A DNA stretch of 64,000 nt from contig OZ242010.1 of assembly GCA_965204745.1 (NCBI GenBank), positions 3,104,001-3,168,000 on the forward strand, given 5' to 3'. Of the stretch, positions 1 through 64,000 are shown piece after piece. The DNA is from Candidatus Latescibacterota bacterium (GTDB lineage: Bacteria; Latescibacterota; UBA2968). The translations under genes and the position numbers were made by a program. Under the pieces are notes generated by a model. That model ran no database searches. It was given only the letters and a program-made list of their open reading frames with translations, and was not told the origin of the DNA. Each line of letters opens with the position of its first letter. The first letter of the stretch is position 1.

Positions 1-188
1 TCCTCAAGTTGTTTGGGGGGCAGGATTTGTTCAACTTTATCGAAAAGGGCGAGATGCCCGTGGTGAAAGCCACCTATCTGACGTCCGATGGCGCTTCTGC
101 CGAATGGGTGGAGGAAAACCAGTGGACGATTTACCGCCCGGATCTGACGCCCCGAGAGTTGTTCTTCTCGCTGTCGATTGAATATTGA
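1..188 (+). CDS. 3' end of probable TonB-dependent receptor (partial, starts before window)
   Basis: Frame open from base 3 to TGA 186-188. It ends TPRELFFSLSIEY*, a beta-barrel-type terminal strand with an aromatic last residue, and lies upstream of a CTD protein and a PorV-family gene. Confidence 0.55.
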   Translation, partial: LKLFGGQDLFNFIEKGEMPVVKATYLTSDGASAEWVEENQWTIYRPDLTPRELFFSLSIEY

Positions 189-273
189 GAAGTCGTTTTC
201 CGTGACCTATCCCCCAACCTCCCGCGACGAAGCGGGGCCGGGGGAGGGCTTTCATTCATTCCAAAGGAGTTTC

Positions 274-2343
274 ATGATGAGTGCAAAACGCGCATCTCTC
301 TGGTGCTATGTGATCGCGCTGGTTCTGATCTTGCCAGAGGTTGTGACTGCCCAAGTGCCCGAAAGCCAACTCGTGGGCAACAACTCAATTGAGTTCACCG
401 CCGGAAGGTTGTGGTGGGGTACGAGCACTGCGGCAAATTACGCAGAGACGGCGATTCCCAATGTCGTTTCTTATCCCGGCTATTACCAAGCCCCCGACCA
501 CATGGATATGATCGCGCCCTGGATATGGGTCGACAATCAGGGCAGGCGGGTTAAGATCAACCTGACAGAACGGAGCATCGTGTCTTTTGGCGGCGCTGTC
601 CAGCCCATGAGCAACAATTACAATTACAATTTTACAGGGCCGGGCGGCACCGGCGAGGCCGAGCAGTGGGGCGAAGGGATTTTCCAGACGTTCAAAAGGG
701 ATCCCGTCACGGGCGAGGCGATGGGGGCGATGCAGATCACCACCAAGACGATGGTGTGGAGCGTGCCCAAGTACGACGATTTCGTCATCCACAAGATCAA
801 GATCAGGCAGGTGGATGACGTGGTACTCGAAGATTTTTACATGTGTTTTCCCGCTCAAGTGCAGTACAACAACGGTCAGCTCGTGAACAACGCTTTCAAG
901 TTCAAGAACGACATGCAATTCGACTGGGATCCAGAGCGGGAAATTTTCATTTTTTACGACGACGTGCAATGGCCGACCACAGACAGCGCGCCCATTGGGT
1001 TTGACATTTTCGAACCGCCGGGCGATGTGACGGGCGATGGGGGTGACCCCGGCAATATCACCGAGGCGGGATCGCTGGATCGCAGGCTGTACGAACCGGA
1101 AGCCCGGGCCTGGGGCATTGTCGATCTGACTTACAATGGCGAACCCGACGAACCCCATTACAATATCCTCGCTGCGGCTGAATCTGCCACGCGAACGGGC
1201 AACTTCGCGGGTCGAGCGAGCGACGATCGCGTGCCATCGCGCGAGTTTGGCCGCCTGTGGGCCGGCGCGAGTTGGGAGCAAGATTTGCAGGCATTTTCGC
1301 ACGATCAAGAGCGGGCGAGTTGGCTCGATTTGTGGAATGATCCGAGCCGCCCAAAGGACGGGTCCGTGGATGGCAACCTGTTTGAGCGGTCGCCGATGCT
1401 GTATTCCTATCTTGGCCCCTACACGTTTGCGCCCGGCGATGAAATTGAACTGATCATCATCTATTGCTTTGGCGAGATGGACCGCAATGTGTCGCAACGC
1501 GGCGGGTTGGAAGCCACGCAACGATACCAGGCAGAGGGCATTGCTGCGTTGAAGCAGAACTGGGATTCGGCTTTGCAACTGATCGAAAATGATTTCGCAT
1601 TGCCCGCAGATCAGTATCCGCCCCCGCTCGTGGGCACCCAGCCATTCGTCGAAGACGGATACGCCAAGTTGATGGCTGAACCATTTGCCGACGCCAGCAC
1701 TGAAACGCAGGGTTTTACGCTGACTTGGCAGGCCGTGCCGGATAATTACTCAGATCCGGGTACGGGAGAAAATGACTTTGCCGGCTATCGGATTTACCGG
1801 TCGGAGATTCACATCACCGGCCCGTGGGAATTGGTGACTGAAATTTCCGCTGCGGATGCCGCTGCTTATCGGCAAGGTGGCGAGATCGTTTTTCAAGCCG
1901 AGATGGACCCCGGCATTCCCTTCCGCTTTGGCGTGACTTCTTTCGATACCCACGGCTTGGAAAGTGGCTTGACGGCCTATACGTTTTTCCCCCAAGAAGC
2001 TCCGAGAGCGCCTTCCGACGATATGACGCAGATCCGCGTGGTGCCCAACCCGTTCCGGCAACGGAGCGGGTTCCTGGACGCATCTCAGAACAACCGCTTG
2101 GCCTTTGTGAATATCCCGGCCAAATGCACCATCCGCATTTACACGCTGGCGGGCGATCTGGTGAAAATTATCGAACACGACGCTTTTGGAGAGACGACCT
2201 GGGGTAGCCAAGACACCGGCAATTACTTGCAGACGGACTTTTCCGAAAGCCCGGCGGCCGGGCTGTACATCTATCACGTCACCTCTCAGGTGGCGGGAGA
2301 AGAAGGCAAGTCTCACGTCGGGAAATTCATGATCATTCGCTAA
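274..2343 (+). CDS. Secreted protein with Fn3-like region and C-terminal FlgD/T9SS-like sorting domain
   Basis: AAGGAG then ATG 274; signal peptide; DFAGYRIYRS motif; C-terminus IRVVPNPF...IPAKCTIRIYTLAGDLVK...AAGLYIYHV. Confidence 0.7.
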   Translation: MMSAKRASLWCYVIALVLILPEVVTAQVPESQLVGNNSIEFTAGRLWWGTSTAANYAETAIPNVVSYPGYYQAPDHMDMIAPWIWVDNQGRRVKINLTERSIVSFGGAVQPMSNNYNYNFTGPGGTGEAEQWGEGIFQTFKRDPVTGEAMGAMQITTKTMVWSVPKYDDFVIHKIKIRQVDDVVLEDFYMCFPAQVQYNNGQLVNNAFKFKNDMQFDWDPEREIFIFYDDVQWPTTDSAPIGFDIFEPPGDVTGDGGDPGNITEAGSLDRRLYEPEARAWGIVDLTYNGEPDEPHYNILAAAESATRTGNFAGRASDDRVPSREFGRLWAGASWEQDLQAFSHDQERASWLDLWNDPSRPKDGSVDGNLFERSPMLYSYLGPYTFAPGDEIELIIIYCFGEMDRNVSQRGGLEATQRYQAEGIAALKQNWDSALQLIENDFALPADQYPPPLVGTQPFVEDGYAKLMAEPFADASTETQGFTLTWQAVPDNYSDPGTGENDFAGYRIYRSEIHITGPWELVTEISAADAAAYRQGGEIVFQAEMDPGIPFRFGVTSFDTHGLESGLTAYTFFPQEAPRAPSDDMTQIRVVPNPFRQRSGFLDASQNNRLAFVNIPAKCTIRIYTLAGDLVKIIEHDAFGETTWGSQDTGNYLQTDFSESPAAGLYIYHVTSQVAGEEGKSHVGKFMIIR

Positions 2344-2355
2344 GTGGAGGGTAAA

Positions 2356-3420
2356 ATGAAACGCAAATGGACGATGATCCCGATCATGTTGCTCGTGGTC
2401 GGGTTTGCAAGCGATGGGTTCGCCCAGCGCCGCTTCGAGGCAGAAGTGGAAGAGGGCATCGCGCCACTGCCCTATAGCCGCGTGGGGCGGTCGGGCTGGC
2501 AATTTGCCAAATTGCCCACGTCGGCGCGCATGGCGAGTTTGGGTGGGATTGCGACCGTGCTGGGGCGGGGCGATGCCAACGCCGCGCTGACCAACCCGGC
2601 GTCGATGTCCGACGTGGCATCCCTGAGCATTTCGGGCAGCAGCATGAACTGGATCGCCGATATCACCTATTATTCCGGCGCGGTGGTCAAGAGTTTTGAC
2701 CAGTGGGGCGTTTTTGGTCTCAGCATCAACACCCTCGATTACGGGGACATGGTGCGAACCGAGAACCAGGAACAGTTCGGCCCCGACGGCGAAACCCTGG
2801 GCCGCACCCAACCCGTGCTGGATGGCCTGGGCACGTTTTCTGGCGGCGACCTGGCCGTGGGGCTAAACTACGCCCGGCGCATTACGGACCGCTTACAGGT
2901 GGGCGGCACGGTGAAGTATTTTCAGGAAACCTTGGACGATGCCAAGACCGGGAACTGGGCGATTGATATCGGCACTTATTACCACACCGGGATCAAGACG
3001 TTTCGCATTGCGATGCTCGGGCAGAATTTTGGCCCGGATACCGAGTTCACCAAGTACGACGAGCAGATTCAAATTCCGCCCTCGCAAGTGCGGATGCCCA
3101 TGGTGTTCAAACTGGGCGCGGCGGTCGATCTGATCGAAAAGTCAGCGGATCATCCGCATCTGCTCACGCTGGCAACCGAATTTACGCACCCCAATGACGG
3201 AGACGAAAAAGTGCATGTGGCAGCCGAATACGGATTTGGCAACCTGGCCTATCTCCGCGGTGGCTACCGCTTCAATTACGACGAGGAGGGCCTCACCGCT
3301 GGCGGTGGCCTCCACCTGAAGCGCGACCGCTATGGGATCAGCGTGGATTACGCCTACATCGACTTTGGACGCCTAAGTGCGGTGCATGTGGTGACGGTTG
3401 GATTTGAATTTGGAGAGTGA
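2356..3420 (+). CDS. PorV/PorQ (UPF0164)-family outer-membrane beta-barrel protein
   Basis: Signal peptide; motifs SARMASLGG, NPA, LRGGYRFNYDEEGLTAGGG, VDYAY; aromatic-rich C-terminal strand. Confidence 0.75.
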   Translation: MKRKWTMIPIMLLVVGFASDGFAQRRFEAEVEEGIAPLPYSRVGRSGWQFAKLPTSARMASLGGIATVLGRGDANAALTNPASMSDVASLSISGSSMNWIADITYYSGAVVKSFDQWGVFGLSINTLDYGDMVRTENQEQFGPDGETLGRTQPVLDGLGTFSGGDLAVGLNYARRITDRLQVGGTVKYFQETLDDAKTGNWAIDIGTYYHTGIKTFRIAMLGQNFGPDTEFTKYDEQIQIPPSQVRMPMVFKLGAAVDLIEKSADHPHLLTLATEFTHPNDGDEKVHVAAEYGFGNLAYLRGGYRFNYDEEGLTAGGGLHLKRDRYGISVDYAYIDFGRLSAVHVVTVGFEFGE

Positions 3421-3441
3421 CCCGCCTCGCTCTCAATCCCT

Positions 3442-3484
3442 GGGCGCCTGACGGCATCTTGCCCGTCCGGCGCCTATTTTTTTT
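3442..3484 (+). terminator. Probable intrinsic terminator
   Basis: GGGCGCC...GGCGCCT stem followed by a T run. Confidence 0.5.
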
Positions 3485-3496
3485 GGAGGTGTTGGG

Positions 3497-4873
3497 ATGA
3501 ACGATGCCGAGTTGGATAACTACGGTGGCTGGACGGGTATTCAAGGTGAAAGGACCGGGTTTTTTCATCTGGAAAAAATTGATGGGCGAAACTGGTTTGT
3601 CACCCCGCAAGGCAATGTCTTCTTTCCGGTGGCACTCAGCCATCTCTTGTCCGCAGAAAGCGATGCGGCTTGCGAGAATATCTACAAGGGCGACCGAGAA
3701 GCCTGGGTGCGTGACTCGCTCGCAACTGCCCGTGCAATGGGGTTTAATTGCGCCCTGGGCGGCGCCACGAGCCCGGAACGCAACTTGACTGGGTTTGTCG
3801 ATATCGCAGAGGCAGAAGCCATCTTTCGGGAGGAGAATTTCCCCTTTGTGGTCGGCGTGATTTTGCTGAAGCACCCCCGGGAATTTATCGAAGGGGAAAC
3901 ACTTCCCGATATTTTTGATCCGGCGTTTGAACAGGTGATCGAATCCAAAGCCGAAGCGATTTGTCCCGCCGTTGCAGATGACCCGTTCGTGATGGGGTAT
4001 TACTACGGTTTCGGCGCGTTTAACCAATCGGAACATTGGGTAAATCACCATCTGTCCTTGCCCGCAGACAGCCCCGGGCGCAATGCCATCATCGACTTGC
4101 TCGCGCAACGGTATGACGGCGATGTTCGGCAATTCAACCGGATCTACGGCACCTCTTTGGGGCGGATTGCCGATTTGAAACAGACAGCCGTGCTGACCTA
4201 CGACAAAGCCTTCGAGCGGCGCAATTATCGGGCAATACGCAAAACGCTGAATCCGAGGCAACTCAATGATTTTGAAGCCATCCTGTCCCACATGTGCGTC
4301 ACGCTCTACAAAATTGCCCATACCGCGATTCGGCGGTGGGATAGGGCGCATCTCATTTTCGGTTCTTTTATCAAAGAATGGGCTTTGACCGGCGAATCGT
4401 GGAAAGCAGCGGCCCCGTACATCGACATGATCGCCCCTCAACATTTTAACCGCGAGATTTCAGTCAACGAGTTGGCCGATGCCGCAGATTTGCCCATCCT
4501 CATGTCCGATGACTATTTCGGGTTCCACTATCCCGGGGAAAAAGGCAAGCGTCACGCTGGCGTGACCTCTCACGACGCGCGCGGCGAAATATACCGCGCA
4601 AGCCTGATGCGACATTACAAAGACCCACAGGTTCTGGGCGTCACGTATTGCGCCTGTATGTACGATCAAGCAGGGGACTCGTTGGAGAGGAACCTCCAGA
4701 ATGGCTATTACGACATGCAGGGCAACCCACGCGACAAGCTGATCGCGGCAGTGACGGACATCAATCGGGCCGTCTATACACATACCCCGCATCCCGGTAC
4801 CGCCGAGGAGCTTCGAGCATTGGAGCAGACCCTGTTTAATACTTGGGATAAATACAACCGCGGGGATTGGTAG
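3497..4873 (+). CDS. Agarase-like glycoside hydrolase (GH50-related)
   Basis: GFFHLEKIDGRNWFVTPQG and LPDIFDPAF motifs; GGAGG SD. Confidence 0.55.
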   Translation: MNDAELDNYGGWTGIQGERTGFFHLEKIDGRNWFVTPQGNVFFPVALSHLLSAESDAACENIYKGDREAWVRDSLATARAMGFNCALGGATSPERNLTGFVDIAEAEAIFREENFPFVVGVILLKHPREFIEGETLPDIFDPAFEQVIESKAEAICPAVADDPFVMGYYYGFGAFNQSEHWVNHHLSLPADSPGRNAIIDLLAQRYDGDVRQFNRIYGTSLGRIADLKQTAVLTYDKAFERRNYRAIRKTLNPRQLNDFEAILSHMCVTLYKIAHTAIRRWDRAHLIFGSFIKEWALTGESWKAAAPYIDMIAPQHFNREISVNELADAADLPILMSDDYFGFHYPGEKGKRHAGVTSHDARGEIYRASLMRHYKDPQVLGVTYCACMYDQAGDSLERNLQNGYYDMQGNPRDKLIAAVTDINRAVYTHTPHPGTAEELRALEQTLFNTWDKYNRGDW

Positions 4874-5089
4874 GTCGCGCTTAGATTACTGACCTGCCAA
4901 ATAGAGGACAGGCACGGGGGCCTATCCCTACGGTTGATGGGGATAACGCATACGGCGGAGCAGGGATGGGATGGGAACACACTTGGGTAGCGGGGGTGGG
5001 GAGACCGCGCTAAAAAGATCGATGGGGTATGACCACTTGGGCGGTAGCATCTCCCCTACGGTCTCACGTCTCGGTTTTGGGCGGCTGGG

Positions 5090-5240
5090 TGGGGACTGAC
5101 CACTGACTACTGACTACTTGGGCCGTGGCGGGGGGTTGCCTCACGTCTCACCTCTTACGCCTCTCACCTCTTGCCTCTTACCTCTTACCTCTTGCCTCTT
5201 ACCTCTTGCCTCTCACCTCTTACGCCTCTCACTCTCACTT
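5090..5240. repeat. Short tandem heptamer repeats (ACTGACY; CCTCTYA/CGTCTCA)
   Basis: Read directly; related tracts at 23226-23264, 24675-24700, 44208-44266, 44530-44582 and 53487-53510. Confidence 0.8.
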
Positions 5241-5253
5241 GAAAGGACTCACC

Positions 5254-5991
5254 ATGACCATTGAAAAACTTCCCCTGACAGCGGATCGCGTTGCCCAATA
5301 CCACCGCGATGGCTTCTTGCTCGCCTCCGGCCTGATTCCCGAAGCGATTGCGCGAAAGGGCGAAGCCGCCATGTGGGCCGTGATGGGGATGGATGCGGAT
5401 GATCCGGGAACATGGGACCATTTCTCGGACGAAGCACTTGCTTCGACGGTTCAGGCCGGGTTTAAGCCCCAGTCGAAATTGTTCCAATTTTTTGACAATC
5501 GACATCCGGATTTGTTGGCCTGCTACACGCCTGCGATGATGGTTGCCATGGCGCAACTGACCGGCAAAGCGCGGGATTTCTTTCAGCCCCCAAGCGGAAC
5601 CCTAATTCAAAATGTCTTTCCATCAGAAGGCGAATGGGCATGGCGCGGGGCGCATTTTGACGGCGCGGTGAAATCCAAACAGCACGAGACATTCCCCGGC
5701 CCGTTTGTGATCAACTCGATCATTTATCTCAACGATATCGAAAAACACGGCGGGGGCACGGTCGCCTGGCCGGGATCGCACGAGCCTATACGCGCATTGG
5801 CAGAATCCGATCCCGAAAAATACAAATACATGTGGCGATTGGCACAAGACCTGAATCAGGTCGAGATCGGCGAGCCTGTGGAATTGCAACCCAAATGTGG
5901 CGACATTCTGTTTTTCGCCCACTTCTCTGTCCACGCCGCCTGTAAAAACATACGCGACACCCCGCGCTTGGCTTTGCGAAGCCGATGGTAA
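5254..5991 (+). CDS. Phytanoyl-CoA dioxygenase (PhyH) family Fe(II)/2OG dioxygenase
   Basis: YHRDGFL, H-x-D (AHFDG), PGSH, distal His; SD AAGGA before ATG 5254. Confidence 0.8.
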   Translation: MTIEKLPLTADRVAQYHRDGFLLASGLIPEAIARKGEAAMWAVMGMDADDPGTWDHFSDEALASTVQAGFKPQSKLFQFFDNRHPDLLACYTPAMMVAMAQLTGKARDFFQPPSGTLIQNVFPSEGEWAWRGAHFDGAVKSKQHETFPGPFVINSIIYLNDIEKHGGGTVAWPGSHEPIRALAESDPEKYKYMWRLAQDLNQVEIGEPVELQPKCGDILFFAHFSVHAACKNIRDTPRLALRSRW

Positions 5992-6096
5992 AAGCGCGGA
6001 TGACGCGGATTGGGGGCGCAGAGGGCGAAGGGCGCAACAAGGCAACGGGCAGAGCAGGTGAGGATATGTAGGAAGGAAGGCGAAGATAACGCGTCG

Positions 6097-6534
6097 TCAT
6101 TCTGACGTTCGCCGGAAAAGAGGTAATTGTGTCTCTGATGCCTGGAGTAAGGATTCTGCCCATTGGACAACGGCTTGGGCGAGTGTCACCGCTTTTAGAT
6201 ATTCTTCCTCATTAACCGGTTCGGATACATCGCCGGGATAACGTAAAACGGTTGTATAAACAGACAAGTTTGCTACCTGAGAGAGTTCGCGGATTTTGAA
6301 AACATCTTTGGGAAGCATATCGACCAACCGTTCGAGAATATGCGTTTTGGGAAAAGCAATCCCTCTATGTATAAGCACAGCTTTGATGCTCTTTTCCGCT
6401 GCCTGCTGTGCGTGAAAACAGAGAAGTTCGTAAAAGCTGGCTTCCGGTAAAGGGACTTGGGCAAGTGCCAAGTCTCCTTTGGCATACCGAATCCAATCGG
6501 CGGGTGAGCCAGGGGCCGGGGCATCAGAGGGCAT
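6097..6534 (-). CDS. HEPN domain protein (MNT-HEPN toxin-antitoxin)
   Basis: CFHAQQAAEKSIKA, PKTHIL, RYPG motifs; overlaps upstream MNT. Confidence 0.85.
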   Translation of the reverse strand: MPSDAPAPGSPADWIRYAKGDLALAQVPLPEASFYELLCFHAQQAAEKSIKAVLIHRGIAFPKTHILERLVDMLPKDVFKIRELSQVANLSVYTTVLRYPGDVSEPVNEEEYLKAVTLAQAVVQWAESLLQASETQLPLFRRTSE

Positions 6535-6841
6535 AAATTTCTCTCCCTTCTTCCAAAATGGCATAGTAGATCAACCCGATATTATCTCTGTGTTTTTCGA
6601 GACTTTCGGGGGTCGTCACCAAGATGTCAACAGGCAGGGGAATACCCGACATTTTTGTGTGGAGATACTGCGCGGTTTTTCGCCTGTGGACGCCTTCGGG
6701 CATGACGATGAGCACGTCCAAATCGCTGTCCGGGCCCATCTCGCCGCGTGCCGCCGAGCCAAAGAGGATGATTTTGAGCGGATTGACGAGTGCGACAACG
6801 CGCTCGACGAGTTGATCGATAACATGCGAGTCGGGTTTCAT
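6524..6841 (-). CDS. Minimal nucleotidyltransferase (MNT) antitoxin
   Basis: LFGSAARGEMGPDSDLDVL motif. Confidence 0.88.
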   Translation of the reverse strand: MKPDSHVIDQLVERVVALVNPLKIILFGSAARGEMGPDSDLDVLIVMPEGVHRRKTAQYLHTKMSGIPLPVDILVTTPESLEKHRDNIGLIYYAILEEGREIYAL

Positions 6842-6936
6842 GGTCGAGTTCCAAGACGTGAAAAAAGAATCTATCGCCGCTGAAACATAACTTGCGATGT
6901 CTTAAAAGTCAATGCAGGAGTTACAACGACCCATTT

Positions 6937-8922
6937 ATGGCGCAATCCCAATACATTCCCGACCTGCCGAGTGCAGAAGACCCGATCAGGAAAACGGCGG
7001 TGCTGGCGATAGTGGGCACGCTGGTATTTACCTGCGTGATGTCCACGTACATCGAACTGAGCACGCGGTCGGCCCTGCTGGCCATGTCGAATTTGCCGAT
7101 GACCGTGCTCCTGCCATTTGTGTTCTGGTTGCTGGGCAATGCGGTCTTGAAGCGGTTCTGCCCGCGCTTGTCCCTCTCGTCTTCAGAAATGCGCGTGTTG
7201 TTTTGCCTCGTGTGGATCGGCGGGTTATTTGCCGGGTTCAACTGGGCAACGCAATGGGCCGGCATGATGGCGGCGCCGCGGTATTTTGCGTCGCCCGAAA
7301 ACCGCTGGGAAGAATTGTATTTTGACGACTTGCCCGCCTGGATGCTACCGCTCAACAGCCCGGGCGTGGTGAATGGCTTTTACCAAGGGGTGTGGTCTGG
7401 CGTGCCATGGGGCGCGTGGCTCGCCCCGCTTTTTTGGGCGGGGTCCATCGCGCTGGCGATCACGGCCGTGGGCTTGGGATTGACCGCGTTGTTTCAAAAA
7501 CAATGGGCGCAGCACGAGCGGTTGGTCTATCCCCTGGCCGAAGTCTCGTTGGAACTCACCGAGGGCTTTGACCGCAAACCCGGCTGGCCGCCGTTTGTGC
7601 AAACCAAGGTCTTCTGGGTGGGATTTTTGGTGGCCGCGCTTCCCCTGCTGTGGAACATCGGGGCGTACTTCATCCCGGATTTTCCGCGCATCGCAATTTT
7701 CGATCCGATGTTTGGCCCCCAAGGCAGGCGCGGCGTGCAGTTGTCGCGTTATCTGCCGCCCTTTGCGTTTTCGTATCGCATATTGCCCACGCTCTCCGGC
7801 TTCACGTTTTTGTGCGACCTGAACATCTTGTTCAGCATCTGGTCCGTGTTTTTCACCGGCCTCGTCGCGCAATACGGCATGAACCGCGTCGGATTTACCA
7901 TCGGGTTGGAAGGACAGACCGCAGACGGGGGTAGCATCCTGAGCTTGTTCTCCAACGGAGCCATGGCCGGGCTGGCCGCGTGGGGCGTGTGGGCCGCGCG
8001 CGGGCACATCGAGCGGGTCTGGGAACAAGTGAAAAAACCCGTCGCACACGAGGTAGCCGAAACCGCGATCCTCTCGCCCCGCAACACGGTAGTCGCCTTG
8101 GCGGGTGGCCTGCTCTACATGGCGTTCTGGCTGTACCAGTCGGGAAATGGCGCGGTGACGCTCATCTTGTGGATGGCGGCGTTCTGGATCGGCCTGTTTG
8201 TGTCGATGAAATTACTGGCCGCCATTGGCTTTGCGTACTTGTTCCCCTTTTGGGCCGGGGGAACGCCGATCCTGGGCGACATGTTCGTGGGTACGCGCAA
8301 TATGTCCACCGCCACGCTGGTCAGCACGCACATGGTCAATCACCGGTTGCTGGCCGGGTGGCGCGTACCAACGGCCCTGCCCAACATCGACCGGGTGATG
8401 GCGCGGTCGTCCAAGACGAACGGCCTGATCTGGGGCGGCGTGTTGCTCGGCGTGCTGATTGCCGGACTCTATACGATCTGGCTCTGCTACACCTGGGGCG
8501 GTGCCAGTTTTCACTCGTGGGCATTGGAGGGGTCCGCACGCGAGCGGTACAACATCATCGCAGGCGAGGTTGCGAACGCGGACCGCTCGGTGCCAGATCC
8601 AGAAAAAATCGGCGTGTACGCGCTCGGCGCGGTGGGCGCGTTGGTATTTGCCGTGCTCCAAGCGCGGCTACCCTGGTGGCCCATCCATCCGATAGGGCTG
8701 ATGGTGATGTATAGCTGGCAGTTGCGGATTTACGTCTTTAATATCTTTTTGGTCTGGTTGGCCAAGTTGCTCGTGCTGAAATTTGGCGGCATCCTGCTCT
8801 ACCGCCGGGTGCGCCCGTGTTGCTACGGCCTGATCGTGGGATTCGCATTCGCCATCGGCATCGCCTTCCTCGTCGATGTGATCTGGTTCCCGGACCAAGG
8901 GCACGGGGTTCACGGGTGGTGA
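6937..8922 (+). CDS. DUF6785/DUF6784-like polytopic membrane protein (putative transporter)
   Basis: Many TM segments; QWAQHERLVYPL, WWPIHPIG, DVIWFPDQGH motifs shared with two paralogues; start uncertain. Confidence 0.7.
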   Translation: MAQSQYIPDLPSAEDPIRKTAVLAIVGTLVFTCVMSTYIELSTRSALLAMSNLPMTVLLPFVFWLLGNAVLKRFCPRLSLSSSEMRVLFCLVWIGGLFAGFNWATQWAGMMAAPRYFASPENRWEELYFDDLPAWMLPLNSPGVVNGFYQGVWSGVPWGAWLAPLFWAGSIALAITAVGLGLTALFQKQWAQHERLVYPLAEVSLELTEGFDRKPGWPPFVQTKVFWVGFLVAALPLLWNIGAYFIPDFPRIAIFDPMFGPQGRRGVQLSRYLPPFAFSYRILPTLSGFTFLCDLNILFSIWSVFFTGLVAQYGMNRVGFTIGLEGQTADGGSILSLFSNGAMAGLAAWGVWAARGHIERVWEQVKKPVAHEVAETAILSPRNTVVALAGGLLYMAFWLYQSGNGAVTLILWMAAFWIGLFVSMKLLAAIGFAYLFPFWAGGTPILGDMFVGTRNMSTATLVSTHMVNHRLLAGWRVPTALPNIDRVMARSSKTNGLIWGGVLLGVLIAGLYTIWLCYTWGGASFHSWALEGSARERYNIIAGEVANADRSVPDPEKIGVYALGAVGALVFAVLQARLPWWPIHPIGLMVMYSWQLRIYVFNIFLVWLAKLLVLKFGGILLYRRVRPCCYGLIVGFAFAIGIAFLVDVIWFPDQGHGVHGW

Positions 8923-8964
8923 GACGAATAGACAGGGGACCGAGGTCATTTTTGGAGATTTCAC

Positions 8965-10935
8965 TTGGCTCTTTCTCTTTCCCAACAAGCGATCCACGCG
9001 GCGCCTGAACCCAAGGCGGTATCGTGGCGGGCCGTGGTCGCGGGATTGCTGTTGATCGTGGCGTCTGACTACTACATCAACTGGTCCACGGTCATCTTGA
9101 GCGCGTCCAAGAACAACAAGGCCCTGTTTCCGATGGGCCTGTTTTTTCCGTTCGTGGTGCTCGTGGCGGTCAACCTGGTGCTCGAGCGGGCAAACCCGCA
9201 GTGGGTGCTGAATCGCGGTGAATTGTGCGTCGCCCTGGGCATGGGGCTGATTGGATCGCTGTTCCCGTTCTACGGATTGGCGTCTTACGTGGTCGGCGCC
9301 ATTGCCGCGCCCTATTATTTTGCCACCCCGGAAAATGGCTGGGCAGAATTGCTGCATCCCAACATGGTCTCCTGGCTGGTGATGAACAACGAAGACAGCG
9401 CGGTGACGTGGTTCTACGACGGACTCCCTGCCGGGCAGGGCATCCCCTGGCAAGCGTGGGCCGTGCCCGTGTTTTGGTGGATGACCTTTGTCGGCGCGGC
9501 AGCGTGCGTGGCCCTGTGCCTGATGGTGCTCTTGCGAAAACAGTGGGTCGAAAACGAACGCTTGGAATTTCCCCTGATGGAAGTGGGCCTGCGCGTGGCG
9601 AATTTGGGCGAACGCGAAGCGGGCACGCCAGCCTTGCTCGGGCAACGGCTTTTCCGAATCGCATTCTGGTTCGGGTTTTTCGCCGTGGTTTGGAACATCG
9701 TCTCGTTCTTTTTTCCCGTGATGCCGGGCCTGCCCACCACGCACACCGAGGGCGAGTGGTTTCTGTGGCTCGAGGGGGCCAAGCCCTTCTGGGTTCAAAT
9801 CAGCATCTACGTGGTGGGCTTTGCCTATTTCGCGCGCGTGGAAACCCTGTTCAGTTTCTGGCTGTTCTTTTTGTTCACCGAGATCGAAGTGGCGACGTTT
9901 GACCGGCTGGGCATTGCGGCCGGGCACGGCGGCGGCGAGGCCGTGCGGTCGCAGAATTTCGGGGTCCTGTGCGCCTATGTCATGTTCGGGCTGTGGATGG
10001 CGCGGGCGCATTTGAAAGCCGTGTTCCGCAAGGGCTTCAAGGGCGCGTCCGATGTGGATGACACCCGCGAGGCGATGTCCTACCGCGCGGCGATGATCGC
10101 GCTGGTGGCGGCCCTGCTGTACATGGTGGCGTGGTTGCACGCGGCGGGCATGGAAGTCCGCGTGGCTACGTTGTACTTGTTTTTTACGGTGATGGCCTAC
10201 ATTGGCATGGCGCGGTTCGCAGCAGAACTCGGCCTGCCCTACGGCGATATTGCCTACAATGCGATAACGTGGACGCCCCTCCACCTCATGGGCGGGCAAA
10301 CCGTGGCCGCCTCCACCTTGACGTGCCAAGGCTATCTGTGGGCCATGTTCGGGAAGACCCGCGGATTTCTGGGGCCGCCCATCGCGCAAATGCTGAAATT
10401 GACCACCCCATTCCGCGTCGAGCGCGGGCGCCTGTTCGGCGCGATTGTGCTGGCCGTGGTGGCGGGCGCGACGTTCGCGGTGCTGCACGCGATATCCATG
10501 GGCTATTCCTCGGGGGGGTTCAACCTGCGAGCCGCGTGGAATTTGTTGATAGGCCCGCAACGATCCTACGATATGGCCATCACTTGGATGCGAAACCCCG
10601 AGGCGCCAGACGTGGAGCGGATGCTGTTCATGGGATCCGGCGTGCTCATCACAGCCGTGCTCACCTATTTGAAATACCGCTTCGTCCGCCTGCCGCTCCA
10701 TCCGGTCGCGCTGATGCTGCAAGGCACGTATATGGCGCAAAAGACCGTGTTTTCGGTCTTTTTGATTTGGGCGTACAAATCCATTATCCTAAAGGTGGGC
10801 GGCGCACGCCTGTACAAAAAAGGGCAACCGTTTTTCATCGGCTTGCTCATCGGCTATGCCACAGCGACATTTTTAGCCTGCATCGTGGATAGCCTGTTCT
10901 TTTTTGGACACGGGCACTTGGTGCATGGGTTTTGA
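8965..10935 (+). CDS. DUF6785/DUF6784-like polytopic membrane protein
   Basis: QWVENERLEFPL, LPLHPVA, PFFIGLLIGY motifs; TTG start after GGAG. Confidence 0.7.
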   Translation: MALSLSQQAIHAAPEPKAVSWRAVVAGLLLIVASDYYINWSTVILSASKNNKALFPMGLFFPFVVLVAVNLVLERANPQWVLNRGELCVALGMGLIGSLFPFYGLASYVVGAIAAPYYFATPENGWAELLHPNMVSWLVMNNEDSAVTWFYDGLPAGQGIPWQAWAVPVFWWMTFVGAAACVALCLMVLLRKQWVENERLEFPLMEVGLRVANLGEREAGTPALLGQRLFRIAFWFGFFAVVWNIVSFFFPVMPGLPTTHTEGEWFLWLEGAKPFWVQISIYVVGFAYFARVETLFSFWLFFLFTEIEVATFDRLGIAAGHGGGEAVRSQNFGVLCAYVMFGLWMARAHLKAVFRKGFKGASDVDDTREAMSYRAAMIALVAALLYMVAWLHAAGMEVRVATLYLFFTVMAYIGMARFAAELGLPYGDIAYNAITWTPLHLMGGQTVAASTLTCQGYLWAMFGKTRGFLGPPIAQMLKLTTPFRVERGRLFGAIVLAVVAGATFAVLHAISMGYSSGGFNLRAAWNLLIGPQRSYDMAITWMRNPEAPDVERMLFMGSGVLITAVLTYLKYRFVRLPLHPVALMLQGTYMAQKTVFSVFLIWAYKSIILKVGGARLYKKGQPFFIGLLIGYATATFLACIVDSLFFFGHGHLVHGF

Positions 10936-11001
10936 ACAGGCGATTTAATTTTTCCGTGTCCGTTTTGTAACTTCGCACATTCGCCAAAAGGAGGCGCATT
11001 C

Positions 11002-11967
11002 ATGGTTGAAAACAGAACGCATGGCTTGACCGAGGGCGAGCGCGATCAGTATGCAAAGGACGGGTTTTTTATTCGTCCGAATGCGTTCAGCACCGATGAG
11101 ATCGATGCGTTGCGCGACCGAGTCGAAGACCTCGTCGAACTCATCGAGACCGCTGAGGTGTTGACGGAAAAACAGAAGCAGGTGATTTTGAAGCGCGATG
11201 TCAAAACCGATGCGACTTCTGGCCCTGCATCCTTGAACAGCATCTGGCGGTTGCACACGTTCAGCGCGTTGGTGCGATCCCATATCCGCGATCCGCGGCG
11301 GTTGGATGTGGTCGCAGAGTTCGTGGGGACGGACCTGTTCTGCCCAAACGACCTGTATTTCTTCAAACCCCCGGGCACGGGACGGCCTATTGCGTGGCAT
11401 CAGGATTCGTGGTATTTCCGAAATACGTACAGCAGCAGCATCGGCGACGCCATCCAACGCGCCACTATTGGAACTTGGTTGGCATTGGATGATGCGGATG
11501 AAGAGAACGGGTGTTTGTGGGTCATTCCCGGCAGCCACCGCTTGGGCGTGGTGGATCACAGCCAGGTCGAGAGCGATGACTATTTGCTGGAAAAAAGAGT
11601 GACCGTGTCGGACGAGATGGAAGCGCGCGCCGAGCCGGTGGAAGTGCCAAAAGGCGCGCTGGTGTTCTTCAACAACGCCCTGTTGCACCGCAGCACGCCC
11701 AACCGATCTAATCGGTTCCGCCGGGCCTACATCGTGCATTATATGAAAGCCACGATTCGGCATATCAAAAACAGGCGATGGGCCCCCGAAGGCACGCAGT
11801 GCTGGAGTACCCCTGAAATGTACATCTGCGGCCAACAATTTCCCGGATGCGTGCAGACGACGCCGGAGAAAGCGTGCATGGACTGGGACAAGGCTTTGGG
11901 ACGAACATTGACAGAACGAGAAATTCGGATTGCCGCGCAACATCGAGGAGACAGCCATGGCAGCTAG
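11002..11967 (+). CDS. PhyH family dioxygenase
   Basis: FFKPPG, AWHQD, WLALDDADEENGCLWVIPGSH, LHRS. Confidence 0.9.
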   Translation: MVENRTHGLTEGERDQYAKDGFFIRPNAFSTDEIDALRDRVEDLVELIETAEVLTEKQKQVILKRDVKTDATSGPASLNSIWRLHTFSALVRSHIRDPRRLDVVAEFVGTDLFCPNDLYFFKPPGTGRPIAWHQDSWYFRNTYSSSIGDAIQRATIGTWLALDDADEENGCLWVIPGSHRLGVVDHSQVESDDYLLEKRVTVSDEMEARAEPVEVPKGALVFFNNALLHRSTPNRSNRFRRAYIVHYMKATIRHIKNRRWAPEGTQCWSTPEMYICGQQFPGCVQTTPEKACMDWDKALGRTLTEREIRIAAQHRGDSHGS

Positions 11968-13429
11968 GCGGCCCAACATCCTGTACATCATGACCGACGA
12001 CCACGGCACCGGGGCATTGCGTTGCTACGGCAGTCGGATCAACCAAACCCCCAATCTGGACCGCATCGCCCACGGAGGCACGCGCCTGGACAAGTGTTAC
12101 GTCACCTACTCCCTGTGTTCGCCAAGCCGCGCATCCATCTTGACCGGGAAATACGCCCACCTGCACGGGCAGACGTCGATTGGCGGGAATATCTTCGACG
12201 GGTCCCAGCAAACCTTTCCCCAGTTGTTGCAGGCGGCGGGCTACCAGACCGCGATTGTCGGCAAGTGGCACTTGCACAGCATCCCGACCGGGTTTGACCA
12301 TTACAGCGTGATGTGGGGGCAAGGCGCGTATTTTGACCCGAAGTTCATCGAACCCAGCGCGCATGGCCCGGTGTGGAAAGAGAGCCGCGGGTATTCGACG
12401 GACTTGGTGGTTGACAAGTGCTTGGATTGGCTGGCGGGATGCGCGCTTGACAAACCCTTTCTGCTGTTGTGCCATTTCAAGTCGCCCCACTACAACTGGG
12501 AGCCGGACGAAAAGCACGAGGCGATGTTTCAGGACGAGACGATCCCGGAACCCGAGACCTTTGACCACGCGTTTGGAGACAGTCCGGTTCCGCCCGAGGC
12601 ATTGCAGGTCAAGCTGGAAACCGTGCATGAACAATGGAATATCACGCATTGGGACGAGATGCCCGCAGGGTTGTCGATAGCAGAGCAGAAACGCCGGAAC
12701 TACCAGTACTTCATCAAGGACTACCTGCGCTGTGTGGCATCCGTGGATGATAATGTCGGGCGGCTTTTGGATTATTTGGATGAGCGAGGGTTGACCGACA
12801 ATACGGTTGTGGTCTATACCTCTGACAATGGGATGTTTCAGGGCGAACACGGTTGGGTGGATAAGAAGATGATGTTCGAGGAGAGCCTGCGCGTTCCGTT
12901 TTTGATCCGGTATCCCGGTGAAATCGTAGCCGGGTCGCATGCGGATGCTCTGGCGATCAACCTCGACTACGCGCCGACATTGTTGGAGTACGCGGGGCAA
13001 TCCGTGCCGGCGGATATCCAAGGGCGGAGCCTGTTGCCCGTGCTGAGCGGGAACGCGCCAGCGGATTGGCGCACCGCGTTCTACTACCAGCATTTTGACA
13101 TCCACTCAGATGGCGAGTTGGCAAATTGCGGCGTCCGCACCGAGGAGTTCAAGTTGATCTGGTACAACCACAATTACGACCACTACCAACTGTTCGATTT
13201 GAAAAACGATCCCAGCGAGACGCGAGACGTATCCGAAGACCCCGAATACGCCTCAACCGCGCGCGACATGAAAGCCTTGCTGCAATCAGAACGCGCCAAG
13301 GCGGGCTTGACGGACGCGCTGGAAGATCGAATTTTCAACAGCGAAAACATCCCCCAAACCCGCAACCAGATGAACGCGCTGTTGGCGATGATAGACGCGA
13401 ATACCCGGAAGGCGGAAGGGAGACAGTGA
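11957..13429 (+). CDS. Sulfatase (formylglycine-dependent)
   Basis: PNILYIMTDD, CSPSR signature, GKWHL, SDNG..GEHG. Confidence 0.92.
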   Translation: MAARRPNILYIMTDDHGTGALRCYGSRINQTPNLDRIAHGGTRLDKCYVTYSLCSPSRASILTGKYAHLHGQTSIGGNIFDGSQQTFPQLLQAAGYQTAIVGKWHLHSIPTGFDHYSVMWGQGAYFDPKFIEPSAHGPVWKESRGYSTDLVVDKCLDWLAGCALDKPFLLLCHFKSPHYNWEPDEKHEAMFQDETIPEPETFDHAFGDSPVPPEALQVKLETVHEQWNITHWDEMPAGLSIAEQKRRNYQYFIKDYLRCVASVDDNVGRLLDYLDERGLTDNTVVVYTSDNGMFQGEHGWVDKKMMFEESLRVPFLIRYPGEIVAGSHADALAINLDYAPTLLEYAGQSVPADIQGRSLLPVLSGNAPADWRTAFYYQHFDIHSDGELANCGVRTEEFKLIWYNHNYDHYQLFDLKNDPSETRDVSEDPEYASTARDMKALLQSERAKAGLTDALEDRIFNSENIPQTRNQMNALLAMIDANTRKAEGRQ

Positions 13430-13447
13430 TGACGCAGATAAACCGAT

Positions 13448-14001
13448 AAGGCGTTTGGTCATTTGATGGCTTAGGTTGCTCTGATGGCATTGACCGAGGG
13501 GACCTATCCCCCGGCCCCTTTCCTACGAGGAAAGGGGAGTAAAGCTCCTTTGATGGCTTATATCTCTGGTTGCTCGGATGGCATTGACCGAGGGCATAAA
13601 GCGATTAAAAATCCCTCATCAATACCCTCGCAAAACCGCTCACCGTTCCCCCCTTCCTCGCAGGAAGGGGGGTTAGGGGGGTAGGTCCCGATATGGCGTT
13701 GACCGAGGGCATAAAGCGATTAAAAATCCCTCATCAATACCCTCGCAAAACCGCTCACAGTTCCCCCCTTCCTCACAGGAAGGGGGGTTAGGGGGGTAGG
13801 TCCCGATATGGCATTGACCGAGGGCATAAAGCGATTAAAAATCCCTCACACCATCCCTCGCAAAACCCATTCGCGTTCCCCCCTTCCTCAAAGGCACAGG
13901 CGTAGCCTACAACGAAGCGAAGCGAGTAACGGGGGTTAGGGGGGCAGGTCCCGATAAGGAGCGACTATTCCAGTTTCTCAAACCGAGAGCATATTCTGCG
14001 A
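13448..14001. repeat. MITE/REP cluster with three tandem ~115-bp units (13578, 13693, 13808), homologous to 43693-44121
   Basis: Units contain TTCCCCCTTCCTCGCAGGAAGGGGG hairpins; tail GATAAGGAGCGACT..TTTCTCAAACCGAGAGCATATTCTGCGATA is shared with 44006-44056. Confidence 0.85.
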
Positions 14002-14008
14002 TAAGGAG

Positions 14009-14983
14009 ATGACGATGCTCACCCCCAAGCAGTGCGAATCGTATCGGCGAGATGGCTACCTCTTGGCCCCTGACCTTTTCTCAAAAGACCGACTTCTGCC
14101 AGCCCTTGAAGTCGCAGAACAAAATGCTTATGGCAAATGCTTTGAAGCCTTTAATGCGGAATTGGACGCCGATCCAGAACTCGAGGAGACCTTGACCCGA
14201 CCGACGGGGCGGCGCAGCTTTGGCGGGCCTCGGGCGCGGTTTCACGACATTCCGACCGGTGTCGATGCCATTGATCGGATCATCGAACACGAACCGTTTT
14301 TAGACGCGCTAGCGCAACTCTTGGACACCCCGGACATGCACTACCACCACGGCTTTGTGTACGTCCGCAGCGGGCGTTTGGACCGAGGAACGCCCAAAGA
14401 GCCTTGGGCCGGCTTCCACATCGACTGGGCCAAACCCTTGCTCCCTCCGCATCCAGAATGGCAACGCTACGGTCATATCCAAGCCTGGGTTTATCTGACC
14501 GACAACGACGCGGATTGCGCCCCCGTGCGCGTGTTGCCCGGCGCGCATCGCAAAATGGGCGACCTCATCCGCGACCCAATCGGCACCGAGCACAACTCAT
14601 ATCGCTTTGCCGACATTCGCAATCTTCCGCACAAATTTGAACCGGTTACCGCAACCGGAAAAGCGGGCACCGTACTCTTTTACAGTTCGCACACCCCGCA
14701 TTCGCCACAGCCATTTGCCAACCCGCGCAAACAACGCGCCGTACTCTTTTTCGCAGTGGGACGCAGAGACACCAGCACTTGGACGCTCACGGAAAAGAGA
14801 GACATTCGAGAACGCCAACGCCTGCGCCCCTTCTTGACAAAAACCACAGCGCGAGTTCGCAGCCTCTTTGGCTGGCCCAAACCCGGCGACGCCTTTTACA
14901 CCTCGGAGGCCCTGCACCTCATTCAAAACGCCTATCCAGAAATGGACCTCAGTCCATATCACAAGGAAAGGATTGCCAAGTGA
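14009..14983 (+). CDS. PhyH family dioxygenase
   Basis: YRRDGYL, GFHID, PGAH, distal His. Confidence 0.8.
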   Translation: MTMLTPKQCESYRRDGYLLAPDLFSKDRLLPALEVAEQNAYGKCFEAFNAELDADPELEETLTRPTGRRSFGGPRARFHDIPTGVDAIDRIIEHEPFLDALAQLLDTPDMHYHHGFVYVRSGRLDRGTPKEPWAGFHIDWAKPLLPPHPEWQRYGHIQAWVYLTDNDADCAPVRVLPGAHRKMGDLIRDPIGTEHNSYRFADIRNLPHKFEPVTATGKAGTVLFYSSHTPHSPQPFANPRKQRAVLFFAVGRRDTSTWTLTEKRDIRERQRLRPFLTKTTARVRSLFGWPKPGDAFYTSEALHLIQNAYPEMDLSPYHKERIAK

Positions 14984-15070
14984 AAAATGCCAACCTCCGG
15001 TACAGACAAGTTCATCTAAATTTTCACACCTCGGAACACTGCCCAAATGTCGGCGGGAAGTTTGACGAGG
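14899..15070 (+). repeat. Left copy of 172-bp direct repeat (phyH 3' end + glycosidase 5' end)
   Basis: Matches 20818-20989 with 7 mismatches counted by eye. Confidence 0.95.
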
Positions 15071-15222
15071 CGTGGGATTTTTCAGAAGGGTTGGCGCCTG
15101 TGAAAATCGGTGGCAAGTGGGGGTTTGGATGGGTTGAAGGTGGCAAGTATGGGTTTATCAACCGAGCGGGTGATGTCGTTATCAATCCGCAATTTGACTC
15201 TGCGGGGTCTTTTTCCAAATGA
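14980..15222 (+). pseudogene. Chimeric ORF: first ~29 codons of the GH151-like gene fused in frame to WG-repeat fragments
   Basis: MKNANLRYRQVHLNFHTSEHCPNVGGKFDE|AWDFSEGLAPVKIGGKWGF...GKYGFINRAGDVVINPQFDSAGSFSK*. Confidence 0.75.
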
Positions 15223-15234
15223 TCGCGGGTTTCT

Positions 15235-15260
15235 GGGCGACGCCTATTCTAAAGTCGCCC
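15235..15260. repeat. Palindromic cassette-boundary motif, copy 1
   Basis: GGGCGAC-GCCTATTCTAAA-GTCGCCC. Confidence 0.9.
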
Positions 15261-15525
15261 CTATTTTTAAGAAAGGAGTGGGTGTGGCGGAAAAGCAGAA
15301 GGATTTGAGGTCTGATATAAAATTAGACCAGTGGAAAAAAGTTGTTGATTTTTATGATTTATGCAACAATATTTTCTTTATCGCACTTGCTTTTGTTTTT
15401 GGACTCAGTAAAGCATCAGGTTGGTCAGTGTTATGGACGGGATGGACTCCTGAGATAGTGGGTAAAGATTGGGAGGAATTGGTAGCATTTGTAGGGTATT
15501 GGTTTGGTGTTTCTCATTTTGGAGG

Positions 15526-16987
15526 AGATGTCGTGTATTTGATGTTTCGTTGACTATTGTTAAACATTGTTGGCTATGCTTGATTGGAAGGAGGTGGGCT
15601 TTGTTGCCCTATTGGAGCAGTTACGTAGCCGGGAAGAGTCGTGCGTTGTGGTTGCCTGGCGATTCGTCGTTGGCGGTGTTAGAGGGCTGGCAGAGCAAGA
15701 CGGGTGCGGCGTCGTGGTTTTCTGTGGCGCAGAGCATGGTGCGGAAGCACCGTGCGAAAAGTCTGTTCTGTCCTTTTGCCATCGGTTCTCTCGTTAGCAC
15801 GGCGAGCAACAAAGCCCTTGTGACGAAGGCGCGGAAGGTGCGTATCTCTCTGTCGGCTGATCAGCGTGCGCTGGTGAAGCATTGGATGGCTGGCAGTCGG
15901 TGGTGGTATAACAAGGCCGTCGAGCTGTACCGTGCAGGCTTCAAAGTGTCGGAGTATGACCTGCGTCGTATTGTCCGTGCGGTCAGTCCCAAGTGGTTTG
16001 CGGATGTTCCGAGCAAGATTCTGTGCGGTGCGATAGCCGATGCTCACCGGGCCAATCAAGCCGTATGGCGTAAGCGAAAGACAGGAGAAAAAGCAGCGTT
16101 GCATTATCGTAGCCGTAAGAATCCTATTCAATCCTTGTCGTTGTGCAATGTGGCGTGGAACAAGGATCGGTCAACGATCTATCCACTCAGTCTGGGACAA
16201 ATCCGCTTATCCCGCCCGGTTCCGGAAGCCCCGAAGGATGGGCGGCTTGTTGTTCATCAGGGCCGGTACTATGTGACCGTGCCCTATTCGAGTCCACGGC
16301 GCGTAGCCGAGAGCCAAGGGCGCGTCGTGGCACTCGATCCTGGTATTCGTCGTTTCTTGACGTTCTATTCTGAAACGGATTGTGGTAAAATTGGCGAAGG
16401 TGATTTTGGTCGCATCCAGCGGTTGTGTGCTCACCTGGATAGTTTGATTGGTCGTATGGTGAAAGCGTGCGGCTTTCTCAAGGTGCGCCTGAAGCGCGCC
16501 ATCGAGCGCCTGCGCTGGCGCATCCGCGACCTCATCGATGAACTTCACAAGCAGGCCGCACGCTGGCTTGTGGACAACTACGATGTCATCCTACTGCCGA
16601 CCTTCGAGACGAGCAAGATGGTGCAACGCGGCAAGCGTCGCCTTCGCCGCAAGTCTGTCCGCTCAATGTTGACTTTCGCCCATTATCGCTTCAAGCAATT
16701 CCTCAAGCACAAGGCTTTCGAGACCGGCAAGTTGGTCTTAGATGTGAATGAGGCATACACGTCCAAAACAGTCAGTTGGACAGGCGAGATTGTGAAGAAC
16801 TTGGGCGGAGCGAAAGTCATCCGTAGCAGAATGGATGGCCATACCATGGATCGAGATATCAATGGCGCACGGGGTATTTTTCTCCGTGCTTTGGGCGATA
16901 CACCCAAGTTGCGTGATTGCCTGGCGTAACTTGCACTGGTTGAACCACTATTGAAAGGTCAATAATGGTCAACAGAAAGGTATCAGG
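15526..16987 (+). mobile_element. Non-autonomous IS607-family element (tnpA largely deleted, tnpB intact)
   Basis: Left junction GAGG|AGAT and right end TCAACAGAAAGGTATCAGG are shared with the element at 30257-32046; tnpA remnant at 15567-15797. Confidence 0.8.
15601..16929 (+). CDS. tnpB: TnpB RNA-guided nuclease (IS607 type)
   Basis: RuvC motifs VVALDPG, NEAYTSKT, DRDINGARGI; TTG start 15601 after AGGAGG (inferred). Confidence 0.88.
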   Translation: MLPYWSSYVAGKSRALWLPGDSSLAVLEGWQSKTGAASWFSVAQSMVRKHRAKSLFCPFAIGSLVSTASNKALVTKARKVRISLSADQRALVKHWMAGSRWWYNKAVELYRAGFKVSEYDLRRIVRAVSPKWFADVPSKILCGAIADAHRANQAVWRKRKTGEKAALHYRSRKNPIQSLSLCNVAWNKDRSTIYPLSLGQIRLSRPVPEAPKDGRLVVHQGRYYVTVPYSSPRRVAESQGRVVALDPGIRRFLTFYSETDCGKIGEGDFGRIQRLCAHLDSLIGRMVKACGFLKVRLKRAIERLRWRIRDLIDELHKQAARWLVDNYDVILLPTFETSKMVQRGKRRLRRKSVRSMLTFAHYRFKQFLKHKAFETGKLVLDVNEAYTSKTVSWTGEIVKNLGGAKVIRSRMDGHTMDRDINGARGIFLRALGDTPKLRDCLA

Positions 16988-17188
16988 TGGAATTATGTAT
17001 TTTTTTGACTTCTTGTCTAACCGGCGAGAAAACCGTGTAGAGAGACTGCGCGAAGAGGCGCGAGAGGCGGAGCGTCAGGATTTGCGACGGGGGTTGGAGA
17101 AGGAGTTTGCGGGTGATCAGGGAGGTATGGAAAAGATCGAGAAGGTTTTTAATGGACGTTAACAGGTTGTAATGATGTGTATTTAGAG

Positions 17189-17237
17189 AATATCCTCTCA
17201 GGTGGGTTTTCTGTTGTCCATCTGGGGGGTATTTTTT
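17189..17237 (+). terminator. Probable intrinsic terminator after cassette A
   Basis: AATATCCTCTCAGGTGGG...TCCATCTGGGGGGTATT stem plus T run. Confidence 0.55.
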
Positions 17238-17257
17238 AATAGGGGATTATTCCTGGT

Positions 17258-17374
17258 TTTGGAGAAGAAGCCTTGGCGCGGGTGAAAATCGGTGCCATCT
17301 TTGGGCATATCAACCCGAAAGACGAGATCATTATCAACCCCCAATTTGACGATGCGGGGGATTTTTCCAAATGA
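17258..17374 (+). pseudogene. Start-less WG-repeat fragment
   Basis: FGEEALARVKIGAIFGHINPKDEIIINPQFDDAGDFSK*; in-frame TAG at 17240 and no start codon. Confidence 0.7.
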
Positions 17375-17386
17375 TCGCGGGTTTCT

Positions 17387-17412
17387 GGGCGACGCCTATT
17401 CTAAAGTCGCCC
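17387..17412. repeat. Palindromic cassette-boundary motif, copy 2
   Basis: Identical to copy 1. Confidence 0.9.
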
Positions 17413-17751
17413 ACAATTTCACAGGATTAGGGAGATATTTTTATGGCAATAACGACAAGAGGGAGTAAGATCGAATTTGATAGGGCTATCGGAGAAGTGA
17501 AAAATGACGAGTCTCTGTATATTGCCCAAGAGAAATCCGCTGAGTCAGGTTTTGATGGATATAGACTTGTGCATAAGGATTATGATAGGAAGTCTGATGG
17601 TTTGTTGTTTCTCACTGATGGCAAGAATTTTAGGACATGGGTCAATGATCCTAGTGAAGTGGAGTTGTTGGTGTATGAGATGTTTATGAGGGATAATAGA
17701 GAAATTATTAGAACTCCACAGATTAGCATCCCTTCAAAGACTATTCCTGTT

Positions 17752-18737
17752 AATGCGAATTAAGAGTAGAAAGCGAGTAAGAAGCAAGCCGCGGTCAATC
17801 GCCCAAAGACATGAACGAGTAAGCCCTCATAGGATCGTACCCGAGACGCCATCGAGATGTTCGTCTTTCGTTCAATCCAACTGAACAAGGCCTCAATCGG
17901 CTGTCGTATGCTCGAAACCGCCCGAGAATAGTCTTTTTCGGCTTCGGTCAGGCTTTCTTGTCCCTTCTTGCGCTTCACCGGCGTCTCGAAGATCAGGTTC
18001 TGCTGTTTGCTAAGCGTGTCTTTTAAGGGCTGATCGGCGTAGATTTTATCGCCGTAGAGGTGTCCATCACGCAAAACGGGTAAGACTTGTCGCAAAGCGG
18101 TCAGGTCATGCTCTGCTGCACCTGTCAAGCCGATGTACTCTGCTTTCGGGAGGCCGTTCTCACGGTCTTGTGCGACAATGTGCAGTTTGGTGCCGTAATA
18201 CCACATCTTTTTGGAAGCGCAGCGGCCTTTGTTGGCCAGTTGTTCTTCGGCCACACACGCCTGACCGCTGCGTGCCGATTGTGCCATGACAATCGGCATG
18301 GAATCCACCAAGTAGGTGTGTTCAGAGAGATCGGTTGCGGGACTGTCCTTTTGGATTTGTTCAATCAATGGCGCGAAGACCACACACAAGCGGTTCAACC
18401 GCTGGATATAGCCTGCATAAGTGGGCAGATGGGGAAACCAGTCGGAAAGATGATCCTTGGTATAGGTATAAATCGCCTTGATCTGCGTGTGCTGTTGCAT
18501 GATCCCAAACAAATAGATCGTCAGCACTTCTTCATCTGTGAAGGTCGGCGTATCGTTATTGCTCATGCGTTCCGTATAAAACCACAGATGCTTTTGGTCA
18601 TACTGCTGACAAATATAGACATACAAGTGAATGAGTTTATCTTGCCAATCCATCGCGTGCTCCTTCCTTTAAGGGTGAAATGACTGAGCCCTCAAGAAAA
18701 GACAAGTACGCGATGGATTCAACTCTTAATTCGCATT
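17752..18737 (-). mobile_element. IS982-family insertion sequence
   Basis: Perfect 16-bp terminal IRs AATGCGAATTAAGAGT / ACTCTTAATTCGCATT; target duplication GTT (or TGTTA if each end is 1 bp shorter). Confidence 0.85.
17760..18653 (-). CDS. IS982-family DDE transposase
   Basis: FTDEEVLTIYLFG, LVDSMPI, YYGTKLH, GDKIY, RQPIEALF. Confidence 0.85.
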   Translation of the reverse strand: MDWQDKLIHLYVYICQQYDQKHLWFYTERMSNNDTPTFTDEEVLTIYLFGIMQQHTQIKAIYTYTKDHLSDWFPHLPTYAGYIQRLNRLCVVFAPLIEQIQKDSPATDLSEHTYLVDSMPIVMAQSARSGQACVAEEQLANKGRCASKKMWYYGTKLHIVAQDRENGLPKAEYIGLTGAAEHDLTALRQVLPVLRDGHLYGDKIYADQPLKDTLSKQQNLIFETPVKRKKGQESLTEAEKDYSRAVSSIRQPIEALFSWIERKTNISMASRVRSYEGLLVHVFGRLTAACFLLAFYS

Positions 18738-18843
18738 GTTAATAAGAAAGGAAAAATTGTAAGTGTTTTCAAAGCCATTTTTAAGGTTTTCCCTTCTTTG
18801 TTTCGTTTTTTAGGTGTAGGGAAATAGTGTACGGTAAGGCCAC

Positions 18844-18869
18844 GGGCGACGCCTCTTTCAAAGTCGCCC
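18844..18869. repeat. Palindromic cassette-boundary motif, copy 3 (variant core)
   Basis: GGGCGAC-GCCTCTTTCAAA-GTCGCCC preceded by GTAAGGCCAC. Confidence 0.85.
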
Positions 18870-18987
18870 CATTTTTTTATTTTGCAGTAAGCGTTGTAAG
18901 CGTTGATTCTGTCGCCTGGTGTTATCCGTATTGGGCGATCTCGTTTGCTATGGGTTTGGTGCGTCTTTGATGCAGAATAAGGGCTTG

Positions 18988-19012
18988 TGGGGCGTGCCTG
19001 ACAAACGCCCCA
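18988..19012. repeat. Degenerate motif copy (3b)
   Basis: TGGGGCGT-GCCTGACAA-ACGCCCCA followed by ATTTCACA(A)GGA, essentially the same downstream context as copy 2. Confidence 0.5.
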
Positions 19013-19031
19013 ATTTCACAAGGAGAGGGAT

Positions 19032-20066
19032 ATGAGATTTTTTACAGTGGTGGCAATCGCAGTGTTCGCAGTGTTGGCAACAGCGGGTATCTCACACGGT
19101 TACGTGAACGGGTGGGAGAAGTGCATGGTCAATGAAGAAGAGTGGTATATTGATTGTGTTTTGATCGTTCCGATTCCTTTGAGTATGTATGACAGGAGTC
19201 CTTTCGATTATGGGGCTTTACATTATGAGGGGTTTGTTCATATACGTGAAGCGTATGATGGAGGCGAGAGACTACCTTCATACAGACCGTTGGAAGTTGT
19301 TAAAGGTCTTCGTTTTTATGAACATCAAGACCACACAGGTTCTGGACATCGTCGGTATTTAACTTTCAAGCCTGTGTTCAACAGTGACGGATACACTTCC
19401 GTGACAGACTACGAAGGAAATTACCATCGAGATATCAAGTGCGTTGAGATCGAAGAAGTGTCGGAGGTGGTCAGACCAGGACCAGGCGAAGACCTTGAGT
19501 TTTATTGTAAGAAAGACCGCCTTGTTGACAAGTTCAAGCCTTTGTATGAACAGAGAACTCCAGATACCGTTCATAATACGAACAACGTCTATGAAGGAAT
19601 GGTTTATTTAAGTCGCATTCAACGAGGTTTCACGCCTGACACTGTTGGGCGAAATCCTGTCATCAAGATTCTGACAAATAACAGGAACGGGAAATCTCTT
19701 GTCGCTATTGATCCAACCGTTTTTTACAAACGAGAAGCTGTCGGCGATAAATACGGTATGATGAGTCTATTCTCGCGGTTTAATGGAGGAGACAACCCTC
19801 AACACAATGTTTATACTCTGGAGAGTTTTATCGAGATGTCTGAAGCGGAGTATATGAGATTCAGAATGGTGTTCAGGCTCTACGACAAACGCGCTTGGCA
19901 CATGGTCGGTCAGACCGCCGCGCCCATACCAGAACCAACTCCGATAGATACAACTCTCACTGGAGATTTGAACGGCGACGGAGTTGTCAACATTGCGGAC
20001 TTCCTGATCCTTGCCGAGTGGTTTGGTTGCGAAACAGGTCAAAGTCCACCCAACTGCGAAAAATGA
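19032..20066 (+). CDS. Secreted hypothetical protein with C-terminal dockerin/EF-hand-like motif (cassette C)
   Basis: Signal peptide, Pro/Thr linker, GDLNGDGVVNIADFLILAEWFG; SD AGGAG. Confidence 0.75.
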   Translation: MRFFTVVAIAVFAVLATAGISHGYVNGWEKCMVNEEEWYIDCVLIVPIPLSMYDRSPFDYGALHYEGFVHIREAYDGGERLPSYRPLEVVKGLRFYEHQDHTGSGHRRYLTFKPVFNSDGYTSVTDYEGNYHRDIKCVEIEEVSEVVRPGPGEDLEFYCKKDRLVDKFKPLYEQRTPDTVHNTNNVYEGMVYLSRIQRGFTPDTVGRNPVIKILTNNRNGKSLVAIDPTVFYKREAVGDKYGMMSLFSRFNGGDNPQHNVYTLESFIEMSEAEYMRFRMVFRLYDKRAWHMVGQTAAPIPEPTPIDTTLTGDLNGDGVVNIADFLILAEWFGCETGQSPPNCEK

Positions 20067-20261
20067 AAATGACACACAATCCTCCCCGTTCTCCGCTCGG
20101 TGATGCAACACGGGATTGACCTGTCGGCTGTTTACAGTTGCTACGGCCGGTGTTGAACCCGACGATACGAAAATTTTTGGTCAATTGACAAAAAATTCGT
20201 CCATTTTACGGCTTTATGTTTTGAGCGCGTGCTGATCGAGGGGTGAGTCAGTAAAGGCCAC

Positions 20262-20287
20262 GGGCGACGCCTATTCTAAATTCGCCC
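20262..20287. repeat. Palindromic cassette-boundary motif, copy 4
   Basis: GGGCGAC-GCCTATTCTAAA-TTCGCCC preceded by GTAAAGGCCAC. Confidence 0.85.
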
Positions 20288-20306
20288 CATTTTTTTTGAG
20301 GCAGCT

Positions 20307-20489
20307 ATGTTGAAGTATCTGTTGGCAGTGGTGATTTTGATGCTCGCAACACTCCTCGCTCCGCGTCCTATTTTTGGAGAAGCCGCATTGCCGCGGGTGA
20401 AAATCGGTGGCAAGTATGGGTTTATCAATAAGGTCGGCGAGATCGTTATCAAACCGCAATTTGACGATGCGGGGTCTTTTTCCAAATGA
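20307..20489 (+). CDS. Mini-protein: signal peptide plus a single WG repeat (cassette D)
   Basis: MLKYLLAVVILMLATLLA..RVKIGGKYGFINKVGEIVIKPQFDDAGSFSK*; GAGG SD. Confidence 0.55.
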   Translation: MLKYLLAVVILMLATLLAPRPIFGEAALPRVKIGGKYGFINKVGEIVIKPQFDDAGSFSK

Positions 20490-20501
20490 TCGCGGGTTTC
20501 T

Positions 20502-20527
20502 GGGCGACGCCTATTCTAAAGTCGCCC
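20502..20527. repeat. Palindromic cassette-boundary motif, copy 5
   Basis: Identical to copy 1. Confidence 0.9.
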
Positions 20528-20548
20528 ATTTTTTACAAGGAGCAGAAT

Positions 20549-20797
20549 ATGCGTCACCGAATTTTGTCAACAGGCTTGTGTATGACCGCGCTCACCGTGC
20601 TTGTCTTTGTGGTCTATCGGGTCGCGGTGCAACCCCATGCCCAAGGTAGCGCGACCACAGGGAAATTTCCCCGATTGCTGGACAGCGTGCGAAATATACA
20701 CAAGGTTGGGTTGACAACCTTTGAAGGAAAGACCGTAAGACGCCTGTTGGGGCGAATAATCATTCTCCCCAACATGAGGGCGCAGTCTTGTCGATAG
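20549..20797 (+). CDS. Small hypothetical protein with N-terminal hydrophobic segment (cassette E, possibly degraded)
   Basis: AAGGAG then ATG 20549; MRHRILSTGLCMTALTVLVFVVY. Confidence 0.4.
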   Translation: MRHRILSTGLCMTALTVLVFVVYRVAVQPHAQGSATTGKFPRLLDSVRNIHKVGLTTFEGKTVRRLLGRIIILPNMRAQSCR

Positions 20798-20817
20798 CAC
20801 GACCTACGCTGAAGTGT

Positions 20818-20989
20818 CACCTCGGAGGCCCTGCACCTCATTCAAAACGCTTACCCAGAAATGGACCTCAGTCCATATCACAACGAAAGGATTGCCAAGT
20901 GAAAAATGCCAACCTCCGGTACAGACAAGTTCATCTGGATTTTCACACCTCGGAACACTGCCCGAATGTCGGCGGGAAGTTCGACGAGG
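20818..20989 (+). repeat. Right copy of 172-bp direct repeat
   Basis: Matches 14899-15070. Confidence 0.95.
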
Positions 20990-22887
20990 ATCAGTTCATC
21001 GGCACCCTGCGAAAAGGGCATGTGGATTCCGTGACGATCTTTGCCCAGTGCCATCACGGGTGGTGCTATTACCCCACGAAAACGGATATGCAGCACCCCA
21101 ACTTGCAAACCGATCTGGTCGGTCGGATGCTGGCCGCCGCGAAACAGGCCGACATCAACATGCCCGTGTACATCACCGTGCAATGGCACGAAAAAGCCGC
21201 ACGCGAACACCCCGAATGGCGCGCACGAAGGCCCGATGGCGGGTACCTGGGGCGGCCCGACAAACACCCCCATACGCCTTTGCCCCACGGCGGCTGGTAT
21301 CGCTTGTGTTGCAACACGCCCTACCTGGACGCGAGCGTGTTGCCCGTGTTGACCGAAGTGATGGAACTGTACGCGCCCTCGGGCATTTTTCTCGACATTA
21401 CCGGCGAATACGAATGCACATGCGATTGGTGCGTGGCGAGTATGAAAGAGAAAGGGCTGGATCCAAACCGCGCTGCGGATCGGGCGATTCACGCACGGGA
21501 TGTGTACAAGGAGTATTTGACCAAGACCACGGACATCGTTTGGAGTCGCAATCCGGATGCGACGATTTATCACAATGGGAGCGACAAAAAGGGCCGCCAC
21601 GACTTGTATCCCTACTGGTCGCACCACGAGATCGAATCGCTGCCGACCGGGATGTGGGGCTACAATCACTTTCCGACCAATGCGCGGTATTTCACCCATT
21701 TGCCCGATTGCAATGTGATCGCGCAAACCGGCAAGTTCCACCGGATGTGGGGCGAGTTTGGCGGCTTCAAAAATCCGGTCGCCTTGGAATACGAGGTCGG
21801 GCAGATCATTTCATTGAATTGCCGCTGCATGGTGGGCGATCAACTCCATCCAGAAGGCGAGATGGATGAAGAGACCTATCGCATCATCGGTTCGGCGTAT
21901 CAGCGCGTTGAAGAACGCGAGCCATGGCTGGTGGGGGCCGAGCATGTGGTGGATGTGGGCATTTTGGCCCCTTCGGCCGTGCATAAGAACCCGGCGTTGG
22001 AAGACAGCGAAGTGGGCGCGGGCCTGATGCTGATGGAAAACCAAATTCCGTTTTTGATGCTGGACGAGACGATGGATTTATCGCCCTATCAACTGCTGAT
22101 TTTGCCCGATAGCGTGCGCGTGGATGTCGCGCTGAAAGCAAAGCTCGATGCGTTTTTGGCGGATGGCGGCAAGTTGTTGTCCTCTGGCGAGAGCGGCTTG
22201 GATCCCGATGGCATGGGTTTTGTGTACGATATCGGCGCGGATTATGTCGGGCCATCTCCCCATGATGTGGAATACGTGGTGGTCGGGGACGAGATCGCCG
22301 CGAATTTGGTGCGGACCCCGTTCTTGGTGTACGAATCTGGCGTGGCGACAAAGGCGACGGATGGCGACGTGTTGGCGGAAGCGTGGAAACCGTATTTTAA
22401 CCGGACCTACGGCGCGTTCTGCTCCCACCGGAACACGCCGTTTGAGGGCGCTGCGGGTTGGCCCGCGGCGATTCGCAAGGGCAATGTCATTCACATTGCA
22501 CAACCGATTTTTCGAGTCTATGACGATCAGGGCATGCAGTTGCACCGCGATTTGGTGAAGAATTGTCTGGACTTGCTCTACGATGATCCCTTGTTGCAGG
22601 TGTCCCTGCCGTCGTGTGGCCGCGCAACTGTGACGCGGCAACCGCGAGCGGGAAATCGGCTGATCGTGCATTTGATGTACGCCAACCCCATCAAGCGGGG
22701 CGATACAGAGGTGATCGAAGATATCATTCCCCTGTATGGCGTTGCGGTCTCCGTAAAAACGGATCGCGCCGTGTCTCGCGTGTCTCTCGCGCCGGAAAAT
22801 GAGGACCTCGATTTTGAGATTGCCAACGGCCGCGTGTCCTTTGTCGTACCCAAGGTCGAGATGAATCAACTCGTGGCGATTGAATAG
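20899..22887 (+). CDS. GH151-like alpha-L-fucosidase / GHL6 glycosidase with beta-galactosidase trimerisation-like domain
   Basis: RQVHLDFHTSE, CHHGWCYYPT, ESLPTG.WGY, TGKFHRMWGEFGGFK. Confidence 0.75.
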   Translation: MKNANLRYRQVHLDFHTSEHCPNVGGKFDEDQFIGTLRKGHVDSVTIFAQCHHGWCYYPTKTDMQHPNLQTDLVGRMLAAAKQADINMPVYITVQWHEKAAREHPEWRARRPDGGYLGRPDKHPHTPLPHGGWYRLCCNTPYLDASVLPVLTEVMELYAPSGIFLDITGEYECTCDWCVASMKEKGLDPNRAADRAIHARDVYKEYLTKTTDIVWSRNPDATIYHNGSDKKGRHDLYPYWSHHEIESLPTGMWGYNHFPTNARYFTHLPDCNVIAQTGKFHRMWGEFGGFKNPVALEYEVGQIISLNCRCMVGDQLHPEGEMDEETYRIIGSAYQRVEEREPWLVGAEHVVDVGILAPSAVHKNPALEDSEVGAGLMLMENQIPFLMLDETMDLSPYQLLILPDSVRVDVALKAKLDAFLADGGKLLSSGESGLDPDGMGFVYDIGADYVGPSPHDVEYVVVGDEIAANLVRTPFLVYESGVATKATDGDVLAEAWKPYFNRTYGAFCSHRNTPFEGAAGWPAAIRKGNVIHIAQPIFRVYDDQGMQLHRDLVKNCLDLLYDDPLLQVSLPSCGRATVTRQPRAGNRLIVHLMYANPIKRGDTEVIEDIIPLYGVAVSVKTDRAVSRVSLAPENEDLDFEIANGRVSFVVPKVEMNQLVAIE

Positions 22888-22966
22888 GGCTTCTTCCCTT
22901 TTGTGTTTCTGTGCCGCTCGTGGCTTTTGTGTTTCTGTGCCTTTTGTGGCTAAAAAGGAGATCACC

Positions 22967-23176
22967 ATGCAGACCAAACTCACGTTGCAGATGGATGATG
23001 AATTGATCGCACGGGCCAAAGCCCATGCAAAGAAGCGCGGAAAGTCGGTCTCGCAACTCGTTGCAGATTATTTTCGCATTCTGGAAAAAGTGGAACAAAA
23101 ACCGCCACCGAAAAAAAAATACGGCCCGATTACAGAGTCCTTGAGGGGGGCATTGCGCGGGGCAAAATCGGTTTGA
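22967..23176 (+). CDS. DUF6364-like antitoxin; 3' end abuts a MITE fragment and no toxin is present
   Basis: MQTKLTLQMDDELIARAKAHAKKRGKSVSQLVADYF..PITESLRG; MITE/REP piece at 23170-23225. Confidence 0.65.
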   Translation: MQTKLTLQMDDELIARAKAHAKKRGKSVSQLVADYFRILEKVEQKPPPKKKYGPITESLRGALRGAKSV

Positions 23177-23254
23177 GAAATTGGAATAGTCACTCCTTAT
23201 CGGGACCTACCCCCCTAACCCCCCTTGCCTCTTACGCCTCTCACCTCTTACGTC

Positions 23255-24667
23255 TCACCTCTTACCGCCTTTTACCGGCACTTTGAGCACGGCGTAAAAA
23301 TTGGCGTATTGCCGACGCATTTCTCGGCGAATGATCAGGCCGACTTCGTCGCCGGGTTTCACCCCGGCCCATGCGTCTTCGTATTCTTCTATCGACCGGA
23401 TGGGTCTGCGGTTGATCTGGCGAATCACATCCCACCTCCGCAGGCCCGCCGCTTCGGCCGGGCTTCCCGATCTCACATCGGTGATGAGCATGCCGGTTTG
23501 CGCGTGATACCCCAGTTGCCGCGCAATTGCGGAGGTCAGTTCTTGAACATCCATGCCGAGGTCGGGTGCTCCCATCCCCTTTAGGGCATTAAAATCCCCC
23601 ACTGTCACGCGCAGGGTTTCGCGTTGCCCATTCCGAATCACTTCAATCGCCACCTCCGCGCCTGGCGGGGTTCGCGCAATGCGCGTGAGAAATTCATCGG
23701 CATTGGCGATCTCGCGGTTGTTTAACCCCACGATCACATCCCCGGGCTGTAGGCCCGATCGCTCGGCAAACGCGCCCACCTCTCCGATCAGCGCGCCCTT
23801 GTTCACGCTGAGGCGAAGGGCTTCGACAAGCCCTTTGCCGAGGTCTTGCACCGCCACGTCCAAATACCCGCGCTTCACCGTTCCGCGCGCGATGATTTGT
23901 TGCATGATATTGCGCGCCATGTTGATCGGCACGGCCAAGCCAATGCCCTGATTGCCCCCACTGCGCGACAAAATCGCCGTGTTGATTCCCACCAGTTCCC
24001 CGCGCAAATTCACCATTGCCCCGCCGCTGTTGCCCGGGTTGATCGCCGCGTCGGTTTGAATAAAATCCTCGTAATCCAACAGATCCAAATTGCCCCGCCC
24101 TATCGCGCTCACAATGCCGTAGGTCACGGTATGGCGCAAGCCGTAAGGATTGCCGATTGCCAGCACCCAGGCGCCGACTTTCAACTCGTCCGAATCGCCC
24201 ATCTCGAGCGCGGGCAGGTCGCGCCCGTCAATTTTGAGGACCGCGACATCGCTTTGCGGATCCGTGCCGACCAGCGTTGCGCCAAAGGTTCTGCCGTCGC
24301 TCAGTTCCACTTCAATGGCATCGGCTCGTGCGATGACGTGATCATTGGTCAAGATATACCCATCCCGCGAAACCAGGACGCCTGATCCCAAACCCTGTTC
24401 CCGCTGTTCTCGCCGATATTGCAGGCGGCCCCCAAAGAAATGATCGAAAAACGGATCGCCCGTCGATCTTCGCACCCCGACGACCACATCTCGTTTGTTG
24501 ACTATCGCCACCACGCCCGGATTGACTTCGGACGCCACCGCGGCAAAGGCTTCGCTGAATTTTTCCATTTGCGCGAGTGTGGCTCGATGGTCAGGGTCAA
24601 TGGCTGCCTCGACCTGCAAAACCATCAGCCCGACGAGCAATGTCCATGTCCATCGCAACATACTCAC
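23255..24667 (-). CDS. degP: HtrA/DegP-family serine protease with two PDZ domains
   Basis: GLGSG, LTNDHV, FIQTDAAINPGNSGG; signal peptide. Confidence 0.9.
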   Translation of the reverse strand: MSMLRWTWTLLVGLMVLQVEAAIDPDHRATLAQMEKFSEAFAAVASEVNPGVVAIVNKRDVVVGVRRSTGDPFFDHFFGGRLQYRREQREQGLGSGVLVSRDGYILTNDHVIARADAIEVELSDGRTFGATLVGTDPQSDVAVLKIDGRDLPALEMGDSDELKVGAWVLAIGNPYGLRHTVTYGIVSAIGRGNLDLLDYEDFIQTDAAINPGNSGGAMVNLRGELVGINTAILSRSGGNQGIGLAVPINMARNIMQQIIARGTVKRGYLDVAVQDLGKGLVEALRLSVNKGALIGEVGAFAERSGLQPGDVIVGLNNREIANADEFLTRIARTPPGAEVAIEVIRNGQRETLRVTVGDFNALKGMGAPDLGMDVQELTSAIARQLGYHAQTGMLITDVRSGSPAEAAGLRRWDVIRQINRRPIRSIEEYEDAWAGVKPGDEVGLIIRREMRRQYANFYAVLKVPVKGGKR

Positions 24668-24771
24668 CTCTGTTTGTCAGTGGTCAGTAGTCAGTAGTCA
24701 GTCCCCGCCCAATCCCAATCACTGCGGACTTCGATTCACCAATTCCACCGCTTCAAATCGGATCCCTTGAA

Positions 24772-24797
24772 AACTATCGCCTGGCGTTGAAAGTTCC
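24772..24797 (-). promoter_or_regulatory. Possible ECF-sigma promoter of degP
   Basis: Minus strand GGAAC-N18-GTT (GGAACTTTCAACGCCAGGCGATAGTT). Confidence 0.35.
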
Positions 24798-24828
24798 TGA
24801 ATTTATCCCGCTCCGTCAACTCAAAAGC

Positions 24829-24863
24829 AAAAGGTCGAGGTTCGCAGGGAATCTCGACCTTTT
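24829..24863 (-). terminator. Intrinsic terminator (bidirectional)
   Basis: AAAAGGTCGAG...CTCGACCTTTT stem. Confidence 0.75.
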
Positions 24864-24900
24864 TGGGTCGGTCAAAGTTGAAGTTGAAACACCACACCCC

Positions 24901-25053
24901 CTCGTGATCGCGCCCGGTTATGACCGATAGGCAGGCATTGAGGCATTCTCGCGGTACAACCTATTTCTGACCCGTTGGCGTCACGCTTTCTATCGCCGTT
25001 TTCCATGGCGTCCTTGTCGCCCGCGAACACTTGGTCATACTTTTGCTCACGAG
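24901..25053 (-). ncRNA. Candidate structured RNA (rod-like with nested stems)
   Basis: CTCGTGA/TCACGAG, TATGACC/GGTCATA and TTCGCGG/CCGCGAG nested pairings; G-U pairs favour the minus strand; terminator follows. Confidence 0.4.
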
Positions 25054-25065
25054 TTCCAAATGGGT

Positions 25066-26103
25066 TCAATCGAATTCCGAAAGTTTGACCACGCGCCCTT
25101 GGGATGCCGAGAGATCGGCTGCGAAGTTGACGCGGTGGGTTTCAAACGCGATGTCAAAATTGGTGCGCGGCATGGGTTCATTCGCCCGGATGCCATCGAC
25201 AAAGGCTTGGAACTGCGGCTCGTAGGGGTGATCGGCCACGTCGCCCGAATCGATCAGCGAGGTTTCCAGGGTGCTCCATTTGTCTTTGCTCATGCCGTGC
25301 AATTTGTGGGAGTAGATGCGGTTGTCGAGCAGGCTGCCTTCAGAGCCGACGAGGTGAATGTGGAAGTAATAGGGTTGCAAACAATCCACGCAAGAAGTGA
25401 CTTTTGCCGCATTGCCATTGGCGAATTTGAGGAGGGAGACCGTGGTGGTGTCGTACTCGTAGGGCTGGAAAATGGCGGACTTGGATTTGGTGGCCAGGCT
25501 GGTCACTTCCTCGACCTCGCCATCCATGAAGAACAGGCACGCATCGAGGGCGTGGCAACCGGCGGTGAGCAGGCTGGAGCCGGCAAAGTCTTTTTTGACA
25601 TTCCATTCAAATTGCCCGTACCAAGGGCCAATGCCGTGGTAGTAATCGACTTCGCCGTAGTGCAATTCCCCGAGCAGGCCCTCGTCGATGATGGCGCGGA
25701 TCATGGAAAAGTGCGCGCTAAAGCGGCATTCAAAGCAGACGCAGGATTGCACGCCCGCGGCGCGAATGGCATCGCGCACCCGTTTGAGGTCGTCGTAAGA
25801 CAGGCAGATGGGTTTTTCGATGATCAAGTGCTTGCCCGCTTCGGCAGCCGCGACCGCTTGGTCCGCGTGAAATTTGTGGGGCGTGCAGATGTCGATGATG
25901 TGAATGTCGGGATCCGCGATCATGTCCTCGTAATTCTTGTACGCTTTGAGGGGCAGACCGTATTGCGCGGCGAGGGCGTCTTCGCGGTGGTCGCGACGAG
26001 AACAGATCGCCGTCACACTCGCGCCATCGACCGCTTTGAACGTGTCGATGTGCGCCCCAGCTACCCAGCCGAGCCCGACGATGCCGACGTTGAGATCACT
26101 CAT
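25066..26103 (-). CDS. Gfo/Idh/MocA oxidoreductase
   Basis: GIVGLG, IEKP, GCHALD. Confidence 0.88.
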
Positions 26104-26189
26104 AACTACCTCCGGGAATGGATTGCAGAAACATCGATGGCTACACGGGACATGAATTTGCAATTTGTGGAAAATGTCAATACAAATGA

Positions 26190-26381
26190 ACGGCTATCAC
26201 ATTAGGATTCAAATTTTGACCAGTGCGATGGTTTCAGGTGTGGGTTTTGTCATAGAGCGTTTTGCCTTCTTGGAGAGCGGGATATAATACTGTGCCCACT
26301 GTGCTTCCGAATTTTTCAATCTCTTCAGGTGATGCGACAATGATGTCTTTGGGAACGTCGATGTCGTGCAGGGCCACGCAG
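26190..26381 (-). pseudogene. Remnant of an MNT-HEPN module (MNT 3' half and possible HEPN start)
   Basis: DIDVPKDIIVASPEEIEKFGSTVGTVLYPALQEGKTLY resembles the C-terminus of MNT 6524-6841. Confidence 0.6.
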
Positions 26382-26421
26382 ATGGCGACGCGCCCTAAAA
26401 AACAAAGACATCAACCCCTCC

Positions 26422-26799
26422 TTATTTTGCGTTGTCGAGTTCAATGGTAACAGGTGAAAGTGATCGCCTCGCTGTCCATCGCATGATCTCAGAAGCGAGT
26501 TCGCGTTTTTCCATTTCTGAAAGTTGGCTGAATGAATCCAAGATGTTTGCGATGCTAATGTCAAGATCTCCTCGCCCAAGATCTGTTCGACTCGGTGGAG
26601 ATGGGACATCCGGCTCCTTGCCTTGCTCTCGGCAAAACGCGAGGTATTCCTCAACCGACTTTTGCATCTCTTCCCGCAGTTCCGTTACAGATGATCCGTA
26701 GAACGAAATCACGTCATGCGTATTGACCACTGTCCCGTGAAATGCGTCAATTTCCGGATCAAACGCAACCACCCCGAGATACCCCTTGTATTCAATCAT
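26422..26799 (-). CDS. hicB: HicB antitoxin with chimeric C-terminus
   Basis: YKGYLG..FDPE..FHG.V....DVISFYG.SV.EL; the usual DNA-binding tail appears replaced by sequence duplicated at 58770-58860. Confidence 0.75.
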   Translation of the reverse strand: MIEYKGYLGVVAFDPEIDAFHGTVVNTHDVISFYGSSVTELREEMQKSVEEYLAFCREQGKEPDVPSPPSRTDLGRGDLDISIANILDSFSQLSEMEKRELASEIMRWTARRSLSPVTIELDNAK

Positions 26800-27050
26800 G
26801 GCATAACCCCTGCATGTTCGAGAAATTTTCGCAAATCTCTCACCGCCCCCTTATCCATACTTGGACTCGGATGTGGACGATGAAACACAGCCACGCGATC
26901 ATTGAGCGACACGGCAACTCTCGACCCCGCACGTTCACTCAGAACGGATCCCAAGGCTTGTAACAAGACTTCAACATCTCGCCATTTGATATTGCCCGAG
27001 ATAGGTTGCGTAAAAATTGCGTTGAGTGTTCTCCTGTGACGTTTATTCAT
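26796..27050 (-). CDS. hicA: HicA toxin
   Basis: NIKWRDVE, GSRV, FHRPHP. Confidence 0.88.
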   Translation of the reverse strand: MNKRHRRTLNAIFTQPISGNIKWRDVEVLLQALGSVLSERAGSRVAVSLNDRVAVFHRPHPSPSMDKGAVRDLRKFLEHAGVMP

Positions 27051-27181
27051 CTGCGTACTCTATAGTGCGCCCATCCCTACGAAAATGACCGGAGCACATC
27101 TCCTCTCTCCGAATCGAGCGTCTGTTCCTCACTCACCCCTGATGTGAGACAGGATACGGACAACTCGAATGCAAGTAGCTC

Positions 27182-28471
27182 TCAGGGATGCAGGATGCGG
27201 ATGACTTGGGGTTTTGCGGTGACGGCTTGCAACGCGCCGATGCGCGTGATGGCGCGGCGCATGGCGGCTTCGGGGGCTTCGTGCGTGATCATGATCAGGG
27301 GAACGCCATCTGTTTCGGAACGGCCGTGCTGGATGACGGTTTCGATGCTGATGTTTTCATCCGCAAACAGGGCCGCAATCTGTGCCAAGACGCCGGGTTT
27401 GTCGTGAACGGTCAAGCGACAGTAACTCCCGGTTTGAATGTCGTCGGCTGGAATGAGGTCGGCTTTGGGCAGTGGTGCAAGGGGCGCGCCTGCGGGTCCC
27501 AAGTTGGCTTTGCGCCGTTCGGCGATGGCGACGAGATCGGCGACAATCGCGCTGGCCGTGGGCAATTCGCCGGCCCCTTTGCCGTAGAAGACTTGGGCAT
27601 CGACTGCGCTGCCGACAATTTCGACCGCGTTAAATTCATTGCGAATATCCGCGAGGAGCGCATCGTGAGGCACGAGGGCGGGATGTACGCGGGCTTCGAT
27701 GCGGTTGTCGATGGCGCGGGCGATGCCGAGCAATTTGATGGTGTAGCCGAGTTCGCGGGCAAAGTCGATGTCCAAAGCGGCGATGTGAGAGATGCCCTCT
27801 TTGAGCATGTCGCCGGATGAGACGCGCTGGCGGAAGGCCAAGCGACAGAGCAGGGCGAGTTTTTGGGCCGCGTCCGTGCCATCGATGTCCATCGTTGGGT
27901 CGGCTTCGGCAAACCCCTTGTCCTGTGCTTCTTTGAGCATGGGGTCAAAGTCCGCGCCGGCTTCTGTCATGCGGGTGAGGATGTAGTTGGTGGTGCCGTT
28001 GAGGATGCCGTAGAGCGATTGAATATCGTTGGCGACCAGGCCTTGGCTGAGGGTTTGGATGATGGGGATGCCGCCGCATACGCTGGCTTCAAACCCGAGT
28101 CCAACCTCGTTTTGCACGGCGGCTTCAAAGAGGCTGTCCCCGCGCTCGGCGAGCAGGGCTTTGTTCGCGGTGACGACGTCTTTGCCGGTTTGCAGGGCGG
28201 TCAGGACGAGCTCGTGGGCAGGGTCAACCCCGCCTATGACTTCGATTGCGATTTGGATGGTGGGGTCCGTGACCACGTCCATGGGGTCGGTGGTGAAACG
28301 GTCGAGAGCGATGTCGATTGCGCGGGGTTTGGACGGGTCGCGGATGGCGATTTTGCGAATGTCGAAGTCCAGTCCCCGAACGGTTTTGAGTTCGCGTTCC
28401 CGGTCGCAGAGGATGCGCGCCACGCCGCCGCCGACAACGCCCATGCCAATTAAGCCGATACCAATTGCCAC
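27182..28471 (-). CDS. hom: Homoserine dehydrogenase with ACT domain
   Basis: GMGVVGGG, VTANKA, FEASVCGGIP, GILNGTTNYIL, DKPGVLA. Confidence 0.95.
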   Translation of the reverse strand: MAIGIGLIGMGVVGGGVARILCDRERELKTVRGLDFDIRKIAIRDPSKPRAIDIALDRFTTDPMDVVTDPTIQIAIEVIGGVDPAHELVLTALQTGKDVVTANKALLAERGDSLFEAAVQNEVGLGFEASVCGGIPIIQTLSQGLVANDIQSLYGILNGTTNYILTRMTEAGADFDPMLKEAQDKGFAEADPTMDIDGTDAAQKLALLCRLAFRQRVSSGDMLKEGISHIAALDIDFARELGYTIKLLGIARAIDNRIEARVHPALVPHDALLADIRNEFNAVEIVGSAVDAQVFYGKGAGELPTASAIVADLVAIAERRKANLGPAGAPLAPLPKADLIPADDIQTGSYCRLTVHDKPGVLAQIAALFADENISIETVIQHGRSETDGVPLIMITHEAPEAAMRRAITRIGALQAVTAKPQVIRILHP

Positions 28472-28581
28472 GTTTACCTCGGATGGTGAAAGATAAGAAT
28501 TGTCGTGCCATTTTTTCTCGTTATATTGTTAAAGTGTATCGTAAGGGCATGCAATTGTCAAGAAAAGGATGCGAGGCCGAG

Positions 28582-29664
28582 ATGGGAAATCTGCCAAAAA
28601 CGATGCCCGCGGTGATGTGCTACGCGCCCGAGGATTATCGTTTGGAAGACTGTGCCGTGCCCCGCCTTGGCGATGGCGAGGTTTTGATTCGCGTGCAGGC
28701 GGTGGGGATCTGTGCGAGCGATTTGAAGTGTTATCAGGGGGCGCCGATGTTTTGGGGCGATGCCCACCGCGAGGGGTATTGCCAAGCCCCGATTATTCCC
28801 GGGCACGAGTTTGTGGGGGAGGTCGTCGCGCTGGGCAATGGCGCGGGTGAGAACTGCGGGTTGGCGATTGGCGACTTGGCCGTGTCCGAGCAGATTGTGC
28901 CGTGCGGCGCGTGCCGTTACTGTTTGCGCGGGCAATACTGGATGTGCATGGTACACGATATTTACGGCTTTCGCAGGGCCACGTTTGGCGCGATGGCCGA
29001 GTATTGCAAGTTGCCGGCCAAAGCGTTGAATTACCGCGTGCCAAATTCAATCCCCGTCGAGCATGCGGCGTACGTAGAACCCCTGGCCTGTGCGATCCAC
29101 GCGGTGGAACGCGGGGAGATTCAACTCCACGATACGGTGGTGATCGCAGGCGCAGGCCCGCTCGGCTTGGGCATGGTGGCTGCTGCGCGGATGAAGAGTC
29201 CGGCATTGCTGATCGCGCTGGATTTGGATGACGGGCGGTTGGAAATCGCCCGCGCATGTGGGGCGGATTTGGGGTTGAATCCGCAGGCGGTAGATGTGGT
29301 TGACGAGGTGCAGAAGTTGACCGAGGGGTACGGTTGCGATGTGTATATCGAGGCGACGGGGCATCCGGCGGCAGTGGAACAAGGGCTGCGGATGATTTGC
29401 AAATTAGGCACGTTTGTCGAGTTTAGTGTGATGCGCGAGCCGGTGACGACCGATTGGACCGTGATCGGCGATTCCAAAGAGTTGAATATCCACGGCGCGC
29501 ATTTGAGTCCGCATTGTTACCCGATTGCGATTCGAATGCTAAAACAAGGCCGCTTGCCAATGGATCAGATCGTGACGCATCAGTTGCCGCTCGCGGATTT
29601 TCACAAGGGGATCGATCTGGTGGCGGATGGCACGCAGTCGGTGAAGGTGATGTTGAGGCCGTGA
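28582..29664 (+). CDS. Zn-dependent alcohol/polyol dehydrogenase (erythritol/threitol dehydrogenase-like)
   Basis: GICASD, GHEFVG, CGACRYC, GAGPLG. Confidence 0.88.
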   Translation: MGNLPKTMPAVMCYAPEDYRLEDCAVPRLGDGEVLIRVQAVGICASDLKCYQGAPMFWGDAHREGYCQAPIIPGHEFVGEVVALGNGAGENCGLAIGDLAVSEQIVPCGACRYCLRGQYWMCMVHDIYGFRRATFGAMAEYCKLPAKALNYRVPNSIPVEHAAYVEPLACAIHAVERGEIQLHDTVVIAGAGPLGLGMVAAARMKSPALLIALDLDDGRLEIARACGADLGLNPQAVDVVDEVQKLTEGYGCDVYIEATGHPAAVEQGLRMICKLGTFVEFSVMREPVTTDWTVIGDSKELNIHGAHLSPHCYPIAIRMLKQGRLPMDQIVTHQLPLADFHKGIDLVADGTQSVKVMLRP

Positions 29665-29769
29665 GGAGAGAGGGGATTTTAGCCACAAAAGGCACAAAAG
29701 GCACAAAAGGTGAGCCGTGTGTAGGGGCGATGCCGTGCGGGGTTGGTCAAAACTACAAGGAGCGGGACG

Positions 29770-30228
29770 ATGATCGAAAAAATCAATGAATCGGAAATTG
29801 AGGAGAACACACGTTTGTCGCGCACGGGCAAATACGGTTCGTCCCACAAGGATATTTCCGGCGCGCTGGAAACCGAAGGGCAACCGTTTGAGGTCGAATG
29901 GGTGCGGTTGCCGCCGGGAAAGATCAATTTTCCGTGTCACGCCCATCAGGTGCAGTGGGAGTTTTATTTGGTGATCCGCGGTCAGGGCATTGTGCGGCGA
30001 GATGATCACACGTTTGAGGTCGGCGCGGGCGACGCGTTTGTCCAGCCGCCCGGCACAGCGCATCAGATTCGCAATGCGAGTGCGACAGAGGAGTTGATTT
30101 ATTATGTCATTGCCGATAATCCCGCGAGTGACCCGATCTATTATCCGGATTCGGACAAATGGTTGATTCGCCCCCCGGGCAAATTGGGGCGCGTGACCGA
30201 GGCGGCGTATTTTGATGGGGAGGAATAG
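29770..30228 (+). CDS. Cupin domain protein
   Basis: PCHAH...EFYLVIRG, PPGTAHQIRN, YYPDSDK. Confidence 0.85.
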   Translation: MIEKINESEIEENTRLSRTGKYGSSHKDISGALETEGQPFEVEWVRLPPGKINFPCHAHQVQWEFYLVIRGQGIVRRDDHTFEVGAGDAFVQPPGTAHQIRNASATEELIYYVIADNPASDPIYYPDSDKWLIRPPGKLGRVTEAAYFDGEE

Positions 30229-30315
30229 AGGGATAGCTTTTGTTTTTTTATCGAGGAGATAGCGGCTTGGAAATAAATTGCTGACACTTGTTCACAAAAG
30301 CCGTAAGTTGTTGCT

Positions 30316-30891
30316 ATGCCTTATGTAAATACTCGCAAAGCGGTTGCTTTGCTCGGTGTTCATCCGAATACGTTGCGTAAGTGGGCGAATGACGGTCGGA
30401 TTGAGCATATTCGCAGTCTAGGCGGACGGAGACTTTACAATGTCGATGCGTTCTTGCGGGAAGAAGTTGGCGTTGCCGTTGTGTGCTATGCACGGGTTAG
30501 CAGTGATGCCCAAAAAGACGACTTGCGAGGGCAAGTTGCACTCTTGCGATCCCGTTATCCCGGCGCAGAGATCGTCAAAGACATTGGCGGGGGCCTCAAC
30601 TAAAAGCGGAAGGGACTTGTCGCCCTACTGGAACGCTTACACAGCGGAGAAAAGTTGCGAATTGTGGTTGCCCACAAAGACCGCCTTGCACGGTTCGGCT
30701 TTGAACTTGTTGACTGGCTGGCAAAGCAAAACGGGGGCGAGGTCGTGGTTCTCGACGAGTCAAAGTGTCGTCCAGAACAAGAACTCACACAGGATATTTT
30801 ATCCCTTCTCGATACGTTCTCTTGCAGGCTGTCCGGCCTCCGCAAGTACCGTGACAAAATCAAGGAAGATAAGAATCTATCCGAACGCTGA
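30316..30891 (+). pseudogene. tnpA: IS607 serine recombinase TnpA with premature stop (TAA 30601)
   Basis: MerR-like HTH (LGVHPNTLRKW), YARVSS, GGGLN*KRKG, DRLARFGFEL all in one frame. Confidence 0.85.
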
Positions 30892-31993
30892 TCAGCGCGC
30901 AAAGTTCAGGCATTGGATGGTCGCTACCCGCTGGTGGTATAACGAGGCTGTGTCATTGTACCGTGCGGGATTTTCTTTGTCTGAATACGATATGCGACGT
31001 GTTGTCCGTGCGGTGAGTCCTGCATGGTTTGCCGATGTGCCGAGCAAGATTCTTTGCGGTGCGGTCGCCGATGCTTACAAGGCAAACCAGGCGGTCTGGC
31101 GTAAGCGTAAAGCATTCGAGAAGAAAGGGATAAAGCGGAAAGTGCTCTTGCAGTTCCGTAGTCGTAAAGCACCTATCCAGTCCTTGTATTTGTGCCATGT
31201 GGCTTGGAATAAGGCATTGACGACCTTTTATCCTCTTAGCCTTGGCAATGTGCGTTTGTCTGAGCCCTTGTCAGTTGTTCCGAAGGATGGCCGTTTGGTC
31301 AGTTACAATGGCCGGTACTCTGTGACCGTGCCTCATTCAAGTCCACGGCACGTAGCCGAGAACCAAGGGCGTGTCGTGGCGCTTGATCCTGGTATTCGCA
31401 GTTTCTTGACGTTCTTTTCTGAAACAGATTGCGGTAAGATTGGCGAAGGTGATTTTGGTCGTATTCAGCGTTTGTGTATTCATCTTGACAGCTTGATCGG
31501 TCGCATGACAAAGGCCATCGGCTTTCGCAAGGTGCGTTTGAAGCGTGCCTGCCATCGCATGCGGTGGCGCATCCGAGACTTGATCGATGAACTGCACAAA
31601 CAGACTGCGCGCTGGCTGGTGGACAACTACGATGTGATTCTGTTGCCCACGTTTGAGACGACCGAGATGGTTGTGCGCGGTAAGCGGTGCCTTCGCCGTA
31701 AGTCTGTCCGCTCAATGTTGACTTTTGCCCATTATCGCTTCAAGCAGTTTCTCAAGCACAAGGCGTTTGAAACTGGCAAGTTGGTCTTGGATGTGAACGA
31801 GGCTTACACATCCAAGACAGTCAGTTGGACAGGTGAGATTGTAAAAAACTTGGGCGGAGCGAAAGTCATTCGTAGCAGAAAAGATGGTCATACCATGGAT
31901 CGAGATATAAACGGCGCACGGGGTATTTTTCTCCGTGCTTTGGTGGATACACCCAAGTTGCGGAACTGTTTGGATGCAACTTGCACTGGTTGA
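30617..31993 (+). CDS. tnpB: TnpB RNA-guided nuclease (IS607 type)
   Basis: KIRIYP, VVALDPG, NEAYTSKT, DRDINGARGI; TTG start inferred by alignment with the other copy. Confidence 0.88.
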   Translation: MSPYWNAYTAEKSCELWLPTKTALHGSALNLLTGWQSKTGARSWFSTSQSVVQNKNSHRIFYPFSIRSLAGCPASASTVTKSRKIRIYPNADQRAKFRHWMVATRWWYNEAVSLYRAGFSLSEYDMRRVVRAVSPAWFADVPSKILCGAVADAYKANQAVWRKRKAFEKKGIKRKVLLQFRSRKAPIQSLYLCHVAWNKALTTFYPLSLGNVRLSEPLSVVPKDGRLVSYNGRYSVTVPHSSPRHVAENQGRVVALDPGIRSFLTFFSETDCGKIGEGDFGRIQRLCIHLDSLIGRMTKAIGFRKVRLKRACHRMRWRIRDLIDELHKQTARWLVDNYDVILLPTFETTEMVVRGKRCLRRKSVRSMLTFAHYRFKQFLKHKAFETGKLVLDVNEAYTSKTVSWTGEIVKNLGGAKVIRSRKDGHTMDRDINGARGIFLRALVDTPKLRNCLDATCTG

Positions 31994-32051
31994 ACACTTA
32001 TTGATTTGCTCACGCTGTTAATAAGTGTCAACAGAAAGGTATCAGGCGCAG

Positions 32052-33464
32052 GTGAACAGACCGAATTTGATGCTGATTACAGCAGATGACATGAATTGGG
32101 ATGCGGTGGGGGCGTTTGGGTGCCCCACAGCGGGGACGACGCCGAATATCGACCGCTTGGCCGCGGGGGGCTTGCGGTTTAATCACGGGCATGTGACGAT
32201 AGCGGTGTGCCAACCGAGCCGATCCGCGCTGATGACCGGGCGGTATCCGCATGTGAGCGGCGGCGAGGGTTTTTATCGCTTGCGCTCTCCGGGCGTGCCC
32301 ATTTTGCCGGATATTTTGCGCGGCGAGGGGTACGATGTGGGCATTTTGGGCAAGGTGCCCCATTCCACGCCTTATGAGGCGTTTCAGTGGGATATGGCGC
32401 ACGATCAGACTGCGTTGGGGCAAGGGCGTAATCCCGAGGTGTATTACCGGTACGCCAAGCATTTTGTGCGGGATGCAATAGATGGCGGGCGTCCGTTTTT
32501 TTTGATGGCAAATTCCCACGATCCGCACCGGCCGTTTTACGGCAATGACAAGGCCGAGTGGTATGGCGAACTCGATCCGCCTGCGGTTCCCCCGTCGCGC
32601 GCGTTTGCGCCCGATGAGGTGGTGATCCCCGGGTTTTTACCGGATCTGCCAGAGGTGCGGTTGGAAATTGCCGAGTATTACAATTCGGTTCGCCGATGCG
32701 ACGATACGGTGGGCCGATTGCTCGATGTGTTGGATGAGGCGGGCGTGGCGGAAAATACGCTGGTGATGTTTTTGTCGGATAATGGGATGGCCTTTCCGTT
32801 TGCAAAGACAAATTGTTATTTGAACAGCACGCGCACGCCTTGGTTGGCGCGATGGCCGGCGGTTATTCGGGCCGGGCGCGTGGATGCCGCGCATTTTATT
32901 TCTGGGATAGATTATTTGCCGACCGTGCTCGATGCGATTGGCGCGGCCGTCCCCGAAGGCGTCAATGGCGCGTCTCGGCTACCGGTGTTGCGCGGCGAGA
33001 CGCAGGCGGGATGCGAGCAGGTGTTCACGCAATTTCACCAGACGTCGGGGCGGCGCAATTACCCGATGCGATGCGTGCAAAATGCGCGGTTTGGGTATAT
33101 TTTTAATCCGTGGTCCGATGGCGAGCGGGAATTTCGCAATGAGTCCCAAAACGGGCGGTCGTGGCAGGCGATGCGAGAAGCCGAGGCCCATGATCCGCAG
33201 TTGGCCGCGCGAACCCACTTGTTCGCTTATCGCGTGCTAGAGGAGTTTTACGATTTTGAGAACGATCCCAACGCGCTGAATAATTTGATCGACGATCCCA
33301 ATTACGCCGATGAGATTCAGCGCATGCGAGACGCGCTCGAGGCCTGGATGGTGGCGGTCGATGATCCGGCACTTGGCGCGTTTCGCGGTCGCGCATCGCG
33401 GCGGGCATTGGACGAGTTGATGGACGAGTTGTCGGATACCATAGGGCAACGCACAAATGCGTAA
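32052..33464 (+). CDS. Sulfatase (sulfamidase-like)
   Basis: PNLMLITADD, CQPSR, DPHRPF, SDNGMAFPFAK. Confidence 0.9.
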   Translation: MNRPNLMLITADDMNWDAVGAFGCPTAGTTPNIDRLAAGGLRFNHGHVTIAVCQPSRSALMTGRYPHVSGGEGFYRLRSPGVPILPDILRGEGYDVGILGKVPHSTPYEAFQWDMAHDQTALGQGRNPEVYYRYAKHFVRDAIDGGRPFFLMANSHDPHRPFYGNDKAEWYGELDPPAVPPSRAFAPDEVVIPGFLPDLPEVRLEIAEYYNSVRRCDDTVGRLLDVLDEAGVAENTLVMFLSDNGMAFPFAKTNCYLNSTRTPWLARWPAVIRAGRVDAAHFISGIDYLPTVLDAIGAAVPEGVNGASRLPVLRGETQAGCEQVFTQFHQTSGRRNYPMRCVQNARFGYIFNPWSDGEREFRNESQNGRSWQAMREAEAHDPQLAARTHLFAYRVLEEFYDFENDPNALNNLIDDPNYADEIQRMRDALEAWMVAVDDPALGAFRGRASRRALDELMDELSDTIGQRTNA

Positions 33465-33479
33465 CTCGTGGAGGGCGAG

Positions 33480-34448
33480 ATGGCGATTAAGATGGTGTTG
33501 CAACGGCGATTGGAAGATGAGTACATGCGGCAGATTCACGATTTGGGCGTGGAGACGGTGGTGGTGATGTCCGTGGCGGATGTGCCGCAGGTGATCGGGG
33601 ATGCCGATGCGTATTTTGGTGGGATGACGCCGGAGATTTTGAACGCGGGAAAGAAGTTGCGCTGGGTGCAGGCGACGAGTGCCGGGTTGGACGGGTACTA
33701 TTTTCCCGAGTTGCGCGAAAGCGAGTTGACGGTGACGAATATCCGCGGGATCTACAGCGATGTGATCGCGGATCACGTATTTGCGCTGGTGATGGCGTTT
33801 GCGCGCGGGTTGCATCACTATATCCGCAGGCAGTCGCAGGGGAAATGGGAGAAGGGCGCGCCGGTGATTCACCTCGCGGGCACGACGCTGGGCGTGGTGG
33901 GGTTGGGCGGCATTGGACTGGCGGTTGCCGAGCGCGGGCCCGCGGTTGGGATGCGCGTGATCGGGATGGACCCCGCGCCGAAGGGGAAGCCGGATTTTAT
34001 CGCGCGCATTTATTCCCCGGATGAACTCGCGGAGATGGTCGCGGTGTCGGATTTTGTGGTGATTTGCGTGCCGCACACGGCCGAGACCGAGGGGTTGTTC
34101 GACGCGGCGATGTTTGGGGCGATGAAGGATACGGGGATTTTGATCAATATCGGGCGCGGCAAGGTGGTCAAATTGCAGGCATTGACCGAAGCCTTGCAGC
34201 GAGGGCAGATCGGCGGCGCGGGTCTCGACGTGTACGAGGAAGAGCCCTTGCCGGCAGGTCACGCCCTGTGGTCCATAGAGAACGCGATTTTGACCCCGCA
34301 TGTGGCGGGTATTTCGCCGGAGATCGACAAGCGCAGAAAAGCCCTGATCGTGGAAAATGTGCGGCGGTTCTGCGCGGGTGAGCCGCTGTTGAATGTGGTG
34401 GACAATCAGAAGGGATACGTGGTGGATGCCGCGTCGATTTGGAAGTAG
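33480..34448 (+). CDS. D-2-hydroxyacid dehydrogenase
   Basis: GLGGIG, NIGRG, LDVYEEEPL, TPHVAG. Confidence 0.9.
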   Translation: MAIKMVLQRRLEDEYMRQIHDLGVETVVVMSVADVPQVIGDADAYFGGMTPEILNAGKKLRWVQATSAGLDGYYFPELRESELTVTNIRGIYSDVIADHVFALVMAFARGLHHYIRRQSQGKWEKGAPVIHLAGTTLGVVGLGGIGLAVAERGPAVGMRVIGMDPAPKGKPDFIARIYSPDELAEMVAVSDFVVICVPHTAETEGLFDAAMFGAMKDTGILINIGRGKVVKLQALTEALQRGQIGGAGLDVYEEEPLPAGHALWSIENAILTPHVAGISPEIDKRRKALIVENVRRFCAGEPLLNVVDNQKGYVVDAASIWK

Positions 34449-34464
34449 TCGCAGGAGGTTGGCG

Positions 34465-35169
34465 ATGAAAGTCATCCCATTCGCTTTTCTGTTGAGCTTG
34501 GCCTTTGTGGCCGATGCGGGGATCGATACGATCTCCTATCCCACAGAGGTTTTCTCGACCGACGTCGCCTTTCCCGTGCAGGAAGTCATCGACGGGGATA
34601 CGGCTGTGATTCTGTACGATGGCGCGCCGACGACTGTCAGGCTCATCGGGGTGGATACGCCCGAGACGATGCACCCGACAAAGCCCATCGAGGCGTTCGG
34701 CAAAGAGGCATCGGCGTTCACCCGAAATCTCCTCCTCGGCGAGTCCGTCTATCTGCGATTCGACGATCAAAGGACGGACAAGTACGACCGCTTGTTGGCG
34801 TATTTCTACCGGGCGCCCGATGGGCTGTTCGTGAATCTCGAGATCGTGCGGCAGGGGTACGGCCATGCTTATACGCGGTTTCCGTTTAAGTATATGCAGT
34901 TGTTTCAGCATTACGAACGCCAAGCCCGCGACGCGGGAAAGGGACTGTGGGACGGGACGACTGCCAGCCGGTCGACCCTCGCTTCTAAACAACAACAGCC
35001 GGACCGGAAGGAGGCGGTTAATGATGAGATGGAGGTTTATACCACGATCTCGGGAACGAAATACCATCTCAAAGGCTGTGGGCATTTGCGGAGAAGCCAG
35101 AAGGCCATCTCATTAAAAGATGCGCGGAAACGCTACGCGCCGTGTTCGGTTTGCAAGCCGCCAAAATGA
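34465..35169 (+). CDS. Secreted thermonuclease (SNase) with C-terminal Cys-rich metal-binding domain
   Basis: VIDGDT, RLIGVDTPE, DKYDRLLAY, GTKYH...C...PCSVCKP. Confidence 0.88.
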   Translation: MKVIPFAFLLSLAFVADAGIDTISYPTEVFSTDVAFPVQEVIDGDTAVILYDGAPTTVRLIGVDTPETMHPTKPIEAFGKEASAFTRNLLLGESVYLRFDDQRTDKYDRLLAYFYRAPDGLFVNLEIVRQGYGHAYTRFPFKYMQLFQHYERQARDAGKGLWDGTTASRSTLASKQQQPDRKEAVNDEMEVYTTISGTKYHLKGCGHLRRSQKAISLKDARKRYAPCSVCKPPK

Positions 35170-35178
35170 GGACTAGCT

Positions 35179-36297
35179 ATGAAAATTACCGATGTGAAGA
35201 CGTATTTGGTGAATGCCAACGCCGAGGGGGTGACGAGAACGTCCCGGCCGCGAGGGCGAAACTGGTTGTTCGTGAAGGTGTTCACGGATGAGGGCGTGAC
35301 CGGGGTGGGCGAAGGTGGGGGTTGGCCCTTTCTCGTGGCGCGGGCGATTGAGGAGATGAAGTATTTTGCGATTGGGGAAAATCCGTTTGAGATCGAGCGG
35401 TTGTGGTTGCGGCTCTACGATATTTTGCACGCGCACGGGGTAACGGGGGCCGTGCGCGGCGGGCTGATCAGCGCGATTGATTGCGCGTTGTGGGACATCA
35501 AGGGCAAAGTGTTGGGCGTTCCGGTGTGGGAGTTGCTCGGCGGCAAGATGCGCGATGCAATTCCGGTCTATGGGCATGCGAGTACGCCCGAGGCCGCCGA
35601 GAACTTGGTGGATCGCGGGTACCGGTTTTTCAAGTGCGGACCACGCATTGAGACGCTTAAAACGCTACGCGATGCTGTCGGATACGAGGTCGAGATCGGC
35701 GTGCATTGCCACGCGGAGTTCACCCCTGCGGCGGCGATTCAACTCGGGCGCGGGTGCGAACCCTATCGCCCGATGTTTTTGGAAGACCCGGTGGTGCCAG
35801 AGAACGTCGAGGCATTTGCCAAGGTGGCGGATAAGATCGGCATTCCGCTGGCGACGGGCGAGCGGTTTGCGACCAAGTGGGCGTTTGCGGAGTTGTTGGC
35901 GCGCAATCTGGTGGATATCGTGCAGCCCGAGACCACGCGGTTGGGGGGGATTACGGAACTGAAGAAGCTGGCCGCAATGGCCGAGGCGCAGTCGGTCACC
36001 GTGGCGCCGCACGACGGGTCGGTGGGGCCGATTATCGAAATGGCGAATGTGCACGTGCTGGCGAGCATTCCCAACTGCATTTTTTTGGAGCATCAGGCCA
36101 ATGACGTGCCGTGGCGGTTGGATGTGGCGCCGGGCGCGATGCCCGAAGCGAATGGAAAAATCGAAATTCCGACTGCGCCGGGCCTGGGCGTGGATATCGA
36201 CGAGAAGGTGGCGGCGGCGCATCCGATTGCGGAGGTCGGCGCGTATGACTACAGCCACCGCCCGCCCGAGGAAATTCAGGTGTCGTTTGTGCGGTGA
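35179..36297 (+). CDS. Mandelate racemase/muconate lactonising enzyme family (sugar-acid dehydratase-like)
   Basis: TDEGVTGVGE, ALWDIKGK, ATGER, APH, PGLG. Confidence 0.88.
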   Translation: MKITDVKTYLVNANAEGVTRTSRPRGRNWLFVKVFTDEGVTGVGEGGGWPFLVARAIEEMKYFAIGENPFEIERLWLRLYDILHAHGVTGAVRGGLISAIDCALWDIKGKVLGVPVWELLGGKMRDAIPVYGHASTPEAAENLVDRGYRFFKCGPRIETLKTLRDAVGYEVEIGVHCHAEFTPAAAIQLGRGCEPYRPMFLEDPVVPENVEAFAKVADKIGIPLATGERFATKWAFAELLARNLVDIVQPETTRLGGITELKKLAAMAEAQSVTVAPHDGSVGPIIEMANVHVLASIPNCIFLEHQANDVPWRLDVAPGAMPEANGKIEIPTAPGLGVDIDEKVAAAHPIAEVGAYDYSHRPPEEIQVSFVR

Positions 36298-36342
36298 ACG
36301 AGGGACAGGTTGCGTTTAACCCGTATTTGATGAGGAGGGAAG

Positions 36343-37350
36343 ATGGCGCGTTTTAAGGCCGGTGTGATTGGTTGTGGGGGTCGCGGAAAAGCGCATGCGC
36401 GTGGCTGGACCGCGGCTGACGATGTGGCGCTGGTGGCGTGTGCAGATCCGTTTGAGGCGCCGCGGTTGGCGTATATGGAGGAATTTGGCGTTGAAAATGG
36501 GTACGGAGACTACCGCGCCATGCTGGAGAAAGAGGACTTGGATTTTGTGAGCGTGTGTACTTGGACCGGGTTGCATCACGATATGATTGTGGCTGCGGCG
36601 GGCAGTGGGATTTTGGGGATTCACGCCGAGAAACCCATGGCGCCCACATGGGGAGAGGCGAAGTCCCTGTATCAGGCGTGCGTGGATAACGATGTGGCGA
36701 TTGCGTTTTGCCATCAGAGGCGATTTGCCGGGCAGTTTGTAAAGGCCAAGGAGATCGCAAAGTCCGGCGCGATTGGCGAGTTGCGACGCTTTGAGGGCAA
36801 CTGCCCAAATATGTTCGATTGGGGCACGCACTGGTTTGATATGTTTTTCTTTTACAACGACGATGAACCCGCGGAGTGGGTGATCGGGCAAATTGACGCG
36901 GAAGGCGGGCGCGAGGTTTTTGGAACGCCGGTGGAAGGCAGTGGGATTTCGTGGATTCGGTATCGCAATGGGCGCGAGGGGTTGTTGGCAACCGGCGGCA
37001 CGGGCATGCAGGGCGTTCAGAATCGGTTGATCGGGAGCGAGGGGATCATCGAGATCGGCGGGCGCAATCGACCTCCCCTGCGCGTCGTGTCTAGCACGCG
37101 ACAAGTCGATGTGGATCTCAGCGGCACGATGAGTCAGCGCGATGCGACGACCGCGGCGGTGCTGGACTTGGTCGATGCGGTGAAGAACGGCCGCGAACCC
37201 GAATTGGCAGGGCGCAAGGCTTTGCGAGCAACGGAGTTGATTTTTGCAACATACCAGTCGAGCCGGTGTCGCGGCCGGGTTCAGTTGCCCCTGGAGGTGG
37301 ATGATTCGGCACTGTTGAGTATGCTGGCGGACGGGACGGTTAAATTGTGA
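36343..37350 (+). CDS. Gfo/Idh/MocA oxidoreductase
   Basis: GVIGCG, AEKPMA, DWGTHWFD. Confidence 0.88.
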   Translation: MARFKAGVIGCGGRGKAHARGWTAADDVALVACADPFEAPRLAYMEEFGVENGYGDYRAMLEKEDLDFVSVCTWTGLHHDMIVAAAGSGILGIHAEKPMAPTWGEAKSLYQACVDNDVAIAFCHQRRFAGQFVKAKEIAKSGAIGELRRFEGNCPNMFDWGTHWFDMFFFYNDDEPAEWVIGQIDAEGGREVFGTPVEGSGISWIRYRNGREGLLATGGTGMQGVQNRLIGSEGIIEIGGRNRPPLRVVSSTRQVDVDLSGTMSQRDATTAAVLDLVDAVKNGREPELAGRKALRATELIFATYQSSRCRGRVQLPLEVDDSALLSMLADGTVKL

Positions 37351-37406
37351 GACTCGAGAGGAGAGATGGTCACCCTGCCCTTTCCCGTCTGCCCTCTTGC
37401 GTCTTT

Positions 37407-38084
37407 TCACGCCTTTACGTTTTCCGTGACCACATGGCCGTCGAACAGGTGGATGATGCGATGGGCGTAGCTGGCGTCGTGGGCGTTGTGCGTGACCATG
37501 ACGATGGTCGTGCCGTTTTTGTTCAACTCCGTCAACAAGTCCATCACCTCATTGCCATTTGTCGAGTCCAAGTTGCCGGTCGGCTCGTCGGCGAGGATGA
37601 TGTTGGGATTTGAAATGACGGCGCGCGCCACGGCCACGCGCTGTTGCTGACCGCCTGACAACTGCTGCGGAAAGTGCTTTTCGCGGTGCTTGATGCCCAT
37701 GTATTCCAGCGATTCGTCCAAGCGTTTTTTGCGCTCGCTTGATGGCAGTCCCATGTACAACAGGGGCAATTCCACGTTTTCGGCGACGGTCAGTTCGTCG
37801 ATCAGGTTGAAACTCTGAAACACGAAGCCGATGTTTTCCTTGCGGGTGTTGGCGCGCTGCCGTTCGGTGTGTTTAGACACCTCGCTATCGTTCAAATAGT
37901 ACTCCCCACCCGTCGGGTTATCCAACAACCCGAGCACGTTCAAGAGCGTGGATTTGCCGCAACCGGACGGCCCCATAATGGCGACAAATTCACCCTCGTT
38001 GATCTCCAAATTGACGTTGTTCAGCGCGGTCGTTTCCACTTCCTCTGTGGTATAGACTTTTTGGAGACTGACGGTTTTGATCAT
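37407..38084 (-). CDS. ABC exporter ATP-binding protein (MacB/LolD-like)
   Basis: GPSGCGKST, LSGGQQQRV, ILADEPTGNLD. Confidence 0.95.
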   Translation of the reverse strand: MIKTVSLQKVYTTEEVETTALNNVNLEINEGEFVAIMGPSGCGKSTLLNVLGLLDNPTGGEYYLNDSEVSKHTERQRANTRKENIGFVFQSFNLIDELTVAENVELPLLYMGLPSSERKKRLDESLEYMGIKHREKHFPQQLSGGQQQRVAVARAVISNPNIILADEPTGNLDSTNGNEVMDLLTELNKNGTTIVMVTHNAHDASYAHRIIHLFDGHVVTENVKA

Positions 38085-38114
38085 GGCGAAACTCCTTTCA
38101 AAAGGTGAGACGTG

Positions 38115-39476
38115 TTACCTCTTCAACACCAATTTGTCTATCTCTTCGTAATTCTCATACGACGAAGTCACCACGCGGTCACCGGGAGATAGGCCGGAGA
38201 GGACTTCGAAATACTCTGGGCTTTGGCGGCCAATACGCACGTCGCGGCGCACGGCATTGTCGCCTTCAACCACAAATACCCAGTTGCCACCCGTGGTTTG
38301 GTAAAAACCACCGCGTGCCAGCAGAAGGGCTTCTTCGGGCGCGTCGAGTTCCAAGCGGATTTGCTCGGTTTGGCCGCGGCGAATACTCCTGGGGGTCTCG
38401 TTCACAAAATCCATATCGACTTCAAATTGCCCCTCGACGACTTCGGGAAAGACCCGGCGGATTTTGAGCTCGTAAATCTCATCGCCGATCTCAATCGTGC
38501 CTTTGAGGCCCCTGGTGATGCGCGTGATGTAAAATTCATCGATGCCCACGCGCAACTTGTAAGCATCCAAAACATCCACCTGACCGATGCGCCTGCCCTT
38601 GTTCATCAACTGGCCGATCTCGACGTTGAGTTGCGACAGCTGCCCTTTGATGGGCGCGCGCACGACCAGATTTTGTAGTGGGCGGCGCACGTCGTCCAAT
38701 TGCCGCTGCAAACTGCGCGCGCGCGTGTCGAGTGCCGCGAGTTGGTTGATGCGATACAGGGAATCCTGCCGCACGGTTTCCAGCATGAAGGTCTTGCGCT
38801 TTTGGTCGTTTTGGTATCGGTCGCGCGCGCTTTCAAAATTGTCTTGGGAGCCCAGCCCGCGTTCAAATAAAATTTTTTGTTTTTCGTATTGGCGTTCGGT
38901 TTCCCGCAAAGCCAGTTCCACGCGCATCAGTTCTTGGCGGTTGCGAATGGCTTGAGACGCCAAGTTCAACCGCGTGTTTTCCATGTTGTTGATCTGCTCG
39001 AACAAGCGGGCTTCTTGGGTCAAGATAGTCTGCTCCAACGTCGGATTGGACAACTGCAAAATGGGCGTGCCTTTCTCGACAATCGCGCCTTCTTCCAAGA
39101 AAATCTCCCTGACCTGCCCGCCTTCGAGCGCGTCGATATAATGCGTTTGAATGGGCAACACAGTGCCGCGCTGGACGATGAACTCCTGAAACGGCCCGCG
39201 CGTGACGTCTGAAATGGTGATCCGCTCGACCTGCACGTTGAGTTTCGCGCTGTGGTCCCCAAAGACCGCCATATACGCCACGGCGATCACAAATGCGGCA
39301 GCCGCGCCGATGCTCGCAACGCGCTTTGGGGTCCACATCTTTTTTTCGAGTTTGCGATCCATGCCCTCGATGATCGGTTCCGATTCCGGCGATGCAGAAC
39401 CGCCGCCCACAAAACTGGGCACGGTTTTTTTTCGCTGAGGGGCGTCGGGCTTTTGTTCGAGCTTTTGCATGTTCAT
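38115..39476 (-). CDS. Efflux periplasmic adaptor (HlyD/MacA-like)
   Basis: TM anchor, coiled coil, RAPIKGQL, GGFYQTTGG. Confidence 0.85.
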   Translation of the reverse strand: MNMQKLEQKPDAPQRKKTVPSFVGGGSASPESEPIIEGMDRKLEKKMWTPKRVASIGAAAAFVIAVAYMAVFGDHSAKLNVQVERITISDVTRGPFQEFIVQRGTVLPIQTHYIDALEGGQVREIFLEEGAIVEKGTPILQLSNPTLEQTILTQEARLFEQINNMENTRLNLASQAIRNRQELMRVELALRETERQYEKQKILFERGLGSQDNFESARDRYQNDQKRKTFMLETVRQDSLYRINQLAALDTRARSLQRQLDDVRRPLQNLVVRAPIKGQLSQLNVEIGQLMNKGRRIGQVDVLDAYKLRVGIDEFYITRITRGLKGTIEIGDEIYELKIRRVFPEVVEGQFEVDMDFVNETPRSIRRGQTEQIRLELDAPEEALLLARGGFYQTTGGNWVFVVEGDNAVRRDVRIGRQSPEYFEVLSGLSPGDRVVTSSYENYEEIDKLVLKR

Positions 39477-39542
39477 ATCCTCGGTTTGGGTTTGGACTTC
39501 GCGAAAAAGAAAATAGGCATTCTTTGCAAAATATCAAATCGC

Positions 39543-41960
39543 TTATTCATACCGCAACGCATCTACGGGATTGCGGCGGGCGTCTTTCAGGGTTTGGATA
39601 TTCACGGTGAGCAGTGCGACCAACAGGGTCAGGATGCCCGCGATGGCAAAGACGCCCGCGCCCAGTTCGATGCGATACGCGAAATTGGTCAACCATCTGT
39701 CCATCATCCAATAGGCAACGGGCCAAGCAATGACATTGGCGACCAACGGCAATTTGATGAAATTTTTGGACAACGACCACATCACCTGGCTCGCTGACGC
39801 GCCGAGCACCTTCCGAATCCCGATCTCCTTTGTCCTTCGCGCAACCGACAACGATGCCAGCCCAAACAATCCCAAACACGAAAGCGCGACTGCCATGAGG
39901 GCCGAATAGATCAACACGCGAAACCAATAGACCTCATTGGCGTATTGCCGGTTCAGGCGTTCATCGAGAAACGCGAATTCAAAAGGCTCGTTGGGGGCCA
40001 CGCGTTTCCAAGTGCTTTTGAGCAGCTCAACGGTTTCAAATACGTGCCCGGGGCGGATGCGAACCAACACGGATGGGGCGGTTGTGTACTTTTCCAGCAC
40101 CAAGGCCAGGGGCATAATTTGTTTGTGCAGTGAGTCCAGGTGAAAATCGCGCACCACGCCAATAATCGCGGGGTCTTTAATGCCTTGCCGACTGTGGCCC
40201 GCATTCCAAACAAAGCCGGTCAGGGTTTTCCCCACTGGGTTCTCGATGCCCAACTGCTTTGCCATCGTCTCATTGATCGCGATAGCTTGGGTCAAATCTG
40301 CCGGACGGTCTTTTGAAAAATCTCGCCCAGCGAGGAGTGAAATCTCCAAAGTAGATAGATAATCGACATCGATGCCAATTACCCCGAAGGCGATCTTCCG
40401 CCCGTCGGGCAAGGTGTGATGTCTCCGCGAGTAAGAACCCGTGAACGGGCGGTCCGTAACGGCGACCCCCGCGATTCGCGCGTCGTTGGCAATGGCCTGC
40501 TTATAGGGTCTAACTGTCTGCCGAGTTGCCTGAACGATGGCGACATGCGATTTGTTAAAGCCCAAGTTTTTGTTCCGCACGTAATTTTGTTGTTGAATCA
40601 TCACGCCCGCGCCGATGATCAGGGCGATAGATGCGGCGTATTGCAAAATGATCAAGGTGCGCGTGAGCGGGTTGCGCCCGCCAATGCGCGCTTCCCCTTT
40701 CATGGCAGAAATGGGTTGAAACCGCGACAAGACCCAGGCGGGATAACTGCCGGCGATGAGCCCGACAGCGCCGAACAAGACCAGCAAAATCCACCCGTCT
40801 TCAAAATACGCAAAGGTCAACTCTCGATGTACAAATTCGTTGAACACGGGCAAAAGCACTTCGGCAAATGAGGCCCCCAAGAACAGGCTCAAAAAGCTCA
40901 GCAGCAGGGTTTCTAGCCAAAACTGCACGATGAGTTGCTCGCGTTTGGCCCCCATCACCTTCCGCAACCCCACTTCCATAGCCCTGTCGGAAGACTCTGC
41001 GACCGACAAGGAGATGAAGTTGCAGCAAGCGATGAGCAGGATCAGCCACGCCAGCCCGCCCAAAGTATAAACCCCCGTTGGGTTGGCCTGTGGGCCGTAG
41101 TGATTGGGAATGTCCGTGTTCCAGTACACATCCATCATGGGTTGCAGGACAAAGTTGAACGGTTTGTTCTCGTTCACTATCTCTTCTCGCAACTTCTCTT
41201 TTTTGGGCCAATGATCGAGGGCTTCGAGCACGCGAGACGCAGTTGTAGCGGTTGTTTGGACATAGACCCAGGCACGCACGCCGCGATGGCCTCTGGCAAG
41301 CGCGAAGCCTTTTTCGGCTTTTGTCGAAACCAACGCGTCGAATTGAAGGCTCGAGGTCGTCGGGACATCTGCCATGACCCCGGTTACGACAAACCGATTG
41401 GGCTGGCTTTTATTTATCGTTAGCACCTGTCCGATTAGCGCGGCGTAATCCGGCATCTCGCCAAAAAATTTGTGGGCGGTCGTTTGCGCGATCACCATGC
41501 CATCGGGGCGGTTGAGCGCCGTTTGGGGATTTCCGGCCAGCAGTGGAAACGAGAACACATCGAAAAAATTCGCGCTCACAATCCCGATGGTCTGATCGAA
41601 CGTCTTCTCGCCCATCGCGATTTTGCTCCCGTAACCACTGCCTACAGTTCGCATAAATGCACAGGCTTGCACGACACTCGGGATATCATTTTTCACGTCA
41701 TCGACGAGCGAAAGCGGAAACATCGTATCCCAAATGTTCATTGGAATGACCTGCCCATCGGGTTGCACCCGTTGCATCGCCAGCCGGAACAACTGGTCGC
41801 GCTTCTCGTGAAACTGGTCGCGTGACCATTCGTGTTTGACGAACAACGTCATCAAGATACAACACGCAAGCCCCAAGCCGAGGCCAAACACGTTGATAAA
41901 CGCATAGCGTTTCTTTCGCATCATATTGCGAATCGCGGATGTCAGATAGCTCCTCAACAT
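39543..41960 (-). CDS. ABC transporter permease (duplicated MacB/FtsX type)
   Basis: INVFGL, EVGLRKVMGA, RTKEIGIRKVLGAS, NPVDALRYE. Confidence 0.92.
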   Translation of the reverse strand: MLRSYLTSAIRNMMRKKRYAFINVFGLGLGLACCILMTLFVKHEWSRDQFHEKRDQLFRLAMQRVQPDGQVIPMNIWDTMFPLSLVDDVKNDIPSVVQACAFMRTVGSGYGSKIAMGEKTFDQTIGIVSANFFDVFSFPLLAGNPQTALNRPDGMVIAQTTAHKFFGEMPDYAALIGQVLTINKSQPNRFVVTGVMADVPTTSSLQFDALVSTKAEKGFALARGHRGVRAWVYVQTTATTASRVLEALDHWPKKEKLREEIVNENKPFNFVLQPMMDVYWNTDIPNHYGPQANPTGVYTLGGLAWLILLIACCNFISLSVAESSDRAMEVGLRKVMGAKREQLIVQFWLETLLLSFLSLFLGASFAEVLLPVFNEFVHRELTFAYFEDGWILLVLFGAVGLIAGSYPAWVLSRFQPISAMKGEARIGGRNPLTRTLIILQYAASIALIIGAGVMIQQQNYVRNKNLGFNKSHVAIVQATRQTVRPYKQAIANDARIAGVAVTDRPFTGSYSRRHHTLPDGRKIAFGVIGIDVDYLSTLEISLLAGRDFSKDRPADLTQAIAINETMAKQLGIENPVGKTLTGFVWNAGHSRQGIKDPAIIGVVRDFHLDSLHKQIMPLALVLEKYTTAPSVLVRIRPGHVFETVELLKSTWKRVAPNEPFEFAFLDERLNRQYANEVYWFRVLIYSALMAVALSCLGLFGLASLSVARRTKEIGIRKVLGASASQVMWSLSKNFIKLPLVANVIAWPVAYWMMDRWLTNFAYRIELGAGVFAIAGILTLLVALLTVNIQTLKDARRNPVDALRYE

Positions 41961-42039
41961 CGTTCTGCTCCTCTCTCGGTTTCCCGTCTTCCCTCTCCCC
42001 TCTTCCCTCTTACCGAAGGGGGTTGGGCGGGGCGGAGAC

Positions 42040-42594
42040 CTAATCCTGATTTTCCAACGCGCGTTTCAACTGGTGCCGCCCGCGATAGAGCCAGATTTTC
42101 ACTGTGCCGATGGGCACTTGCATCTCCTGCACGATTTCCCGATACGACAAATCTTTCATATACCGGAGCCACAGGGCGCGTTGTTGCGCTTTGGGCAAGG
42201 TGTCCAAGCCTTGGGTCAAGCGTTGGCGACGTTCTCGTTTCATGATGCGATCTTCGGGCGTTGCGAATGGAATCGGTTCGGGCATTTGTTGCGCCACGGT
42301 TGCCATGCCATTTTGCTGCGATTGCCGCGAGCGCAGATGCGAGCGTCCGACATTGAACGCGATGCGGGTCAGCCATGTCGTAAAAGCCGATTCGCCGCGA
42401 AACAGGCGCAAGCCCTGAAAGACCTTCATAAACACGATTTGCGTCAAATCTTCGGCTTCGTCTCGGTTCTGCACATATCGCCTGACAATGGCGCGCACGC
42501 GATTTTGGTGCAAACGGTAAAGCCTGTCAAACGCGCTTTTGTCGCCGGCTTTTATCATGTCGATCAACTGCACATCGCTTTCCAAACGGGACAC
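42040..42594 (-). CDS. ECF RNA polymerase sigma factor
   Basis: AEDLTQ, FRGESAFTTWLTRIAFN, LSYREI...GTVK; GTG 42594 after GAGG. Confidence 0.88.
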   Translation of the reverse strand: MSRLESDVQLIDMIKAGDKSAFDRLYRLHQNRVRAIVRRYVQNRDEAEDLTQIVFMKVFQGLRLFRGESAFTTWLTRIAFNVGRSHLRSRQSQQNGMATVAQQMPEPIPFATPEDRIMKRERRQRLTQGLDTLPKAQQRALWLRYMKDLSYREIVQEMQVPIGTVKIWLYRGRHQLKRALENQD

Positions 42595-42655
42595 GGGGAC
42601 CTCACTTTGTTTTGGGAAATCACACAACGGACTGCACCCGGTTGCAAATTCTATA

Positions 42656-42671
42656 TGCAATAACCGTGCCA
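42656..42671 (-). promoter_or_regulatory. Sigma54 -24/-12 promoter
   Basis: TGGCACGGTTATTGCA (GG-N10-GC) on the minus strand, ~60 bp upstream of the ECF gene. Confidence 0.8.
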
Positions 42672-42745
42672 AAAATAGGTAAAAAATCAAATGATGAAAT
42701 AACAAGGAGTTACGAAAAACCACCTGAAACCATCCGCTTGGAAAG

Positions 42746-42782
42746 TGTCCGATTATGAGACAGTGGTGTCCGAAAATGAACA
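42746..42782. promoter_or_regulatory. Tandem upstream activator sites for an enhancer-binding protein
   Basis: TGTCCGATTATGAGACA and TGTCCGAAAATGAACA, starts 21 bp apart; AT-rich IHF-like tract between them and the promoter. Confidence 0.6.
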
Positions 42783-43199
42783 GTACAAAAAAAAGCAACC
42801 ACCGATGAACACGGATGAACGCAGATGAAAAGTTTGATTTTCTATTATCCGTATCCTGCCTTCCATCAAAGATAAATGAGGAACAGAAGTTCCATACGAA
42901 TCATTCTTTTTTTAGCGTTTGATCCTACAGCCTCGTTGGTTGCCTTTGATGCCTTCGGCGACCTACTTTTTTTCAACAGCAAAAAAAAGTAGGCGAGCGG
43001 GGTACAACTGCCCTAGCAGTTCAAAAATGCCGCTCTCAAACGCCGAGGGGCTTGCACAGCGCAAATCGCTTTTGTAACAGAACGACATGTGTTGGCCTGC
43101 AAGGTGGGTTGCAAGATGGATGTGGGTTGCGAGACGGCCTTGCGCGCTGTGCGTGATGGCTTGATTCGGAGGGGTTTTGCGAGAGCATCTGTTGTGATT

Positions 43200-43372
43200 T
43201 ATCTGAACTGCATAACGTCAGTGAATACGATGAGCGTGGTAGCAAAAGCGATGAAGCTGAAGGAGCGACTGGCCGAGTTTCTCAAACCGAGAGCATATCC
43301 TGCGATATGGCTCAATTTTTTCCATAAACCGCTCAAGCTAGTTGCATGGCTCGTAAATGGCAACACGACCTA
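43200..43372 (-). mobile_element. IS5-like MITE remnant (one terminal repeat plus decayed transposase 3' piece)
   Basis: Ends AAATGGCAACACGACCTA; minus strand encodes LERF..YRRICSRFEKL; homologous to 44010-44121 and 60702-60880. Confidence 0.6.
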
Positions 43373-43692
43373 AGTATTACACCATGTCAGCACCTGTAGT
43401 CAGTAGCAGACCCCGTGGCCGCCTGAGATACGAAGCGTGACCCGGGACAGCGGTTCTGATAGCTGTTGCGGGAATGCGGTTGGGAATATAATTTGTGCTG
43501 CGATTGTTTCGTTGCTCGCCCCCTGATGTGCGCGGGGAAACCAAAAAGTCACTGGACTCCGGCCCCTGCTTTAAGCATATAGGGACATGCTTTCGCTCGC
43601 GTGACGGACGGATGGCTGACCGCTCGGGGATTGGTTTTCTCCCCCAGCACATACATTGCCTTGGGGCGGAAGGGTGGGGACTGATGACTGAC

Positions 43693-44121
43693 TAGGTCGT
43701 GTTGACATTTCATTTTTTTTCCGTTACGCACAGAGTAGCAAATGTGTTGCTTGCTCATTTAAGGCGTTTCCTTTGATGGCTTCTCGCTCTGGTTGCTCTG
43801 ATGGCGTTGACCGAGGGGACCTATCCCCCGGCCCCTTTCCTAAGAGGAAAGGGGAGTAAAGCTCCTTTGATGGCTTATCTCAAGGGTTGCTCTGATGGCG
43901 TGGCACGAGGGCATAAAGCGATTAAATATCCCTCATCAATCCCCTCGCAAAACCGCTCACAGTTCCCCCTTCCTCGCAGGAAGGGGGGTTAGGGGGGTAG
44001 GTCCCGATAAGGAGCGACTGTTTCAGTTTCTCAAACCGAGAGCATATTCTGCGATAGGGCTTGATTTTCTCGATAAACCGCTCAAGCCAGTTGCATGGCT
44101 CGTAAATGTCAACACGACCTA
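43693..44121. mobile_element. MITE with perfect 18-bp terminal IRs carrying a REP cluster
   Basis: TAGGTCGTGTTGACATTT / AAATGTCAACACGACCTA; inserted at the TA of an ACTGACTA repeat. Confidence 0.8.
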
Positions 44122-44600
44122 CTGACTACTGACTACTTGGACGGTGGCGGGGGGCTACCTCACCTCTCCCGTCTTGCCTCTCACCGAAGGGGGTTAGGCG
44201 GGATGGGAACTGACGACTGACGACTGACGACTGACGACTGACGACTGACGACTGACGACTGACGACTTGGACGGTGGCGGGGGGTTGCCTCACCTCTCCC
44301 ATCTTACGTCTCACTGAAGGGGGTTGGGCGGTGGCGGGGGGCTGCCTCCCTTCTCCCTTCTTGTCTCTTTGGGCGAGCACAGAGGCATCGCCCCTACAAA
44401 CACTTTTGTGTTTTTGTGCCTTTGAACTAGCTGTCGCCAGTTGTACCCCTTTTGTGCCTTTTGTGGCTAAAATCCCATCTTACGTCTCACTGAAGGGGGT
44501 TGGGCGGTGGCGGGGGGCTGCCTCCCTTCTCCCTTCTCACCTCTCCCGTCTTGCCTCTCACCTCTCCCGTCTCACCTCTCACCTTTTTCCGGTTCACACC

Positions 44601-45761
44601 ATGACACACTACCCTCCGGTTCGTGCGATTACTCGAGGGCCCAAATACCACTGGTTTGGGTATTACGACAAGTGGCAAATGGATGCGACCTGCCGGTACG
44701 CGCTGGGTATGGAAGTTGATTTTGAACACAGGGCCCCGTCGGCAAATGATACGGTCGCGCTTGGGCTGATCGACATGGAAGATGGCGATGCGTGGTTGGA
44801 AATCGGGCGCACGCGGGCGTGGTGCTGGCAACAGGGTTGTATGCTCCAATGGATTCCCAACTCGAGCACGGATGTGATTTACAACGACCGCGAAGGGGAT
44901 GCGTTTGTCGCGCGTGTACACAATGTCGAGACGAGTGCAGTCCGTACCCTGCCATGCGCGATTTACGCGCTCGCGCCGGATGGCAAGACCGCGATTGGGG
45001 CGGATTTTCGGCGCATCAACCACATGCGGCCCGGGTATGGGTACGCGGGCATTCCCGATCCCAACCGCGATGTGTGCGCGCCCGACGACGTGGGGATTTA
45101 CGTCGTGAATCTCGAGACTGGAGCCGCAGAGCTCATCGTCACCATCGCGGATATCGCCGCGATCCCCTATCCGCATGGCGATATTTCCGGGGCGCGTCAT
45201 TATTTTAATCACCTGCTGTTTAATCCGGATGGGGCGCGCTTTGTGTTTTTGCACCGCTGGCGATTTGCACGGGGCAACTTTCACACGCGCATGATGACGG
45301 CGAATGTCGATGGGTCAAATGTGCATGTCGTTGACGACTACGGCAAAATGTCGCACTTTATATGGCGCGATCCCCACGCCATTCTCGGCTGGGCGTATCA
45401 CCCGTCGCACGGCAACAAATTCTATCTGTACCGCGATCTCACCGATGCGGAGCCAGAAGTTATCGGCGCGGATGCGATGACGGTCAATGGTCACTGCACG
45501 TATTTGCCGGGCAATAGATGGATCCTCAATGACTCCTATCCTTCGGGAGACCAGCGCGATCAGGTGCCCTATCTCTATCGAGTCGATACGGGCGAGCGCG
45601 TCGACCTCGGGATTTTCCCGTCGCCAGAACCCTATACCGGCGAATGGCGTTGTGACCTGCACCCGCGCTTTAGCCCAGATGGGCAATTTGTCGTGATCGA
45701 TTCGGCGCACATGGGCAATGGGCGGCAGATGTATCGGATTGAGATTGGAGATATCGCGTAG
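44601..45761 (+). CDS. Beta-propeller protein (oligogalacturonate lyase/TolB-like)
   Basis: HWFGYYD, WCWQQGCMLQW, RCDLHPRFSPDG. Confidence 0.65.
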   Translation: MTHYPPVRAITRGPKYHWFGYYDKWQMDATCRYALGMEVDFEHRAPSANDTVALGLIDMEDGDAWLEIGRTRAWCWQQGCMLQWIPNSSTDVIYNDREGDAFVARVHNVETSAVRTLPCAIYALAPDGKTAIGADFRRINHMRPGYGYAGIPDPNRDVCAPDDVGIYVVNLETGAAELIVTIADIAAIPYPHGDISGARHYFNHLLFNPDGARFVFLHRWRFARGNFHTRMMTANVDGSNVHVVDDYGKMSHFIWRDPHAILGWAYHPSHGNKFYLYRDLTDAEPEVIGADAMTVNGHCTYLPGNRWILNDSYPSGDQRDQVPYLYRVDTGERVDLGIFPSPEPYTGEWRCDLHPRFSPDGQFVVIDSAHMGNGRQMYRIEIGDIA

Positions 45762-45787
45762 GCTTTCACAAGCGGGGAGAGATTGTC

Positions 45788-46525
45788 ATGGCCGTAGCCA
45801 AATCCGCACTCACACAACGAGAAATTGTGCACTTTCGCACCCAAGGGTACCTCGGTCCCTATCCGCTGTGTTCGGCCGAGGAGATGGCGGATTTGCGCCC
45901 GGCCATTGAACGAGTGCTCGAAACCGATCCGCCGGATGCCAAAAACCGCATTCACAACCGGCACTTGGACAGCCGAGTCATTTACGATTTGTCAACGCAT
46001 GCCGAGATTCTCAACCGCATGGTTTGCCTGTACGGCGCGGACCTGTTGTTGTGGCGCACTAATTTTTTCATCAAATACAAGGGCACCCGCGCCATCCCTT
46101 GGCATCAGGATTTCAACTATTGGCCGCTCGAGCCGCCCATTATCATTTCGGCGTGGATCGCGGTGGATGCTTCGACTCGGGAGAACGGAAATTTGCAACT
46201 CATTCCCGGCTCGCACCGCAAGGTGATCCCCCATGTCAAAGCCACGCCCGACGTGCAATTTCAAGAGATGGCAGACGCGGGCTATTACGACCCCGATCAC
46301 CTCATCGACCTCGAAATGCAACCCGGCGAATTTATCCTTTTTAATGAGCGCACCCTGCATCACTCCAAAGCCAACCACTCTAATCTGCGGCGCATTGGCC
46401 TAGCCGTGCGCGTGATCCCTCCCATCGTCCACGTTCTCAAATACGATTCCGCAGACCACGCCCTTCAGGTCATCCGCGGCGGAGATACGATGGGATTTAA
46501 CCGACTCACGTCGCCGCCAAAATGA
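45788..46525 (+). CDS. PhyH family dioxygenase
   Basis: PWHQD, ENGNLQLIPGSH, LHHS. Confidence 0.9.
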   Translation: MAVAKSALTQREIVHFRTQGYLGPYPLCSAEEMADLRPAIERVLETDPPDAKNRIHNRHLDSRVIYDLSTHAEILNRMVCLYGADLLLWRTNFFIKYKGTRAIPWHQDFNYWPLEPPIIISAWIAVDASTRENGNLQLIPGSHRKVIPHVKATPDVQFQEMADAGYYDPDHLIDLEMQPGEFILFNERTLHHSKANHSNLRRIGLAVRVIPPIVHVLKYDSADHALQVIRGGDTMGFNRLTSPPK

Positions 46526-46538
46526 AAGGATCATACCC

Positions 46539-47477
46539 ATGCCCAAAGACAACGCCGTTGTCGATGATTTCATGCAACTGATCGGCGGGACGCCGCTGAT
46601 TCGCTTAACCAGAATGCCGACCCCCGATATGGCCGAGGTCCTGGTCAAGATGGAATCGCTAAACCCGGCGCGCACGGTCAAAGACCGCATTGCCCTGGCG
46701 ATGATCGATGCCGCAGAACGCGCTGGCCGTCTAAAGCCGGGCATGACCATTGTCGAGCCGACCAGTGGCAACACGGGCATTGGGCTGGCGATGGTCGCAA
46801 CCGCACGGGGGTATCGCCTGATTTTGACCATGCCCGATTCCATGAGCCGGGAGAGACGCGATTTGCTCGAGAGTTATGGCGCGGAGTTAATTTTAATACC
46901 GGGGGATTTGGATATGCCCGGTGCCGTGGCCGAAGCCGAGCGGCTCGTGCAGGCGTCGCCCGAGACGACCTTTATGCCGCAACAATTCAACAATCCAGCC
47001 AACCCGGAAATCCACCGCCAAACCACGGCCCGAGAAATTTTAGACGCGGTCGATAGACAACTCCACGCGTTTGTCGCAGGCGTGGGCACGGGGGGCACCA
47101 TTACGGGCGTGGGCGAGGTCTTAAAAGCCGAATTGGACCAGGTGCGCGTGGTCGCGGTTGAACCCGCCAAATCCCCGGTCTTGTCTGGGGGCGAGGCCGG
47201 ATTGCACGGCATTCAAGGCATTGGCGCGGGCTTTGTCCCGGATGTGCTCAACCGCGATGTGTTTGACGAAATCGCGTGCGTGCGCGATGAAGACGCGATT
47301 GAAACCGCGCGCAGATTGGGGCGCGAGGAAGGCATTTTGGCGGGCATATCCGCCGGGGCAAATGTGTTTGCCGCCCTGCAAATCGCCCGCGACCTGGGGC
47401 CGGGAAAGCGCGTGGCAACCGTGATTTGCGATTCCGGCGAGCGATACTTCAGCGTGCCGGAATTTCTAAAGGGATAG
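46539..47477 (+). CDS. cysK: Cysteine synthase A
   Basis: NPARTVKDR, EPTSGNTG, GTGGT, HGIQGIGAG, DSGERY. Confidence 0.92.
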   Translation: MPKDNAVVDDFMQLIGGTPLIRLTRMPTPDMAEVLVKMESLNPARTVKDRIALAMIDAAERAGRLKPGMTIVEPTSGNTGIGLAMVATARGYRLILTMPDSMSRERRDLLESYGAELILIPGDLDMPGAVAEAERLVQASPETTFMPQQFNNPANPEIHRQTTAREILDAVDRQLHAFVAGVGTGGTITGVGEVLKAELDQVRVVAVEPAKSPVLSGGEAGLHGIQGIGAGFVPDVLNRDVFDEIACVRDEDAIETARRLGREEGILAGISAGANVFAALQIARDLGPGKRVATVICDSGERYFSVPEFLKG

Positions 47478-47526
47478 GAAAAACGCCCTCTCGTATCGGC
47501 GGCCGGGCCGAAAAAACAAAGGTCCC

Positions 47527-48066
47527 TAGGTCGTGTTGACATTCACCCGTGCGTGCCCAACCGCGCCACCGTGTCTGAATCGCGGATTAAACGGATTAGG
47601 GGATTGCGCGGATTACCCACCACCGCCCTACCGCAGACCTATCCCCCCGGCCCCCTTTCCTGCGAGGAAAGGGGGAGCGCATGGCTTTCTTAAAGGGTTG
47701 CATCCCTAGTTGCTTTGATGGCTTTGCGCGAATGGATCACGCCATGGAACCCCAAAAACCTATCGCGCAATCCCTCGGAAAACCGCTCACAGTTCCCCCT
47801 TCCTCGCAGGAAGGGGGTTAGGGGGTAGGTCCCCCTCGCTATCCCCCCGGCCCCCTTTCCTACGAGGAAAGGGGGAGCGCATGGCTTTTTGAAGGTTTGT
47901 ATCCCTGGCTGTTCTGATGGCTTTGCGCGAATGGATCACGCCATGAACCCCCAAAAACCGCTCGCCATTCCCCTCGGAAGACCCATCGCCATTCCCCCCT
48001 TCCTCGCAGGCACAGGCGTAGCCTACAACGAAGCGTAGCGAGTAACGGGGTTAGGGGGGTAGGTCC
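47527..48066. repeat. Left composite repeat arm (MITE end + nonamer repeats + two REP units)
   Basis: TAGGTCGTGTTGACATT at 47527; 47569-48066 is an inverted homologue of 52841-53593. Confidence 0.8.
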
Positions 48067-48075
48067 AAAATTTTC

Positions 48076-48103
48076 TTGACAAGAAACGGCGTGGTACTTT
48101 AAT
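48076..48103 (+). promoter_or_regulatory. Possible sigma70 promoter
   Basis: TTGACA-N16-TTTAAT. Confidence 0.4.
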
Positions 48104-48179
48104 TTTTTTACCATCGTTATTTCGTGCCCGCAGGCAAAAGCCATGCCTGTGCAACTCATTATATTTTAGGAGATTTCAG

Positions 48180-51100
48180 ATGATTACCGCCCTTTTCAGA
48201 TCTCGCTTGTTGGCCCTGGTCGCGCTGGGCATGCTGGTGGCATCGGGGCCGGCTTTTGCCCAAACCATCATCGACTACGACACCGACGACGACGGCTACA
48301 TTGAGGTGTCCGGCCACGCACAACTCAACGCCATTCGCAACGACCTCGACGGCGACGGCAATCCCACAGTCGGCGGCTCCAGTGCCTACAACAACGCATT
48401 CCCCAACCGCGACGGCAACGCCGCCACGCGCATGGGTTGCCCCTCAGGAAACTGCGTCGGCTACGAACTCACCGCCAACATCAACCTAACCACCTACACC
48501 AGCTGGGTTCGCATCGGCGACAACACCAACAACTACACAGGCGACTTCAAGGGCAACGGCTACACTATCGACAACCTGACCATCAGCAGTTCCACCACCA
48601 CTTATGTGGGACTATTCGGCGCCATCAGCTCCGCCTCTCGCATCGAGTCCGTCGGCATAACCAACGCCAACGTTACGGGAAGCGAATTCGTCGGCGCTCT
48701 GGTCGGCGGCTCTGGCGGAGAAATCGTCGCCTGCTGGTCCACCGGCAGCGTTACGGCAAGAAGGGTCGTTGGCGGACTGGTCGGATGGACTAACGGCACT
48801 ATCACCTCAAGCTACTCCCACGCATCCGCCACCGGAACCCAAGCATCAACGTCTGATCACGTCGGCGGACTGCTGGGAGCAAGCCAAAGCGGCACCGTAA
48901 GGAACTCCTACTCCACCGGCAGGGTTACCCGCGCCACCGGCGCCACTACTCTAAACGTCGGCGGGTTGATAGGAAGCGGTAGCGCGAACGACGCTCCCGG
49001 TAGTTACTGGGACACCCAAACCAGCGGGTGGGCAACAAGCGCCGGTAGCCAAACCGCGGTGGGCAGAACCACCACCCAGCTCCAGAGCCAGACCACCTAC
49101 GGCGCAACCTCCTCCGATGCCTACTACGGCTGGAACATCGACCTAGACAACGCCGACGGCGACTCCGACACGGCAACCGGCGTGGACGACCCCTGGGACT
49201 TCGCCGGCTCATCGGCTTACCCCACGCTGATATACCACCTCACCGACTACGACACCGACGAAGACGGCTACATCGAGATAGCGAATCTCGCCCAACTCGA
49301 CGCCATCCGCCACAACCTCGGCGGCAACGGACATCCCGCAAGCGACGGTGCTACCGCCTACGGCACGGCATTCCCCAACCGCGTTACCACTGCTTCAAAG
49401 GTCATGGGTTGCCCGTCCGGCGCCTGCACGGGCTACGAACTCGTCGCCGATTTGGACTTCGACAGCGACGGCGACGGCGATGTGGACGCCAACGACCACA
49501 GCGGTGCATACTGGGACAGCGGCGCCGGCTGGACGCCCATCGGCGTTGACAACCCTCCAAGCAGCAGATTCGTAACCACCCTCAAAGGCAACGGCCACAC
49601 TATCAACAACCTGCTCATCAATCGCAACAGCACTAACCAAGGGCTGTTCGCCGCCGTCGGAAGCGGCGCCCGCATCGAAGCCCTCGGCATAACCAACGCC
49701 AGTGTCACCGCAAGTGATTATGTCGGCATTCTAACCGCCAACAATTACGGCGAAATCGTCGCCTGTTACACCACCGGCACGATAAGCGCCACAGATTTTA
49801 TCGGCGGGTTGGCAGGCTTCATGTTCGGCGGCGCTTCAACCTTTATCCACTCTAGCCACTCCACCGCTTCCGTCACTTCCACCACTTCATCTACAAATGT
49901 AGCAGGGCTTGTGGGGCGTATCACCACCGGTTCTGTAACAAACTCATACTCCATAGGCGCGGTTAGCTCCGGCGGAGGAGGGTTAATAGGGAGTAATAAC
50001 TCAGGCACCGCAACCGCTAGCTACTGGGACACCACAACCAGCGGCCGCGCCACCAGCGCGCTCGGAACGGGCTACGCCACCGCCGACCTCCGCGGCCCCA
50101 CCGACTACACCGCCGGTAGCATATACGCCGACTGGAACGCCAACATCGACGGACAGACGGGCAACGACGACCCGTGGTACTTCGGCACCTCCAGACAGTA
50201 CCCGTCGCTGAAGTACGGCGGATTAGACCTCTCAAAGCAGGGCGCCGGCGACTACGACTCGGACAATGACCGCCTAATCGAAGTCTCCAATCTCGCTCAA
50301 CTCAACGCGGTGCGCCACGACAGAGACGGCAACGGCGATCCCGCAAGCGGCGGTGCTGCAACGTACAACGCCGCATTCCCCAACCGCGACAGCCGCTCCG
50401 GCAGCCGAATGGGTTGCCCATCTAGCTGCACGGGCTACGAACTCATCGCCGACCTCGACTTCGACAGCGACGGAGACGGCGACGTGGACATCAACGACCA
50501 CGGCGGCGCCTACTGGAACAGCGGCGCCGGCTGGACGCCCATCGGCGATGACACCTCGGAGTCCGCAAGATACTCAGCCGTTTTCAAAGGCAACGGTCAC
50601 ACCGTCAACAACCTGTTCATCGGCGGTAGCAACGATGACCGAGGGCTGTTCGGCTCTACTCACACCACTTCCCGCATCGAAACACTCGGCGTAACCAACG
50701 CCAATGTCCGCGGAGACGAGTATGTCGCCATTCTGGTAGGCTCCCTTTACGGCACTGTCGTCGCCTGCTACACCACCGGCGCGGTAATCGGCACTGGCAC
50801 CGGCGCACTCCCCAACTACGGGACTGCTGGTGGGTTAGTAGGATGGGCGGGCCTGTCCAATACTGCGACTGTCAGCTCTAGCTACTCCACCGCCTCCGTC
50901 ACCGGGATATCGAGAGTCGGAGGGCTTGTAGGGATGGGGCAAAACGTCACTATAACAAACTCTTACGCCATCGGCCGGGTTACCCGCACCTCCGGTGGTG
51001 GGATAAACGTCAGGGGGCTAGTAGGATGGGTACAGAGTGGCTCTGTAACCACTAGCTACTGCGACACCGAGACAGGCGGATGGTCCAACTGTAGCGGCAA

Positions 51101-52703
51101 CTCCGTAACCGGCGCCATAAGCAAAACCACCAGCGAGCTCCAGAGCCCCACTACCTACGGTGCCACCACCAACGACACCTACTACGGCTGGAACGTCAAC
51201 CTCGACGGACAAGCCGGCAACGACGATCCGTGGGCCTTTGGCGCGATGGATCAGTATCCGGTCTTGAAGTATGCCGGCTTTGACACCACCGCGCAATTTC
51301 AACTCCAACCCGCGAGAGTGACATTGACCCTGACGTCCTCGACGATCTCGGAAAGCGGTGGGATGAGCACCGTGACCGCGACGCTGGCACACCCGTTGAG
51401 CGCGGCGACGACGATCACGGTGCGTCCTGTGACCGGTGCTTACACGGTGGGGATGGATTCGACGATCACCATCGCGGCCGGGCAAACCGCGAACGCGTCG
51501 GATACAGTGATCATCACAGCGGTGGACAATACCCAAGACGCGCCTAATCGCAACGTGGACTTGTCCGTTGTGTTAGACAACCCCCAGGGCAGGGTGGTCA
51601 GCTCGACTGCGATAACGATCACCGATGATGACGCACCGCCGATGCTCTTGATCGATTCGCCGAGTGCGGTTGAGGGCACTGCCCTGACGTTCACCGTTAG
51701 ATTGAATGCGGTGAGCGGCAAGGAGGTGACGGTGGCGTATGCAGACGCGGGCACGGGCACCGCGACTTCGGGGACCGATTACACCGCGCTTACCGCAGGG
51801 ACCCTGACCTTTGCGGCGGGCACGACCATGACCAGCCAGACCTTCGATGTTACTGTGACCGGCGACTCGGATGATGAGCCGAACGAGACCGTGATCGTGA
51901 CTTTGAGCAACGCGGTCAATGCCACCTTTGATGGCGGGGCTACGAGCCTCACCGGCACCGGTACGATTATCGATGACGATGGCACGCCTGCGCTGAGTAT
52001 CGGTTCGCCAAGCGTGATTGAAGGCGCGACCAGCGCGACCCTGACCTTTCGGGTGTACCTACGCCCAGCGCACACGGCACAAGTGACGGTGGCGTATGCA
52101 GACGCGGGCACGGGCACCGCGACTTCGGGGACCGATTACACCGCGCTCACCGCAGGAACCCTGACCTTCACGGTAGGCGATACCATCCAGACCATCCCTG
52201 TTTCTGTGACCGACGACTCGGATGATGAGCCGAACGAGACCGTGATCGTGACGCTGAGCAGTGCGACCAATGCGACCATAAGCACGGCGCAAGGCACAGG
52301 GACGATTATCGATGACGAAACCTCGAGTGCCAACTTGGATGTGGATGGCGATGGCCGGGTGAGATTGTTCTCGGATATAATCCTGGTCATTCGATATGTC
52401 CTCTTCTTCCGGAACGAGGCCCTCCTCAGAGGGAACGTCATCGAGCAAACTGCCACGCGCACGACCGCTCAAGAAATTGAACCCTACCTCGACACGTTGG
52501 TCAATCAGAACATTCTCGATGTGGATGGCGATGGCGATGTGAGGCTGTTCTCGGATATAATCCTGATCATTCGATACGTCCTCTTCTTCCGGAACGAGGC
52601 CCTCGTCAGAGGGAACGTCATCGAGCAAACTGCTACGCGCATGACCGCTCAAGCCATTGAACCCTACATCCGAAGCCTCTATCCCGACTCCCACTTCCAA
52701 TGA
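48180..52703 (+). CDS. Large secreted adhesin-like protein: three ~330-aa GLUG-motif repeats, Calx-beta domains, tandem C-terminal EF-hand-like repeats
   Basis: Signal peptide; DYDTDDDGYIE x3; VGGLVG motifs; GTATSGTDY..GTLTF..DDEPNET x2; LDVDGDG.VRLFSDIIL x2. Confidence 0.85.
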   Translation: MITALFRSRLLALVALGMLVASGPAFAQTIIDYDTDDDGYIEVSGHAQLNAIRNDLDGDGNPTVGGSSAYNNAFPNRDGNAATRMGCPSGNCVGYELTANINLTTYTSWVRIGDNTNNYTGDFKGNGYTIDNLTISSSTTTYVGLFGAISSASRIESVGITNANVTGSEFVGALVGGSGGEIVACWSTGSVTARRVVGGLVGWTNGTITSSYSHASATGTQASTSDHVGGLLGASQSGTVRNSYSTGRVTRATGATTLNVGGLIGSGSANDAPGSYWDTQTSGWATSAGSQTAVGRTTTQLQSQTTYGATSSDAYYGWNIDLDNADGDSDTATGVDDPWDFAGSSAYPTLIYHLTDYDTDEDGYIEIANLAQLDAIRHNLGGNGHPASDGATAYGTAFPNRVTTASKVMGCPSGACTGYELVADLDFDSDGDGDVDANDHSGAYWDSGAGWTPIGVDNPPSSRFVTTLKGNGHTINNLLINRNSTNQGLFAAVGSGARIEALGITNASVTASDYVGILTANNYGEIVACYTTGTISATDFIGGLAGFMFGGASTFIHSSHSTASVTSTTSSTNVAGLVGRITTGSVTNSYSIGAVSSGGGGLIGSNNSGTATASYWDTTTSGRATSALGTGYATADLRGPTDYTAGSIYADWNANIDGQTGNDDPWYFGTSRQYPSLKYGGLDLSKQGAGDYDSDNDRLIEVSNLAQLNAVRHDRDGNGDPASGGAATYNAAFPNRDSRSGSRMGCPSSCTGYELIADLDFDSDGDGDVDINDHGGAYWNSGAGWTPIGDDTSESARYSAVFKGNGHTVNNLFIGGSNDDRGLFGSTHTTSRIETLGVTNANVRGDEYVAILVGSLYGTVVACYTTGAVIGTGTGALPNYGTAGGLVGWAGLSNTATVSSSYSTASVTGISRVGGLVGMGQNVTITNSYAIGRVTRTSGGGINVRGLVGWVQSGSVTTSYCDTETGGWSNCSGNSVTGAISKTTSELQSPTTYGATTNDTYYGWNVNLDGQAGNDDPWAFGAMDQYPVLKYAGFDTTAQFQLQPARVTLTLTSSTISESGGMSTVTATLAHPLSAATTITVRPVTGAYTVGMDSTITIAAGQTANASDTVIITAVDNTQDAPNRNVDLSVVLDNPQGRVVSSTAITITDDDAPPMLLIDSPSAVEGTALTFTVRLNAVSGKEVTVAYADAGTGTATSGTDYTALTAGTLTFAAGTTMTSQTFDVTVTGDSDDEPNETVIVTLSNAVNATFDGGATSLTGTGTIIDDDGTPALSIGSPSVIEGATSATLTFRVYLRPAHTAQVTVAYADAGTGTATSGTDYTALTAGTLTFTVGDTIQTIPVSVTDDSDDEPNETVIVTLSSATNATISTAQGTGTIIDDETSSANLDVDGDGRVRLFSDIILVIRYVLFFRNEALLRGNVIEQTATRTTAQEIEPYLDTLVNQNILDVDGDGDVRLFSDIILIIRYVLFFRNEALVRGNVIEQTATRMTAQAIEPYIRSLYPDSHFQ

Positions 52704-52804
52704 AAGCCTGTTCCCTGACCGCCACAGATGAAGATGGCGATGTGAATTTCGCCGACTTTGGCACCTAAGGCTAAACGACGAAAGATGCGAAATGAAAAAC
52801 AAAA

Positions 52805-52839
52805 GCCCGGGTTCCCAGTGAACTCGGGCGTTACTTTTT
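52805..52839 (+). terminator. Probable intrinsic terminator
   Basis: GCCCGGGTTC...GAACTCGGGC stem plus T-rich tail. Confidence 0.6.
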
Positions 52840-52840
52840 G

Positions 52841-53593
52841 GTACCTATCCCCCTAACCCCCCTTCCTGCAAGGAAGGGGGGAATGGCGAGAGGTTTTCCG
52901 AGGGATTGCGCGATGGGGGTTTGGGTTTCTATGGCGTGATCCATTCGCTCAAAGCCATCAAAACAGGCCTGGATGCAAACCTTTCAGAAAGCCATGCGCT
53001 CCCCCTTTCCTCGCAGGCACAGGCGTAGCCTACAATGAGCGAAGCGAATAACGGGGGCCGGGGGGATAGGGCTTGCGAGGTGGGACCTACCCCCTGGCCC
53101 CCTTCCTACGAGGAAGGGGGAATGGCGAGAGGAATGGCGAGGGATTGCGCGAGGGGGGTTTGGGTTTCTATGGCGTGATCCATTCGCTCAAAGCCATCAA
53201 AACAGCCAGGGATACAAACCTTCAAGAAAGCCATGCGCTCCCCCTTTCCTTGTAGGCACAGGCGTAGCCTACAATGAGCGAAGCGAATAACGGGGGCCGG
53301 GGGGATAGGTCGCATTTTCATGGCGCGATCCATTCGCGCAAAGCCATCAAAACAGCCAGGGATACAAACCTTTCAGAAAGCCATGCGCTCCCCCTTTCCT
53401 TGTAGGCACAGGCGTAGCCTACAATGAGCGAAGCGAATAACGGGGGCCGGGGGGATAGGGCTATGGCGGTAGGGCGGTGGGTGGCTCTCGCCTCTTACCT
53501 CTTGCCTCTTACTTGGGGACAGGGCTTGCGGCGGGGCGGTGGGTGGTAATCCGCGCAATCCCCTAATCCGTTTAATCCGCGATTCAGACACGG
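52841..53593. repeat. Right composite repeat arm (three REP units + nonamer repeats), inverted relative to the left arm
   Basis: Reverse complement of 53593-53540 matches 47569-47620; REP units match 47637-48066. Confidence 0.8.
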
Positions 53594-53703
53594 CGGGGTG
53601 GGGCAGGGTTGCGAACTGATCGCTGGTTTATTATATACTTAGAACAGGCACGCACGGGCGGATGGGCGGAGCGGTGAACTGACCACTATCTTAGGAGATT
53701 ATC

Positions 53704-54744
53704 ATGAGCGATGTTCCCAATTATTTGAAAGACCACGCCGACCTTTACGCCCGCGATCCGCGTGTTGCGGCGCTGGCGTGGTTTCGCCAAGCGCGTTACG
53801 GCTTGTTCTTGCACTATGGGCTGTACTCCCTGCTGGGACGGCACGAGTGGGTGCAACTGCGCGAACTCATCCCCGTCGCCGAATACGCGAAGTTGATGCG
53901 CGATTTTCGGGCCGAGCGGTTCGACGCGGAACGCATCGCGCAATTTGCCGTTGATTGCGAGATGAAATACATCAACATCACCACGCGGCACCACGATTCG
54001 TTTTGCCTGTTTGAAACGGCGGAAACGGAGTTCAACAGCGTCAATGCCGCGGCCGGGCGCGATCTGATCAAAGAACTGGCCGCAGCGTGTGATCGGCGCG
54101 GCTTGGGATTGTGCTTGTACTATTCCCACGGGCGGGACTGGAAGCACCCGCACGCGCCCAACAATGGCGAATGGGGCGGGCAAGCGCGACCCAAATACGA
54201 CCCGGCCGAGCCGAGCTATGCCACGGGCGCGGCGCACGATTTGCAAATCTATCTCGATTTTATGAAGGCGCAAATCACGGAACTGCTCTCGAATTACGGG
54301 CCTGTGGCGGCCATCTGGCTGGACGGGATCGCCGTGCCCAACAGCGGGGACAAAACGAAATTTCAGTGTCAACAACTCTACGATTACATCCACAGCTCGC
54401 AACCCCAAGTGCTGGTTTCCTACAAGCAGGGCCTGCTGGGCACGGAAGATTTTCAAGCTCCCGAACACCGCGCTTTGGAAGAGATCGCCAAGCCCACGGA
54501 AATTTGCACGACCATGTGCTCCGGGCCTGGGGGCAAAGGCGTGTCCTGGGGCTATCTCGCCGAAGGCGGGCATCACAAAAACGCTGACGAAGTTTGGGAC
54601 ACACTGGCGACAGCGCGGCAGAGCGGTTGCAATTTGCTGTTGAACACCGGCCCCTTGCCGGATGGGTCCCTCGACGAAGCAGATGTTCAGGTGTTGCTGT
54701 CCGTTGGCGAGCGCATCAAAAAAGAGGGATTTCCCGGCGAGTGA
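53704..54744 (+). CDS. Alpha-L-fucosidase (GH29)
   Basis: WFRQARYGLFLHYG, TRHHDSFCL, LYYS, WLDG, NLLLNTGP. Confidence 0.88.
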   Translation: MSDVPNYLKDHADLYARDPRVAALAWFRQARYGLFLHYGLYSLLGRHEWVQLRELIPVAEYAKLMRDFRAERFDAERIAQFAVDCEMKYINITTRHHDSFCLFETAETEFNSVNAAAGRDLIKELAAACDRRGLGLCLYYSHGRDWKHPHAPNNGEWGGQARPKYDPAEPSYATGAAHDLQIYLDFMKAQITELLSNYGPVAAIWLDGIAVPNSGDKTKFQCQQLYDYIHSSQPQVLVSYKQGLLGTEDFQAPEHRALEEIAKPTEICTTMCSGPGGKGVSWGYLAEGGHHKNADEVWDTLATARQSGCNLLLNTGPLPDGSLDEADVQVLLSVGERIKKEGFPGE

Positions 54745-54836
54745 CCTACCCCCTGGCAGGAAGGGGAATCGAGCTCGCCAAAAAAACATCGATTCAGGGA
54801 GGGGCCGAGGGAGGGGTCCCATACTGCGGAGCGCGC

Positions 54837-56795
54837 ATGGCAAGTCATCTCGAAGACATCGATCCAAATCCCGCGCCTCATGCCCGGCGGTCGCCGTGGT
54901 GGGCCATTGTCATCGCCGTGTCGATCACGGTGGGCATGAACGCGGTCATCCCCTATACCCATCATTACATGCACACCATTTCACTGGTTGAAGGCATGAT
55001 TCCGATGGGTATTTTTATGCCGTTTCTCGTGCTGATTTTTGTCGTCAATCCCGTGTTGCGCGCGCTCGGGTACGCGTTGCAACCGTGGGAATTGATTTTC
55101 ATTTTTGCGGTCGGGTACGCGAGCATGTCCATCAACGAATTGCTGGGCCGCGTGCTGGCGACTTATGCGGTGATGCACTACATGGCGACGCCTGAAAACC
55201 TGTGGGAAGAATACGTTTTCGGGCTGGTGCAACCCTATCTCGTGGTCGAAGATGCCGACGAGCAACTGGCGTGGTTTTACGAGGGCCTGCCGCGCAATGC
55301 GACGATTCCCTGGGCGATCTGGCTGCGGCCCACATTTTGGTGGCTGAGTTTTATCGCCGCCCTCGGCATTGGCTCCGTCGCGTTGGCAACGATTTTGCGC
55401 CGGCAATGGGTGGAGCAAGAGCGGTTGCCGTTTCCCTTTGCACAGGTGGCCGAGGAATTGGCCGAAACCGCAGGGCCAAACGGGTTTCCCGAGTATATGA
55501 AACAACCCTTGTTCTGGGCCGGTTTTGCCATTCCGGCCGGGATTGTGCTGTGGTATATCATCGGGTACTTCGACCCCAGTTTTCCGGTGATTACCGTGGG
55601 GATTCAGAATCACAACATCTCGTTGGGACGCTATGTGCCCTCCCTGCACGGGCGGCTCAACTTTTTGATCATCGGCTTTGCGTATTTTACCGACTTGCAG
55701 GTTTTGTTTTCGATCTGGGTGTTCTGGGTGCTCACTTGGCTTCAAATCGGCATCACCAATCGCATGGGCCTAGCCGAGGGCTTGGGCGAGTTCGCCGGGA
55801 CGCGACAGCAGGCATTGGGCGGTTTTATCGTCTTTTGCCTGTGGGGATTGTGGATTGCGCGCTTCCACCTCAAGGCGGTTTTTCAACACGCATTTCGCAA
55901 GGCCAAGTGTATGGACGATCAGAATGAACTGATGTCTTACCGCGTGGCGGTGGTCGCGTTTTTGGCCTGCGCGTCCTTCGTGATGTTCTGGTTGTTCAAG
56001 GGGGGCATGACGCCGCTTTGGGCCGCGGTGGTCACGGTGTTCTGGTTCGTGTTTTACGCGGGATTTGCCAAAATTGTCGCCATGACGGGATTGGTCTTTC
56101 TCGAATCCCCGAGCAGCTTGGGCACGGGCATGATGGGGTTCGCGCCGCCCGATTCCCTGTCGCCCAATACGATTGCCGTGCGACAACAGGTGGGCAGCCT
56201 GTATCAAAATGGCAAGAGTTTTACCATGCCCGCTGCCGCGCACGCCGCCCGCTTGGGCACTGGGCTGGGCAATCGCGTGCGCGTGTTGGGCATCGCCATC
56301 GCGGTCGCCTTTGTGTTTTCGCTCATCGTAGCCGCCGCATCCACCATTTATTTGGGCTATCAGGATGGCGCGTTTAATTTTGGCTCGTACATGTTTCGCG
56401 TGGCGGCCCCGCGTTATTACGATGGCATCGTGTCGTCCATCCGCGACATTGGCAAGGAAACCCATTACGGCCTTCGGATGGGCTTTACCGCCTTTGGCGC
56501 GCTGGCTATGGGCGTTTTGACCCTGTGTCAGTACCGTTTTACGTGGTGGCCCCTGCATCCCATTGGTTTTACAGTGGTGACGTTTTATTCCGCACGCACC
56601 GCGATTCTGTCCGTCTTTGTGACGTGGCTCGTCAAGTTGATCGTACTCCGCTTGGGCGGCATCGCGCTCTACCGCAAGGCAAAACCCTTTTTCATCGGCA
56701 TGATCGTGGGCTACACCCTGTCGCTCATCGCGAGCATGATCGTCGATCTGATCTGGTTCCCCGGGCAAGGGCACAATTTGTTTTGGGGGGATTGA
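54837..56795 (+). CDS. DUF6785/DUF6784-like polytopic membrane protein
   Basis: QWVEQERLPFP, WWPLHPIG, DLIWFPGQGH. Confidence 0.7.
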   Translation: MASHLEDIDPNPAPHARRSPWWAIVIAVSITVGMNAVIPYTHHYMHTISLVEGMIPMGIFMPFLVLIFVVNPVLRALGYALQPWELIFIFAVGYASMSINELLGRVLATYAVMHYMATPENLWEEYVFGLVQPYLVVEDADEQLAWFYEGLPRNATIPWAIWLRPTFWWLSFIAALGIGSVALATILRRQWVEQERLPFPFAQVAEELAETAGPNGFPEYMKQPLFWAGFAIPAGIVLWYIIGYFDPSFPVITVGIQNHNISLGRYVPSLHGRLNFLIIGFAYFTDLQVLFSIWVFWVLTWLQIGITNRMGLAEGLGEFAGTRQQALGGFIVFCLWGLWIARFHLKAVFQHAFRKAKCMDDQNELMSYRVAVVAFLACASFVMFWLFKGGMTPLWAAVVTVFWFVFYAGFAKIVAMTGLVFLESPSSLGTGMMGFAPPDSLSPNTIAVRQQVGSLYQNGKSFTMPAAAHAARLGTGLGNRVRVLGIAIAVAFVFSLIVAAASTIYLGYQDGAFNFGSYMFRVAAPRYYDGIVSSIRDIGKETHYGLRMGFTAFGALAMGVLTLCQYRFTWWPLHPIGFTVVTFYSARTAILSVFVTWLVKLIVLRLGGIALYRKAKPFFIGMIVGYTLSLIASMIVDLIWFPGQGHNLFWGD

Positions 56796-57016
56796 GGGCA
56801 GTGGTTAGGGGGCAGGCCCCATCCAAAAGTGAGATGGGGGTTAGCCACAAAAGGCACAAAAGGCACAAAAGGGGTACAACTGGCGACAGCTAATTCAGAG
56901 GTGAGCAGTGTGTAGGGGCGATGCCCCCGTGCTCGCCCAAGATACGAGAGGTAAGACACGAGATGAATCCGCGCAATCCGCGTAATCCGTTTAATCCGCG
57001 ATCCCCTTTTTGCACC

Positions 57017-57045
57017 TTGACAAATCCGACATGTAAAAGTATATT
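57017..57045 (+). promoter_or_regulatory. Sigma70 promoter of ssb
   Basis: TTGACA-N17-TATATT. Confidence 0.7.
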
Positions 57046-57111
57046 CGCAATAATTCAACAGGGTCGTGCCATGTCCCTGAAAACCTTTATCCTATTCTAA
57101 GGAGGCCAAGT

Positions 57112-57606
57112 ATGGCACGAGGAATCAACAAGGTGATTTTGATCGGCAATGCAGGTGCCGATCCCGAACTGCGATACACGCCAGGAGGCAGCGCAGTGTC
57201 GAATTTTAGCATCGCCACCAATGAAAGCTGGACCAACAGCAGTGGCGAGAGGCAAGAACGCACCGAATGGCACCGCATTGTGGTGTGGGGGCGTTTGGCT
57301 GAAATTTGCAACCAGTATTTGCGAAAGGGCAGCAAGGTCTATATCGAAGGCAAGTTGCAAACGAGCAGTTGGGAGGGGCAAGACGGGGTGAAACGCTACA
57401 CCACGGAAGTGGTCGCCCGCGAGATGCAACTGCTCGACTCGCGCAGTGATATGGATGGCAACTATGGCGGTGGCGCGCCACAGTCGCAACCGGTAGCCCC
57501 ACAGCCACAGGCAGCCGCAACAACCACCGCGCCTGCACAGGACCAGGGCGGCACGTCCGAACCCGACTCCCCGCCTTATACCGCAGACGACGACCTGCCA
57601 TTTTAA
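57112..57606 (+). CDS. ssb: Single-stranded DNA-binding protein
   Basis: [17 protein letters not shown]-terminal DDLPF. Confidence 0.97.
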
Positions 57607-57640
57607 GGCGTTTTGCTGACGCAACTAGGTGCTAGACTTC

Positions 57641-57680
57641 AGCCCGCGGGTTTCTTTTAGACCTGCGGGCTTTGTTATTT
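57641..57680 (+). terminator. Intrinsic terminator after ssb
   Basis: AGCCCGCGGGT...ACCTGCGGGCT stem plus T-rich tail. Confidence 0.75.
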
Positions 57681-57753
57681 GGGGACTTCGTGGTTGCTTT
57701 CCGAACAATTTTTTTTATTTTGCAAAAATCACACCCCACATTTGGAGGCAGAC

Positions 57754-58740
57754 ATGGGATTGGAGCAAGCGTTGAAACTCACGTACAAAGGCGAACCCTT
57801 GGGCCAGTCGCTAGACGATTTTGGCGGCTTGCGAGTGTCCAATGACGCGCTTGGTGATCGCGGCGAACTCGAGCGGCGAATGGCAGCGGATGGCTATTTG
57901 TTCTTAAAGAATTTTTTGCACAAAGACGAGGTGTTGGGCGCGCGTCAAGAGGTGATGAATCGGCTGATGGGCGCGGGCGTGTTGGACAACCGGTATCCTG
58001 CGATAGACGGCATCGCGGCCCCAGACCACGAGATCGACGGACGCGCCACGGGTTCGTTTATGCCATTGCTCGCGCGCGACAATCCGCCTTTGGACAAAGT
58101 GATTCACGAAGGGCCTATCATGGCGTTTTTTGAATTTTTCTTTGGCGGCCCTGCACGCTATTTTGACTATACGTGGTTTCGCGCCAAACGCCCCGGCTTG
58201 AACACCGCCACGACGCCGCACTGCGATATCGTCTATATGGGGCGCGGGACAAAAGCCCTTTATACCGCGTGGATTCCCTACGGCGATGTGCCCTTTCACA
58301 TGGGCGGTCTGATGCTCCTCGAAGGGTCGCACACCTTGCGCGATATCAAAGCGGGGTACGGATCGACAGATGTGGATTTGTACTGCGAAAACCGAGGCGA
58401 TGCCAAAGCCATTGTTGAACGCGCCCGCGCCGAGGGGCGAAATTTGACGCATGAAGAGCGGGCCGAGGTGAGGTGGAATTCAAGTGGTGCGTATTCCCAT
58501 GATGCGATAGCAACGCGCGGAGAACTCGGCGGTCGCTGGCTGGTATCGGAATATGAACTGGGGGATTTGCTGCTGTTCTCCATGTACACCCTGCACGCGA
58601 GTTCCGACAACCACTCCAATCAGTATCGCATTTCATCCGATACGCGCTATCAACGCGCAGACGAACCCGCAGACGAACGCTGGATCGGCAAAGACCCACC
58701 CGCCCACGGCATTCGCGCAAAACGCGGGATGGTGTGTTGA
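57754..58740 (+). CDS. PhyH family dioxygenase
   Basis: DGYLFLK, PHCDIVYMGRG, EGSH, LHAS, DTRYQ. Confidence 0.85.
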   Translation: MGLEQALKLTYKGEPLGQSLDDFGGLRVSNDALGDRGELERRMAADGYLFLKNFLHKDEVLGARQEVMNRLMGAGVLDNRYPAIDGIAAPDHEIDGRATGSFMPLLARDNPPLDKVIHEGPIMAFFEFFFGGPARYFDYTWFRAKRPGLNTATTPHCDIVYMGRGTKALYTAWIPYGDVPFHMGGLMLLEGSHTLRDIKAGYGSTDVDLYCENRGDAKAIVERARAEGRNLTHEERAEVRWNSSGAYSHDAIATRGELGGRWLVSEYELGDLLLFSMYTLHASSDNHSNQYRISSDTRYQRADEPADERWIGKDPPAHGIRAKRGMVC

Positions 58741-58871
58741 TTGTCGCATCACCTGAAGAGTTGAAAAATATGGAAAACGCGAACTCGCTTCTGAGATCAT
58801 GCGATAGACAGCGAGGCGATCACTTTCATCTGTTACCATTGAACTCGACAACGCAAAATAAGGAGGGGTTG

Positions 58872-59651
58872 ATGTCTTTGTTTTCTCTTGAAGGGCGCGT
58901 CGCCATTGTGACTGGGGCCGGGCGCGGGATTGGACGCGGCATTGCAGAGGGCTTGGCCGCACAGGGCGCGAGCGTGGTGTGTGCGGCGCGCACGCGGTCT
59001 CAACTGGACGAAGTGGTGGCGGCGATTGGCGATGCAGGCGGCGATGCGGTGGCGTGCGGGATGGACGTGAAAGACCTGGATTCCGTGCGCGGCGGCGTGG
59101 ATGCTACGCTCGACCAATACGGGCAAATCGACATTCTGGTCAACAACGCGGGCATGAATATCCGCGAGCCGTTTGAGGACGTGACCGAAGCGCATTACGA
59201 CGAGATCATGGCGGTCAACTTGAAGGGCCTGTACTTTTTGACGCAAGCCGTGGCAAAGCACATGATTTCGCGCGAGCAGGGCAAGATCATCCACATCGGC
59301 TCTTTGACGACGGGCGTGTCTTTGTCGCAAATCTCGGTGTACACAGCCACCAAGGGCGCGGTGGGGCAACTCGCAAAATCCCAAGCCCTGGAATTGGGGC
59401 CGCACAATATTCAGGTGAACGCCATCTGTCCGGGCTTTGTGCTCACGCCATTGACCGAAAGGTTGTGGGCCGATCCCACCATGCGCGCATGGGGCGAGTC
59501 GCGCGTGGCCGCAAAGCGGTTGGCAACGCCCCAAGATATGGTGGGCACTGCCGTGTTTCTCGCGGCGCCCGCGTCTGATTACGTCACCGGGCAGTCCATT
59601 TACGTGGATGGCGGGTTCATGGCGGGCGAGGCCTGGCCCTTGCCCGAGTAA
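58872..59651 (+). CDS. SDR oxidoreductase (gluconate 5-dehydrogenase-like)
   Basis: TGAGRGIG, NNAG, YTATK, VDGG. Confidence 0.92.
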   Translation: MSLFSLEGRVAIVTGAGRGIGRGIAEGLAAQGASVVCAARTRSQLDEVVAAIGDAGGDAVACGMDVKDLDSVRGGVDATLDQYGQIDILVNNAGMNIREPFEDVTEAHYDEIMAVNLKGLYFLTQAVAKHMISREQGKIIHIGSLTTGVSLSQISVYTATKGAVGQLAKSQALELGPHNIQVNAICPGFVLTPLTERLWADPTMRAWGESRVAAKRLATPQDMVGTAVFLAAPASDYVTGQSIYVDGGFMAGEAWPLPE

Positions 59652-59664
59652 TGGAGGGAGAGCG

Positions 59665-60666
59665 ATGGCGCGATACAGGGTGCAACAAGCGGATTTCCGT
59701 GGCGAGATGCTTTACGTGTTGCGGGATTTGGAGGCCGAACGAGAAGCCCGAATTTTGCCCTCTGTGGGCAATAATTGCATCGCGTACACAATGGGCGATG
59801 TCGATCTGATCTATTCACCGCCCGATCCCCAGACCTTGCAAGGCCGCGCGAGTGGATACGGCATTCCGATTTTGTTCCCGTGGCCAAACCGCATTGACGA
59901 GGGCAAGTTTTCGTTTGACGGCAACGCGTACCAACTCGCAACCCCCGCGCCGGGCGAGCACGCGTCGCACGGGTTCGTCCATGAGCGCCCGTGGCAAGTG
60001 ATCGACGTTGGCGCGTCAGAAGGCGCGTGGATGACGAGCCGCTTCCTATCGGCGGATTTCCCGGAAATTGGCGATCATTTTCCCTTTCCCTTTGAAGCAC
60101 GGGTGACGTATCGGCTGAAGGACGGGGTATTGTACCACGAATTTGAAGGCGTGAATGTGGGCGATGCGGACATGCCCGTGGGCCTGGGCATCCACCCGTA
60201 TTTTCCCTTGCCATTGACGAAAGATGGTGACCGGGATGCGTGTACGGTCCGCATGCCCGCCGCGACTTACTGGCCCTTGCGCGGGGATCCGATTCCGACC
60301 GGGGAGGTTTTGCCCGTTGATGGCACGGCGTATGACGTGCGAAAAGCCACGCCTTTGAAGGATCGGTTTTACGACGATGTCTGGTCCGGCGTGCAGTTGA
60401 CCCACGGGTGGAGCCGGTGCGAGTATGTGGATCCGACCGCCGAGGTCCGGATCGCAATGGAAGCCGATGATGCGTTCCGCGAACTCGTCCTGTACGCGCC
60501 CGATTCCCGGCCGATTGTGTGCTTTGAACCCTATACCTGCGCGACCAATGCCTTCAATCTGCAAAATCAGGGCATCGATGCCGGATTGATACGCCTGAAG
60601 CCCGGTGAAAAGCTGACAGGGGTCATGCGGATTAGCGGCGAGATTAAGCAAAAAGCAACCACATAA
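59665..60666 (+). CDS. Aldose 1-epimerase family protein
   Basis: LFPWPNRI, HGF, HPYF, CFEP. Confidence 0.88.
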   Translation: MARYRVQQADFRGEMLYVLRDLEAEREARILPSVGNNCIAYTMGDVDLIYSPPDPQTLQGRASGYGIPILFPWPNRIDEGKFSFDGNAYQLATPAPGEHASHGFVHERPWQVIDVGASEGAWMTSRFLSADFPEIGDHFPFPFEARVTYRLKDGVLYHEFEGVNVGDADMPVGLGIHPYFPLPLTKDGDRDACTVRMPAATYWPLRGDPIPTGEVLPVDGTAYDVRKATPLKDRFYDDVWSGVQLTHGWSRCEYVDPTAEVRIAMEADDAFRELVLYAPDSRPIVCFEPYTCATNAFNLQNQGIDAGLIRLKPGEKLTGVMRISGEIKQKATT

Positions 60667-60701
60667 GAACGCGGATGAAAGACGGACACAGGGCCTGTTA
60701 C

Positions 60702-60880
60702 TAGGCCCTGTTGACATTTACGGGCCCTGCAACTGGCTTGAGCGGTCTATCGGGCAAATCAAATCCTATCGCAGAATATTCTTTTGCTTTGAGAAACTCG
60801 GACAATCGCTCCTTCAGTTTTCTCGCCTTTTGCTACCACGCTCATCGTATTCACTGACGTTTCGCAGTTCAAATGACTTC
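60702..60880 (+). mobile_element. IS5-like MITE remnant
   Basis: TAGGCCCTGTTGACATTT end; inverted homologue of 43200-43372. Confidence 0.6.
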
Positions 60881-60891
60881 GGAGAAAGCGC

Positions 60892-62001
60892 GTGAATCCT
60901 GTGGTTGCACACAGCGCCAATCCTTTTTTGCCCTTGACCGCGGGTTGGATATACGATCAGGTGCGGGCATTGAAGCGGTATCGGCCCATTGTGATGACGC
61001 AGGCGCGGCAGAATTTGGATCGGTTTCCCATGGCGCCGGTTTTGTCAACCGAGGATTTTTCGTCCGCCCGCAGGCTGGCCCTGCGTCTCGCTCGCAAGGT
61101 GCGCGGCGTGTATATAGGGTATGAGCACTGGTTGCGCGAACACAACGCCGCGCTCATCCACGCGCATTTTGGGCAGGAAGGATATCGGTGTTTGTCCGCA
61201 AAGCAGCGCGTGGGCATTCCTCTGGTAACGACGTTTTACGGGCTGGATGTCTCGGCACTGCCCCGGCAGAGGATATGGCGGAGGCGATATGCACGGCTGT
61301 TTGCCGAGGGCGAGGTGTTCACGGTCGAAGGGCCATTGATGGGCGAGCGACTCATCGCGCTAGGCTGTGCGGCGAATCGGGTGGTCGTGCAACATTTGGG
61401 CGTGGATGTGTCGAAAATCCCGTTTGACGCAACGCCGGCAGACGGCCCGCCGGTGGTGCTGACGTACGCGGTGTTTCGGGAGAAAAAGGGATTGATCTAC
61501 GCGATTCGGGCATTTGCAAAAATCGCGGACAAGTATCCCGATGCCCAGTTGCGGATGATCGGCGACGGGCCTTTGCGCCCGCAGTTGGAGGCCGAGATTC
61601 AAAAGCGACGCATGGGCGAGCGCGTCACCATGTTGGGCCTGTTGTCGCATGCCGCCGCGCTCGAGGAATTGCGCCGCGCAACTGTGCTCCTCTATCCGAG
61701 CGTGACCGCGGCAGATGGCGATACCGAAGGCGGCGCGCCGGTCGCGTTGATCGAAGCGATGGCAATGGGCGTTCCCATTGTCTCGTCTTTGCACGCCGAT
61801 ATTCCCGAGGTCGTGATCGACGAATCGTGCGGACTGCTGTTTCCAGAACGCGATGTAGCGGGCTTGGCCGAGGGCTTGACCGCCACACTCAACGCGCCCA
61901 AACGCAACCGAGCGGCCCGTGCTCACGTTGTAGCGCGACACAATTTGGAGAAACAGGTCAAAAAATTAGAGGTGATTTACGATCAGGTGGTGGGCAAATA
62001 A
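60892..62001 (+). CDS. Glycosyltransferase family 4 (WcaL-like)
   Basis: IHAHFG, EKKG, GDGPL, DGDTEGGAPVALIEAMA. Confidence 0.88.
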   Translation: MNPVVAHSANPFLPLTAGWIYDQVRALKRYRPIVMTQARQNLDRFPMAPVLSTEDFSSARRLALRLARKVRGVYIGYEHWLREHNAALIHAHFGQEGYRCLSAKQRVGIPLVTTFYGLDVSALPRQRIWRRRYARLFAEGEVFTVEGPLMGERLIALGCAANRVVVQHLGVDVSKIPFDATPADGPPVVLTYAVFREKKGLIYAIRAFAKIADKYPDAQLRMIGDGPLRPQLEAEIQKRRMGERVTMLGLLSHAAALEELRRATVLLYPSVTAADGDTEGGAPVALIEAMAMGVPIVSSLHADIPEVVIDESCGLLFPERDVAGLAEGLTATLNAPKRNRAARAHVVARHNLEKQVKKLEVIYDQVVGK

Positions 62002-62188
62002 ATCGGCTCTCCTCGTTTTTGATTTGACAATTTTTCGCGGTTTCGTAGTATGTCTAACAATGTCGCCCATCTCAAATTCATCTGCAAAGGAGCGTATTTC
62101 ATGTCGCGTTTAGACCTTTTTGGCAGAGGGTTTTATGTCTATAAAAAACAACAACTTACCCCCCCACCCCCCCGAAAAATGTGATGCC

Positions 62189-63058
62189 ATGCGGCATAGG
62201 ACGAGGAAAAAGATGGCTTCGGTTATCGCACTGACAATCGCGTTGATCGCGCTTGGGACAGTTCCGATGCTGGCTCAAACGCCGACGGTGACGATCAGCC
62301 CTAGGGGCAATTACAGCAGCACTTGCTCCGGTGCGGACGCCATCGCGGGTGATCGCGACTGCGATTGGCCCGGCTTGCAGGTCGATGAGGGCGACCGCGT
62401 GGAGTTCGTCATTCGGTTGAACGATGTGCCCGCCAGGGCTTCGCGGGCGATCAGCGTGTCTTATTCCGCTTCTGGCAGTGCGTATAATGTGGATGACCTG
62501 CGCGGCGGGTTGTTGGGAAGTACGCTCAGTCGGGACGATATTCCCAGTTCGGCTGAACGCACTATCTTGGAACGGTATCCCTACAACGCGCTGTCATTCA
62601 GGATCGCGCGAGATGCCGATGCCAGCGACGAGGCCATCACCATGACATTGATCGGCGTTTCCACGGCGTCTGGGATCAACGCCTACACCATCGGCACGCC
62701 CTCAGCCGCGACGGTCGTCATTCGCGGTTCTGCGTCGAGTGCGAACAGCGCGCCCTCCTTCGGCGACCATGCGGTGACGGACAAGACCTTCACTGGCCTC
62801 AACGTTGCGATCCCGTCATTCCAACTACCCGCGGCAACAGGCGGGAATGGCGCGATTGCGTACACGGCTTTGGACCTGCCCGCGGGCCTGACGCTCGACG
62901 ACACGGGCAACGGGGCTTGCTCGGCCCCGCGCACGATCTGCGGCGCGCCCATTGCCGGCGAAACCGTCCGCGTGACCATCACCGCAACGGACGAGGATGC
63001 GGACAGGAGAAGCAGCGACGAGGCCACCCTGTTCTTCACCATCACCACCGGCGGTTAA
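62189..63058 (+). CDS. Secreted protein with Ig/cadherin-like domains, probably truncated
   Basis: Signal peptide; NSAPSF, LPAATGGNG..Y...LPAGL; ends abruptly at an unrelated gene scrap; start uncertain. Confidence 0.6.
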   Translation: MRHRTRKKMASVIALTIALIALGTVPMLAQTPTVTISPRGNYSSTCSGADAIAGDRDCDWPGLQVDEGDRVEFVIRLNDVPARASRAISVSYSASGSAYNVDDLRGGLLGSTLSRDDIPSSAERTILERYPYNALSFRIARDADASDEAITMTLIGVSTASGINAYTIGTPSAATVVIRGSASSANSAPSFGDHAVTDKTFTGLNVAIPSFQLPAATGGNGAIAYTALDLPAGLTLDDTGNGACSAPRTICGAPIAGETVRVTITATDEDADRRSSDEATLFFTITTGG

Positions 63059-63179
63059 AAACATCGCCGAGCACTATCGCACGCGCAAGTTGGGCAATCC
63101 AACGCTGATCGTGGATACCAACCACAACAATTCCAAGGAAAGGCTAAGCCAACACAAGGGTCTAAATCGGGAGACACAA

Positions 63180-63422
63180 ATGGCATTTATAGAACGCGGT
63201 ACAGTACAAGGTGGCAGTATTTTGCTCTCCAAGCCTTTGACCTTGTCTGAAGGTACGGAAGTCATCATACATATTGAACCGATCAATTCGGCACGCCAAA
63301 GGCCCACAGGCGATGAGGATAAAAATTTTGCCGATTTGCCTTTTTTTGGTATGTGGGCGGAACGCGAGGATATGCCCGACAGTACATTATGGGTGCGAAG
63401 CGCGAAAGGAGCAACGCGATGA
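63180..63422 (+). CDS. Antitoxin-like small protein (AF2212/DUF104-like)
   Basis: GTVQGG.I....L.L.EGTEV.I; FFGMWAEREDM. Confidence 0.5.
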   Translation: MAFIERGTVQGGSILLSKPLTLSEGTEVIIHIEPINSARQRPTGDEDKNFADLPFFGMWAEREDMPDSTLWVRSAKGATR

Positions 63423-63664
63423 CACGAGTCAATGTTTCGTCAGACGCGACAACTGTGGGCGATTTAACCATTGATGCGTTTCGGGAACTCGTCCGAGAAG
63501 TGGTCGTGCAAACGCTCTCGGACCTGCTGACCGACCCCGATGAAGGGCTGGCGTTGCGCGAGGACTTTGTCGAAGAACTCCAGCATTCCCTCGCGGCTGT
63601 GGAAGCAGGCGGCAAAACCATACCCGTGGATCAAGTCGCCGAAAAATTGGGGCTGACGTGGTGA
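63419..63664 (+). CDS. Putative antitoxin of RelE
   Basis: DLTIDAFRELV..DPDEGL.LREDF; TGATG coupling to relE. Confidence 0.65.
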   Translation: MTRVNVSSDATTVGDLTIDAFRELVREVVVQTLSDLLTDPDEGLALREDFVEELQHSLAAVEAGGKTIPVDQVAEKLGLTW

Positions 63665-63927
63665 TGTATCGCGTGGAATTGACGCCCAGTGCCGAAGCCA
63701 ATTTAGGCCGTCTGAACGCGCCAGCCGCGCAACGAGTACTCAAAAGACTGCGGTGGCTAGCCGAGAACTTTGAGACGATTAGACCTGAAGCGCTTACAGG
63801 ACAATGGCGGGGTATGTTCAAGTTGCGTGCCGGCGATTACCGAGTTCTCTATACCTGTAATCGGATAAACCAAAAAATTGTCGTTCACTTTGTCAAACAC
63901 CGTCGAGAAGTGTACAAAATTAAGTAG
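63664..63927 (+). CDS. relE: RelE/ParE family toxin
   Basis: YRVEL, KLRAGDYRVLY, HRREVY. Confidence 0.88.
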   Translation: MYRVELTPSAEANLGRLNAPAAQRVLKRLRWLAENFETIRPEALTGQWRGMFKLRAGDYRVLYTCNRINQKIVVHFVKHRREVYKIK

Positions 63928-63931
63928 AATC

Positions 63932-63957
63932 GTAGGGACAGGCCCCCGTGCCTGTCC
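63932..63957. repeat. GTAG-type REP palindrome
   Basis: GTAGGGACAGGC..GCCTGTCC; relatives near 4905, 29721, 44371 and 56911. Confidence 0.65.
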
Positions 63958-64000
63958 GAAGCAGGGACGGGTTGAGGTATGCCAGTATATAGATCAAGAA

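What the first reader, a model, noticed from the sequence alone, without database searches (positions are those of the whole stretch)
15235..20527. Candidate new gene-cassette array delimited by a 28-bp dif-like palindrome
Seen: five copies of GGGCGAC-N12-GTCGCCC (15235, 17387, 18844, 20262, 20502) and a degenerate sixth (18988). Copies 1, 2, 3b, 4 and 5 sit ~20-30 bp upstream of the start of an unrelated, AT-richer gene, all on the + strand. Copy 3 closes cassette B 16 bp after its stop. The consensus TGGGCGACGCC-TATTCT-AAAGTCGCCCA reads as 11-6-11, the geometry of Xer/dif and other tyrosine-recombinase sites, but the sequence is not dif or attC. Flanks are mixed and matched. Left flanks are either WG-tail+TGATCGCGGGTTTCT (1, 2, 5) or GTAA(A)GGCCAC (3, 4). 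Right flanks are either ATTTTT (1, 3, 4, 5) or CAATTTCACA(A)GGA (2, 3b). Crossover inside the site would produce this pattern. Inference: an integron/pdif-like cassette system whose recombinase acts in trans. Alternative: the motif is a reused terminator hairpin, since several copies have T tails.
Basis: partly seen in the sequence, partly recalled or inferred. Interest (0 to 1): 0.85.

Follow-up and report, generated by a model that had tools for sequence, protein, structure and literature searches.

The report
Lineage-specific hairpin repeat at gene junctions
A 26-base hairpin found only in this sponge-symbiont genome sits at the joints between unrelated genes and marks where gene pieces have been swapped, but nothing shows it belongs to an integron-like or dif-like cassette machine.

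Summary
The 26-nt hairpin H1 (GGGCGAC-N12-GTCGCCC) is at all five stated places. There are 6 matches against 0.68 expected by chance.

The genome is a 5.48-Mb Candidatus Latescibacterota MAG. It holds 13 H1 copies, all intergenic and all pointing the same way as the downstream gene. H1 was not found in 40 relatives, in 185,579 species genomes or in JGI metagenome contigs.

The "sixth copy" belongs to a second hairpin family, H3b. It has 6 copies, always close to an H1.

H1 and H3b lie inside islands that the two closest species lack. Those species have no H1 at the empty sites. The islands also carry IS607-family and IS982 elements.

Homology between copies stops at the hairpin. H1 is better conserved than its flanks, 94.6% against 83%.

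The only tyrosine recombinases are XerD and a XerC-like protein. There is no IntI and no Y1 transposase. Cassette order is the same in contigs from three other studies.

Best reading: a REP-like or terminator-like hairpin module that acts as a recombination breakpoint. The integron/pdif reading is not supported, but it is not excluded.

The parts
14899..15070 (+). Left copy of a 172-bp direct repeat (3' end of the PhyH gene plus the first 30 codons of the glycoside-hydrolase-like (GH-like) gene). With the right copy it brackets the inserted island.
   Evidence: 96% identical to 20818-20989; in G016 and G018 the PhyH gene abuts the GH-like gene directly.
14980..15222 (+). Remnant fusion ORF: the first 30 codons of the GH-like gene joined to the last WG repeats of a WG-repeat gene.
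   Evidence: WG_beta_rep, E 5e-18. The joint at 15070/15071 was read.
15235..15260 (+). H1 copy 1. Left flank is the WG tail plus TGATCGCGGGTTTCT.
15284..15553 (+). Small orphan membrane-like ORF, the first gene of block A (15274-17241). Block A has one paralogous copy, at G000 2874715-2877069.
   Evidence: (no Pfam family).
15526..16984 (+). IS607-family insertion sequence that carries only tnpB. It is absent from this site in other samples.
   Evidence: TnpB; 97% identical copy at G000 754665; joint 15525->16985 in 3 of 4 runs; element ends.
16965..17162 (+). Small orphan ORF of block A, followed by a terminator-like hairpin at 17194-17229.
17251..17376 (+). WG-repeat gene fragment without a start codon. 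It is the 3' part of a mini-WG cassette like the one at 20307-20489.
   Evidence: (85% identical to 20366-20528).
17387..17412 (+). H1 copy 2.
17443..18828 (+). ORF B, an orphan at 39% GC, interrupted by IS982. Without the IS it reads 134 aa and stops 16 nt before H1 copy 3.
   Evidence: not found in 40 relatives.
17752..18738 (-). IS982-family insertion sequence with 20-nt inverted ends. It has many copies in the genome and is absent here in other samples.
   Evidence: (I2); joint 17747->18737 in 2 of 4 runs.
18844..18869 (+). H1 copy 3, the loop variant GCCTCTTTCAAA.
18870..18988 (+). Conserved leader of about 120-130 nt between H1 and H3b. It is repeated at 4 other places in the genome.
18989..19011 (+).
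19032..20066 (+). Gene C: secreted orphan protein with a weak dockerin-like C-terminal match (below Pfam's cut-off); 45% GC.
   Evidence: not found in 40 relatives or in JGI metagenome contigs.
20262..20287 (+). H1 copy 4, with an uncompensated mismatch in the 3' arm.
   Evidence: weaker fold, -9.6 kcal/mol.
20307..20489 (+). Mini WG-repeat lipoprotein gene (60 aa). It is an internally deleted relative of the 361-aa WG gene that H1 flanks at G000 4211633-4212718.
20502..20527 (+). H1 copy 5.
20549..20797 (+). 5' fragment (homology to about 20694) of a gene of the large secreted 'MRK' family (named here after its N-terminal residues MRK; CARDB and dockerin domains).
20693..20816 (+). Remnant of the right end of another TnpB-type IS. 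It abuts the right copy of the 172-bp repeat.
   Evidence: three full copies elsewhere in the genome.
20818..20989 (+). Right copy of the 172-bp direct repeat.
20899..22887 (+). Intact native GH-like gene downstream of the island.

Best explanation
H1 is a low-copy intergenic stem-loop module found, so far, only in this lineage. It has a 7-bp GC stem and a conserved 12-nt loop, and it is usually followed by a T-run and a short leader that carries the ribosome-binding site.

It lies between co-directional genes inside species-specific, IS-ridden islands. Those islands hold secreted, eukaryote-like repeat-protein genes and orphan genes.

I read it as a repeat of the REP-like / terminator-like kind. 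At the RNA level it probably ends or insulates the upstream transcript. This step is inferred.

At the DNA level it has repeatedly served as the breakpoint at which gene modules were exchanged. That the joints lie at the hairpin is shown. The likely route is short-homology ectopic recombination, gene conversion or template switching at the hairpin. The enzymology is inferred.

Such exchange yields tandem, cassette-like arrays without a dedicated integrase.
For: Copy number and range.
- 13 copies in the 5.48-Mb genome, 9 of them with the identical 26-mer.
- All are intergenic and co-oriented with the downstream gene. In 10 of 13 the start codon lies 19-32 nt away.
- H1 was found in 0 of 40 relatives at <=3 mismatches.
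- There were 0 exact matches to an IUPAC pattern covering both loop variants in genome contigs and in metagenome contigs.

Other hairpin families.
- The genome holds several others. One REP-like palindrome has well over 100 exact copies.
- A 38-nt hairpin, HX, follows other WG genes. It has 9 copies here and occurs in 14 of 20 congeners.

H1 as a breakpoint.
- The WG tail + H1 occurs 4 times with 4 different right flanks.
- The tail of an unnamed upstream ORF (called X here) + H1 occurs 3 times with 3 different right flanks.
- H1 + the start of an MRK-family gene occurs 4 times with 3 different left flanks.
- Homology ends within 0-15 nt of the hairpin in these pairs.

Conservation. In the 17 pairs that share a flank, H1 is 94.6% identical against 83% for the flanks. 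Eight pairs with flanks only 74-84% identical have H1 at 26/26.

Fold. -13.7 kcal/mol as RNA. At least 6 T in an 8-nt window right after the stem in 8 of 13 copies.

No dedicated machinery nearby.
- Only XerD and a XerC-like tyrosine recombinase, and they are far from every copy.
- No Y1 transposase.
- The IS607 ends carry no H1.
- The nearest IS110 copies, by the coordinates, are 17-19 kb away.

The islands are insertions without H1 at their edges or at the empty sites of relatives.

MRK-family paralogs without H1 keep the ancestral 5' UTR seen in G016. H1 plus its leader therefore replaced a UTR right up to the start codon.
Against: - The 12-nt loop is far longer than in typical intrinsic terminators. 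The terminator scan, which allows loops of 3-8 nt, did not flag any H1.
- The loop is conserved, and it comes in just two discrete forms (10 and 3 copies), each copied unchanged. A plain terminator does not need that.
- 4 of 13 copies have no T-run.
- H1 keeps a fixed distance to the downstream start codon, not to the upstream stop codon (13 to about 350 nt). That fits a 5' element or a cassette edge better than a terminator.
- 26-40 nt of identity is near the lower limit for RecA-type recombination (recalled), yet at least seven exchanges must have happened.
- Higher conservation than the coding flanks could also mean a sequence-specific protein partner.
- No expression data were available.
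Confidence: 0.47

Rival explanations
1. H1 (with H3b) is the site of a dedicated site-specific recombination system that moves or shuffles gene cassettes. The recombinase is encoded elsewhere in the genome.
For: - Flanks are mosaic, with breakpoints at the hairpin.
- All copies are direct and co-oriented with promoterless-looking, compact, unrelated and AT-richer genes.
- Copies cluster in arrays.
- A complete WG gene is bounded by H1 on both sides in two different arrays.
- H1 is more conserved than its flanks, loop included.
- The loop variant travels with the right flank and is independent of the left flank. That would fit a crossover in or near the 5' arm.
- The 26-mer can be read as 12-2-12 with an invariant central TT in both loop variants (read). 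I recall that as the geometry of serine-invertase sites.
- Six IS607-type serine recombinase genes exist. One is 0.9 kb from H1 at 2877486 and one is about 10 kb from the window array.
Against: - No integron integrase; only XerD and a XerC-like protein.
- No recombinase gene is a consistent neighbour of the 9 loci.
- The serine recombinases belong to IS607 elements, and those ends carry no H1.
- The relatives' empty sites have no H1, and island edges lie 120-980 nt from the nearest hairpin. The islands therefore did not enter by H1 x H1 exchange.
- Array order is identical in contigs from three other studies.
- The stem changes seen (3 copies) are uncompensated, so nothing shows selection on structure.
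Confidence: 0.17
2. H1 is a miniature non-autonomous mobile element (REP- or MITE-like, about 45-55 nt with its consensus flanks). It inserted independently between genes.
For: - It is species-specific, and 9 of 13 copies share the identical 26-mer.
- Consensus bases extend about 16 nt to the left (AGTAAGCAGCAAAGGCCAC-like) in 8 of 13 copies.
- The genome is rich in other short palindromic repeat families and in IS elements, including 57 IS110-family transposase matches. As I recall, IS110-family elements target palindromes.
Against: - No Y1/RAYT transposase.
- No target-site duplications are visible.
- All 13 copies have one orientation relative to the genes, across at least 7 unrelated right flanks.
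- The left arm differs between classes: TGATCGCGGGTTTCT against AAAGGCCAC.
- Insertion alone cannot give sets that share the left flank and sets that share the right flank. Exchange at the hairpin is still needed.
Confidence: 0.1
3. H1 and H3b are cis-regulatory 5'-UTR elements (a stability stem-loop, a translational switch or a protein-binding site). They would co-regulate a set of secreted host-interaction proteins.
For: - The distance to the start codon is fixed at 19-32 nt.
- H1 and H3b are interchangeable in front of the same two leader types, AAnTTTCACAAGGAG and AAATT..TCTCTTATTGGAGG.
- The G016 paralogs carry a different hairpin at the same position, about 33 nt before the ATG.
- Predicted folds pair the left flank with the Shine-Dalgarno region in some copies.
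- Downstream genes are mostly secreted LDL-receptor class B (YWTD-type), CARDB, dockerin, LRR and WG proteins.
Against: - No Rfam family matches at E<=1.
- There is no covariation.
- H1 also precedes gene fragments and unrelated orphans.
- It is not found in congeners, which nonetheless carry the MRK and WG gene families that H1 adjoins here.
- Regulation would not by itself explain the mosaic junctions.
- No expression data.
Confidence: 0.15

Closest known systems
REP/BIME elements and their RAYT (Y1) transposases
   Same: Short GC-stem intergenic palindromes repeated within one genome, specific to a lineage. As I recall, they are known as join-points for duplications and as mRNA 3' stabilisers. 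Only the listing abstract of PMC3333891 was seen.
   Different: H1 has only 13 copies. All have one orientation relative to the genes. The loop is a conserved 12 nt. No RAYT/Y1 gene is in the genome. H1 occurs as singlets, not as inverted doublets.
Integron attC cassette arrays, including attC clusters without an integrase (CALINs)
   Same: Direct arrays of compact, co-oriented, unrelated, AT-richer genes. Each joint carries an imperfect palindrome just upstream of the next ribosome-binding site. The arrays are absent from sister species.
   Different: No IntI. H1 is 26 nt and nearly identical in every copy, whereas attC sites are 57-141 nt, vary in sequence and carry RYYYAAC/GTTRRRY cores (recalled). 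The arrays did not insert at a resident site. No variation in cassette order was seen.
Xer/dif sites and pdif modules of Acinetobacter plasmids
   Same: The length is close to 28 bp and the site has partial dyad symmetry. XerC-like and XerD genes are present.
   Different: Symmetry is in the outer 7 bp, not next to the central region. All copies are direct, whereas pdif modules are bounded by sites in inverse orientation (recalled). No dif-like sequence similarity was found. No Xer dependence has been shown.
Rho-independent terminators and intercistronic stabiliser hairpins
   Same: A GC stem followed by a T-run in 8 of 13 copies. It lies after the stop codon of a co-oriented gene or gene remnant. 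The fold is stable at -13.7 kcal/mol.
   Different: The 12-nt loop is long and conserved. Four copies have no T-run. The position is fixed relative to the downstream start codon.

Membership tests
Integron (IntI + attC cassettes) | An integron integrase (IntI) gene next to the array, or at least present in the genome | tested here: not met
   PF00589 gives 2 matches in the whole genome. NCBIfam names them XerD (360 bits, cut-off 329.6) and XerC-like (319 bits). The integron-integrase models score 68-146 bits against cut-offs of 265-435.
Integron (IntI + attC cassettes) | attC architecture: 57-141 nt, R''-L''...L'-R' boxes with a GTTRRRY core, sequence varying between cassettes | tested here: not met
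   H1 is 26 nt and 9 of 13 copies are identical. No GTTRRRY follows the stem. The attC consensus is recalled; no attC model was run.
Integron (IntI + attC cassettes) | Cassette content and order vary among strains | tested here: inconclusive
   Contigs of X11, X12 and X13 (three studies) show the same neighbours across H1-1, H1-2/3, H3b/H1-4 and H1-4/5. Only the two IS elements differ. These strains are nearly identical to the window, and contigs drop rare variants.
Xer/dif and pdif modules | 28-bp site: two 11-bp arms that are most symmetric next to a 6-bp centre | tested here: not met
   Only the outer 7 bp are complementary. The inner arm bases are GCC against AAA. The dif geometry is recalled.
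Xer/dif and pdif modules | Modules bounded by sites in inverse orientation | tested here: not met
   All 5 window copies are on the + strand in direct orientation. The pdif rule is recalled.
Xer/dif and pdif modules | XerC and XerD present in the host | tested here: met
REP/BIME | Short GC-rich intergenic palindrome repeated in the genome | tested here: met
   13 copies, all intergenic.
REP/BIME | High copy number (tens to hundreds) and an associated RAYT (Y1) gene | tested here: not met
   13 copies. PF01797 gives 0 matches in the genome, and the control search rang in 6 of 14 known genomes.
Intrinsic terminator | GC-rich stem directly followed by a U-tract | tested here: inconclusive
   At least 6 T of 8 in 8 of 13 copies, 5 in 1 copy and 3 in 4 copies. 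The stem folds at -13.7 kcal/mol.
Intrinsic terminator | Short loop (3-8 nt) | tested here: not met
   The loop is 12 nt. The consensus terminator scan listed none of the H1 copies.
Intrinsic terminator | Transcripts end at the site in vivo | not testable with these tools
   No RNA run was laid. The single look-up of sequencing runs and read-laying runs went to DNA contigs.
IS200/IS605/IS607 element ends | The hairpin lies at the ends of the tnpB-bearing elements | tested here: not met
   The IS boundaries at 15526 and 16984 lie 264 and 400 nt from the nearest H1. An alignment of six IS607-type copies shows no H1-like end.

The most novel reading that the evidence does not exclude
H1 and H3b are the crossover sites of a so far undescribed cassette-shuffling system. 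It would assemble and reshuffle genes for secreted, eukaryote-like host-interaction proteins in a sponge symbiont. The recombinase would not be an integron integrase. One possibility is a serine recombinase acting on a 12-2-12 site with a central TT; another is a structure-specific enzyme acting on the extruded hairpin.
Probability: 0.13. Interest if true: 0.8.

Novelty: new member of a known kind. Interest (0 to 1): 0.42.

Why it matters
Sponge symbionts carry large, fast-changing sets of eukaryote-like repeat proteins, and how those sets are built is poorly understood. Here one short hairpin, restricted to a single species among those searched, marks the joints of reshuffled gene modules. 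It does so in at least three islands that the sister species lack.

If the exchange is ordinary short-homology recombination, this is a clear worked example of small palindromes structuring accessory islands. If a dedicated enzyme is involved, it would be a new cassette system outside the integron family.

Tried and rejected
- Rfam scan of 13000-23000 at E<=1: no match.
- Promoter reading of the loop (TATTCT as a -10 box): the -35 partner is poor in all but two copies, and the loop variant destroys the box (read). Dropped.
- Search for the chromosomal dif with a recalled consensus at <=7 mismatches: one poor hit. The cumulative GC skew is atypical, so the terminus could not be placed. No conclusion.
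- H1 as an IS end: rejected.
- Link between block A and its tnpB: both block copies carry different IS607-family members at the same target site, and the window IS is missing in other samples. The IS is therefore a secondary insertion, not the carrier of the cassette.
- H1-to-H1 joints in Logan contigs: 17413->18876, 17423->18844, 20528->18871 and 20514->18860. They have short sides (21-25 letters where given). 20528->18871 matches the right flank of the paralogous copy at G000 2877486, and the others may likewise come from paralogous loci. They are not counted as excision.
- Parts of the stretch without contig cover in some runs are not used as evidence.
- PHROGs and PADLOC scans of 7 orphan ORFs: only two weak hits, E 0.002 and 0.0003. 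Ignored.
- Gene C in metagenome contigs: none.
- Synteny at 4.298 Mb: the island is too large for clean edges.
- Literature: two full-text searches listed nothing on hairpin-bounded gene modules in Latescibacterota. Only listings and the starts of abstracts were seen, and no paper was read. No supplements were consulted.

Full report
**Observation.** The motif GGGCGAC-N12-GTCGCCC is present at 15235, 17387, 18844 and 20502. At 20262 it has one mismatch. That gives 6 matches at <=2 mismatches against 0.68 expected, and 0 of 100 shuffles reach 6. The extra hit at 7271 has an unrelated loop. I call the 26-mer H1. Its loop is GCCTATTCTAAA in four window copies and GCCTCTTTCAAA in copy 3. The distances to the next start codon (19-30 nt), the two left-flank classes, the two right-flank classes and the lower GC of the enclosed genes all hold (38-49% against 56.5% for the genome). 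The '16 bp after the stop' statement for copy 3 is right once the IS982 insertion at 17752-18738 is read out. Contigs of 2 of 4 public runs carry that empty site. The 'degenerate sixth' copy (18989-19011) is a different hairpin, H3b.

**Genome-wide picture.** The window lies in a single 5.48-Mb contig. Its close relatives are titled Candidatus Latescibacterota MAGs, and the DNA recurs in sponge metagenomes.
- H1 occurs 13 times, and 9 copies share the identical 26-mer. Five are in the window. Two pairs are at 3.24 Mb and 4.21 Mb, and four are single.
- Six neighbour gaps are under 6 kb, and 0 of 100,000 random placements reach that.
- Every copy is intergenic and points the same way as the downstream gene. 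In 10 of 13 the start codon is 19-32 nt away. In the other three a leader of about 120-130 nt and then H3b precede the start.
- H3b has 6 copies, all within 3.4 kb of an H1. Zero of 100,000 random trials match that.
- H1 was not found in 40 relatives, 20 of them in the same genus, at <=3 mismatches. An IUPAC pattern covering both loop variants found nothing in genome contigs (185,579 species) or in JGI metagenome contigs. The leader plus H3b is also missing from the 40 relatives.

**What the window array is.** In the two closest species, G016 and G018, the PhyH gene (14009-14983) directly abuts the glycoside-hydrolase-like (GH-like) gene (20899-22887). The stretch 15071-20817 is therefore an insertion. 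It is bracketed by a 172-bp direct repeat, 96% identical. Its left joint fuses the first 30 codons of the GH-like gene to a WG-repeat tail. Its right edge is a remnant of a TnpB-type IS end. From left to right the insertion contains:
- WG tail, then H1
- block A: a small membrane-like ORF, an IS607-family tnpB-only IS, a small ORF and a terminator-like hairpin
- WG fragment, then H1
- ORF B, split by IS982, then the H1 loop variant
- leader, then H3b
- gene C, then H1
- mini-WG gene, then H1
- a 5' fragment of a gene of the large secreted family that I call MRK, after its N-terminal residues

Both IS elements are missing at these exact sites in contigs of other samples. The joint 15525->16985 is seen in 3 of 4 runs and 17747->18737 in 2 of 4. 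Otherwise the same neighbours are seen across the hairpins in runs from three other studies. ORF B and gene C have no Pfam family over its cut-off (gene C has a weak dockerin-like hit, E 0.002). They also have no PHROGs or PADLOC family and no match in the 40 relatives.

**Other H1 loci.** At 4.21 Mb, G016 has two conserved genes 95 nt apart. This genome has 3.0 kb between them: the tail of an unnamed ORF (called X here), H1, a complete 361-aa WG-repeat gene, H1, a kinase-like gene and H3b. Homology to G016 resumes 22 nt after H3b. At 3.97 Mb a 4.66-kb insertion relative to G016 and G018 carries H1, the leader, H3b and an 821-aa secreted protein with LDL-receptor class B (YWTD-type), CARDB and dockerin domains. 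It lies between tracts of a CAGTTGT heptamer. The 2.29-Mb slot differs in all three species. In none of these cases does the island edge coincide with a hairpin, and the relatives have no H1 at the empty site.

**The hairpin as a junction.** All-against-all comparison of the 13 sites with 1.5-kb flanks gives three sets:
- the WG tail + H1 occurs four times, with four different right flanks
- the X-tail + H1 occurs three times, with three different right flanks
- H1 + the start of an MRK-family gene occurs four times, with three different left flanks

Homology ends 0-15 nt from the hairpin in these pairs. Because left-sharing and right-sharing sets overlap in single copies, several joints must have arisen by exchange at the hairpin, whatever the origin of H1.

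In the 17 pairs that share a flank, H1 is 94.6% identical against 83% for the flanks. Eight pairs with flanks only 74-84% identical have 26/26 in H1. The three stem changes are uncompensated, so there is no covariation. The loop variant goes with the right flank CATTTTTT. It occurs with both left-flank classes.

MRK-family paralogs without H1 keep the 5' UTR seen in nine G016 paralogs, which has its own, different hairpin. H1 plus its leader therefore replaced a UTR right up to the start codon.

**Structure and function.** As RNA, H1 folds to -13.7 kcal/mol. Eight of 13 copies have at least 6 T in 8 nt just after the stem, and four have only 3. The 12-nt loop is outside the range of the terminator scan, which listed no H1. 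Rfam gives nothing.

The genome has several other hairpin repeat families. One is a 38-nt hairpin after other WG genes. It has 9 copies here and is present in 14 of 20 congeners. Reused gene-end hairpins are thus normal in this genus.

**Recombinases.**
- PF00589 finds two genes only, XerD and a XerC-like gene, at 0.68 and 2.80 Mb. Integron-integrase models score far below their cut-offs.
- PF01797 (Y1/RAYT) finds none.
- Six resolvase-domain genes all belong to IS607-type elements. Those ends show no H1. One lies 0.9 kb from H1 at 2877486.
- There are 57 IS110-family matches. By their coordinates, the nearest to an H1 are 17-19 kb away.

**Verdict.** H1 is real, non-random and, among all genomes searched, confined to this species. 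It marks recombination joints in accessory islands. The evidence fits a REP-like or terminator-like hairpin module that spreads with gene modules and is the preferred breakpoint of short-homology exchange (confidence 0.47). A dedicated cassette recombination system is not excluded (0.17). It lacks an integrase, a resident insertion site and any observed variation. A miniature mobile element (0.10) and a 5'-UTR regulator (0.15) remain possible and are not mutually exclusive. I file it as a new member of a known kind. The bolder reading deserves a test with long reads and recombination assays.

Noticed in passing
window 13578-13960: Three tandem 115-nt units that carry the palindrome CCCCCCTTCCTCGCAGGAAGGGGGG. 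With its variants this palindrome has well over 100 exact copies in the genome on both strands, so it is a high-copy REP/MITE-like family.
   Followed up: partly
window 15526-16984 and G000 2874955-2876730: Two different IS607-family members (79% identical) sit at the same target site in the two paralogous copies of block A. The window copy lacks the serine-recombinase gene and is absent in contigs of 3 of 4 other runs.
   Followed up: partly
window about 30478-32004 (G000 3134478-3136004): Another IS607-type element (resolvase domain with one stop codon, plus tnpB) about 10 kb downstream of the array.
   Followed up: no
window 17752-17820 and 18697-18738: The roughly 70-nt and 40-nt ends of the IS982-family element occur alone at more than 70 other places in the genome. 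They look like MITE-type derivatives or solo ends.
   Followed up: no
G000 3969610-3969630, 3974160-3974175 and 4211458-4211478; also G016 and G018 intergenic regions: Tracts of tandem heptamers (CAGTTGT or CAGTGGT) lie at the edges of two species-specific insertions. They also appear next to IS982 ends in other samples. They may be insertion hot spots.
   Followed up: partly
G000 1458791-1472719: Large CRISPR-like array: 192 exact matches to the repeat core, mostly 71-76 bp apart and all on one strand.
   Followed up: partly
G000, whole genome: 57 matches to the IS110-family transposase domain, about 40 of them with identical scores. This points to a recent burst.
   Followed up: no
G000, whole genome: Cumulative GC skew rises almost monotonically, with its minimum at 0.74 Mb and its maximum at 5.47 Mb. 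No ordinary two-replichore pattern is visible.
   Followed up: no
window 20693-20816: Remnant of the right end of a TnpB-type IS (the 3' end of tnpB plus a scaffold-like tail). It abuts the duplicated PhyH tail and has a 25-nt insertion relative to three full copies elsewhere.
   Followed up: partly
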